DNA of 62,443 bases, filler included, from Sphacelaria rigidula (lineage: Eukaryota): assembly GCA_964200075.2 (NCBI GenBank). It is 11 parts of 11 records of this genome, joined end to end, with 100 filler letters (N's around TTAATTAATTAA, not from the genome) between each part and the next. Parts side by side here need not be neighbours in the genome. Positions count along the whole stretch, not along the records: positions 1 to 5,586 come from CAXNAA020026086.1; 10 more parts are not named here. One strand, 5' to 3'. The notes beneath the pieces are model-generated. The model was not told where the DNA came from. It searched no databases and saw nothing but the letters and a program-made list of their open reading frames with translations. The translations under genes were made by a program, and so were the position numbers. This document shows, one piece after another, positions 1-62,443 of this stretch (positions are counted from its first letter, which is position 1; each line of letters starts with the position of its first letter).

Positions 1-553
1 ACTGCTTTCCCCAAGCACGTCTGACAGGGCTTTGGTTGTGGGGGGGGCTGGGGGGGGGTGGGGTCTGAAAGCGACTAGCTTGTCCATGCTGTGCATTGTC
101 GTGTTGGGCCTCTGGCTTCGACCTTGCGAGACTCTTCCGTTGATCAGTGCGCGAAGTGGGCCTTCATGAAGATGCTGAGTATGCTCATATCGTTTCAGCA
201 AGTCATCTGTACAGCGAACACACTCAAGCGAGCACACTCAAGCATGCGTGACAGAAACGCGCGTGGCAGCATCCTTTCGTCATGCTTGAGTACGGTGGCT
301 TCTGTTTGCCTCCACGGGAGGTCCCCGGTGGTCTGCGTAATGGTTCGACCGTCATCATCAAGGGGGAGATAATGTGGGTTCGAATCACGATGCTTTGGAT
401 TTTTCCTTTGAAGTATCTGACTTCCACCGTCGAAAGCGTGAGTACGTGAGTGAACAAAAATTAATCGAGTGAGTTTGTTTGACGAAAATTTAACGCCGTG
501 CGGGAGTGCTGACCCAACCCGCGAGATCAAAATGTAAGGCATGTACCGGGGAG

Positions 554-634
554 GGGGGGGAGGGGGGCGCGTACTTATTTGTTGCTTGCCTTAGTCGTTT
601 GACCGGTGATCACGCATCCCTTCCGAGACGGAGC
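554..634 (-). mobile_element. Short C-tailed retroposon matching the LINE 3' end, with 15-bp TSD
   Basis: Matches 26005-26069. GCATGTACCGGGGAG is duplicated at 539-553 and 633-647. The G-run on + is a C tail on the element strand. Confidence 0.85.
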
Positions 635-2114
635 ATGTACCGGGGAGAGATGGGTTGATCCCTTGAGACTACGGACTCGTCCTGAGGAAAGGGGAGGGGT
701 TCAAAGTGCGTCAAGAAGAAAAAAGGGGGCGAGTCGGGGGAAATGGAGGCAGAGTGGTAATGGTGCCGCGACGATTTCAGCGGCACGGAGGGAGATCTGT
801 AGTTGAACACGGGATGCTGCGGGCGCGAATAGGAAGGGAGCACTACGCTGCCACCTGACTGAAAGCCGAGAAAGACCGGGGTTGAAGAGGACGGTGACTG
901 TAGCGTGGCGTAGAGGTGCGCCGAGGGTTGGGACCCGGATAGTGAACGGCGGTGTTCTTCCCGTGGACACGACGCCAATGTAGGTGATCATGTACTGTGT
1001 TATATTCTCGTGCTTTTGCTGTTGGTGTCCTCAGGGTTTTTACTGTGAATTTCCCGCCAGTGGCCTGCTGCGGCAAAAATTACCGTGCATGGATGTTCAC
1101 ATCACGCCAGTCGTAGTATTTCGTAATTTTCCGTATAGGGCAGCATGTTTTGGGCTCGTGGGCAGTAGGACGCCTAACTTCTGCGGACTCAGTGGGGACG
1201 GCAACAGGATTAGAATCAAGGTAGATCGCCTGACCTCGTGCCAACCCTATTGCGCGGGAAATCCTTTTTCTGTGTTTAAGTCGGTGTCTTGTTCGTATTT
1301 TGTGTTCAGAATGGAAACAATGGTCAGACTGCAAATGTTGGAGCACATAGGTCGGTAATTTTACTCAGACCCTGCCGAGACGGTGGCTTGGGTTGCCGAG
1401 GGATAAAGCCTAGTTACACAGCGCGTCGCTGCCGGTGCAGTATGCCTCATCGAACCTAGCACGGCCGCCACTTAATCCCGTCTTCCCTTGGAGCTTTTTG
1501 TTGTCATAAATCCTAACCCTCTTTTCCATGCTCTTTATTTCGGTATCGCTAAGGATTCCCACCCGAGAAGTGCGGATTAGTGATATCGCGGCTTTGATCG
1601 GCGGTGGGAGCGAGACATGAAGCTTCCCCGCAGAAACTAGCAGCCGGACAAGATGTCAAAAGTGGAGAGTTGTAGCACTTTCACCAACGACGCGTGTGGA
1701 TTTATCCGGATATTGATGTTTCAAGTACAGCAAACTTCATGGGGTGATTGATTTAGGGATCTGGCGGACTCCAGGAAAAGGCAGGCACGGAGCGGGAGCG
1801 GGGTTCGGGTGGGATGCGGGTGGGATGAATGAGCGAGGAAGTTCGCAGGCAAGTTGTCATTTGCTGGTGGGATGCTGTAAGGTGTCTCCACCCGTATTCT
1901 ATGCTCAGGAGTTCAACGCGTGGTCTGAGCTCGTTGGACATCGCCCACCCCTGACGCGATGATATAAGTGGGCAGTGACTGGCGGAGATGGCTGGCTAAA
2001 CTGTTTGTATTATTGCGGTTCCCAAAAACATTCCATCTCGCTATTGCGTCAATTGTTTGCAATATTCCACAGATGCACAGGATAGGATAGACTACAAGTA
2101 AGGGCTATTTGAGA

Positions 2115-2480
2115 TGTCGATACTCAACGCGTTCTGCAATACTCAGTACTTGCGGAAGTCGATACTCCAGGTACTTTAGAATTCTCATCGGTTTTGGTAG
2201 TCGATACTTAAGGTAATCGGGAGTACTGAGCACAGAGAATACTCTGGGTTTACTGGGTACCTACAGTATCGTACTCTACTTCACCCACGTTTGCGAGTCT
2301 GTTCAACTCCATGATTGATCTCTTCACCACTGCATTTTGTCCTACCGTACAGAGTGTCCTGTTGTACTGCACGGACTTCCCCCCCCCCGTAAGGTTGAGC
2401 ACAGTAGAGTGCCGCATAGTGTAATGTACTACGAACAAACTGCACTGTCTGCACGGTACTGTAGACACTACACCGTACCA
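2115..2480. repeat. Degenerate GTAC/GAGTAC-rich repeat (similar composition at ~38690-39050)
   Basis: Dense recurrent TACTC/GAGTAC/CAGTAC subunits; boundaries approximate. Confidence 0.45.
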
Positions 2481-4198
2481 GGTACATTTATCCTGATAGG
2501 TTCAGTTCGCTGTACGCTCGATCCCCGCACCCATGGGCTCAACCTTTACAACTCCCAGAGTGTCAGTGGCACCTAGCGTGCGCTACACCCACCAAGATAG
2601 GTCAACGCTACGGGAGGCGTTTGGGATTTTGCTTGTACGCAGTTGAACGCGGTAGAATCGATTCATCGGTCCGGTGTCCGGCACGCGACCCACGGTCAAT
2701 ATCAACGGCAACGTGACTCGAAGGTAGTGGACTGGAACATACGATATGCGTGCATGCTTCGGCATCGCGTCTTTTTTCTCTCGTTCGAGCGCAACTTGTG
2801 TCTAAGAACGTGCCAGCGCTTCTGCAGCAATTCAACTCCTGGCGCCGTGAGCGAGTTTCCAGAGCTCGTTTTCGTCGCAGCAGCCCCTCCTTTTCTTCCC
2901 GCCCTGAATCAACGTCAGCCGTCAGCCATTCATGTCACATATTGTTCGACACACGAGGACATACTTTCCTCACTGTCAGTGTTTCTTTTTTTTCGTCTCA
3001 AGGGCCCGAGACTCCCCAACGAATTGCCTGAGGAAAACGCTGAGGATGAGTGATGGAGCGTCGTCGGAAGCAGCATGAAGACCGAGATTTTTCATGCTGG
3101 TCCACTGGTTCACGTGCTCTCACGAGTCCGCTCGTGCGTGATATATCCTCTGACAATCACGCCGTCTATTTTTCTGACATATTACTTGTGTATTATATAC
3201 TCTACAGCGCTTCCATGTTCGGATACGGTCGACAGGAAGCTCGTGAGTTGGGTGCACTGCTGCTGGTAAACACCCGCGAGTACTACTTCTAAGTGTACAC
3301 ACACCATTCGCCTCTGGCGTTGAAAGTTCGGAAAGCGCAGAGTGCCCCCATATCACTTGGTGCCTCCCCGGAATCTACGATCCTGCCCCCAAGCGATTGC
3401 GTCGAGATCGCAATGAAATGGGAACATCTGTGTGTCACCGGGTGCGTTTACGGTTGAAGATAAAACCAGGGTCATTTGATGTCTTATCATGATCTATCGT
3501 CCCGAACATTTCCTCAGCTCTACTTTGCTTTTGTAGCGCGACGCTTCGCACGCGCGAGTCGAAGTAGAGCGTTTTTCCCGAAGGAGGTCACTCTATGGAC
3601 TGGGACCATGTCGATCGAGAGAGGGTTCCGTTCAATAGCTTCAATTACGTTGCGCGTTTCTTTTTTATGGAGCGTGGGACCGGGTTTTGCTGGAAAGTTT
3701 GCGCGCTTGGGATAAACTGTGCCTCTCGCGTGAGCAACTCAGCGACTCTTGCACCAAAGGACAAGGTGGGTGGCAGAAAAGGACCTTGATGCTCGCAGCA
3801 CCTTGTGGCGGGAAATGGTCCCGGAGCAGGACCGCGAGCACCGTTTCGGTTCGCATCTCACCCCTGCTACGTTGTCGATGACATTTGGCGCAGAGATTCG
3901 TCTCGGGGCGAGAGTGTGGCCGACAGAAACAGGCAGAGTCGCTGACAGTTCGGACAGCTCCGACTGTATCGGGATGAAGTTAGGGTCAGGGAGTGTCGTC
4001 GACACTTTCGACCCCGCCAACGGCGGTGTCGGACACATCGCCGACGCTGTCGGGGCTATCGCGCTGTCGTCGTCGTCGTCGAAACTGTCACCGACCCTGT
4101 AGCTGACGCTTCCGTCACGGTCGGATTTTTCAGTCCCAATGTCTAACAACACAGGTCTCCCTTTTCGTTGATGTGGGAAATGTTCCTATGTAGAATAC

Positions 4199-4982
4199 TT
4201 CACACGTCGGACAGATCAGGTCTCCGTAGCTCGAGGTAGCTCTTTTTCAGCGTAGCTCCATATCATAGTGGGCAATGAGAGCTGCACGAGCTACGCATGA
4301 TTTTTCCTGGGTGAGCTATAAGAGCAACATGTGCTACGCATGTTCGCCGTAGGTGAGCTATCAACCCGTAGCTCATCAGCTCGTATTCGCCGTGGGTGAG
4401 CTATGAGAGCTGCATTAGCTGTGCTTGTTTGCTCTAATTGAGCTTTTAGCCCGTAGCTCATCAGCTCACATTCGCCTTGGGTGAGCTATGAGAGCTGCAT
4501 CAGCTACGCACGTTAGTCCTGGATGAGCTGTGGGAGCTACATGAGCTACGCATGTTTGCCGTCGATGAGCTATCAGAGCTAGGCAAGCTATGCATAATTG
4601 CCCTGGATGAGCTACGGAACGTAGCTCATCCGCGCATGTTTGCCCTGGGTAAGCTGTGGAGCTACATCAGCTACGCTTGTTTGCCCTGGTTGAGCTAAAG
4701 AGCTACGGGAGCTACGCCGATTTTGGTGTTGTTTCTGTTCTGATGCTCATGCACATTAATACGTGAAAACGCTTACATGTGTACACACCTGTGTTCCGTT
4801 TTGAGCAGTGATGGATTTGCTGTTAGCAAACATCAGAATGACCACATCAGAAGCCATACCCACCGTAGCCACCACACCCACACACAACCACACGCACACA
4901 CAAGCCGCCCTATATGGCGACCGCTGGGGGCAGCAGCTCTAGCGGCGCTTCAGTCGGAAATGATGCCGTGGATCTGGATCCT
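4199..4982 (+). mobile_element. Non-autonomous dispersed element with ~40-bp GAGCTA subrepeats, a CA-rich tract and a GC hairpin near its end
   Basis: Collinear with the reverse complement of ~40962-41595, from TTCACACGTC to GTGGATCTG(G/A)ATCCT. Confidence 0.8.
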
Positions 4983-5044
4983 CCGCAACAGGCGGTCGAT
5001 GTGGAGGGAAGAAGTGAACACACATACAATATTTGATTGCTCAA

Positions 5045-5151
5045 CCCTTTCCACCGCGAGGGTGGACAATTTGTTGAGTCGGCATCATTCAGACGCCAAA
5101 AAAGATGAAGTATGCTGATTTCACAAATCGCCTACCCTCGCGGTCAAAGGG
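5045..5151. mobile_element. ~100-bp MITE with CCCTTTGACCGCGAGGG-type TIRs (piggyBac-like)
   Basis: TIRs at both ends; homologous to 40318-40423 and 43723-43820. Confidence 0.6.
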
Positions 5152-5586
5152 GGCGAGCATAGGTCATCTGTTGAATCGGCTCTAATTTCACTTGAAAAAA
5201 GTATGCATGACCAGATGGACTCGTACCCTCGCGGCCAGGCAGTCAAAAGCAATGAATTGGTTGATTATTCAAGACAACAAATCTCAATCATGTTTTGAAC
5301 CATTCGACCATGCGAACGAGGATCCGTGTTGAGCTCTTTTTTTCATACCGCGAAGAGCAAGGCAGGAAACAACCTAATGATATGTTGCGCAATCTATTCG
5401 AACAAGAATGTAACATCATGAGCGACACCGGGTTTGCCAGCGGCGAGCTACGCACATGCCCTGAGTGAGCTGACACTTTCTACGATAGCCCCCCCCCCAA
5501 ACCAGCAAAAAGTGTCACGAAATAAATGCCTATACAGCGCCTGGTCTTCGGGTTCAGGCTGCATGAAGCGCCCAATAGGAAGAGCG

Positions 5587-5686
5587 NNNNNNNNNNNNNN
5601 NNNNNNNNNNNNNNNNNNNNNNNNNNNNNNTTAATTAATTAANNNNNNNNNNNNNNNNNNNNNNNNNNNNNNNNNNNNNNNNNNNN
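5587..5686. other. Artificial contig linker N44-TTAATTAATTAA-N44 (also 11273-11372, 16959-17058, 22645-22744, 28331-28430, 34017-34116, 39703-39802, 45389-45488, 51074-51173, 56759-56858)
   Basis: Identical 100-nt spacer with stops in all six frames. Intervening segments are 5586 or 5585 bp, consistent with length-sorted contigs. Confidence 0.98.
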
Positions 5687-7222
5687 AATCAGGCAGAAGA
5701 AATCGTGAATTTGGTGATTTTGAGTCGTGATGATTTGTCCTAACCGTGAAACCATACCAAAATTTGTATCGAAAATCCTGGCATAGTTCGACAGGGTGTC
5801 GAGCAATGTTCCGCACACTCCGGCATGGTCTGGAAGGGCATGTGCTGATCAGATAATTTTCTTTTGCACGTTTGTGTGAGACACCCGATTTTTAGCCGGT
5901 GTGTACCCTGCACAACACAACACAAACTTAATAACCCGTTTAGAACCGTTGATGAAGAAATGACGCTTTACAATTGACGTGTTCTTGGGCAAGATATGGT
6001 TGTGTCTCTGCAAGTGTTGATGATGAAGCCCACCAAAACGGTGCACCGCTCTCACTTCAAGTATACTGATGTGACATATTCGTGCACCCAACTCCAAGTG
6101 ACGTTTTCGCGGTGACGAAAGCTCGCATATGGGAGTTTACAAATCGTCACTTTTCCATCAACGGTTCCAGAAGAGTCAAGAAACACGGCACACCCGGAAC
6201 GTGCGCGCTCGCTCATCATCACAAAACACACACCAACGCTGGAGGTGAAACGAGCTGGATGCACGGGTGTGTGGCCCGGACGACTCACAACAGGCAGCCA
6301 CAGCATTCAAAAATCCTAACTTCAAATCACAACACGACCGCAACAAACAAAAGCCCCTTTGAACACACGAACGCGCAGTCTTGGGTCATGTAAAAGCTGG
6401 GCCGGCTAACAAACGCGTGTTGTATCAGACAATCCCATCTTTTGGGGACCACTGAGTCAGGACGAGCCGAGCATATACTTGTAACTGAATAGTTAAGGCG
6501 TTCACACGAAGCTATTCAGTTTCGGAATCCTCCCCGTTGGTGTCGCGAAACCGGCGTCTCCATTTTTACACTTTTCCGTTATCGCATTCCTGTACGTAGT
6601 ATTTACCTTCCTGACAATTCTCCAAAAAATAAACTATTCCGAGTTTGACCAAACTTGACCAAACTTTCTTCGCGTGTTAATCCTGATGCGAGAAAAATAC
6701 GCGGCGACCGTCTCTTTCTGCGATTCGTTGTCGCTCGAAACTTATACCCCGAACTACTATATCTTTCACCACGATTACATAGTCAAGTTTGTGAGCGGCG
6801 CGATTTTGGAACAACGTCGACAAGCACGGATACGCGCCGCAGTATTTTTGGAGTCGGGACCCCACTTTTTTATACAGTACGTCAGTTGCGATGGACCCGC
6901 CGCCACATTCCCAACCGGACCTCTTCTTTTTTCTCGCTCAGGTATGAATAATCGGAATTTTCAATCGAGTCGTCAGCGGAAAGAATTTCGGGATAAATCG
7001 GCAAAAAAAAAAGCCTAGTTGTGCATGTGTTTCCGAATTCCTTGCGGAAAACGTGTCCGAATTTCGGGTCCCGACGCGAAAATGAAGCGGCCCGAGGTGA
7101 AATTGGCACATGCTTGATTTGCTGGCTGGCCCAGCGTTTATCGTATTGCCTATACTGACCAAATGGTCATACTTAATTCGCACCACAGCATTAGCGTTTA
7201 CATTCCATTTGTAATGCCAATC

Positions 7223-7592
7223 GCCGGTCGCCCCTGTGGCTCAGTTGGGAACCTGCACACCTTCTGACACTTGGGAGACGTGGGTTCGAATCTCAGTGAA
7301 GCCGAATGATGTCGGATTTCCTTTCACATCATGCCCAACGGTGGAGAGCGACCATGTCGTGGGTACACAAAGTTCGACTTCACGGTTGACGAGGGGAAGG
7401 GACCATTGAGCCCTCCTCGCGATAAAAAGTAAGCCAAGCACCGAAGAAGGAAGGTGGAGTGCTAAGAACATAATAAAATCGAAAAAGCTCCTGAGTTGGC
7501 CTTCCTCCTGTGTGACCCCGGCTGATGCGCCCACGTATATCGAATGGTGTGGACTCGCGTCCAGAATAGACGGAATTACAACAGACAACAAC
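7223..7592 (+). mobile_element. tRNA-derived SINE, near full length
   Basis: Pol III A box TGGCTCAGTTGG (7237-7248), B box GGTTCGAATC (7283-7292) and CAA-rich tail. Homologous pieces at 18017-19188 and 33950-34016. Confidence 0.85.
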
Positions 7593-7622
7593 GGCACTGC
7601 ATTGGTCGAAGGACACTCCCAC

Positions 7623-7737
7623 CTTTGGTCATCCTCTTCGCCTCGGGGATGTTGGGATTGTGTAGGTCCGTGTTGAGCATGACGATACTGAACGCCAGGA
7701 TGAACGCCGTGTCAGGATTTGGGAAAACCGACGCGTT
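7623..7737 (-). CDS. Next Sec7 exon
   Basis: NASVFPNPDTAFILAFSIVMLNTDLHNPNIPEAKRMTK contains the Sec7 IMLNTDLHN-type motif. Phase-0 join across the 621-bp GT-AG intron 7738-8358. Confidence 0.95.
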
Positions 7738-8358
7738 CTGCTTGACAACAACCAACATAGGCGGCGATTTTCACGTTGGGAAGTTGGGGGGAGGGGGAAG
7801 GCGTTACTCATAATCTTGCATGCCATAGGAATAATACCATGGGAGGGAAGGGGAGAAGGATCGTCGCAGGGGAAAACATCAACATGTGAAAGTTTGAACG
7901 AGTTCGAAGTACAACGTTGTGGTGGTACTCAGAGAGATCAGTGACGATTTCTCTATTTTTGAATTGACCGATCGAGAATAATCGAATTCGCCTCACTCGA
8001 TTAGGGGATCGCAGAGTGAAGGAGAGATTAAACGCGCTTATGTTTTCACACGCTTACTCGAGACTCGACGGGAAAAAACGAAAAACACGCACAGACAGAC
8101 CGCATTACACTACACCACTGGTCACGTTGCACACGACTTCAAGTATAGATACACAAACAGGACGAACACATGCGATAAGCAGGCATGACTTATGACGCGC
8201 GGTCATTTGTTCCATCGAGGGTCTCTGTCTGCCTCCGTCTCTGCCCGTATGCCTGCCAACCCTTTTTTTTGTGTCTCCCTCGCTCGCTCGCTTATTTTTT
8301 GTTGGATTAAGCCGTGCTGTTGAAGTGAGTCAAGTCAGTCATTCCGCACCAAGCTCAC

Positions 8359-8485
8359 CTGGAGGCAAAACCTCTCGGCAAACTTTTCCATCATGCGGTC
8401 GATCTTCTGAGCCTCCCCGGGCAAGCGGAACCCTTCGAGGAAATACCGGATAGCCTCGTCGAACACCATGCCGGTAAAGTCTATG
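8359..8485 (-). CDS. Exon of a Sec7-domain ARF guanine-nucleotide exchange factor
   Basis: [42 protein letters not shown] contains the catalytic FRLPGE motif. CAG acceptor and GTGAGC donor. Confidence 0.95.
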
Positions 8486-10274
8486 CTGAACAGCACCGCC
8501 CGAGCGCAAACAGAAAAATCACACAGACGCGGACACCAGCACATATAAATATATTAAATCGAACACAGAAACATACCGGAGAAGGTAACACTTGGCTCGA
8601 GCAGTATTGCGCGTTCAAGTATCGTCGTATCCACCACATATTTGCGTCCTGGTTGCCTTGGCCATGCGTTGTCCTTATTGCCAGCAGCTTATGGTGGGGA
8701 CTTTCGAAGCCGGGTGCTGCTATACACCCGAGACGGATCGGTACATTTTCTATTCACATCGATACTTGATGTAGACGATAGCACATTTTCGGGTCTATGC
8801 AATTCAAATTGATGTATGCTCCAGTGGAGGGCGGGCATTGTATCGGCAATATGTTGCTCACATTGTCGAGGGGAGCTGGTGCGCGCCGGTATGTGTTAGA
8901 CGCGCCGTTGCTCCCCGGACATGCGTATATCTATATATACAAAGGTTTGGGCGGCCTACGCCGCCACCTCAATGGATCGAGTTCCAAGATACCATACATG
9001 ATACTGGCGGAAGTATGCGATATTATTCTGTTACAGTACAGTACATCACCACACTATCGATGAGATACATCCAGCCACAGACACCACAGCTTTTGGTGTA
9101 CACAGCATACAAGCACACCGATACCTGAGCGCACTCAGCAACCCTTGGTCATCTTGGTTCCCGGGACAGTACTGGTACAGCAGTCAAGTACAGGAGGGTG
9201 AAGGAAATACAGTAGTACAGCACAATAGTATTAGTAGTGAGACTTTGACCCCAGAGGAGAGCGTCAGCGGGCAAAACTGTTCCGAGGCGAGGTTCGCAAA
9301 CAATTGAGGCTCAGACCACCGGAGATAGGAATTTGTTGAATCGGCACCATTTTCAGTTCTCTTTCAAGTGAAACTGATGGCAATTCCTCAAACTTACACC
9401 TCCGGCGGTCTACGGGTTAACCTTTCGACTGCGAGCCTCGCCTCGGAATAGTTTCGCCAGCTGACAGTCCAAGGACATACAGAGATTTCCAGGGGGCAAG
9501 GGGTGGTTTTTGTGGGGAGGGTGGGTGCCTGTTTGCAGAACAGGCGGATAAGTTCACGGAGGTCAACCATGTGTGTTTGAAAGTTTCCCGCGGAAAAACT
9601 CCAAGTCAGGAACGAGGCCGGAGAGGAGGGGAGTGACGATTTTGACAGTGGTAATTGATCAGAGTGATCACTCTGTTCCACGTGAGATGAACCACAGGTT
9701 AACTACCTCGCAGCGAAGCCCTGTTTGACCATTTGGGTAACGACAACTCAGCCGTAGGAATACAGGAGTAAAGGGGGGTACTTTTACAATGATTTTAGTC
9801 TTTGCCGCTTGTCTGATCCCTCTTGCGTTGTCGTGGAACACGAAGCAGAGACATCGGTAGCGATGACATGCTGACTGTTTCTTGCGGTTGCATTCAGCCC
9901 CTGGTGACTAAAAAAGCTCGCATGTATGGTAGGCTAGCAGCAGCTGCTGCAAGCAGCGGTACACAGTGAAGATGGAAGTACGGTAGAGACGCTGCAACAT
10001 GCGTGCAAGATCCAAATACGCTAGAGGTGTGCCAGCCCTGCCCCGAACGAAAGTAGACTAACTGAGTTCAGAGGAGAGTGGTGGCACGCTGAGTGATGCA
10101 TACCGTTGTTTCACGCACCCCGGAGTCAAGCAAAATGCTTCTTTTCCGATTCTCAAGTGAAACTTTCGATTCAATTTTCAAGTGAAAACGATGCCGATTC
10201 CACAAATAGATGTGGCCCGTGAGCGTTCGAGAGATATGACATATATATGTAGCTACCAATATATATACTACGGA

Positions 10275-10281
10275 GTATATA

Positions 10282-10315
<34 letters not shown>

Positions 10316-10316
10316 C
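10275..10316. repeat. (TA)n microsatellite (others near 24929, 25183, 57996)
   Basis: Direct reading. Confidence 0.9.
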
Positions 10317-12322
10317 TCCGGAGTTTGTAGCACACTTGCATTGGTTCATGTATTGCTGGCAAAATGCATGTCGACCAGCCTCTTGTGCTAGTATAGTATC
10401 CTGCCATAATTTGTTGCACACCGCGGGATGCCGACAACTGTATAGACAACATACATACTACACATCGACCCGTCTAGGGTGAGATACCAATACATGATAC
10501 GCCTCATCTCCGCCTCATCCCACAGCGATCCTCGGAAAATGGACGCGACGGGCAACGTCGTAGGGAATCAAGGGCAAGAACGCACATAGTCACACCTACG
10601 TAATTCGTCCGCTTGCTATTCCGCGAACGCGGGTCACGACGGCAAGCGTCTGGAGCAACGAAAACATGCAGCATAGACCACAACGCAAGGAACAAAAGAG
10701 CGCAGACAGAAAAAAGCAGGTCTACATATCTACATTCCAGATGTCTACAATCGTTTGATGGTATGTTCCCCACCCGTCGAAACAACCCGGTGATCCAAAC
10801 TGGTACAACAACAACACGAGGTTGGGCGCATCTCGTGGGTTCGACGACCGAGACACTACAATAGGATCTCGTTTCTGTCTCCCGTTTTTTGTTTTTATCG
10901 TGTCCACCTAGCTCTTTTCGTCGTTCGAAAGAGGCGACAACATGAGTCTTCTGCGAAACACGACGGCGTTCCGTGAGATTAGACGTGATGTGACGCTGCT
11001 GGCCCGACGCTCGATGATGAAGTTAAACCAAGTACCATGGAGAGATGAGTTGACCTCTTCAGTCCACGGACTGAACAACATACGACAAATACATCCCGCC
11101 ACGTTTCGGTGGTCTTAATTATAACGGTACATCATGAGCCGGTTCCGGTTAGGGCGAAACATTGCGAGTCCGGATCCCGACAGATACGATATTTTCAGGG
11201 TAGGATCTTCACTCTGTCGTTGACAGGGTGAGGATGCAACTGACATACAATAAACTCAACGAGAGTCGACATNNNNNNNNNNNNNNNNNNNNNNNNNNNN
11301 NNNNNNNNNNNNNNNNTTAATTAATTAANNNNNNNNNNNNNNNNNNNNNNNNNNNNNNNNNNNNNNNNNNNNGACGCCAACCCCATCGGGGGTCGGGGGG
11401 GGCGGACTGAAGACAAGACCAAGCAGAAAAAAAAATTATTGACCGGCCATCATGACGGGAGGGGGGGAACAATGGCATTGGTTCCAGACTTCGGTAAACA
11501 ATCCCCAAAATTGCGGTCAAAGATTCATCACATCGAGAAGCTTCATCTGATAGATCTCGATTCACCAACCACAGCCACACCTATGGACACCATGTCCGCA
11601 CGATATACAAGAATTCCCGCAAAAGCTGTCAAAAAGCACTAGAAAGGATGTACGCTAGATACAACCCAGGACGATTTCGGGTTACACACATGTTTTGCTC
11701 CTGGAAATGAAAAGTAGCCATAGACTTACTCCCTCGGCAATCAAACTTCGATCAGTCATGGTGAACATCACACCAAAGGCATTCATCGAACTCCAGCATG
11801 TCCCTCGCATAAATGCCGAACTAAGCCCCCTCCGGATGTCAAAAACAGCACCGCTTGTAGTAGTAGCAAAGCTGTTCATGCTCGTAGCAGTAGCTGAGCT
11901 GTTCATGAATCTCTCCACGCGAAAACTAGTCCCCTTCTTCCCGCCATGATCAGCTCGCTTGGGAACGAGCCAAACCGCTGTAAGTGGCCGAAGGCAAGAA
12001 AATAAAACAGAAAATCACTGGAGCACTTGCGTGGCATATATAGCCCACCTCGAGGATGTACGCCCAAGTATCATTGCCGCTCTACGGTATCCTTGCCTTC
12101 GTGGCTACCGTTACGCCCAGAGTCAAGACCCGTGCGGGTGCATTAGGCAATGAATGTACACCGTCGACCACAAACAACTCACGTGAAACCCATGGGCAAC
12201 CAAAGGGGAAAAAAAAAACTCAAGTGATACGTAGTAAAATGAGCTGTTGTTTTTCTCATCAAAGCAAGCAGAGGTTCCCGAAAAACATGAAAACAACAAG
12301 CACTGCAGCACACCGCTCCCCA

Positions 12323-12523
12323 TCAACCCAAGGACGTGCGGCCAAGCAGCTGTGCGCCCTTCATCCTCGCTTCCGTAGCCACCAGCACGCTGAGAGTCTC
12401 GACCAACTCTTCCCGACCGCTACACTTTGACACAGCCTGCTGCAGCAAAGCGGCGGCCGATTCTGCATCCTCCATGCTCTTTGCCGCCATGATCTTGAAG
12501 TTTGCCAACTGCACCATCGTGTT
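12323..12523 (-). CDS. TOM70: Terminal exon of Tom70-like TPR protein
   Basis: NTMVQLANFKIMAAKSMEDAESAAALLQQAVSKCSGREELVETLSVLVATEARMKGAQLLGRTSLG*. All four exons join in phase 0, and the C-terminal layout fits Tom70. Confidence 0.75.
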   Translation of the reverse strand, partial: NTMVQLANFKIMAAKSMEDAESAAALLQQAVSKCSGREELVETLSVLVATEARMKGAQLLGRTSLG

Positions 12524-14091
12524 CTGAGGAGTAAGCGTAAGGAGCAGAGCCCGCACACAGGGGGCATTCACAATCGGCAGCGCCGCTCAAATAATGGCTG
12601 TGTCGCAAATAAGCTGAATGCTGGGGAAACAACGAGTGATGTGAATACTCGAGTGATTTCATAAATACCCTTGACGTAAATATATGCACCGATCAAAGAT
12701 ACACGCGGCTACACACCACACAACATCGGCAGGAAAGCCGTTGGAAAGCTCTTTGTACGGGATGAAACGAAGCGTCCACAGCTAGTTTGTCCCTAGTCTC
12801 CGAAGGGGTATTTATTGCCGACAGGCGTTTCTTGGGTCGAGCATCCTCATTCTTCGTGACATGGGGGCAAAAGGTACAGTTTGACATCTCGTTCAACTAT
12901 TGCGACGATTCGAGCACCAGCGTCCGCGACGCACGAACGCCAACGTCAACGAAAAAAAAATCCTAAAACGTGTCTCGTGTCTTCCAGCTCCCCATATGTA
13001 AAAAAAAAAAAAACATATGGCATACCAAACCGGAGAACGGCCGGACGTCAAAATATGTCAAAGCGTAAAATATATGGATACTTCCTCTGCCCCATAAGTA
13101 AAATCCCTTATGGGGGATAGGCTGTACCTTCCCAACGGAGGTGCTCACGATGTTATGGCTAGATTCGTTAAAAATATATACTTGTGGAGATGGCCACTGG
13201 GAAAATCAAATAAAAAAAATCGACCTACAATCTTTGAATCGTTGGGTCAAACATGGCCAAATTTCGACCAAATCCGTCATATCTGTACATTTCCGGCCGA
13301 ATTCCGACGAAATTGGCTTGTGTTGAAGAAATGGAAGGCTGCAATGTAAACGAGTGGTTTCGAACTAGGCGTCGCTGTCGTATGCCAGCAATGAACCGGA
13401 GAAAAGTAGCCAGTTATGCTTTTCTCGCGATTTTTGCCGCTTTCAAGATTCCCAGGGTTCTTCTCTGTCTTCTGTTAAAGGGGCGAAAAATGGCCATTTT
13501 TTGGACGCAGTGATCATTAATCGGTCGTTTGGGCACGCTGGCTGCTGCGCAAACAGAAGGGAAAAGAACGCAATTCAATAAAATAAAAACTGAAGATTTA
13601 CAAAAAAAGTATCGCCTACGGCATTGGGCACGGTTGAGGGTATGTGAGATCATAACGGACTTTACTTATGGGACAGAGGAAGTATAATATATCTTGAGAG
13701 ACGATTGTCCGGGGACACCGAGGACGTAGCATGCACGACACACGTCATGGCATCTTGGTCGACATAAGATTACGGTGCGGTATGGGATTCTGATCGGCCA
13801 TGCTGAAACGTTTTCACATATCGGACAGCTCATCAGCCACCTAAAGTAAATGATCAAAGAGGCCTCTCGGATCCGTTGTCCAAAAACACAAACACGCGAC
13901 GGCGGGGTCCGAGAAGCCAAAGCGATAGCTTGGCGCTACTCCGCCCGCTCGGCGTTCAGCGTTGTACGGAGCTAATACGGTAAAAGGGGTCAAATGAGCA
14001 ACCTTATGATCCGTATCGGTATACAGATGGTAAGTAATGCTCGGGTAGCTCCTGAGTTGTCCGACGTATAAAAAAAAAACCTTGCACGCAC

Positions 14092-14160
14092 CACGCTCGT
14101 AGGGTCCACCTCCACGGCCTTCTCCAGCATCTCCGTCGCCTTCTCCACGTCTTGCATCAT
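14092..14160 (-). CDS. TOM70: Tom70-like TPR protein exon
   Basis: MMQDVEKATEMLEKAVEVDPTSV with CAG/GTGCGT sites. Resembles the Tom70 QDLDRGLELISKAIEID segment (recalled, not aligned). Confidence 0.75.
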
Positions 14161-14344
14161 CTGGAGGTTACGGCGAGCGCAACACCCACGCGCGACCGAC
14201 AGGACATACATAATATCAGGGGGAGAAAATGAAAAGCTAGCATACCCCCCATAAGTACGCGATAGACAACGATTCCACACGTCGAAAGAGTCATTACTCG
14301 TCGAAACGAGTGCACTCGTGAATATTTTTTCGAAACACAACGAG

Positions 14345-14515
14345 CGATGACTCGAATACTCGCCCTCTTGATTTTTTCACAAAGAGAAATGACTCGCGTA
14401 CTCGCCCTATTTATATTTTCGCAACGAGCGATGACTCGAGTGCTCGAGGACCTCCAAAACTGGCCAAAGAGCAGGCCAACGAGTGCGAGTGCAACGAGTC
14501 ATAGTCGTGGTCGTC
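14345..14515. repeat. GAGCRATGACTCGAG-subrepeat dispersed repeat, second copy ~15190-15352
   Basis: Shared TGACTCGAGT(G/A)CTCGAGGACCTCCAAAA...CGTCCGACG. Confidence 0.7.
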
Positions 14516-14599
14516 CGACGCGTGAAGGGGTCATTAGTAATGCCCCGCTCATGCGGCACAGCCACCTATCTGAAGCTTGACAGTGCCTGTCATCACATG

Positions 14600-14764
14600 G
14601 GCGGAGCTGCACGAGCGAATGCAGAGAGCCTGCAGTGATGCGGAGCACTGTACAAGCAGAAATGCCGCAGCATTCATGCTGTACTGTTGGCGGCTGCGGC
14701 ATTTCTGCTTGTACAGTGCTCCGCACCACCGCAGGCTCCCTGCATTCACTACTGCGGCTCCGCC
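14600..14764 (-). ncRNA. Candidate intronic miRNA precursor hairpin
   Basis: 55-bp arms (14617-14671 / 14693-14747) with a 21-nt loop. All three mismatches are G-U pairs on the minus strand. Confidence 0.5.
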
Positions 14765-15941
14765 TGCTGTCGGCATTGCCGATGACTTCATACAGATATA
14801 TTCGCAGTTCACAATGGATGCGCATTTCACTGCCTAGCACCCACTCGCACCTACTGCCTGCGTTGTTCAGCTTATTGGTTCGGAACGACGCACGTCCCAG
14901 CATGTCGGCTGTTTTCGAAACGATTTGGAGGCATGTGCTACGTCGATGCTGCTCTCCTTGGTATGCCTTGTACACGCACAAGATGCCTTGCACATGCGCC
15001 AGGTTCTCTGCGTGAAGGCACCACAGTCTGAAAACACCATCCATCCTGTACATTATTCGCGACGTGGGATACCACTCTGCTTCGCATTGAAGCGGAACGC
15101 TTGTACATCTACAGATATGCATATGAACTCGAAGATTATAGGATCAAGATAGTCGAGGAGCTCATTGTAATTATTTGCTCGTCGGATTGCTGACTCCTCG
15201 ACTCGAGTCGTTCACGAGCAATGACACGAGCGCTCGCTCTATTGATTTTTCCACAACGAGCAATGACTCGAGTACTCGAGGACCTCCAAAAACGACCAAC
15301 GAGTAGCCCAACGAGCGCGAGTGCCACGAGTCATACTCGTGCTCGTCCGACGTATGAACGACTCGGAACCATACCACCGTAGGGTGGGGGGATTGCTGAT
15401 CAAAAGTACAGTGCTCATCGGTGCAAAGTGCAATGACACAATTCTGCTCATGTTTTCTCGCGAGGGAAGTGTCAAGTGTTACCAATTTTCCACACACACT
15501 TGCATGGCATATCACTTTGGAGACCAAGCTGGGTCACGGTTCTACAGCAATCAAGAACAAAGAAACATCGGCGGGGGAGAAGAAGCAAGAGGTGATGGAA
15601 GGGCATATAGCCCATGCTCCCCAGAATATACACCGTGAAATCAAGAAACCAACATGAAGGTGATTGCGAATCCTCGCTAGATATGACCGATAATCTATCT
15701 CCAATTTGGACTGACCCTTCATTTCTTCACCCACAGAAATCAATCATGGACGCACCGGAATGATGGCTTGATCCCTTGAGACCACGGACTCAACCCCAAG
15801 AAGGCAAAGGGTTACAAGTACGAAAAAGAAAAAACACACTCCCAACATGAGCATACCCTGCTTGCTTGCTCGCTGAATAAATTTCCAAATCATCATGGAC
15901 ACCCCATAACAGCATGCCACACCTACCAACAGCATGCGCAC

Positions 15942-16082
15942 CTGAAACAGAAAGGTCGCCTTGTTGATGTAAGCCGTCGTGCTCGAGGGGTCGGCTTCTA
16001 TAGCTTCATCAAACATCTTGTTCAGGTCATTGACTTGAGAAGTATCGCCCATTCTCACGGCCAACGTAAATCGAAGCTCCGC
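15942..16082 (-). CDS. TOM70: Tom70-like TPR protein exon
   Basis: AELRFTLAVRMGDTSQVNDLNKMFDEAIEADPSSTTAYINKATFLFQ has a TPR pattern. CAG/GTGCGC splice sites; 141 bp. Confidence 0.75.
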
Positions 16083-16887
16083 CTGCACGTGTAAAAACCA
16101 ACCAGGAAAAAAAAAAAAAAACGCGCACATCATGGTACAAGATCTTCAACTAAAGCGCAACCTCGATGGTTATGACGTACAAATGAATTACAAAACATGG
16201 TCATACTGTGGGAGATTGATTAGGGTAGCTGAGCTCTGCGGGCGCGGGAGGGGTGGGGTACGTGGGAGGAGCGGGCTGACGACCCTGTGGAAGGGCAAAA
16301 AGGTATAGGCGTGATCAGCGTATTGGGCGTTTTTGTCTAAAATAAACCAGGCAAGCAATCTTTCTCAAACGAGGATCAGAACATGAAAATGAAGGGGCGC
16401 AAAAAGCTCGCGACCAATTTGACTGTAGAATTATCATTACTCGTGTACCACTACTTACGTTGTAAAAGGGTGTGTGACAGCTAAACCTGTCGATACGACA
16501 TAAAAACCTCCACAAAAAAGGGGAGGGGGGGGGGGGATTGAAGAGTGAATATTCACGAGCGTGTTGAAGTGGCCAAACCGTGCACAACCACGAAGCATCA
16601 CAACGGATATGATTTCAATCATACCCTGGACAAGAGATTACATTATCGAAAACTGTACCGTGCACAGTATGGCAACATATTGTCTATCGCAGTAGACACA
16701 TTAGTCGACAGTATACGCAGTTCACTTTTCGACGTCGTAATCTGCTGTCCAGGGTATGATTTCAAATTGAAAACATTTCTGCCCAGTCCCGACACCCACC
16801 GCAAAACAGCAACAAGGAGCAAGAGAGCAAGCAACGGTTGTTGTTCCATGACAATAACAACAGGAGCCATGAAGGTGCATGACCGAC

Positions 16888-16958
16888 CTTGAGGGTGAGT
16901 AGCGGTTCCGCCTTCGAAACACTCCTGATCCCCTCGTCTGCAGTCTTCATACCTTCCA
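16888..16958 (-). CDS. Tom70-like TPR protein exon (5' end cut by contig edge)
   Basis: EGMKTADEGIRSVSKAEPLLTLK, GT donor, phase-0 join to AELRF of the next exon. Confidence 0.7.
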
Positions 16959-17388
16959 NNNNNNNNNNNNNNNNNNNNNNNNNNNNNNNNNNNNNNNNNN
17001 NNTTAATTAATTAANNNNNNNNNNNNNNNNNNNNNNNNNNNNNNNNNNNNNNNNNNNNCATCCTCAATCAATAGCACCATCCTCAACATAGATGATTGGC
17101 TGTTTTCATTGTGATACCACACCCCTGCAGAAAATGATCCTCCGTGTATAGAAAAATTTCAACAAATCTGCGAAACCATGACACATACAGGTGAACACAC
17201 GAATCCAAGTTTCGCGAATCTGAGCCCTCCCCGATTTGGCACAGATTAGGGTCCCACCAGATTCGGGATTGGCTGCTATACAAGTTGGTCTAACGCCTCA
17301 GATTTAGAAAAAGTGGGCTCTCGAATAAAAAAACGACGCGGGATTGGTCATAATAAAAGGTGTGGGTGGATTCTTATTTTTCTCCCAT

Positions 17389-17838
17389 AACACTGGATCT
17401 TACAAATTGGGGATGGATCTTTTATTGGGGATGAGAAACCCGGAGAATTAAAATCATCGTATCCACACCACCAAATCTTCAAAATATGGTTCCATTTGTT
17501 CACCTACTGATAGCTATTGACAACTGCTACACGCCATGGAAATTTGGACTTCGATCACCGAAATGTTGCGGTCCTAGGTGAAAAATCAGTTTTCGGGAAT
17601 TTTGAGCGTCCGAACGGACGCCAAAATGGTTCTGAAATTGATTTTTCACCTAGGACCGCAACATTTCGGTGATCGAAGTCCAAATTTCCATGGCGTGTAG
17701 CAGTTGTCAATAGCTATCAGAAGGTGAACAAATGGAACCATATTTTGAAGATTTGGTGGTGTGGATACGATGATTTTAATTCTCCGGGTTTCTCATCCCC
17801 AATAAAAGATCCATCCCCAATTTGTAAGATCCCGTGTT
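17389..17838. mobile_element. Palindromic MITE (~200-bp inverted arms)
   Basis: AACACTGGATCTTACAAATTGGGG ... CCCCAATTTGTAAGATCCCGTGTT, near-perfect arms. Confidence 0.9.
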
Positions 17839-18016
17839 CTATGTTGACTAGTAATTAATTAATTAAATACCTGATTAACTGATTAAATAAAATAAATAAA
17901 TTACTTCAAGGTTGATTGAGGATAGATGGTTGGATGGTTGGATGGTTGGATGGATGGATAGATGGATTGTATTTTTCGGACAAAGGGGGAAGACAACATG
18001 GGTGAATATCTTTTTT

Positions 18017-19188
18017 CGCAGAGAGGAAAGCTAACGCAGGAGTTTTTATTTTATTTTGAGCACTCCACCTTCCTTCTGCGGTGCTTGGCTTTTTTTTTAA
18101 TGAGAGAAGGGTTCAGCGGTCCCTCCCCTCGTCGACCGTGAAGTCGAACTTTGTGTACGCTCGACGTAGTCGCTCTCTACTCTAGCCGGTCGCCCCGGTG
18201 GCTCAGTTGGTAACCTCGACTCCTTTCGACGCTTGGGTCGTGGGTTCGAATCTCGGAACGATCTGCGATTTTTGTCATGCCCAACCGTGGAGAGCGACTA
18301 TGTCGTCGGTACACAAATTTCCACGGTTCGGACGAATCAGAGTTGATGCGAGTCGACTCGTCATGATGTGAAAGCAGGCATGCAGTATAAACTGTTGGTC
18401 CCGCTGAGTCGAGGGTGAACAACACATATGCAGCGCAGTCATTTTGCGCGCATTACAGCTGTGAGAAAATGACGCGTGGTTCAGGGCCCATCGGAAGTGA
18501 AGATTCAACCTGTACCACTTGCTGGTCCCGCATTAGCCCGAAGGTGGGGAAAATGTACGGCCACTCACTTCGAACGAGTTGGTCAAGCAAGTTGTACATG
18601 ACGTTCCCGACTCATGATGGTAAGAAGTACGTGGCATGTACAATCGATGCATTCAAATTTACAGTGCAGGGTTGACTATGTGCCTATTATTTACGCCGGT
18701 ATTCATGGAAGGTAGGAAGCGGGTACCTTTGGGTTATACTTCACGACGCACGAACTGAGAAGCTGTACAACTTACAAATAAATTATGTACGAATAGTGTA
18801 ATTTAGTCACGAGAATAATTCTATGAGTTGAATCACGAGTTTAGTTGTCCTAACCGTGCAAAATTCGACTCCATGGTCGACGAGGGAAAGTGACTGCTGA
18901 TCTCCTCTTGCGATGAAAGATAAAGGCAAGCACCGCAGAGAGAAGGTGGAGAACTAGAACAAAACAAGAACGAAAATCTTCCGTGTTGGCCTTCCTCCTG
19001 TGTGACCCCGGCTGGTGCGCCCACATATATATACCGAAAGGTGTAGAATGGCGTCCAGAATAGATGGGATAACAACACACTCTTGGGCATGGTGTAAGAG
19101 AAAATCCCAGGTCGTCCCGAGATTCGAACTCACGTCCCAACCTTCAAAAGGTTTCGAGGTTACCATCTGGGCCACCGGGGCGACCGGC
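18017..19188. mobile_element. Nested cluster: (-) SINE split by a (+) SINE (18185-~19078), itself split by a MITE
   Basis: All pieces align to the 7223 SINE. ACTCT is duplicated at 18179-18183 and 19079-19083. Confidence 0.75.
18322..18858. mobile_element. MITE with CACGGTT(C/A)GGAC TIRs and 8-bp TSD
   Basis: CAAATTTC (18314-18321) and CAAAATTC (18859-18866) flank it. The same right end TTGTCCTAACCGTG occurs near 5735-5748. Confidence 0.75.
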
Positions 19189-19249
19189 AACTGCTGTGTG
19201 TTACTCAATTATTTCCCCCGTGTGGAACTTTTAAACCGGTATCCGATAG

Positions 19250-19950
19250 TTTTGTAAGTTATGTGAGTCCATCACACCCCTGGTCGACAATTCTGTAAGG
19301 TCTGTAAGCCTCCTATAACCCCAACCGGGGTCAGGGTATATGTCCGGGGGAGGTGGTCGTGTCCAACCCTGTGTCGAATGGGATACGGTTTGTTGTATAC
19401 CCGGGGTATCTTGCCGGGTATAATCGCTACCCGACAGTTCTACGAGTTCTGTAAGAATTTCATGCCGATACCCGACATTTCTGTAGTTTCTGGAAGACTT
19501 TCATTGCCCTACCCGATATTTCTGTGAATTCTGTAAGACTTTCATCCCCCTACTCGATAGGTCTATGACTTCAGAAACACTTTCATACTCCTACTCGATC
19601 GGTCTGTCTGTGACTTCTGTAAGGCTTTCATACCGGTGCACGATAGTTCCGTGACTGTTGTACCCCCCCTGTACCATTACCCGACAGGTTTGTATTTTCT
19701 GTACACAAGATTTACCCTTACCAGGGTTACGGCATACCCTTGTAAAAATACCCGGGTGCGGGCTCGATTTTCTATGCAATCTTCACTCCTCACCCGACAA
19801 GTTCTGCTTTCTCTGTAAGCCTTTTATGCCTACCCGATAGATTCTGTAACCCTTGTGCGAATTTCATGCCGGTACCCGTTAGTTCCGTAAGTAAGTTCTA
19901 CAAATACTCTCATACCCTACCGAACATACCCTAACCCTACAAAATACAGC
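19250..19950. repeat. Dispersed repeat built of TACCCGACAGTTCTGTAAG-type subunits; reverse copies at ~58870-59430 and ~60095-61060
   Basis: Recurrent subunits and shared CCCGGGTAAATACCCCGGG-type segment. Confidence 0.8.
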
Positions 19951-21266
19951 ATTGTTTTCGGGCTGTGAACTAGCAGCTCTGGTCAGTTAGGTTTAAACTG
20001 GCCGCGCCAGTGGCCAGTACATCGATGTTTTTCCAATTTAATCGCCCCCCCACCGGCTGGTGAGGGGGGCCTCGCGGGAGCGCCGCCCAAGGCAAAAAAA
20101 AACACTGTGTTTGACTTACTTCCCCTTCAAAAATCGTGAATGGTTGTAAAAAATGCAACCAATCACATTCGCCAGCTAAGAGGCTTGGACTGCTCGAAAA
20201 TGTCATTCATCGTGGTGAGCGATTCGAAAATCATCCGTCTGTAGTATGCAGCAGTAGAGACTCTCCATGAAGAGCGGAGGATGGGAACAAGTAAGCCAAG
20301 GCTGGCAGTACCCGGGGACAAGAGCGCAAAACTCTCGACGTCCGACCAAAAAACATGCCTGTCGTTGAATAGAATGTGTATTTTGTGATCGTGAGTTACC
20401 GTTTGTTTTTGTTTTCTCGGATGAGGTATATATCTGCTGCATCACTTCGAGGCAACTGGGGTTCGGCGTTCGGCACTTCCGCATCAAGCGTCCCACAGTA
20501 AATGAATCACGCTTCTCCTTTATTTTCTTCATTTTCCGCATTCGACTGACCATCTGTCGACCTACCCGCTATGTATGGTAGATAAATGGAAAACTGCAGG
20601 ACAACAAGGTACCAACGAAGTTTGTGGTACCTGTATTACTGTAGAGTGCAGACTTCAATCGTAGTCTAATTATATACAGTTTTTCTTTCTTATAAAATCA
20701 CCATAATAAAAACTATTATACCAATATCCAGTCACGATAACACCCCCAGAAAAACGGGACAACTGGTGCTCTCGTACGAGCTGGGCCGAGAGTAAACCCA
20801 GCATTCTCTGTCGTCACCACAACTCTTCAAGTTTCCCAAATCAGCACCACCTGAGCATATCGCTGTGAACTGCAGACTAACCTGGTAGTATAAGGCGCCG
20901 CCGCTGCTCCATTGGTGCACTTTTGGCGATGATGTTATTGTACTGCATGGAGTACCGAGTACATCCCATTTCTTTGTGCGATAGCGTGTCTGTAGAACGA
21001 AATGCAGTGGAATTACGATAGACCGTTGCGCCGCATAGGCACACGCACGCCTGACATTCCCAGGCAAGAGCGTATTGTTCGTGCTGCAAGATGGCATCAA
21101 GCTCGTCATAAGCTCCATAATGGGAGAGAACTTCCNNNNNNNNNNGAGAAGTACTACTTGAAGCTGCGCTATACCCCTCCCCAAGAGCAAGACCATCACC
21201 AAAACATCGAGACCCTTTGCAACCCAGAGGTACGAGAGAGTATGCACGATTAGTGTGCACACAAAA

Positions 21267-21341
21267 CGTTTTTGTCGCGTTGGGATTCAAACTCGTGACC
21301 TGTGTGGTTTGAGGCTGCTGTATCAGTTTGACCACCGGGCC
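21267..21341 (-). mobile_element. 75-bp tRNA-like retrocopy or short SINE with 9-bp TSD
   Basis: CACACAAAA at 21258-21266 and 21342-21350. Degenerate A box TGGTCAAACTGA and B box AGTTTGAATCCC. Confidence 0.55.
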
Positions 21342-22578
21342 CACACAAAAAGTGCCACCCGAAGCCCAACTTTACGTACTTTTGGCTGAAAATTTACAAG
21401 GATATGATTGACGCGAGTGCCCGTATGTGCCGCCGCGTTGTCATCGTTTGCATCATTTTATGAGGAAGTTATAGCATTTTTCCTGTTTTTGCTGAAACTT
21501 CAACTTGCTCTAACTTCCGTTTGTTTGTTTTTTTCCTGTGCGCCCCTCACAGGGTTGCGTAGGTTGATGATAACAGTGTCGTGTCAAAATTTCAGCACCT
21601 AACTCTTCGAATAGCCAAAAGCATCCCCACTCTTCGTTTAAAAAACACTGATGGCCGGCCCAGCTCGTAGCCATTTCCGGTTGAACTCCAGTTACAGTGG
21701 AAATAGACAGCAGTAACTGGTCCGGTTCTCAGCCCAATTGATGCATACGTTCGGTGTACTTTACCACGGGAGGTGACACCATCCAATTCAGCCCCCGATC
21801 CAACACACATGGAGAACGGTTCGCTGGAGGAGGACCTCCCACCTTTTCTGTATTTACGCAATACAACTCACTTCTACATTCTGTACTTGCCTGTTCGCCC
21901 CGGTCCTATACTCGAAATCTGATAGTAGAAAATGCCATTATTTCTAACAGGCCGGTGTTTTTACCACGGTAAGGTTATCAATGAGTGCCCCTCAAAATTC
22001 AGCTTTTGACTCTTGGATGGGCCGTGCGAAGATGGTCAACCGCCCACAAGTGCTTCAGACCAGCTTAGCTCGCATAACGTGATTACCGAAAGCAACCTAT
22101 TATCCAACTTCTTGCTTTTTCCAACTACTTGACATTATTTCTGTCAGCACCTGTTGGTCTTGCATTCGCTCACGGTTCAACTATGTTTCCTTCCGTATTT
22201 TCCTCGCTGCACTTTCCGTAACAGTCCCTCCGTGGTGCAATCGCTAGCCTCCACGCTTGTTCACGTCTCGTCGTTCCTTTACTCTGCCCCTTGCCTACCT
22301 TCTTTTTACCGCGATACGTTCCAGAAACAGATGCCTACACTCAAAACATGACCGACTTCTTCCCATCTGATCATTCACGTCAGCTTTCGGCAGCATCTGT
22401 GACTGTTTAGCGGCTTCGTTTCTTCTCATCTTGGGCTCCGTTTCTTTCGGCGTTGTGTCGTCTTCTGTGTGTGCCTGAGCTTCATATTTCGTTGCTCGTA
22501 CAGAAACGTGGTGAAATCAACTTCCACCAACCGTGCCTACTCTTTTTCTCTCCCGGCGCTTTCGCGGGCCAAGAGAGA

Positions 22579-22644
22579 GGGGTGTACTCATGATCATGCA
22601 TGCCACAGTCATACGACTTTTGACCTCGCATCCCTACAAAGCCA
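22579..22644 (-). mobile_element. Second C-tailed retroposon family (also 43151-43260 and 43670-43718)
   Basis: G-run + TGTACTC ... TTGACCTCGCATCCCTAC, sharing motifs with the LINE 3' end. Confidence 0.6.
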
Positions 22645-22744
22645 NNNNNNNNNNNNNNNNNNNNNNNNNNNNNNNNNNNNNNNNNNNNTTAATTAATTAA
22701 NNNNNNNNNNNNNNNNNNNNNNNNNNNNNNNNNNNNNNNNNNNN

Positions 22745-22803
22745 ATTTGTTGCTTGCCTTAGTCGTTCGACCATTGACCACGCATCCCTTTCGAGACGGA
22801 GCG
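22745..22803 (-). mobile_element. Copy of the LINE-3'-end retroposon (also 45263-45299, 56911-56974, 62294-62364, 62423-62443)
   Basis: ATTTGTTGCTTGCCTTAGTCG...GCATCCCTTTCGAGACGGAGC. Confidence 0.85.
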
Positions 22804-23264
22804 GGGGGGGGGCGGGGGGGAGGTTACCGCACACGACTCCCTGCATGATGTGCTGCAACTACGAGGTTGCTGCAGATCCGGCCTCCGAGCTGTGCTGTCC
22901 GTCTTCAACGCCCCGTCATTGCCCGTTCCTGTCTACGTGGTTTGACATGCTCGGTCTAGCTACGCGGGGCCCTCCACCCCATCCCATCACAGTCCATCTC
23001 GCAATTCAGTCGTACAGTGTACACTAGAGTACGACCCATTTAGTTCCCACAAACGAAACGGATCATACCTCCCGTGACACCCTCTGAGTAAGAAGCTTAT
23101 GCCCCTACACGCACCGTCCCGGGCAGGGTGGAGCGTACCCGCTGTCCGCGGGTCCCTTTATGCCGACGGCGACGGAGAGACTCCTCACCCGTTCCCACAC
23201 CCCGTGCATGTATAACTGTACCAAACTGATGGGTTCGAAGCCCTGTTGGTGTCGTTTCTACTGA

Positions 23265-23709
23265 AACACGGGACCTTACAAATTGGGGATGGATCTTCCA
23301 TTGGAGATGAGAAACCGGGAGAATTAAAATCTTCGTATCCACACCAAATCTTCGAAATATAGTTTGATTTCTTCACCTACTGATAGCTATTGACAACTGC
23401 TATAAGCAATAGAAATTTGGACTTTGATATCCGAAATTTTGGGGTCCTAAGTGAAAAACCATATATGGGAAATTTCGGGTGTCCGAACGGACGCCAAAAT
23501 GGTTCCGAAATGGTTTTCACCTAGAACCCTAAAATTTCGGTGATCGAAATCATTTTTTTTTTCATAGCGTATAGCAGTTGTCAATAGCTATCAGTAGGTG
23601 AAGAAATGGAACCATATTTCGAAGATTTGTTGTGGATACGAAGATTTTAATTCTCCGGATTTCTCATTCCCAATATAAGATCCATCCCCAATTCGTAAGA
23701 TCCCGTGTT
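23265..23709. mobile_element. Second copy of the palindromic MITE, flanked by CTGA
   Basis: Same arms and same central CGAACGGACGCCAAAATGG as 17389-17838. Confidence 0.9.
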
Positions 23710-25004
23710 CTGAACATGTTCATCTTACACGCGAATCAAGATGCTTTAGCGGTCAGTCCGGCCATGTTGTCTTGTGAGTCATGCCACGGAAGGGTTTCTA
23801 CTCTTGGGCCCAGACCTTTCTCTTTGAGGTGCTCCCGAAGGTACGAGCTGCACAAGAATAGCGATCAGGACATTTCCGCTCTGGAATACAACCGAGATAT
23901 CCCTAGTTGACCATTGGAATGCTATTCGTGGCACGCTCTCACCCATTTCATAACTCGTCGCTTGGGTATTAGATAAAGGGCTCCTAACCATTCAAACTTG
24001 AGAAATAGTTTGTGCAAGCGTACCAGTAGAGTTAACCGGAGTTGGGCTACAACTTACTCATAGTTGATATTTCTTGATATGAGTGTGCACAACGAGGATC
24101 GGATCTTCGCCGGGGCTCGACAGTCCCGTGTACAATCTTCATGGTTGACGTATTTTACAACTATCGCTAACCCTAACCCTAACCCTAACACAACGCATAC
24201 AGAGAAACCTCCAGCAAGGGAGGTGCACAGGGTTTCCTCGGCAAAGTGTGGCGTTGGTAGACCCCAAATCAGCGTGGCACCGACTTGCACAAAATTGCGT
24301 TCTCGCAGTGCATTCTACAACCCACTCTTAGATTTGAGGAAGACGCGTCCCCTTACTAGCCACGAGGTTTGTTATATGTTCCGTGAAACCCACTGAACAG
24401 AAAGCGGGTGACCGAAGACCCACCGCGGTGGGTAAATGTGGAACGCACCCAATGTCTGTGGGTCCGCTCCACACGCACGCATAATCGACAAACGCAGGAA
24501 GCACCCAAAATTGTCTCTCGTACGACGTAGCAACAGTGTTGAACAATTGGCTAGTTCATGGCGAGCTCTTGATGTGGATATATGTGGGCTATCGAGGGTT
24601 CAAACCGTGACTGTGGGTCACGCGAGTAACAAGTAGAAGGGTTGATGCGTGTGTCTACTCACCTTCCTACATTGCTCAAGTTTTTACAGGATTCCATACA
24701 CAGGCAGGGATGAGCTGTCAACGAAAGCAGATCAACACCTAGAAACCAAATGCTATCTTCGGAGGTTATTCTGGAAAATAGCACATGTGCAAACCTCGCC
24801 AGAGGGGGGCAGAACGTATAAAACGGAGATTATAACCAGACGGCCATAAGCTGTAGTATGGAGCCATTCTTTGGCAACATCGGGATTACCCCCTGCAAAC
24901 ATTCGCGGTGTGAAGGAAGCAAGCTGGGATATATATATATATATATATATATGCGGTTGCTTTTCATGTGTTTGCACCTGTTTTCGCTTCTGGTGAGTAA
25001 ACAG

Positions 25005-25182
25005 AGGGAGAATCCTGAAGAAGAGGGTTCAAATTTCGGATAGGGTTGAACCCACACTCCGAAAATTCACATCTTCCCGGGACATGAAGTTTTATAAATA
25101 CAACCAACTGAGGATTTTATTTGTCTATTGAAACTTCCCCTAGGTTGCCTTGTCGCGCATCGTTGCTCGGGTGTCTGAAGCC

Positions 25183-25214
<32 letters not shown>

Positions 25215-25972
25215 TTTCGTATATTCCAATCCGGCTCTCACCTGGTGAGAGGAGGCGCTTTCGTTGGAGTCCCCTGGGTGGCGTCACATATTGTTCTGGG
25301 GGCTTTCGGACTTTTTTCTCTCGGGATGATAAAAGAGGGAGTGCTCTCATGGGAAGGGATGTGTCCCCCCGTTGGTGTCTCAGAAAAGAAATTTCGTTGC
25401 TGAAACCGTTTTACAAAGGTAAAACTGGCGAATTTCATAGGTGAGAAACTCTCTGCTCTTCGCCAAGTTTTCGAGGGCTCGAAACAAACTCCGGTATTAG
25501 AGAGTTTCGGAAAATGCTTTTTATGTCATTTCATAATGCAAATATGTTAGCATCAGAGTGCAGAACGACAGAACACACTTCATCGAACAAAAAAGTTAAG
25601 GGGGGTACCACACTTGGCGGAGGGGGAAATACGTTTTCGTTCTGCACTCTGATGCTGAGATATTTGCAGTCTGAAATGACAAAAAAAACATTTTCCGGAC
25701 GTGTCTCACTTATGTTCTTCGAAGATGAGGGAAACCGCTTTCCATTGGCTTCCCTCACGCGGTGAGAGCCGTTTCGAATGTAGGAAAGGAGATACATATG
25801 GCTTTGGACACCAGAGCAACAATGCGCTAAAAGGCAAGCTAGGGGAAGTTTCAACAGACGTATATACTCCTCAGTTGGTTATTTTTGCAGCGCTGTTCCG
25901 AGGAAGGTGTGAATTTTCTGAAGTTGGGTTCAGCCCCACGTGAACATTCAACCCCGTTTTCCAGGATTCTCG
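25005..25972. repeat. Pair of diverged inverted repeats (~25005-25185 and ~25795-25972)
   Basis: GAAACTTCCCCTAG / CTAGGGGAAGTTTC and AACCAACTGAGGA / TCCTCAGTTGGTT. Confidence 0.6.
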
Positions 25973-26004
25973 GTAATTATATATATATAACACGGCAAAC
26001 CTCG

Positions 26005-28150
26005 CGTACTCATTTGTTGCTTGCCTCAGTCGTTTGACCATTGACCATGCATCCCTTTCGAGACGGAGCAACGTTCCTCATAGGGACACCTTCTACATTC
26101 CGGCGCTCATTACGTTTCTCCTATGCGTTGCACCAAAAACTTTTACATATCTTATCCCCGTCCTGTTTCGCCGTCTCTGGTCACCATTTATCTTCTAGTA
26201 TAATCATCATGTTCTCCCTACAGTATAATGCATCAAACGATTTCATGTCACCGTCGTTCGCGTCCCGCACTTCACCCTCTACCACGTCCCGTTCCTCCTT
26301 GTATAGTTCACGTTCTGCCACTATATGATTTCTGCTCTCTATTGCTTGGCCACAGGGGCAGCTCTGTCCATCTACTTCCTCCTCCTTTCGACGAGTGGTG
26401 AATCTCTTTCTTCTTTCTGGCAGGTCCAGGTCCCACACCCGAAGTCGCAGTTTCATATTTTTCGCCGCGTCCATTGGGCCATGCAGATATGCTTTCATCC
26501 CTATCCCTTTTCTTGACCCTCCGTACATCTCGAGGTGCACTTCCTCGTCTACTTTGCGTGTGAGCGCTCCTTTCCCCCTTATTTCTATCATGTCCCTTAC
26601 TTTGCCTTGTACCCCGTACCTTCACCAATGGACAGCATTTCGTCTTGGTTCCCGCCTATCTCCTTCCATATTTTCTCGACTTCTTTATCCCACCTTATTC
26701 CAGCCTGCCCTTTCGTACTGTTCCTCCATACAGCCCTATTAACTATAGCTGGCAATCTTTTTCTCTGCATGTTCTTCACGCTATATTGCCGTCGCAATTT
26801 TCTCACGTCTCTGTTAGTTTTAGGTGAGTATTCCCAACTCTGCTCTCAAAACTGTATTGCTCGTCGTCTTCGAGCATCCAAATATTTTCTTAGCTGCTGC
26901 CATCTGTACTGTTTCGAACTTCTTCACCAACGTCACGTTTCCCTCCCATACACCTCCTGCATATTCCGGCTTTGGAACGATCACGTTCATCAGGATACAT
27001 CGCTTTATCATGGTGTCTACGTGCGGGTCTCTCAGGACCACGTCCATCCTTTTTATTTGTGCCTCACCCTTCTGTATTACTTTGTTCATGTGTGCATCTC
27101 AACAATAGTTTTATGAGATCTCTACGTCAAAGTAGGTATACTGGTCTAGGACTGGCATTTCTTCTTCTCCTCACTTCCATTTTAACTCTACCGGATTTCT
27201 CTCATCTTCGATACAGACGAGTACCGCGCATTCGTTGACGTTCGCTGTCACTCTCCATTGCCTGGTGTATCCTAGCGCCTTGTCTATCTGTTACTGCAAT
27301 CCTTCTGGTGTTCCTGAAGTCCCCACAAAATCGTCTGCAGATATCAATCGTGATACCATATCTTCACCCACCTTGACCCCTTACTTTGCTGCTTCTATTG
27401 CTTTTATCAACTCGTTAATGAATACCTTGAATAAAAGAGGTGATACCGTACATGTTTGTGCAACTCCTTGTAAGATATCGAAATATTTCGATATTTCCTC
27501 GTCTAGCATCATGTCACTTTTGGCACATTCTGTCATCTTTTTCACCATTCTCCACATCTTTCCTCTAATCCCAGCTTTCCCACAACTTTTTCCACAATCC
27601 ATTTCTCCATACTTTGTCATATGCCTTTTGCACGTCCAGAAAGAAACAGTACGTGGTCCGCCCGGTGTCGTTTCTACCCTGAATACCCTTACTCAGTGTA
27701 TACACATGGTCTACGCAACTGCGGTTTGGCTAAATCCTACTTGTGCCTCGCTGATTTTGTCTTCCTTTTCTAGCATTGTTCCTATAATATCGTTCAGAAT
27801 CTTACAGAACATTTTCCCTAGTGTGCTCCGTGGCGTTATCCCTCTATAGTTCCCTGGGTCAGCCTTGTCTCCTTTTTTGAAAAGGTTGACGAGTACTCCT
27901 TCTCTCCACCCCACGGGTGTATACTCGTTTTCCCAGATCCAGTTGTACAGCATAACCATTATGGTAATAATCCCCTCTTCCCCGTACTTCAGAACGCATT
28001 CACTATTCCGTCTGCCCCTGCTGCCGTTTTGTTCTTGAGTTTAGCTACTCACTCCTTTACTTCATCTCTGGTAAACTTTCTCTGCAATGTTTTCGAGCCT
28101 CTACCCTCTCGTTTTGATGTCGCTACATTTACTTCTGCCTCCTCGTTGGT
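26005..28150 (-). mobile_element. Degenerate 5'-truncated LINE: RT domain and C-terminal Cys/His motif
   Basis: LFKKGDKADPGNYRGIT, GVAQTCTVSPLLFKVFIN, SADD (degenerate YADD-type motif) and CPCGQAIESRNH; multiple frameshifts. Confidence 0.92.
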
Positions 28151-28430
28151 TGATTTCCTTTTCGAAACCCATGTCGAAGTCCGTGTTCGCTTTTGGTGTT
28201 CCTACTTTACGGTAATGCTCGGCCAGCGCTTTTATCTTCCCCTTCCAACTACTGGTTGGGGTTAGACACCCACGAGGCAGTGTAAAAGCCGTGGCTGTCT
28301 CTGGAAGTGGCGATACCAGAAAATAAAACANNNNNNNNNNNNNNNNNNNNNNNNNNNNNNNNNNNNNNNNNNNNTTAATTAATTAANNNNNNNNNNNNNN
28401 NNNNNNNNNNNNNNNNNNNNNNNNNNNNNN

Positions 28431-31400
28431 GTTGACTCGCACTTGACAATATCGAACTCAATGGTTTCGATACTAGAGACTGTGTTCGGGTCTGCTAGCC
28501 CTGGTGCCCACTGAACTGGCATCTACCATCCCCAGCTAGAGTATCGTACCATGACATTACAACCGGTTGGGCAGAATGGCAGAACAGGGTGGTAGGCCTG
28601 CTGCAGTTATCGGTGAGCAGGCTGTTACTGAGCAGTTGCAGGAAGGAAGTAGTCAGATAAGTTCCTCAGCTCAGCTCATGCGTGATATGCAGTTAAGCCA
28701 AGCTGCATTACAGAGGAACATGGACGATATGAGGGCAGTAAGAGAGGCCGGGGGCGCAGAAAACAGTGGCGTCCACGATAGTGAAGGTTCCCATAGCCAA
28801 CAGGGGGATTTCAACACGAATAGAACAGTGGAGCGACGTGGTACTGGAGATCAAAGAGACCAATGGTACATCGGGAGTCAAGCTGTTCCAAAGGACGGAG
28901 CGCGCGACGCAATGAACAACGAGGCCAGCAGTGACGAAGCTGGGGGCTTTGTCCCCGCACGTGAGTCAATCCAAATGAACGATACAAGTGGAAATGTGTC
29001 AGGGGTTCCCGTTTTTCGACAGAACGTCCCAAAATTTTCAGGGAAGAGCGCTGATTACACTCGGTACAGGCATGAACTGGTCAACTTTGCGAGGGGCGAA
29101 GGAATTGGCTGGGTGTTTACCATGACCGGCGATAGTTCGCACGACGTAGATGTCGGTAATCCTGAATTAGAAACGGGGTATCTGGAAAGTAGACATGGAA
29201 AAGACACCGTGGCAGCCAACGTGAGGGCGAGACGTATGCTTGTTGCTAGTTTAGAAGGAAGGAGAGAGAAAGACACTTTGCTAAGAATTCACTCACCTGC
29301 TGCTGTTTGGAGAAAAATCGAGGATGTCTGTCGCCCCAAAACAAATGGGGCGAGAACCGTTTTGTTGGAAACGTTCGATGGAATCAAGATTGGTGTCCGT
29401 GATGATCCAGAGCAGAAGCTGCTCGAGATGGAGGAAATTGCACGTGACCTGAACTCATACGAGAAGCATGAGCGACTAAGCAAAAACCATATTCTCTTGA
29501 AAGTCCTCAACGTATTGCCCTTCGAGTATCACACCCAGAAGCAACTGCTGGAGGATCGAGAGGGACCGCTGACACGGGGGGTTGTTTTGACTTCGATCGG
29601 AAAGCGCTTCGAATCAACATCTTTTAAGGAGGAACTTGCCCGGGGAAAGAAGTCATCCCGGGGCGACCAGGCTCTCCTTGCTGGGGGTTGGACCGGAAAA
29701 CCGAGCGGTGCACACCGCAAGGGGAAACCGGGAAAATCCCAGGGCTCTGGTCACAAAAACGGCGGGAGCCAGAGTTGAAGTAGCTCTGGGTCGGCATCAT
29801 CGGACGTCAAACCGGCGACTGGGAAGCTGCTCCGCTGCCACGTTTGCGACGAGGACACGACGCATCGAGCCAGGAACTGCCCGAAGAGATACTGCGGGAG
29901 GTGCGGTCTGTAGGGACACACGTTCTGGGACTGTCCGAGATCGACAGCGAAGAAAAAAGACGTGGTGATGGCGATGGGCGCGGCCGACGACAGCGACAGC
30001 TTCTCCGTCTGTTCGGTGGCGGATAGGGAGGCCTTCACCTCTCTCGGCACCACCATCAACGGCGACGCAGGCGAGTATGCATTGAGGGTTGAGCGGGGGG
30101 GTGATAGTCAGCAGGGTGAGGGCGAACCGTGGGTATTTGACACGGGGGCTACCCAGCATTTCTCCCACGATTCCCATGAGATGACGGAGTACAGAGAGTG
30201 CAAGGGTAGGGTACTACGGTGCGCGGGAGGTAGTACTCACCCGATCGTAGGCAGAGGAAATTTGTCTCTTGCCTTCAGATCTGACGGACAGGATGTGATC
30301 CTAAAACTAGTGGATGTTGAACATGTATCTGGTGTCTGTCATCACCTCTTGTCACTCACGAGGACCCAACACATGGGACACACCTACAATGGTTTTCGTA
30401 CAGGTTTCCGGGTAGATCTCAATTCAGGCAATACACTGAAAATACCCGGACAACCACGTTAACTCAGAATGTACGTCCGTCGCCTCGACCAAAGTGGTAG
30501 AGACAAGTGTGCTTCGGCATATGCTGTTATTGCCCCGGGGGCTTTGCCTAGCCCCCAGACCGCTGACATCAACGAATTTCACTGTGCCCACGCCCACGTC
30601 CACGAGGACCTGCTGCGAAAGACGGCGAAGCAGCAGAGAAAGCAGCTGGATGGGGAGCTGCAGCCCTGCCGCGGCTGCTCAGAGGCGAAGGGGCTGCGGG
30701 CACCGATTATAATGTCGACGCACACGAGAGCAGCTAAGTCAGCGTCTAGGGTGTTTGTAGATCTTTCCGGGCCGAAACCAGTCAAGTCCTGCGGGGGAAA
30801 GTCGTACACGATAATAGTCCGAGATGAACACTCACGGCACACAAAGCTGTATTTCCTCCGGAAGAAGGATGAGGCAGAGAGATACTTCGCGAAATACATT
30901 GCATGGATCTCTCCGAGAAAGATTGAAACAGTCCGTAGCGATGACGGGGGTGAATCCTCGGAGGGTGCATTTGGTGAACTGTGTGACAGGGAAAAGATCA
31001 AGCAGGTGAAGACAACTGCCGACTCACCCCAGTTCAACGATGTTGCAGAGCGAGCGTTAGGTATAATCGAAACAGCAGACCTTGCGACCAGAATCCGAGC
31101 ATCTGATACCCAGATTAGCGCATCCCAAATGGTGACAGACTGTGGGATGAACAAGGAAACTGGGCGTGTCACGCCCCGAACTGTACTGCTACCTCGGCTA
31201 ACCCGCACCACAAATCACCGCATGAGATGTGGTGTGGATCACCACCAGAAGATAATCTCATTCCGTTCTTGAAGCCTGGTTTTTGTAGGAGGAAGCGGAC
31301 AAATAAATTGCAGCCGAAGACTGAAAAATGCTGGAACTTGAGCCCAGCCCCAGACTATCCGCATGACGCGATGCGAGTTCTGACTCTACGAGGAACTATC

Positions 31401-33919
31401 TCCGTGACAAGACATGTAACATGGGCACGTACGTCCGCTGCCCCCCCCCGCACACTACGACAAGCGATCCAGACGCCGGGCGAGCTGAAGGATTCCAGCG
31501 TCGATCAAGGCCAGGGTGTGAGTGAGGACAGGACGGAAAGCTCGACAGTGGACACTACATCCAGCGGTTCCTCAAGCGCGCCGTCCTCCCCGCCGAGTTC
31601 CGTTGGTGGGAGGGGCGGAGAAGCACCGCAGATCTCCGTCAGTAATGGAGGAGGCGAAGTGCCTTCACCGTCCCCGCGAGGGGGGGGGGGAGGCGGGGTG
31701 ATACCAGAGATTCCCGTTCCAGATTTTGTCAACGGAGGGGGTGAGGCAGAGCCGGAATTATCATCATCATCATCACCAACGCCAACATCAGTGCCGACGC
31801 CGACACCAGCGAAGACGCCGACACCTACGCCGGCGCAGACACCAGCGCAGACACCGACACCGACGCCGACGCCGAAACCTACGCCGACGCTCACATCGGC
31901 ATCGGATCCTCCCTCGTCGCTCGCACTGTCACCCTCTTCCACGGGTCCCTCGGAAGACGGCAGGGGGGGCGGCGACGCTCCTCAACTCTCGAGGACCGAG
32001 CAACGCCGTCTTGCGTGGGCTGACCGGTTAACAACACCAAGGGCGGGGCGAACAAGGAGCCTAATGCGCGAGGCCATGGGATCGGGACACGCACGAGGCG
32101 AAATGCTGATGGCTAGCGGAGCGGAGGAAAGCAAGAAGGAAGCGGAGATGGCGCTAGCGGGAATGGCGGAGGACAAATGCTCAACCATGGAGATGATCAC
32201 CGCGGCAGCAAGACAGGTGGCCGGACAAGACGCAATCGCTTCGACTCAACACGAGTTAGCTAAAATCGAGTTTTTTTGTTTTGTCGCTGAGGAAAACAGG
32301 GTAGGGCAGCCTGAATTCGGTTTGCGTTCACCGGTTGGCCTACACGTGAGCGAAATAAAGGCAGCACAAACCAGTATGGATGACATCGCGAAATCAGAAT
32401 TTCGAGAGGCATGGTTAGGCGCGATGCAGGCCGAACTAGGAGGTCATGAAAAGGCTAGAACATTTTCGACTGGCCCTGTACCGGAAGGAGTAAACGTAAT
32501 TTCAGCGAAGTGGGGTTTCAGTTGGAAGACTGACGCAGATGGTACTGTAACGAAGGCAAAGGCAAGATTGGTAGCACCAGGATTCGGACAACGTTTTGCT
32601 GTCGACTATTTCGAGACTTTCGCGGCAACGCCCTCCATGGCCTCCATCAAACTGGCCATGGCAATTGCAGTTCAGGAAGAGTGGCCGCTGTATCATTTTG
32701 ACGTAACACAGGCTTTTGTTCAGGCAGAGACGGATACCGACGTGTACATGAGGTTGCCTGGAGGTTGCTCCGTTTTGACAGACGTGACCGTGAATCTGAA
32801 AAAAATTATTTACGGGATCAATCAAGCGGACAGGCAGTGGTCTAGTCTTTTTTGCTTAACTTTACTGGAGGATGTCGGGATGGTGCAGTGTGAGGCTGAC
32901 CCACGTGTTTCCAGGATGGAGGATGAAGGAGACGTGCGTGTGATTTAGTTGTGCATGTGGACGACATCCTTATCAGTGGTTCTGAGGGAAACGTAGGAAA
33001 GGTAGGCAAAATCCTGAAAAAAACGTTCCTCACGAACAATCTCGAAGAGGTCACCTGGTACATGGGGTGCGCAGTGGATAGAGACTGGGATAGAGGAACG
33101 CTGTCTGTGACGCAAACCACGTTCACGGACACGCTCCTGAAGCGTTTTGAGGTGAGGAGGTACTCGGAAATCCCTGCCTCTGTTTCTGTAAAGTCGAGGC
33201 CGACAACGGGCGAAGACAAAAAAGGTGAATCGCCCATACCGTAACGCAGTGGGGGGGGTTGGTGTGGCTGGCAACAGTCACCAGACCCGACATCGCGAAT
33301 TCGGTACGAGCGCTTGCTCGCCAGTCGAATGACCCATGCGAGAGGCACTGGGAAGCTGTGATGAAAGTGCTGAAGTATCTCCATGAGACGAAGCAGTTTG
33401 GACTCGTTCAAGAAAGGTCTTGATAGGCTCTCAGTCTACAGCGATGTAGACTACGCTAAGAAGGAAACGGATAGGCGTTCGGTATCAGGGGTAGCCGTAA
33501 TGTACGGTGGTGTGGTAGTGTCGGCAAAGAGCCGCACGCAACACTGTGTGACTCTGTCAACTGCGGGGGCAGAGTATGTTGTAATAGCCGAGGGGGCAAA
33601 GGAGGGATTGTTTGTGAAGGCAGTGTTGACGTTCCTGCGACCGCAGACTGTGTCGGGATGCGGGGAGGACCAAGGTATTATTTTGTACGAGGACAACGAG
33701 GGAGCGAAAGCTCTGGCCGAGAATCCTCTCAGTCCCGAAAGGAGTAAGCACATAGACGTGAAATTTCACTTCATTCGAGAGCTGGTGGGGACGGGAAAGG
33801 TCAGGGTTGTGCATGTAGGCTCAGGATGGCAGCATGCTGATATTTTGACGAAGCCTCTCTCGATCAACCTGTTTACGAGGCAAATACGTTTTTTGATGAA
33901 CTTGGAAGGTGACAAGTAG
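28431..33919 (+). mobile_element. Degenerate Ty1/Copia LTR retrotransposon, internal region
   Basis: Domain order: gag (28576-29778), CCHC knuckles, protease WVFDTGATQH, integrase, RT (KARLVAPGFGQ, HVDD), RNase H (YSDVDYA, RSKHIDVKFHFIRE). Contains stops and frameshifts. Confidence 0.96.
28462..28472 (+). promoter_or_regulatory. Putative Copia primer-binding site
   Basis: TGGTTTCGATA directly after a possible LTR end (...CTCA at 28460), upstream of gag. Confidence 0.45.
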
Positions 33920-34399
33920 GTGCATTTTTTTTGTGTGTACCATTGTGCTACGAGGGAAAGGGAATGCGCAACCCCTCTCGCGATAAAAAATAAAGGCAAG
34001 CACCGCAGAAGGAAGGNNNNNNNNNNNNNNNNNNNNNNNNNNNNNNNNNNNNNNNNNNNNTTAATTAATTAANNNNNNNNNNNNNNNNNNNNNNNNNNNN
34101 NNNNNNNNNNNNNNNNGCTTGCCAACCCCCGCCAGTTTGCTAGACTAGGCTCCCCTCTGTGGGGTGATGCGAAGTGTCCGAGACGTGTGTTGGCGGTTTT
34201 CTTGGTTCGGGGGTCAAAAGGTGGGTCAAACGCCCCGAAAGTGAATAATCCGTGGGCCAAAAATCTGTTCGCGCCATACAGTAACATCCGGCCTTACATC
34301 TTCATTTTACTTTGCATTGGCATTGCATTGTCGCACAGTTTGGACGTGGGTTTTTGTATCAATCTCCGGTTGCCTGACATAGCCAATAACTTTATCATA

Positions 34400-34949
34400 C
34401 AGTAGTGAGCAGTCTAACTATTCGGCGAGGTTTGGGGGTATTCCTCGCGTTCTACTCTTCGGTAGAACTCGAAATTGCTAGCGTCGGTAGATTTTGGTAC
34501 AATACAGAAATCATCCTCGAAACACAGTGCCCAAGTCAGTGCTAGTTGGTGTTATCGGGCGAAACGAGTAAATACCCCGTTCATCAGGAGGGTGTTATTG
34601 ACCGTGAAACACGGTTTTTCGGCTCTAGTGCAATGAGTGGGCAGAATCTCAAAGGAATAAAACTGTACTTTTTTTTAGAAATATGATCGGGGCAGGGTCG
34701 ATCGACCGAAAATACCGAAAAGTAAGAATCTGGGCTGAAACGTCGCAGGACCCCCGATGACCGACCAGCCCTTAAGTCACTCAATACTGAGTACAGATTA
34801 TTTCTTTTTCTTGGAATGTGGAGCGGATACAAAAATATTCAAATCCCCAATGTGACAAGCCGTGGCAGGCGGAAAGAGCCCAAGAAAATCGCCGAATACG
34901 AAGAAATCACAAAATGCCTCAAAATAAATAGTTAGACCGCCCACTACTG
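34400..34949. mobile_element. Tc1/mariner-like MITE with TA TSD
   Basis: TA|CAGTAGTGAGCAGTCTAACTATT ... AATAGTTAGACCGCCCACTACTG|TA. Confidence 0.8.
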
Positions 34950-34980
34950 TACATCGAGTACAGTAGTGGTACATCGAGTA

Positions 34981-35527
34981 CAGTAGTTGGCGCTTGAACT
35001 ATTCATTTTGTAATTTCTTCGTAATTGGCGATTTTCTCAGCTTTTTTCGCTTGCCACCGCTCATCATATTGGGGATCTGAAGATACTTGTATCCGCTCTA
35101 AATTCCAAGAAAAAAAAACATCTGTAGTCAATATTGAATGACTTACGCGCTGACTGGTCATCGGGGGTCCTGACACGTTTCAGCCCAGATTTTGCCTCTT
35201 CGGTGTTTTCGGTCGATCGAGCCTGTCCCGATCGTATTTGTGAAAAAATGTACAGGTTTGGTTTCCTGAAATTATACCTACTCATCGTACTAGAGCCGAA
35301 AAACTTTATATTCAAGGTCAATAACACCCTCCTGATGAACGTGGTATCTACTCGTATCTCCCGATACAACCAACTAACACTAACAAGGGCACTGGGGGGG
35401 GGGGGGGGGAAGGCGATCCGTTTATTCTACCAAAATCTACCGACGCTAGCACTTTCAAGTTCTATCTAAGAGTAGCCGCGAGAAAAAAAGCCTCCTGAAC
35501 AAAAAACAGTTCAGGCGCCCAGTACTT
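34981..35527. mobile_element. Related MITE in inverted orientation
   Basis: TA|CAGTAGTTGGCGCTTGAACTATT. The interior is the reverse complement of 34450-34920. Confidence 0.75.
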
Positions 35528-35719
35528 TATGTACAATGACCACCACTTCCACGTAGCGTGTAGAGAAAAAGAAACGCCGCGTCCTGGTGATAGAGCTGTG
35601 GTGCAATATCCGTCAGATTTCGGGGCAGCAGGACGTTGAAACTCCAACAGCCATGGTTCATTTTTCTGAATTTCGTCCCGAAAGGCGGAAGCACGTGAGT
35701 TGGGCCTCGTCGTAAACGA

Positions 35720-36660
35720 AAGAGAATGAAAACGACCAACAGCCCACGCATGGTAACCATTTCTGCGTTCCCTTTCGCATTATCATCGAACTGTTCCTCA
35801 ATTATCACAATAATGAAATCATATATATATAAATATATATATGTGTGTATATATTTGTGAGGATAATGAGAACGAGAGCGTATCTCAGCACATTGTTTTC
35901 AGATCGAAGAATTTGCGGTGGGAACGAAAAATTCCGATCTGATAAGTCGTCATTTCAACAAGAATGGTGTGGACGAGAATGACGACCTACAGTACCAGAT
36001 CGGAATTCTTCTTCCCCGCCGCGCACCTTTTTCGATTGAAAAATATTTTGCGAAGACACGGCGTGAGGCCACCCAGTCCTTATGGCAAATGAAAATCAAA
36101 ATCTGGAAAACTGCCGTCTGGGAGCTTTTGCATCGTTTTACGCCCTGAAGAGAGGGAGAGCCGGGCGGACTTTGACACCTCGGAATGACCTGCTGTACTT
36201 GTTGAGACGGTTCCAGCACACCTGTGCAGTCATCCGGTGGCCGCACTTCTTCTTTTTTTTCTCTCCAAACTTCCATTTTTCTCCGAGGCCGCTCGTTTTT
36301 CTCGGAGATCAGTCAGGTTCAGAAAAACTTTGGCCGCTTTTCTGAACTTGACCTGTCTCCGGGAAAGATGAGCGGTCTCGGAGAAACGCAAGTTTGAGCA
36401 AAAAAAAAAGTGCTGCCACCGGGAAACCGCAGATGTGCTGGAACTGTCTCAATCAACGAGTACAGCAAGGCATTCCAAGGTGTCAAAGTCCGCCTAGCTC
36501 CCTCTCTCTTCGCGGCGTAAAACGACGCAAAAGCTCCAAGAGGGCAGTTTTCCAGATTTTTATTTTTATTTGCCGTAAGAGGCGACCTGAGAAAGAAATG
36601 ATGCGAAAAAAGAACATAAAAATGGTTTCCATCCGTGGGCTGTTTGTTGTTTTCATTCCC
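35720..36660. repeat. Fold-back element with long imperfect inverted arms
   Basis: 36085-36230 pairs with 36430-36575, and 35720-35763 pairs with 36618-36660. Confidence 0.7.
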
Positions 36661-39600
36661 ATATCTCAGTCTCAGTCTCCATTCTCACAATCTCGTCGCT
36701 ATTTTTTTTCTCTCGATTTTTAGCCGGTGCCTTGCTAAGAATTGGACAAAAGTCGACGGGCTACGGTAATGCTGGCCCAATGCACTGTAGCAGATTGCCA
36801 GGCAGGTACTGGAGGAGAGATGCATCGATCCCTTGAGATTGCGGGGTCGTTTCGGTAAAGGAGCGCGAGGGGGTGGGAGGGCGTGGGGGGGGAGGTGAAG
36901 CATAAGGATACAAAGGGGAAAGACAAAAAAACAAGTATATTTTCCGCCTTTAGTTAGTGCGTGTTTTCACAAATAGTTGACCTTCTTCAAGTGATGAAAG
37001 AAACAGCGTTGTTTCATATCTGTTCCTTGTGTTTTGTGGGCAATAAAATTGTTGTTCACCTCCAACGATCGCACCGTTCGCACGATCCACCGGGAGTTCT
37101 GTTATATATGGCGTTTTGAGGGGATTTTATTTACAAATGGTGTCATCCTCAACTGAACTCACGTTTCTGCCAGTCCATTCTTGGGCGATTTACTATCGTT
37201 GTGCTTGGCCGCTAAACACTGTTGTCCTGAATAATTCTGGTGTATTTGATCGATTGATTGATTGATTGATTGATCATTACATATTTATTTTTACATCAGA
37301 TTTCACCACTTGAAAGGTGCGGAAATTTCCGACTTGATTCGAGTGTGAACTTCGGAGTCCGGATCTTTAATGGGGGCCGTGCTCCTGGCGTGCGCAGACT
37401 GCGTTTGCGTCCAAATCGGCGGCGTCGATATGAGGTCTCCCAACGCACATTTTGCCTAGGGAACTCTTTGCACCCCCCTTGCCCGAGGGTCCTCGGTATG
37501 CCTCCGTTGGGATGAGGGTGAGGGTGAGGGTTAGAGTTGTTCAAAATGATACATTTCCGAGAAAGTTCCATACCTACCAAGTGGTAAACTAACCTCCATT
37601 TTTACTGATCTGCTACGATTCCAGTCGTCATCACAAGACAGGGCGTACGTTCGGCTAATTTTTTTCTGCACATTTTTGCGATCCTTCCACACGTCGTACA
37701 CCTAGCTCATGAGCTACCCCCCAAATATTACTTCTTGTTAGTACACTGATCCAGATCATGGGGTTGCTCATTCGGCCCCTTTTCCCCCGTATTTTTTCCC
37801 TACAGCGCTGCACGCCGAGCACGCGGGGTAGGGTAAAGGTAGCGCTTTGACTTCTCGGACCCCGCCGTCACGTGTCGTGTATTCTTGGACATAAGATCTG
37901 GGAGTGGTCCTCTTCGATTCGTTATTTTATGTTGCTCATGGGCTGTCCGTCGTGTGCATCCCCTATGCGCGCTTTCTTTTTTTTTCATCACCAACATAGG
38001 TGTCATTATGAAAGTTATCCAAATACAGAGGTGGTGTACGACACTGCTTCGCATAAAATTCTTCTCCTCAAGTCTGCTATAATATCTAGAATGAGCACGC
38101 AGGTAACGACCAAAAATTATTTTTCGATATCATGTGAGCGACCAGTCGACATAGTGATAGCTCAGCTGAAATAGCTGCGCGATCTTTGCCGTTAACTTTC
38201 GCGGGACGTTTTTTTTTTTTCAACATTTTTTTTTGTGCTCACATATCCCCACGGTGTCTTCAGGTGTCAGAGCTTGGACCGGTGTACCAGGAATCACGCG
38301 CTTTCAGGACCCTTTTGTTTGTAGACGACGAAGAGGGGGGTGGCAGAGACTCCAGGTGAACAAAACAAACTTAAAATTGATAATTTCCCTTTTCTTTTTC
38401 TTTTTTCGTGGCTTTTCATTGTCGTGAAACTCCAGTTGGAAGATGGATCGCTTCTCGCTTTTTGTATTGTTCTCGTCATTATACGGTATTCTTGTAGATA
38501 TCGCAGCGATCCGGGAGGCATTCGGACCCCGGTCCTTGTGGTCGCGACGAAGGTCCAAGCGAGTAGATTTTATCCCTTGGTGTTTCAGCCAATAGGGAAA
38601 AGGTATTTTCGTTGTCCAGACTCTTGAGGCAACTTCGTTTACGCCTCTTTATGGGTAGTCTTTACATTTACACATGCCTCCGTGTCAAAGGGTGTTCGCG
38701 CAGGGTATTGCATCGGTACAGGATGTCCACACTTCGGATATCCTAGTATACCCGCGTATTTGTTTCACGCGATATCACTAGGTACCGTACTCTGGAGTAC
38801 TCAGGGCCTTTCGGCACTTGATGCTCCAGGTACGCCACAGCACTCGGCACTGCATATAGATACCTTAGAACGCAGAAAATTTACCGAGGTTAGAGTACTG
38901 CGCTCCAGGTTATCCTGGCTGGCTTCTCGGTGTGTTTGCAGTACCACGTACCCCAATGTGCACCGGGGACCGACTACCGGGTACAAGAGGGTATCTGGGG
39001 TAGCAAGTACCAAAGCGTACTTAGGGTACCGAGTATTCCAGAGTACCTGAAACACTGAGCTGTGGTCGTGCCATACCCTGCGCTAGGCACGTTTGAAACC
39101 TAAGCCCAGTTACGGCACTCTGCGGTGACAGTCTACGCTTGGTTTTCATGCCTCGTACTGGATGCGTACATAGCTGATAATACATATATACATTCCATAG
39201 CGTTTGTCGATACATTTTCAGTTCTCTTTTTCCTCTTCGTCCTTCATCCAACCCCTTTTTTTTCACCCTCTCTTTCTTTCGTACGCGTGACACAGGTCGT
39301 TCTTGACGGAGGCGTGCATGGCTCATCTACGTCCGTCCAGCGTGTGGCACTATCTATTTTCCAGAGCACCCGACGAGCTCAGTTCTCCCAATGTGGTGAG
39401 TGCACGACTCAATTAACCCTTTTGGGACTGGGCCTCCAGAACGACCAATGAGCCTGGTTAGGAATGACGTGTCCTGCATATGCATGAAACAGTGGCTTCA
39501 TGTTGCTAAAAATTAGCGTATGTATGTAACGGCAAGATCGGATTAAGACCGAAAGTTACATAAAATCTGTTTTCCGGTGTAGGTACCAACTGTTTGTACT

Positions 39601-39802
39601 ATAATTCGGGTGTTGTGCGCGTCAGGTTATGTACAGATGTATCAAGCAGTATGAGTCGCGGTGGAGAGCAATAAACAGGATGTGGCAACCGCCGCGCGCC
39701 ACNNNNNNNNNNNNNNNNNNNNNNNNNNNNNNNNNNNNNNNNNNNNTTAATTAATTAANNNNNNNNNNNNNNNNNNNNNNNNNNNNNNNNNNNNNNNNNN
39801 NN

Positions 39803-41039
39803 CCCAGGAAAAACATATGCTTAGCTATACATGTTTACCTTGGATGAGCTACGCTCGATAGCTCATCCAAGGTAAACATGTATAGCTCTTGTAGCTCACC
39901 CGGGGAAAACATGAGCGGATGAGCTACGCCCGGTAGCTCACCCCAGGGACACATGGTCGTGGCTCACTCACATCATATGCCTAGCTCGACGCTGGCCAAC
40001 TCCGTGTCGCTTATGATGTAACATTCTTGTTCCAACGGATGGCGCCACATGTCATTAGGTTGAGATGTTTTGCCTCACTCTTCGCGATAGGAAGAAGAGA
40101 AGCCAACACATATCCTCGTTCGCTTGGTCGGCTGGTTAAAAAAAGTATAAATATTCAGTGTCTACAATAATCGACCGATTCATTTCTTTTGACCGGTTGG
40201 CCGCGAGGGTACGAGTCCATCTGGCCGTGCATACGTTATTCAAGTGAAATTGGAGCCGATTCAACGAATGACTAATATGACATGCTCTGCTCGCCATGCT
40301 CGCCGTCAAAGGGTTAGCCCTTTGACCGCGAGGGTTGGCGATCTTAAAAATGAGCATGATTCATTTTATTTCCGGGTGTGAATGATGCCGATTCAGAGAC
40401 CTCCTACCCTCGTGGTCAAAGGGATGCGCACTCGTAGCTCTCATCATTCACATAGCTCTCATAGCTCATCCAGAGCAAACATGTGTAACTCATGCACCCC
40501 TCATAGCTCATCCAGGGCAAATATGTGTAGCTCATGCATCTCTCATAGCTCATCCGCGGCAAACATGTGTAGCTCATGCACCTCTCATAGCTCATCCAGG
40601 GTTAATATGAGCTGATGAGCTACGGGTTGGTATAGCTCATCCAGGACAAACACGCGTAGCTCATGCAGCTTCCATAGCTCACTCAGGACGAATCTGGGCT
40701 GATGAGCTACGGGTTGGTATAGCTCATCCAGGACAAACACGCGTAGCTCATGCAGCTTCCATAGCTCACTCAGGACGAATCTGAGCTGATGAGCTACGGG
40801 TTGGTAGCTCACCTATCGCAAACGTGCGTAGCTCATACAGCTCTCACAGCTCACCCCAGGAAAAACATGCGTAGCTCATGTAGCTCTTACAGCTCACTAG
40901 GGAGCTACGCTCAAAAAGAGCTAGCCCGAGCTATGGGGAGCTGATCTGTCTAACGTGTGAAAGGATTCAGATCCACGGCATTGTTTCCGACTGAAGCGCC
41001 GCTAGAGCTGCTGCCCCCGGCGGTCGCCATGCAAGGCGA

Positions 41040-41089
<50 letters not shown>

Positions 41090-41595
41090 GGCTACGATGC
41101 GGACGTCTTCTGATGCGGCCATGTTGATGTTTACAAAAGCAAACCCATCACTACACGAAACGGAACACAGGTGTGTGCACATCTCACCGTCGTCACGTAC
41201 GTACAATATCAACGTGCATGAGCATCGGAACAGAAACAACTGCAAGATCGGCGTAGCTCCCGCAGCTCTTTAGCTCAACCAGGGCAATCATGCGTACCTC
41301 ATGTAGCTCTCATAGCTCATCCAGGGCAAACATGTGCGGATGAGCTACGTCCGGTAGCCCACCCAGGACAAGCATGAGTAGCTCATGCAGCTCTCATAGC
41401 TCACCGAGGGCGAATATGAGCTGGTGAGCTACGGGTTAGTGGCTCGCCTATGGTCAACGTGTGTAGCTCATACAGCTCTCGTAGCTCATCCAGGGAAAAC
41501 TTGCTTAGCACACGTGGCTCTCATCGCTCACTAGGGATCTATGCTAAAAAAGAGCTAGCTCGAGCTACAGGGAGCTGATCTATTCGACGTGTGAA
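39803..41595 (-). repeat. Cluster of GAGCTA-subrepeat elements including an 87-bp tandem (40608-40806), a MITE (40318-40423) and (TG)n (41042-41088)
   Basis: Reverse complement of sequences in 4199-5470; tandem unit starts at 40608, 40695 and 40782. Confidence 0.85.
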
Positions 41596-42989
41596 ATAGT
41601 TGGTTTATCTCCAAGAAATAATGAAGGCCGCGCGCTTCCGATATCCTTCCTCTGCTCGGCGGACTTCCATCTCGATACTTTGTGCTTCTTCTCTGACAAC
41701 GTAGGACTTGGAACCTCTGGCACACATTGCAATCGGCAACCTGGAGACACAGCAAGTTGAACTGGTTCGAGAACTTGCCGAATATGGCTAAAGGCGGATC
41801 AGGCCAATGAATCAACAGAACACGAAAATGCCCGACATCCAGGAAAAGGGAGGGGGGAGGTAGCCAGAGGACCACACCAACGAATACGCGCTTCATTATT
41901 ACACAAAAACGCCCGATATGACACAGTATATACTATGGCCTACAGAGAGAGGCACCCGCAGCTCCTACCCTACTCCTATAACCCTTCCCCTCTAGCAGTC
42001 TACTGCACACGAAAAACAGTACGGTACAGTAGTGCTGTAGAAAATACGGGCGTTCCCCTGTGCCGTTGCTACACGGAGCGCCTGCTGAAATGAATGTCTC
42101 TCACGCCCTCGAGCATCAAACCATGCCCGATGGCTACAATTGCGTCCTCTTCCTTGGTACTTGTGTCTTTCTTTACGCTACAAAAACTAATCATGACAAC
42201 AGCAGAAAAAAACGTGCTGTGAATATCCCGTCAAGAAACGAAGCATATGGCAACTGCACTCTCGTGGTGGGGAATAGTCTCCGTCACCTTCACCATCAGT
42301 CAGACGATGGACGGTCCCGCTCCCCCCATTCATATCACCCCGCGACAGCGCACATCAAACAGGCACTACTGATGCCTCCAAACCCCAAATCACCCCCTAC
42401 GGCGATCTTCGCAAGTGGCACAAACTGCATGCACGCAGTACCCGTCGTCGCCCTCCGACTGACCGCTGCTCGCAAGTTAAACTAAGACAAAGCACACACA
42501 CGGACCCGTGCTCTCACATCTTCACGACACTCGGTCCTTGACCCTCTCCGTCCGGACGCACACCTTCCGGTCTCCCGTAACACCGACAATAACACTGACA
42601 CAGAAAACAGAGCACGTAGCCCAGCTGCTCCTTCCCCGTGACTCCCCTCCCGTCCCGCCTGGAAACGCCTAATCTAAAAATGAGGAGAAAAAAAGGACGC
42701 ATAATGGTGAAGATCCACGACATCTGTCGGATCTGCTAGCGATACCCGAACAACTACGCTGCACGCCTCGTGGTCTCTTGCCTCTCGCACCAGACCCAAT
42801 CCAAGAACAAACACAAGATCACCTTACACGGGCCCGTCTCTCGCTCTACGCGCCCCCTCCAACTGCGCGCTCGCTACCCTCCCTCCCCTCCTGTCAACGA
42901 TCCAACCCCAACCCGCCCACACCATGGAGGTGAGGAGAGCGGCAGCAACGACGGGGTCATGCGTGTACGACAGTAGTACTCGGGTATTT

Positions 42990-43100
42990 TCACTGCACCG
43001 TGTCCATGACATCGGCTGGTGCAGCCGGCTTCGAGGAAGACCCGCCTCCGGCCTCCGGGGGTCGTTCTGCATCCGCGCCTCCTGCCCCTTCTTCCTGTTG
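42990..43100 (-). CDS. Probable terminal exon of the same protein
   Basis: CTGAC branch-like site, CCCAG acceptor and phase-0 join; QQEEGAGGADAERPPEAGGG...DTVQ*. Confidence 0.5.
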   Translation of the reverse strand, partial: QQEEGAGGADAERPPEAGGGSSSKPAAPADVMDTVQ

Positions 43101-43722
43101 CTGGGAGGTGTTCAGTCAGCAGAGGACAGATGAAGGAGAATAAGGGGGTAGGGGGGGGTGTACTCCACGATCTTGCATGCTATAGTCACATGATCATTGA
43201 CCTCGCATCCCTACGAAGCCGGAACGGGGCACGCCGGGTTTTCGCCGGGTCAGGCTCGCGGTCAATAACCAAGCGCGAATCACCGTCATGTGTTTGGCGA
43301 GTCGCATGAAGAGTGAGATGCATCCTGCCAAGATCGTTCGGCCCGAAGGGTACTGATCATCTTGCATTTGAATGACAGCCTCCGATGATTTGCATTATTT
43401 TCTGGTATCGCCACTTCCACGGGCAACCACGGCTTACACACAGCCCCATGGGTGTCTCACCATCTCAACACTACATATGACCCATCATTCCCTTTGCGCG
43501 GAGTTGAGGTTCTCCCACCGGGCACAATATGATCTAGCTCGACCATCATCATTATTACCGCAAAAAATACGCACGCACACAAAATCGTTAACCTGATTGC
43601 CCAGCTTATCCAATGAGTGGCGTGTTTTACAGCGTCCTTACCAACCAATGCCAACCTTATAGGGGGTCCGTCCCTACAAAGCCAGGGCGGAGCACGCCAG
43701 GTTTTCGCCAGACCAGGCTTAA

Positions 43723-43820
43723 CCCTTAGACCACGAGATTAGTCTTTCTAGATCATGCATACTTTTTTTCACTCGAAATTGATGCCGATTCAACAGAAGA
43801 CCAACCTCGCGGTCTAAGGG
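43723..43820. mobile_element. 98-bp piggyBac-like MITE
   Basis: TTAA|CCCTTAGACCACGAG ... CTCGCGGTCTAAGGG|TTTA. Confidence 0.7.
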
Positions 43821-44498
43821 TTTAGGGGGTAGGGGGGGGGCGCACAACAATTCGATACAGGTGCGCAGGCACAGGCCGCGTGATAGTGGGAAGGGGACGC
43901 CAATTTCACACCCTGTGTACCGCCTGACGCTCGAAAAAGTCGAGCACAGTCAACGTGCGTGCGCCACTCGCAACAAGACGATGGGAACGCAAAACAAGAC
44001 GATATCAATAAATTTCTGCGTGTGCATCGATGGAAGCGGGGCAGAAGCAAACCCAGTATATGCGGAAAATGCCTGTACCGTACACGTACAGTTTGCCCAA
44101 ACGAAAAATCGAGGACATATATCTCTCTGAAGCAAGTACATGTACCAGACTGCATATGCAGCATCTAGGAAATGAAAACAGTTTCAAGCAAACAGTCGGC
44201 AGACTTCCGCCGCAGAGGAGCAGTGAGTGAAGATATATACTATTTATAATGTTCTGCATTGCACTCTTCGGTATACTGACTGTACTGCAGTTCTTTCAGA
44301 AGCGGCAGTTGGGGCATTTTGTCCGACGTGTCCGTAAAGGCTGGGGCCTGGGGTGTCACATCAAAACAAAACTCAATCGAAAAAAAGCGGCGGGAAATAT
44401 TTTTTTCCGATCTCATACGTTCACATCATTCATGTTCATATGTGCCTTCAAATATTGTTTTCAATTCTTCATGCGCGACCGGAAGGCAGGAAATGGAA

Positions 44499-44860
44499 AG
44501 CTCCCTGTAGCTCGAGCTAGCCATTTTTTTATCGTAGCTCCCTACTGAGATGAAAGAGATACATAACCTACGCATGTTTGCCCTGCGTGAGTTATGAGAA
44601 CTACGTGAGCCACGTATGTTTTCCTTGAGTGAACTATCGAGCGTAGTTCATTAGAGCATGCTTGCCCTGTATGAGCTATTAGAGCTACATGAACTACGCA
44701 TGTTTGTCCCGGGTGAGCCACCAATCCGTAGCTCATCACCTCATGTTTACTCTGCGTGAGCTATCCAGCGTAGCTCATATGTACATGTTCGACTACGAGT
44801 GAGCTACAGCCCATAGATGGGCTAGCTCACGAGCTCTCCGACCTGTGCGACTATCCGTTA
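44499..44860 (+). repeat. Short GAGCTA-family element
   Basis: Starts AGCTCCCTGTAGCTCGAGCTAG, as do the 4199 and 41595 ends. Confidence 0.7.
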
Positions 44861-44895
44861 CACAGCTGAAAAGATGAAACCACAAAACCACCCAC

Positions 44896-45216
44896 CTCTG
44901 GCAAATCCGCCTCTTCCCCCCCCGCCGTCGCCCCCGCAGCCATCGCCCCGCCCCCCCCGCCGCCCTCACCCAACTTTCCACCCGCACCCAGCCCTATCCC
45001 TATTCCCACCCCGTCATCGAGGGAGGGAGGAAGCAACATTCCCGAACCCGCGTCCTCGAGCAAGCTGCCCATGGTGCTGGTGCCGCCGCCTCCGAGGCTG
45101 GACGAAGATACCCCACGACCTCCTCCGTTGCGCACGACAAAATCATGCTCCATGCAGCTCATCCTCAGCACCATCGAGCGCAGTTCCCTCCGGTACGCTT
45201 CACCCATCTCCAGCAT
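44896..45216 (-). CDS. Probable exon of an unknown Gly-rich protein
   Basis: 321 bp open, AAG acceptor, GTGGGT donor; MLEMGEAYRRELRSMVLRMSCMEHDF... Confidence 0.55.
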
Positions 45217-46349
45217 CTTTTAGTGGTATGAGGGTGTTTGGGGGTGTTTGGGGAGAAAGGAATACTCATTTGCTGCTTGCCTTAGGCGTCTGACCATTGT
45301 TCGGGGGGGGGGGGGGCGGACCTAATTGGTGCTTGGCTTAACGATTTCAACATGGCCACGGCAACCCTTCTGAGCAGGCGGAATGTCGNNNNNNNNNNNN
45401 NNNNNNNNNNNNNNNNNNNNNNNNNNNNNNNNTTAATTAATTAANNNNNNNNNNNNNNNNNNNNNNNNNNNNNNNNNNNNNNNNNNNNGCAAAAAAAAAA
45501 TCCGTACCCCCCCCCCCCCCCCCTCGTCAGGCAAAAAAGAAAAAGAAGAATATATCCAAACGAAATGGGTGTTTCGGAGCCTTGTTGACGTCAGTAGATG
45601 AGGAAGACGTTGTCCAAACGATTCATGTGTGCCGTCTGTGCGTTGGCGCCTCTCTACCGACTCTTGTATTGTTGTTTGCAGGTGTGTGCTGCTGCATTTG
45701 TCCTTCCTTGTGATCCAAGTGATAACTCTTTTTTTACAAGTACAAAAAATCAAAATCTTGGTCTTGGTTTTTAGCAAGGATCCACACCTCTGCATAGATC
45801 GAGGTGTCAACCAGTCAGCAGGCACATTATTGCAAGCAGGTGCTAGTAGGGCCTTGGAGTTGAAATCTGGCACGGCACTTAAGTCGAACCGTCGGGATAG
45901 TGCTACGGATAGGGGTCATTCCCCTAGTTGTGCACCAATCTCGAGCGATCGTTTATGTGGAAATAAACAGTCGAGTGCACAGGGACACCACCGAGTTGTA
46001 TCAACAGTTGAACCTACGGCAGGAGCTGGGTTTATGGATAACCCGATGTGATTGTACAGTCACATGGTACAGAGCACCCAGTAGAGACAGAAAGCATCCA
46101 GGGTGAAGCAAGAGATCTGCCAGTTCAAGATACGAAGCAAAAGTATTTCTCGATAGCCATCTAGACCGGGGCAGCAAAAACACCATCTGCTGCTCTTCTT
46201 TCACTTGCTGTCTTTGACTCTGATCAATGATTCCGTACCCTATTCAACGTCAGGTTAGGGTTAGCGTACTTGGTGTGTATAGGAATGAGTGCTGACTTGA
46301 TATATATACAGAAAAGAAAATATTATGAGTGACCCCCTCCCCCCTCAGA

Positions 46350-46397
46350 GTGGTCAATGGTCAAATGACTAAGGCAAGCAACAAATGAGTACGCCCC
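46350..46397 (+). mobile_element. 5'-truncated C-tailed retroposon with 11-bp TSD
   Basis: CCCCCCTCAGA at 46339-46349 and 46398-46408. Confidence 0.8.
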
Positions 46398-47682
46398 CCC
46401 CCCTCAGAAGGTCGAAAATAAAAAATGGGAGTGTGGGTCCAGGATTTTTTTTGGTGCCCTCCTGCCTTATCCAAAAAATGAATCCAACCATCCAACCGTC
46501 AATCAACCATTTTGCTGAAAAAACTCCATATTGTCTTCCCCTTCATTGTCTTCCCCTTGTCCAAAAATATATATTATCCAACCGTCCACCCTCCAACAAT
46601 CTTTGAATTGTTTTGTCTTTCCCTTGTCTAGCTTGACAAAAAAATTGATGGGGTATGAGAAATCGATTAATTAAACAATTAATTAATTAATGATTGCTTA
46701 GCCCATTTTGCAGGGGAAAACAAGTGTCGGATTTTTTCTAGAAGTCCTCGCCGTCGCTGGGGCGTGATGCTAGATGATCCCAGGCCTTCGTAAAGGCCTT
46801 CTTATCGTATTTTACCACCCATTCTAACGTTTTCTAGGGTAGTCATCACCAAAGACATCAGGCGCCGCCATGGGGCCTAGGATATCCTTGGGCACCCTTG
46901 TTTTTCCTGGGGAATGGGCAACTCTATCTCCATCGCCATTGTGTACCGGTGGCCCAACGACACTTCTGCGCCCCGTTCACGTTCTTGGGGGGGTTCCCAT
47001 CGTGGTTGTGGAGGGTGATGGGCGTTCAAACGCGAAGAGCATAAATTCTCAAAATATTTATCGAAAAAATCTTGAAATCCCAACAAAATTTTCACTTTTT
47101 AACCCACTAATTCTCAGTATTTTCGGCTCAGCTTGTTTTTTTTTTTCTTAGCCAGCATCAGCACATCAAAAGCTTTAAAAAAACCCCAACTGTAGCATCG
47201 TGGGCAACTCCGTTGGCGATATACCATCTACCTCCCATAACAGACTCCACTTATGGCACAGAGGAAGTATTTCGATCTTGGTATGATGATGACTGCAGGA
47301 AATAATTCGGAATCTCTTCCTCGTGTGGTGGAAGACCTCACTACGCGTGCACTCACGAGGACCCTAAAGACCCAGTTCTGTTGAACTAGTCGTATATTTT
47401 CGTCGCCCTGGTCAGGGCAGGGAATCAAGCGACTGCTTGTGATGTGGCGAGGCGGCCTGAGTATATCGTGACCTCAACAGCGAAGACGCTAATCTCTTGT
47501 TGTGATTCACGTGCACCTGGCGTTGTCATGAAGCTATTTCGTTGGGCATGTCTATTTGCAACGGGTTTCTCCCAGTTTAGCGTCCCACCGTACGCACCAC
47601 CAGGAAGAGAATTTTGTCCCCAATGAACGTGAAATCGTTCCGCCTTCCTTCCTGTGGCCTTCCTTCACAATGCCCCCTACAG

Positions 47683-47731
47683 TTTTTTTACAAGAGTGGA
47701 TTCGGCTGAAGATTGGACGGCGTGGTGACGA
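47683..47731 (+). CDS. Small exon upstream of the long terminal exon
   Basis: CCCCCTACAG acceptor, GTGAGT donor; FLQEWIRLKIGRRGD joins in frame to E-YWEKH. Confidence 0.6.
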
Positions 47732-47993
47732 GTGAGTGCATTCGGGAAAAATTCGGAGTCTGCTTCCCGTGTGTGTAACCCTCTATCTCGGATCTCCCCT
47801 TGCCGCATTTGCTTCTCTATTCCTACTCATGCAATTCCTACTCCTTGAGTTGAGATCATATCATATACCTCGATGTTTAGCGGGATCCTGATTTGAATGA
47901 TTTCGAGAGGAAAATTTGATTTGATTGAATGTTTTCTGTCCTGCACCTGCTGTATGCTCTTCCGTTAACTCTAAACTTGACTGAACTCAACAG

Positions 47994-49941
47994 GTATTGG
48001 GAAAAGCACCAAGCGGTGCCAGACAATACAAGCGTTATTATTCTGAAATTCAATACCCAGGCGAATGCGGTCCAACCAGTAGCACCAGCGGTCGCTGCAC
48101 CATCGTCAAAAACGACAGCAGCAGCCGCGACATCATCGGGTGTTGCAGCGGTCCCGGGAATCGAAATGTCACAGGTGCAGGCAGCGGTTGGGGCGGGGCA
48201 TTCATCGCAGACTCAGACCTCGGCAGCGGCGAAGCACGTATCGGCAGAGCTCGCGCACGTGGGAACGTCTGCTTCAATCGAATTGCCGGAGATTCGCGCT
48301 GCACCAGCGGGAACTGCGCAAACGACGATTGAAGCGCCGCCTCAGGTGCCGGCTGCGATGGTGGAGACTTCGGAGGGTCGAGAGCCGTCTGCTGGAGTCG
48401 ACGCACCGCGGGTCATGCAGGAGGTAGTGGGCGTTCAAGCTCCGGCTGTCGTCGCGGTACCGCAGGTGCAGACTGCTGCTGCTGCAAGAGCAGAGCCCGT
48501 GTCGGTAGACCCTGTGGATAGTGTTGTTGCCTCAGGAGCGGTCGAAACGTCGGCACTTGGGACGGTGGTGGCAGCGCCAGAAGGTGTCAGGGAGCAAGGA
48601 GCAGTCGGAATGCCCCAGGTGCAAACTGCTGCTGCTGCTGTTTGTGCTGCGGCTGCTGATGCGGCTGCCGGTGCTAGTGCAGAGCCAATGTCGGAAGAGC
48701 GCATGGCCGCTTTTGTCGCTCAAGGAGAAGTAGGGAAGCCGGGGCTTGAAACGGTCGGAAGGCAGCCACTGGACGTTACGGCACAAGGGGCAGTCGACAT
48801 GCCGCAGGTACAGACCGTTGCTGCTACTCCCGCTGGTGCTAGTGCAGAGCCCTCGTCGGAAGAGTCCTTGAATGCTGTTGCCCGAGGGGCAGTCGAAACG
48901 CCGGGGCTCGAGACGGTGGCAACAGCGCTAGTGGGCGTTGAGGCGCAAAGCGAACTAGACATGCCGCAGGTACAAAATGCTGCTGCTGCTGCTGCTGTTT
49001 CTGCTGGTGGTGCAGAATCCTCGTCGGCAGAGCTCGTGGGCGATCTTATTTCTGTAGGGGCAGTCAACGCGCCGGATCTGAAAACTGTGGCGACGGAGCC
49101 AGTGGGCGTCAAGACGCAAGGGGTAATTGAAGTGCCGCAGGTCCAGGGTGTGGCAGCCCAGCAACAGGAGCTCGATGTCGGGGTTGGGATTCAGGTACCA
49201 CAGGTGCGAACTGCGGCGGCCGAATCTTCAGCAGAGGTGCCGCAACAGTCCCACCCTGATGCAGCAGAGCCAACGGATGGTACAGCGCAGACAGAGGTCC
49301 GAGTGGCACGGGTGCAAAGGACGGCAGTAGAGGCAGCGGAGGTTGACGCACCGTCTGCAATCGAGGTTGGGTTGCCGAGCTCCGCAGCCGAGAGTTCATG
49401 TGTCGAGGTACCTGCCTCCATCGACGTGCCGCAGCTTCAAACTGCGGCCGTCGAGACTTCGGAGGTCAGAGCGGCAGGTGTGACGCCTCCCCCGAATGCT
49501 GTGACTGCGGCAGCAAAGCCAGTGGACATCGAGACCCAAGAGGCAGTCGACTTGGCTTCAAATCAGACTGCGCCAATTGAGACTTCGGAGGACAAAGAAA
49601 CTGCAGCGATCGAAGTCCCCCAAGTACAACAGACCGCAGTGGGAGAGACTTCGGAGGTTGAGGTCCCACCTGCGGTACACGTATCGCAGATCCAGCAGGC
49701 TGCTCCAGCGAAGATGCCAGAGGCTCTTGAAGCGCAAGCTGGGGTCGAAGCGCCGCAGGCACTTACAACAGCAGCTGAGACTGTAGGCGTTGAAGTACGA
49801 GGTGCTATCGACATGCAGCAAACCCAGACCGCAGCACCCGTGACTGTAGACTTCAAAGCGCAAGCAAGCATCGAAGCACCGCCCGTACAGGCCGCAGCGG
49901 TAGAGGCAACGGAGACACAGGTTCAAGCACAGGCAGCATAG
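47994..49941 (+). CDS. Long terminal exon encoding an Ala/Val/Glu/Gln-rich repetitive tail
   Basis: 1.95-kb open frame after a CAACAG acceptor, with recurring PQVQTAA, ETSEV and GAVET motifs. Confidence 0.8.
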
Positions 49942-51173
49942 TACATGTGTTCTACTTTTCCTCTTCATACTCATGTTTTTCCTTTTTCCTTTCATATTTT
50001 TTTTCCCTGTATGACCCTGTTTTTGGGGGGCGTTGGCTCTTTTCAGCTACCTCCGCCTCGGCCGTTTGGTCGAATGTACGTTCGGTCGGACGTTCTAATC
50101 GGGCCAGGACTTTGTAGATATCTTTTCTTGACTTCGCGGTCACATCGACGCTGTAGTGTAGACCTATGCGGGCGACTTGGAGTGCTATAGCCGTAGGGTG
50201 ACGTTCTTGTTGGTAAGTTGAGGAGTAAAAATAATTCGAGCCAAGTGGAGAGAGGAGGAATTTCGGAATAACTGAGCGAAAACGTGCTGGGGAATAAAGT
50301 AAGCCGACCGCGGGGCACATTTGTGTCTGTTGCCATTTTCATGCGGGTTTGCACTCATTCAGGCTCACTCAGCCCCTTTTTTTTTCAACTCATTTCTTGA
50401 CCTATTTCGCGCGTTCGTTGTCTTGCTTTCTGCGTGCTTGTGTTATCTTGGAGATCTGTGCTGTGTACTGTTATTATTATATATTTTTTCTTGTTGTGTT
50501 TGGTGCCTGTTGTGTCTGTGTGGTACGCTGCGCGGTTGAGAGGTTTCGCCCGCACTTTTGGCGAATATCTGGATCTCTTGTGGGCTTGCTTTTTCGGCAT
50601 ATTAAGAAATCGCAGTAAGATAAGAGGCCGCCGACATGCCGCTTGCTTCTGCCGCTGGCTCTTGATGCTGGCGAACGTTCATGGGTTGCAGCATGTTTTT
50701 AACGTTTAACCTCCTCGAAATAGTTTGTAGGGCAAGTTGCCGGGGAGTCTTGGACAGCGCGAGATGCGCCTGGTATGTCTCAACACCTCCCTGCCCCCCG
50801 AACCTTTCTCCCCGGTGGTGGGGGGGAAGGGGTCAGTTGCACATCCTCTACTGCGTGTACCGCCATCGAAATCTGTGCATCCGGTTATATCGGAATTTGA
50901 AAGCGGCTTGCGGATGTTTTTTTTTGCACTGCGCGATGAATTTCGAGAAATTAAACGTTACTGTGTGGGATGGGGGGATGGGGGGGGGGGGGGGGGGGGT
51001 GGGCTCGGGCGGAAAAGGGGGTTTTCGGCCAGAAGAGGGGGTGGGCAGGCGTGTCACAAAAAAGAGGGGCAGTNNNNNNNNNNNNNNNNNNNNNNNNNNN
51101 NNNNNNNNNNNNNNNNNTTAATTAATTAANNNNNNNNNNNNNNNNNNNNNNNNNNNNNNNNNNNNNNNNNNNN

Positions 51174-54100
51174 CGTACTTTCGACGCTCGATTCCCCGGT
51201 AACGTTGTTGGGTGTGCCGGCAGAATATTGCATCAATGTGCGAGGTAAGCGTTTTATCCATTAATGTAGGCACAACCGACCGCTGACAGCATGCCTCGAC
51301 CCCATTCTCAATCGTATCGAAGATTCTCTATCTCACGAAAACATTGTTGTGTGTGGGCGCTTTGAGATTTCCGACTGGCAAAAGGAATTCAGGTTCTGAG
51401 AATGGACATGGGCAACCTTTAGATAGATAATGGATAGCTGATTTACAAGCAGGTTCTGCCTGTTGTTGCCGGGCCCAATCGGCGTGGGAGAAGAGAGCCA
51501 AACGTTCCTTGAATACACCATCTGTTGAAGCGTCTACTTCGTGTTGGGTCGGTTCGGGGTGGGGTTGGCACGAAGCGGTGATTTCGGAATCAAGGGTGAG
51601 TCTCCCAGTCGGTGTACTCTCAGACGGAACGCTAACGTCTACTCCTGCGTCGATTAGCGTGGAGAGTGTTGTGGTGGTGTTTGCAATATCATCACCAAGG
51701 GAGGGGGGCACAGCCGTGGTTTCGGCTATGGTTGGCAGGGGCGGCACGGTCGGGGTCGATTTTCTGGGGGCCTTGCGTCGCGGAGGCTGCGGGGGCGCAA
51801 GAAAACTATCAGGGACCGGGGTGGGGGCAGGGAGGGGAAGGTCAGGACCAGATACGGCTAATTTGGTGGCCGTTTCGGCGGTTTGCCGTCCACGAGTCCT
51901 ACTCGAAATCGAATCTCGAACTTGAACTGGTAAGACGGAGTCAGCAAAGGACGGTTCTACACCTGCTGCGAAAACCATGCGCTGGCCAGTTGCACGAATA
52001 CGATCATAGCCAACAGTATTCGTAGATAGTCCATTCCAAACTGAGTACAGCGATTGAGATTGCAAGCTGCCTAGGACTGATGCGTGGGCTGTGGTCGTCA
52101 GCCTATCCATGCTTACACCCGGCATTTCTCTCAGTGAAAGGGGTGTGTAGAGACCTTTATGTCCGTTCGTGCTTATGAAATATACAATGTCTTCGGTGGG
52201 ATCGGTAATACGTCCCATGGGGGATTCATCGATAGGTTGAGCTGGTGTGGGCAAGCGTAACAGAAAGTCGGCGTTTGCATTCCGGGGACCTGTGCGGTAC
52301 TTTAGTTGAAAGTTGTAAGACGACATAATTTCGAACCAGCGTTGAACCCTAGCGTTGTGTTTCGCCATTTTGGCAAGGCTTTCCAAAGACTTACGATCGG
52401 TATAAATCACAAGCGGGATGTCATACAACTACTGAGGCAGGCGTCGCACGCCCCAAACAACTGCGCCGGCCTCTTGTTCCATGACAGACCAATTATGTTT
52501 ATTTGGAAATGTGGTCCGACTCAGATAGACAATGGGACGAACAGTAGCATCGACTTGCTCCTGTTCTAATGTGCAGCCAAACCCGATCTTGAAAGAATCT
52601 GTGTGGAGCCGGAAAGGGCGGGAACCCTGCTCCGCGGCCGACCGGTCGGGGAAGACGAGAATCGGCGGGCGCGAAAGGGTGTCGAGGAGGCGGCCGACAG
52701 TTTTTTCCATTTCCAATGTGAACATAAATTTCACTCCTTTTCATGAGGAGAGTGATGAGGGGTTTTAGCGTTTGGGCAAGGTCTGGCTAGTACTGTCTGT
52801 AGTAGCTGAGACCTCCCAACAAGGAACCCAGTTGAGAAATGTCCCGTGGCATGGGCATATCGCCGAGTGCGGCGACCTTGTCGAGGTTTGGGCTACGACC
52901 TTCGGGGGTGATGCAATGACCCAAGAACTCAATCTTCGTGGCACCAATGCGGGATTTGGAGGGGGCGAGTTTCAAGCTGTGTTGTTTAAACCGATTAAAG
53001 AATGATGCCAACTGTTCGACGTGTTCAGCCGGTGTGGAGTCGTGGCACACCGCGTCATCAACATATGGCACTTGGGCAATCTATCAGTTACACGGAACAG
53101 TACACGTTGAAACGCACCTGGAGCTCCGGCGGCACCTTGTGGTGTAACCAGCCACTCGTACGAATCTGATGGCGTGCAAAACGCTGTCAGTTCAATGGAA
53201 TTTGGATCCATCACGAGCTGGTGGTGGCCGGACTGCATGTGAAAGTTCGAAAATACCTTACCCCCGCCAAAAGAGTCAATAATTTCATCAATCCGTGGAA
53301 GTGGCAGCCGGGCGATTTTGGTGACAGCGTTCATTCGTTGATAATTGACCGTCAGTCTGATTTTGCCATTCTTCTTACGGACGACTACTAAAGGTGAGGC
53401 CCACGTAGACGTCGAGTGCCGAATCGAACCGGCGGATAAGTAACCATCGACCATTATCTGGATCTTCTTCGCTAAGAGGGGGTTCGTACGATACGGACGC
53501 ATAGCGATAGGTGGAGTGCCATCAGGAATCTTCATCTTGAACGGTGTCGTGGTACATCGACCTAAATCCAAGGGTGCAGTAGAAAACCGTTCAGAATATC
53601 TAATCAAGATGGATCTCAATCTATCAATTACAGTGGGTGTCCAACCATCGCCAGATAGATCAAAAACAATATGCCGCAAGTGAGGGGGAATGTCATCCCA
53701 CAACCTTTGAATACTGGCGCGTTGTTCTGGGAAACCAAATCCCAGTAATGCAGTTGGGGGTTGAGGTTCAGGCGCATCTGGTGGATTTGTCACCACCATG
53801 CGGTCAGGCATGTGTAGCGGAGGGGGCCCCGTGGATTTCGGGGGGTCGGTCGGCGAGTTGTTCTCCGCAGGGGGGCTCACATCTGACAGGGCGGTTCGTA
53901 TGAGAGGCGCTTGAGCGTAACCCAACAACTGACCGTTGAGTATCGAAACATGCAGGGGACGTGAGGTAAATGGCCGACCTACCTTCGTGGACAAAGACTT
54001 CGGTCTGTTCAAACGGACCAACCTGTGCTCGGTCCTGAAGGTTTGAGCAATTCGACCAAATAATGTCTGGTGAGGGCGGGCGATCCATTGCGTCTCACGA

Positions 54101-55590
54101 GGTTCACTTGTATTAGTTGGGGTTCACGAGAAAGCGAGACAACACGTTCACCAACATAGTACAGAACGAAACCATTACCTGTTTGCCTGTGGTCATCCTT
54201 ATAAGCATGAGCTCCCGAATCAGTGTCGAAGTGACCCAGTGACAGTTTGCCTGTGACTGGACGGTTCGGGACTGGTGTGTCCGTCGTGTACGTGTGTGTG
54301 GAAAACCGAAGCCAACTATCTCGACCCAACAAAACGTCAAAAGACATGGAACCATCGGGTACTATTAGTGCCCACACGGACAACCGAGCAGTGGTAGCAG
54401 TATCCTGGCAGAATTATGCACGTAGTCTCACCGATTGATTGACCGTAAGAGATGTGGAGGAACCAAACCCACCAAAAACACGAGGGCGCACGGTGGACAG
54501 ACAATGCCCGTCCGCCGCATCCGCGTTGCTCATCTGTTGCCAGCAGCTGGCTGTAATGAACGTTTGAGGTGAACAAGAGTCTGGTAGTGCAAGAGCTATC
54601 AAATGACAGTTTGCACGCGCTCCACCATGTAAACCTAACTTGGTCGTAAAAGAAGCATCATCCATAGTTGCAGTACCACTGACGAGATCGGGTCCGAATT
54701 CGGGTAAGACATCTGACACATCCTGCTTTGCGTTTTGAACGAAGGTGCTAAAATGCACCCGTTGATGATCCTGTGGGACAAGCGTTTGGTCGGAAGGATG
54801 GTGCGTGCATGGAGTGTCAGTGTTTGTGCCTGGAATATTTGTCTCATCAGTCGAGGGTTGAATCTCATATACTGCAACGGAGGGGCGATGCCGGGGAAGG
54901 GCAGTTGTCGTGGTTGGATCCGATATTGGCCAACAGAGGGGACGAATCGTCATTGTACAAAGCGGGATCAGTTACATTATCCAGCTTGGTCGGAACTGGG
55001 ACGATTCATCGGGGCGCGGTGTTGAGTTTGATACGCCGATCATCTCAATACCATCACTAGCTAGGGCCAATATGGGAGGTTTTGGAGACGATTCGTCAGG
55101 ACGCGGGGTTGGTAAAGCTGTACCGGTTAACCCGGCGTCTATTGAAGGGGCCAACGTGGGCGAGTTAGGAGGCGATTCGTCTTGCGTATAACACTTTATT
55201 TTCCTGGTGACGAACACACGATCGAGGTGCTTTCATGACTAGGATGCGAACGTCCATGAGTCGGCGAAGCCTGTGTCCCTACAGACGGCAACGCTAAATC
55301 GGAAATGGGTTCTAACGCAGTGCATGAGGGGTGGTCAGGGAGCAGTAACGATCTGTTCGAAATCTGGGGAGTACCGGCCGGTTTCACTCTAAGGTTTTCA
55401 TCTGTCTAACTCCACACGCAATCTCTTCCTTGGAGTTCACTTGTGCTTGCTACATCAGGGTTATCTACATGATCATCTGGAGGAGCCCGCCTAGGGTAAC
55501 GCGTATAGCGCACGAAAGGGTCGGCGGCTCCAGGCGCTATTTAAATGAGTTCTCGGACAGTCGAACCTAGGTCACGCTCTTGGCGCACCA
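51174..55590 (-). mobile_element. Degenerate Ty3/Gypsy LTR retrotransposon (protease-RT-RNase H)
   Basis: ALPDSCS, WASPLVVVRKKNGKIRLTVNYQRMN, PYVDD, FRLHTDS, QEAGAVVWG and IYTDRKSL; frameshifts. Possible PBS TGGTGCGCCAAG ending at 55590. Confidence 0.93.
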
Positions 55591-55719
55591 CCTGAGTCAC
55601 TGTCACTTGGGGTTTATTCCAACCCGCTGAGCGACGGAAAGCATAGGTTCTTTGCGGTTGCGATCCTTCAAGGAATAATTACGCTAATCAAATAAAAGGG
55701 ACACACGTGGACAAATAGC

Positions 55720-55905
55720 ACCCTGTGGGGCACGTCTACAGGGTTCAGGGAAACTGTGCAGTGTTTCTCGCGGGGATCCAGCTGTAGTTTTGTTTTTGCG
55801 CCCCACAGGACGCTTCACAGGGTTCAGGGAAACTGTGCAAGGTTTCTCGCGGGAATTTGAGTGTAAGGTATTATTTTGTGCCACACAGGGCGCTTCACAG
55901 GGTTT
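55720..55905. repeat. Short direct repeats CAGGGTTCAGGGAAACTGTGCA, probably in the Gypsy LTR
   Basis: Two full copies and one partial copy. Confidence 0.65.
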
Positions 55906-58450
55906 CGTCACTCCACGGAAAATCAGGAAACAGAATCGGACCCACGAAAAATTCACACAGACGCGATACAAGAAAAAAACAAAATGGAAACAAAACAAAA
56001 ACAAAAAAGGTGAAAAGAAAAAGAAGAAAGGAGAAACCTGTCCTAGGGCCTCTGAGAGGACAGCTATGCGTATGCATAAACTAGGCCACAGCCATTATAG
56101 CACGCATAAAATATACTCTATACAGCATGGCCATGGTACTGGCAGAAAAAAATGGTCGAGAAATGGCAGGGGTGAGACTCAAACTCCCGATTTTCTGCTT
56201 AAAAGTACGTCAGGTTGCCAATTAACCCTTTTGGGACTGGCAATGGAAAAGTGCTGATTTGGAGGTGCTGGTTTTGAAGGACATATGGTTGATAGTTTTC
56301 AGCTCCCACACAGTACTATTTTGTCCAAGGCGTGTTTTTCAGACCCGCGCCAATGAAACGTGGAAAAAAAAAAGGTTCTCTCTTTTTGACTGTGCCGAAG
56401 AACGTTTTTTGTTCAATCCATCGGACGTTTTCAGCACCGCCAGTATGTGCGGAGGCGTGCTGACCTACAACAAACATAGTGCGGTGACAGTCTCGTACGA
56501 AATGGCTCCCCCAGTACTGGGCCCACCCCTCTCAGTCATGCAGGCCATCCACACACAAGCATGGATGCCGCTGAGGAAAATATAGATACCGCTGAGGAAA
56601 ATATAGAAATCATATCCGTGGTACAGACAGCGTTCCCGGGACCGCCAAATACAAAACGTGGGTCTGATATCGTGAAAGCGGTAAGCGATGAGGACCGGAG
56701 CTTCTTTGAGCAGCTTGCACAAGAAGACCGTGGGGCAGCTGAATCGTCCACAACGCCANNNNNNNNNNNNNNNNNNNNNNNNNNNNNNNNNNNNNNNNNN
56801 NNTTAATTAATTAANNNNNNNNNNNNNNNNNNNNNNNNNNNNNNNNNNNNNNNNNNNNTTGGTGGTTGTGGTTTTGTTCTGGGGCGGGCGGGGGTGGTGG
56901 TGTGCTGGGTGTACTCATTTGTTGCTCGCCTTATTCGTTTGATCACTGACCATGCATCCCTTTCGAGACGGAGCACCGAGGCGGGGAGGGGGGCGCGCTT
57001 GGGGATCACACAGTAAGCGGAATTGGCTACGCTCGCACTTCGTCTTCGCCGAGGCTAATTGAAAAATTATCGACATCAACCGCTGAGAGTTGGACATCGT
57101 ATCGAAGTGAAAGTGATTTGATATCCAACACTAGGTCAACTCCATCTCTGCCCCGGTATGGCACCTACCTACACAACACTCTAAACATCGAGGATCGAGG
57201 ATTACATCAGGACTCCCGCACCGCTCACGACGTCGACTTCCGTCAAGTTTTGTTTGCTACCTACGGAAAACAATATGTCTTCTCTCCAGCGAAACCAAGG
57301 GATGGCGGTACCTACCCATACCGTATCGAACTCTCACCAGTGCCACACACCATGTGCATCACAATGATGAAGTACCGCCAAAACCATGGTGCATACCGTG
57401 CAACCATTTTTCAAACAATCGTAATCGAGGATAGCGCCAGAATAAAATGGATATGTGGTGCAAATAACGCACCCTGGCCGTCGAAGGGTTGAATGTGCGG
57501 GATTCAAGCAAGCAAGCAATCATCCAATAAAATCAACCAACAATTTTTGGCGTATATGCATCAAGCTCTACGCGCCCGATATCAATCACCGTCCCGCCCC
57601 CAATACTCACGTGGTCCTTCCAGCCAGGTTCTGTGGCATCTACGTAGAACCCTGCGCCGGTTCCGAAATCCCAGCCGTCATCCTGCAATCACGACGAAAA
57701 AAAAAAAAAGCACACAAAACACAAAAATGAGCACGAGGGGGCTTGCAGAGTTCCGTCTTATTTTTTGTCAAAAGCAACAAAAAAGCAGGACAAAGCGAGC
57801 GCGACTGACCCCGGTGCACATTCGAAACCCCTTCCCGGACTGCGAGGTGTCCGTTTATTTGGAGAAAATATATATATTCACGACGCTACCACCTTTTTTT
57901 CTCCCATTTTTTTTTGGTGTCGTTCTACTTCAGTACATGCACGATTCCAAGTGCCCACTCCCGCAGCATACATAAGCGTGTGTTTATGTGCATGCATATA
58001 TATATATATATATATATCATGAGAAGCGCTTCTAGGTCAGACCGGAGGGCTGGATAATGACGCCCAACTAGTGATTTGTTACTGCATTGTGGGGCTGTGC
58101 CCTCGGCTCAGGACAACCTACGAAAGAAAACAGACGGAGAGCAAAAAGAAGAGAAAAGCTGCGGTCTGCCTGAGTAACGGAGTCACTCTACCCATTCAGT
58201 GTAACAGCAGTGCGGTCGATGATATTCATATCAGGAAGCATACACGGGAATAAAAATAAAACGCCAAAGGGCGAAAAAAAAAAAGAGAGATATGGCGGCG
58301 GTGGTTCTCTTGTACTCGTTGGAGCTACGAGTAGTGGCTGTATCAAACATCCGATTTAACGTTCTACTTCCAGGGCAATTTCAGCACGTTGACGAGTTAA
58401 TGAAATCAGCGCGACTGACTGTGAGCTTCCCACTGGTCCTTGGTCGAGCC

Positions 58451-58560
58451 ATATTTCGGGGTGTCTGAACTGTATTTCGGGGTGTCTGAACTAGATTTCG
58501 GGGAGTTCGGGCTATAGAGATCTCGGGGTCTCTGAACTCAATTTCGGGGGTGTCTGGACG
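58451..58560. repeat. ~21-bp minisatellite ATTTCGGGGTGTCTGAACT
   Basis: About five degenerate tandem copies. Confidence 0.8.
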
Positions 58561-60361
58561 AAATGTCGGAGCGTCAGATGGAGCTAATAAAAAAAAAGGC
58601 TACTACAAGCTGAGCCGCTCAAGAAGTCCATTTTCCTTCGGTCTGTTCTAACTGACGAGATATCACGAGTTGTGCTTACCATGACACATCGTGGTAATTT
58701 GCGAATCAATGCGCGTATTTTCAATCCACGTAGCACTGCGATCTGATAGCAATCAAACGAAATACCAAGCTGCAGTCAGCTCCAAAGTGTAGAGAGTTGA
58801 GGGTGATATGTGCGGCGGAATTAGAAAGAAAAAGGGGGGCTGAGATCGAATTTTCCAAGGTTGTGTTCTGTAAGGAACCGGTACGTTCCGTGGGGTATGG
58901 GATTCCGTACAGAACTTACAGAAATATCGGGTACCGGTATGAAAGTCCTACAGAACTTACAGAACTTGTCGGGTACAGTATGGGAGGCTTACAGAAAACC
59001 GATACCGGCAATTGGGTAACTCTTTTAGGGCATACCCACCCTTTGGGTACGAGGAGACATTCTGTACAGAACTCACAAAATTGTCGGGTAAGGGTATGGG
59101 AGACTTACAGAGCTCACAGAAACTGTCAGGTAGGGTATGGAGATCGCAGACAACCGAACCCGCAACCCGGTATCTCATCCAGAGCGTACCCGTGCCCCCG
59201 CTAACGCGTACGGGGAGGGTTGCAGAACTCAAAGAACGATCGGGCAAGGGTATGAAAGTCTTCCAGAGTTTACATGACTGTCGCGTAGGGGTATGGATGG
59301 TTTACATAAAACCGTACCCTTACCCGGATATTAGATACAGCTATACCCGTGCTCCGGTTGCGGGTAAGAGAGGCTTAGAAAACATACAGAACTACTGGGT
59401 AGTGTTCAACACCCGGGTAAATACCCCGGGTGAACAAATGAAGCACCACGCTGAGGTGCGTTCATGTAGCCTTCCGGTGTGGTACTCATGCAACGCGAAG
59501 AGCATTGATGTGCGCGAACCACGCATGCTTACCCGCCAAAACACAGTAGGATGACCATAAGTGAAAGTGAGGAACACAGAAGAACCGAGGCGAGTGATGA
59601 AGGATACGGTCACCGTGAAAAGCTTCACTTGAGACAATATTTTCGTGAGATTGAGAACAGAGGACACGATTGAGGATGAAAAGCGGTCAAGTAGTGAATG
59701 AATCGTTTCAGTTCCGAAATGCCCCTCCACGAGGCCCGATATGCATTCTGTAGTAGCTTGCCACTGAAGCCCTTGATATCCCTGAGTAGGATATTGACGT
59801 GTAGCTGTAAGCACACACCAGTGATGGAGGCAAAGAAAGCACACACGGAATGAAAAATAGGCTCAGTTGAAGCGAATGATCAAGGCCACTCTCAATCAGC
59901 GCTCTACTCTCAATCTCGCCAAATTGTTGTTCTTATTGGAAATATTGATAGGTGTGCAGAGATTAGTGAAAGAGTAAGGTGGGGTGCTGGGAGGTACATC
60001 TTCGGTCCATCAGGTTGTGTTTTGATTGAACCTATGTCCATACCTCCAAAAGGTATATACCTGTACTTGTACCTGCAATCGAGTATATCTACAACGGTAT
60101 ACCCTAAGAGTGGGGGCATGGGAAGCTTACAGAGCTTACAGAAATATCGGGTACCGAAATGAAAGTCTTACAGAGTATACACAACTGTCGGGTACCGGTA
60201 TGAAAGTCATATAGAAATTACAGAACTTCACGGATGCTGTATGGGAGGCTCGCAGAAAACCGGTACCCGCAATCGGGTAACTCTTTTAGGGCATACCCGC
60301 CTCTCGGGTACGGGTAAACATTTTGTACATAACTCACAGAACTGTCGGGTAAGGGTATGGG

Positions 60362-60771
60362 TAGAGCTCGGAAATGGTTTGTCTAACCATTAACCAGTTG
60401 AATGGTTACGCGTAGTGCACTCATTAACCAGCTAAATGGTACATAATGGTTTGGTCATCGAGTGGCGCCGCCGCAAGCCAATAAGCGCCCCTTGGCAGAG
60501 GGACCCCCGCCGGAGGCGCCTCCGAAGGGCCCGCTGGAGGCGCCGTGCGGGAGGCACGTTCTTACATGATTTGGCTTCACTAGAGCTAAAAAAACGTGAA
60601 TTGGGCCAACTTTCAAGGGCTGCATGTAGCATACGTAGCTGTCAACGGCTCATAGAGTCGGTAACGGTAAATAATGGTTTGAAGCCATTATCCCAAATTT
60701 TCATATACATTACCATTATTATCATTATAATGATGATGGCCAGTTATAAGTGGTACCATTTCCGAGCTCTA
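60362..60771. mobile_element. hAT-type MITE, 410 bp
   Basis: Perfect 17-bp TIR TAGAGCTCGGAAATGGT; perfect 8-bp TSD GGTATGGG (60354-60361 and 60772-60779). Confidence 0.92.
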
Positions 60772-62443
60772 GGTATGGGAGATTTTACAGAATTTATAGA
60801 AACTGTCGGGTAGGGTGCGGAGATCGCACAGACAACCGTGCCCGCAACCGGGTATCTCATCCCGAGCGTACCTGTGCCCCCGGTAACAGGTACGGGAGGG
60901 TTACAGAACTCACGGAACTATCGGGTAGAGGTATGAAAGCCTAACAGAGTTTACAGAACTGTCGGGTACCGGTATGAAAGTCTTACAGAAGTCACAGAAC
61001 TGTCGGGTACGGTACATACCCGGGTAAATACCCCGGGTATACAGAAAACCGTATCCTACGGAACACCTTGCAATTTTCGGTTCCAGTCGGTTGCGCCGCG
61101 GCCGCAAGTCGTGGTGCCGCACAAGGTGTGGTTGTACAATAATGCATGTCGTACTGTAGGCGCGCAGTGTCTAAAATGGGACGCAGACGAGGCCCCCAGC
61201 GCGCCAAGACGTGTGGTAGTAGTGTGTGAACCGGTAAGCAGTGGGTGAAGAAAGCTTGTAGAGGTCAAAGTTCCGGCTGAGGTTGTTGTACTCTGAAAGC
61301 ACGTCAACCGGTTTTGGGCAGAAAAAAAACGCGGTTGCGCAGTTCAATTTCAAGTTGTTTTCGAAAACATCTTGACCCGATGCACATGAGGTATGTGCAA
61401 AGACCCTACTCACTGTTCCCCCTCACTTTTTCTTGATTTTCCAGATTCTCAACAAACGGGGCACGCCGTCAACGAGCACATGAGAGAACGCACAAATCGG
61501 CGTCCCTCCGGAGGTCGCGTATGATGCATCAGTGGAGGTTGATACTGGCGAGAGATCGTAAGATATCTTGCGTCTTTGAGTTTAGGCGGTACACAACAGA
61601 AAGACTACTTGGATCACACCCTGGACAAAAGATTCTAATGTAAAAAATATACACTACGTACAGTATGGAATCTATTGTCTGCTGTGATTGGGGCAATAGT
61701 CGATACTGTACACAATACACTTTTTGACAATTTATTCGATTGTCCAGGGTGTGATTTGGATACAGGTGCATCTTCAAGCGGCGCTGTCCGTCGCCACGAC
61801 TTCATTGAAAACAACAACAACAACAACAAGCTCACTAACCCCACCAACTACAACAAAACAAGCTAGCTGATAATATAAAGTGCCGTCGTGTTTCGGCGGA
61901 AGGTTTGTCATGGTTCTTTTTTCATGTATTGAAACTACCTCGCCGGGAATCCCTGCCCCCCTCGGGCTGGTGTCAGGTGCCACGAGTGCTACGCCTCTCA
62001 GCGCCGCTGTCCGCTGCGCCCCGGCTTTTTGGATGAAGTTTTCGTCCGTACACGTCAGCCCGGACAGGTAGTACAACGTCTGAACTCGAATAACAGCAAG
62101 AAGGCAAGGGGGGGGCGGGTAGAGGGGATCAAGAGGGGGGGTGTAATGAGGGCCAAAAGAAGTAGGGGAGACAAACCAACAATCAAGAACCAGTCAAAGA
62201 AGAAGGGAAATATGCACACACGCCTACACAAAGTCGAAAAAAATACCAGGATGGACACACAAGACGCGAGAAAAGAATAAAAAGAAGACGGTAGGGGGGC
62301 GTACTCATTTGTTGGTTGCCTTAGTCATTTGACCATTAATCACACATCCCTTTCGAGACGTAGCAGGGGGGGGAGGGGGGTACAGTAAGAAAAAGAAGGG
62401 CGACGAGAGATATATATTTAGTGGGGGGGGGGGGCGTACTCAT

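Follow-up and report, generated by a model that had tools for sequence, protein, structure and literature searches.

The closest described systems come from Ectocarpus, for which the supplement of a 2025 source (PMC12477816) lists RTEX-1_Ec32 ('single EN-RT ORF; (C)n 3'', with a 'C-rich' TSD) and RTEX-2_Ec32 ('(C)n termini/TSD', also with a 'C-rich' TSD). These elements are 5.5–5.9 kb long, have RTEX-4_NV and RTEX-1_BF as published best hits, and are listed together with RTEX-N1_Ec32, which measures ~600 bp, has a 60-bp 3' end in common with the LINE and occurs in tandem (PMC12477816). An RTEX-1 has also been reported from Saccharina (PMC4421812). For L1, four matching terminal primer bases suffice, and priming complementarity adds to the specificity of the endonuclease in site choice (PMC3649969).

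Here, we analyzed a 62,443-nucleotide window of Sphacelaria rigidula DNA, made of 11 contigs of ~5.6 kb each with N spacers between them, from a genome of 244 Mb in 27,214 contigs. The (−) strand of positions 539–647 reads, in order, TSD, 65-nt stub, 17 extra C-rich bases and TSD. The 5' copy of the 15-bp TSD (633–647) overlaps by 3 nt with the 5' end of the stub (571–635), and these common nucleotides are a microhomology. The stub starts at the −65 hotspot described below and comprises the C-terminus of the LINE ORF, the stop region and the start of a 5-nt UTR; it is 90% identical to positions 26003–26070 and matches the C-terminus of the P0001 protein in tblastn searches. It is followed by an element-supplied tail of 17 nt beyond the target's own C's (554–570) and by the exact 3' copy of the TSD (539–553), which begins with CTCCCC on the element strand.

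Besides the LINE end at 26006–26070, the window holds seven further copies of the LINE 3' end on five contigs, which agrees with the original prediction of about seven recurrences of a ~65-bp sequence on five contigs. In addition to the copy at 539–647, these are a 43-nt stub (46350–46392) with an extra tail of G+C4 and an 11-bp TSD (46339–46408, (+) strand) and, all on the (−) strand, a stub beginning at −64 with a C-run upstream and its 3' end cut by the contig start (22745–22802), a 38-nt stub with C14 upstream and an imperfect tail (45262–45300), a 68-nt stub with both upstream flank and tail C-rich (56911–56978), a 65-nt stub flanked by C-runs with a G+C6 tail (62301–62365), and the 3' end of a further copy (62436–62443), which carries a C12 tail and is interrupted where the window ends (62424–62443). 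Among the six window stubs with a visible 3' end, GAGTAC(G) leads into a clean C run in four, and the C-rich tail is imperfect in two (45262 and 56911). The two TSDs of the original prediction were likewise confirmed, since each is exact and occurs within the window only at 539 and 633 (15 bp) or at 46339 and 46398 (11 bp).

The long LINE copy of the window (26006–28253, (−) strand) is broken and 5'-truncated, lacks a C tail and retains the RT and the C-terminal part of a single EN-RT ORF, with stops and frameshifts; it aligns by tblastn with residues 612–1360 of P0001 (53%). P0001 is a 1,360-residue endonuclease and RT protein carrying PF03372/PF14529, and long copies from the same genome align over its whole length (residues 1 to 1360). 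These copies have ~5.3 kb in common (L070 837–6096 with L074), and the element measures ~5.3–5.7 kb. Pfam searches detected RVT_1 in two own-genome copies (L067 and L068, E=5e-21) and gave a weak endonuclease match in another (L064, E=0.028). The best homologs of the LINE protein are EN+RT proteins (72%) and the best named ones are from Ectocarpus (59–65% amino acid identity), and the LINE origin put forward at the outset is supported. A close relative (L155) has one stop-to-stop frame of 1,426 residues and no other plus-strand frame longer than 75 residues in its first 1,000 nt, on a contig that starts inside the leader; the own-genome copies are too broken for a separate ORF1 check. The 5' end of the LINE carries 63-bp tandem repeats that reach back to position 393 in L070, where about ten units (393–1015) are possibly promoter monomers.

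The ORFs of intact relatives end in the same final codons, followed by a stop, GTACG and C's, and the LINE 3' UTR is therefore ~5 nt long. The stubs contain the last ~19 codons of the LINE ORF, the stop and then GTACG; we found no SINE-type pol III head derived from tRNA, 5S or 7SL in the 65-nt stubs, which consist wholly of LINE ORF-end sequence. As far as tested, the 65-nt stubs thus appear to derive from the LINE's own ORF end by 5' truncation and not to form a separate retroposon.

The element has a LINE-type RT and, as seen through P0001, an N-terminal APE endonuclease in the same ORF, together with a fixed 3' end, variable 5' truncation and variable TSD length, as in APE-type LINEs. A quick RT tree with 30 rows places two own-genome copies in a clade with two Ectocarpus-containing clusters (SH-aLRT 99), and these two nearest-relative Ectocarpus protein clusters have a C-terminal motif in common with the LINE. 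The placement among LINE clades proposed earlier is thus answered in part, by the grouping with Ectocarpus, in a tree without clade-labelled RTEX references; the protein cluster atlas returned generic EN/RT clusters only. We consider that the element is probably a non-LTR retrotransposon of brown algae, of the type known from Ectocarpus under the annotation RTE-X (RTEX-1/2_Ec32), a judgment made jointly with that on its priming mechanism, below.

A sister LINE group, ~50% identical in the RT, is represented among ENA/Logan proteins by P0018, P0095, P0096 and P0010, which end in a GCVVNG-like motif right before the stop codon, a hint that a 3' signal located within the ORF may be old. Two bacterial MAG records (L158 and L159) hold eukaryote-type LINE sequence 60–68% identical to P0018, probably as host contamination. 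Two distant-relative loci from genome_contigs lack the 3' end, and their tails are not visible; three viral_contigs matches to distant relatives were discarded as chance matches.

Other repeats in the window comprise a broken Copia-type LTR retrotransposon (28555–33919, (+) strand) with gag, protease-like, integrase and RVT_2 domains, and broken Gypsy-type pol pieces (51328–54123, (−) strand) with RVT_1 and a weak RNase H match. A ~455-bp repeat occurs at 17386–17840 and 23265–23712; each copy matches the other in both orientations (84–86%), so the repeat is nearly palindromic and MITE- or foldback-like. A family of ~85–90-bp tandem repeats is found on several contigs (4196–4982, 39842–41598 and 44499–44778), and a 670-residue repetitive open frame rich in Ala, Val, Glu and Pro (47929–49941, (+) strand) has no Pfam match.

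The 3' end of the element is followed by C's throughout the genome. Exact copies of its 3'-terminal 22-mer number 3,663, of which 2,778 continue with N-CCCC and one with N-AAAA, with 0 for the reversed-pattern control; the pattern is far beyond chance, which substantiates the predicted C tail and rejects a poly(A) tail. We also assembled a junction pool of 177 3'-end matches from the window and from fetched loci, a mixed set of loci ranked by likeness to the window copy, RT-match loci, pattern matches on the largest contigs and 200 kb of unselected sequence. We discarded 5 matches because of N's, short flanks or duplication, 12 whose GAGTAC was damaged, and 9 copies with under 80% likeness over the final 25 nt (family B, described below, or diverged), which left 151 copies. 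At least 7 C's lie within the first 12 nt after the end in 131 of these and at least 7 A's in none, and the unselected subset gave 13 of 15 for C. Relatives from other assemblies (metagenome contigs) have GTACG and a C-run at all four visible 3' ends. In contigs from four sequencing runs, loose ends consisting of C-runs are seen both beyond the tail and ahead of position −65; these data are contigs, not transcripts, X5 may be the window's own sample, and runs X1–X3, only guessed to be RNA, have profiles that resemble those of X5 and are uninformative on transcript ends. With 11 3' ends in 199,807 unselected bases (~55 per Mb), the genome would hold roughly 13,000, with a wide margin, and the element may contribute notably to the C/G runs of such genomes.

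Target sites were evaluated in the 124 copies with both flanks readable. A run of at least 5 C's is present in the 30 nt upstream of 75 of these copies, compared with 202 of 6,660 background 30-mers (3.0%), and a run of at least 5 G's in 5 of the 124, which bears out the predicted insertion into C/G runs; 16 of the 124 are nested in the tail of an earlier copy. TSDs were scored when at least 9 nt long with at least 3 non-C matches, and were found in 31 of 124 copies, against a mean of 1.6 and a maximum of 5 for shuffled pairs, in line with the target-primed insertion that had been proposed. They start with C in 28 of 31 cases and range from 9 to 20 nt (median 15 bp), lengths that are upper bounds because C's common to tail and target are unassignable and pure-C TSDs unscorable. 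Most copies lacking TSDs would speak against the original prediction, and 93 of 124 have no scorable one, all-C TSDs being unscorable and old copies decaying; the TSD rate is 16 of 31 in the copies most like the majority (at least 97%), 8 of 34 at 93–97% and 7 of 59 below 93%.

These data also bear on a reading without retroposition, in which slippage, recombination or misassembly would have trapped a short repeat within C/G microsatellites. Many copies do lie at contig ends or beside N gaps, and homopolymers are poorly handled by assemblers. However, the TSDs consist of unique sequence, the 3' end is fixed while the 5' ends vary, the tails are strand-consistent, being C and never G, and the same ends recur in other assemblies and in the four read sets. 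We regard this reading as extremely improbable and as refuted by the TSDs, the genome-wide tail counts and the ends found in other assemblies.

Two motifs recur in the 3' flanks, TATCGTAG in 8 of 172 copies (49 of 4,440 background windows) and AAAAGTGTCACG in 8 of 172 copies; their place in the window is 5470–5530. A 3' transduction of a common flank was rejected for TATCGTAG, as the motif lies inside the TSD in L014 and L088, and the motifs suggest a further abundant repeat, with C-runs into which the element inserts. At the 5' junction of a 61-nt stub in L088 (1450–1461), the extra bases between TSD and stub amount to about two units of TTAGGG, which we take to be the telomere repeat, possibly added at the second nick by telomerase or through capture of telomere RNA.

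In target-primed reverse transcription, the first nick sets the tail-side edge of the TSD. TSDs that start with C's would thus imply a primer ending in G's, complementary to a C tract. We favor, with good though not full confidence, an element of the RTE-X kind in which a nicked G-run, paired with the C tract of the RNA, primes the RT. The endonuclease would nick the G-rich strand in or at a G-run, freeing a 3'-OH primer that ends in G's; these G's would pair with the RNA C tract right behind the stop codon, where the RT would start, and a second nick ~15 nt away would yield the TSD. That tails are interrupted and A's missing points to a C tract transcribed by read-through at the donor locus, with priming from within it; the tract is probably genome-encoded and not a post-transcriptional tail. 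Every insertion would add a new C-run, and copies would pile into one another's tails.

The main competitor to annealing is that targeting results only from an endonuclease preferring G-runs, with an RNA that ends near GTACG and forms no rC:dG hybrid, the apparent tail being the duplicated target run extended by RT slippage or later microsatellite growth. This model draws on the 13 of 31 TSDs that abut GAGTAC within 2 nt, where the 'tail' could be wholly target-derived, and on the C's common to tail and target, which are assignable to neither. Against it stand 14 of 31 copies in which GAGTAC and the TSD are separated by 5 or more extra bases, mostly C; over all 31 copies, 144 of the 186 extra bases after the first are C. 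Among these 14 are targets with only 3 C's (L123, L109 and L121), where expansion is unlikely; in L123, the target has C3 and the tail C14, the additional C's being supplied by the element. Furthermore, nicks are not confined to a fixed junction and can fall inside the run, as in L081, where the target run of C19 leaves only C4 on the 3' side. Both of these classes, extra element-supplied bases and nicks within the run, are unambiguous. An endonuclease preference thus explains the targets and not the extra C's at three-C targets, and we consider it unlikely to be the whole account. The predicted annealing of the C tail to G runs accordingly holds insofar as it fits the junction and TSD geometry, the annealing step itself being one that we infer and that is not separated from an endonuclease preference for G-runs.

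The element is accompanied by a non-autonomous partner, designated family B, at least 510 nt long, with a body unrelated to the LINE and a 3' segment of ~66 nt whose homology with the LINE end sets in where the stubs begin. Its copies have C tails and C-led TSDs, and it occurs in tandem at L039. The copy at 43143–43839 ((−) strand) consists of a ~510-nt unit (43160–43669) and an upstream piece, and combines the LINE-like 3' ~66 nt and a C tail with an exact 16-bp C-rich TSD at 43143/43824. The window also holds the 3' end of another copy, with a C-rich tail and cut by the contig end (22584–22644, (−) strand), and a 71-nt piece adjoining the truncated 5' end of the LINE and likewise cut by the contig end (28260–28330, (+) strand). 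Rfam searches with family B (L141 and L049/L092), including its head, returned no match near the gathering score. Five copies (L011, L049, L092, L114 and L147) begin within a few bases of ~298 nt from the 3' end, which suggests a 5'-truncation hotspot particular to family B.

The 5' ends of the LINE copies concentrate at −59 to −69, in 52 of the 124 sampled copies and in 46 of 85 when length-chosen loci are excluded. Exact genome counts fall from 3,609 (to −63) to 2,933 (to −65) and 1,230 (to −67), and only 2 of 18 long copies differ at −66/−67, indicating that about half of the copies extending to −65 end at this point. In the mechanism we favor, most reactions would capture the last ~65 nt only, probably the unit recognized by the protein, and family B carries the same unit. 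The candidate recognition unit would then be very small, ~65 nt, and lie inside coding sequence. Folding of the 3' end gave z = −1.08 for one copy, and none of the 28 predicted pairs had changed on both sides, so covariation lends no support to an RNA structure there; a hand-drawn long 3' stem was rejected, as it failed to beat shuffles (500/500) and had one pair out of register.

The same concentration raises the possibility, toward which we do not lean, that the ~65-nt stubs are not chance truncations and derive from a discrete short RNA, which would be either the 3' part of the LINE transcript, released by processing or protected by protein, or the product of one or several mini-SINE masters. 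The loss over −66/−67, much steeper than that over the two preceding bases, the clustering of the 5' ends and the start of the family B homology at the same point are all expected for such an RNA, as is the A or T found just 5' of the stub in 14 of 17 listed 65-nt copies, where the LINE has G. Conversely, the 5' ends scatter over about 10 nt, 65 nt is too short for a promoter, and RT stalling at a local stem would look the same. Short and long copies also have variants in common (both show C/T at −27), an argument against a single clonal master though not against several. More speculatively, and we hold this rather doubtful, the LINE RNA might be processed, or protected by the element's own protein, to a ~65-nt 3' module plus C tract; located within the final codons of the ORF, this module would form a complete recognition and priming unit, retroposed alone thousands of times by rC:dG priming, making its own C-run targets and seeding the partner.

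Our data indicate a real feature that belongs to an already catalogued kind of element, with an anatomy correctly described and a mechanism that, as inferred, is plausible. Like RTEX-1/2_Ec32, with their single EN-RT ORF, (C)n end and C-rich TSD, the element has one ORF (L155), a C tail, C-led TSDs and a partner with a common 3' end of ~60 bp, so that all the features compared agree. It differs in representing a separate, mostly decayed lineage, with copies ~80% alike in DNA and 59–65% amino acid identity to proteins of Ectocarpus sp. CCAP 1310/34, the comparison with RTEX-1/2_Ec32 itself being one of published descriptions, not of DNA consensus sequences. The tail and target chemistry presented as unusual in the original prediction is hence on record, since the supplement of PMC12477816 already describes RTEX-1/2_Ec32 as '(C)n 3'' with 'C-rich' TSDs; its proviso that the family might have been described before largely applies to these elements and their partner, strict family identity left aside. 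The entries considered here give no priming mechanism, TSD lengths or −65 hotspot for RTEX-1/2_Ec32. The literature, Repbase, Dfam and subscription journals aside, yielded no account of rC:dG priming or of 65-nt stubs, and we did not find the sharp −65/−66 truncation hotspot or the 5-nt 3' UTR in print. Beyond the chemistry recorded for Ectocarpus, our analysis contributes the geometry of the junctions, the UTR of 5 nt and the hotspot at −65.

The partner has counterparts too: RTEX-N1_Ec32 and RTEX-N2_Ec32 are described in the same supplement as ~600 bp long, with a 5' head of no known origin, a 60-bp LINE 3' end, a C-rich TSD and tandem occurrence, and family B likewise has a ~66-nt LINE-like 3' end, a C tail, a TSD and tandem copies, a comparison that concerns the 3' ends, TSDs and arrangement. 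The microsatellite-tailed RTE/RTEX LINEs of plants and green algae have simple-repeat tails and SINE partners with the same 3' end (PMC3747384); the tails in the rows considered here are of the types (TTG)n, (CA)n, (CAA)n and (CCAT)n, among others, and include no C homopolymer. The ends of the Saccharina RTEX-1 are not described in the relevant passages of PMC4421812. As in human L1, an APE-type endonuclease is combined with an RT and the TSD starts with the tail base, and complementarity of primer and tail, which guides priming in L1 (PMC3649969), would do so here. In contrast to L1, C:G replaces A:T, no ORF1 was seen, the 3' UTR is 5 nt long, and the 3' end is sequence-specific and common to the partner, not a poly(A) signal. 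By this analogy, and with the same confidence as in our main explanation, of which it is part, the element is likely to work like L1 with A:T swapped for C:G. It would thereby be a natural C:G counterpart to the A:T priming of L1 and a clean test of nicking versus annealing in LINE target choice.
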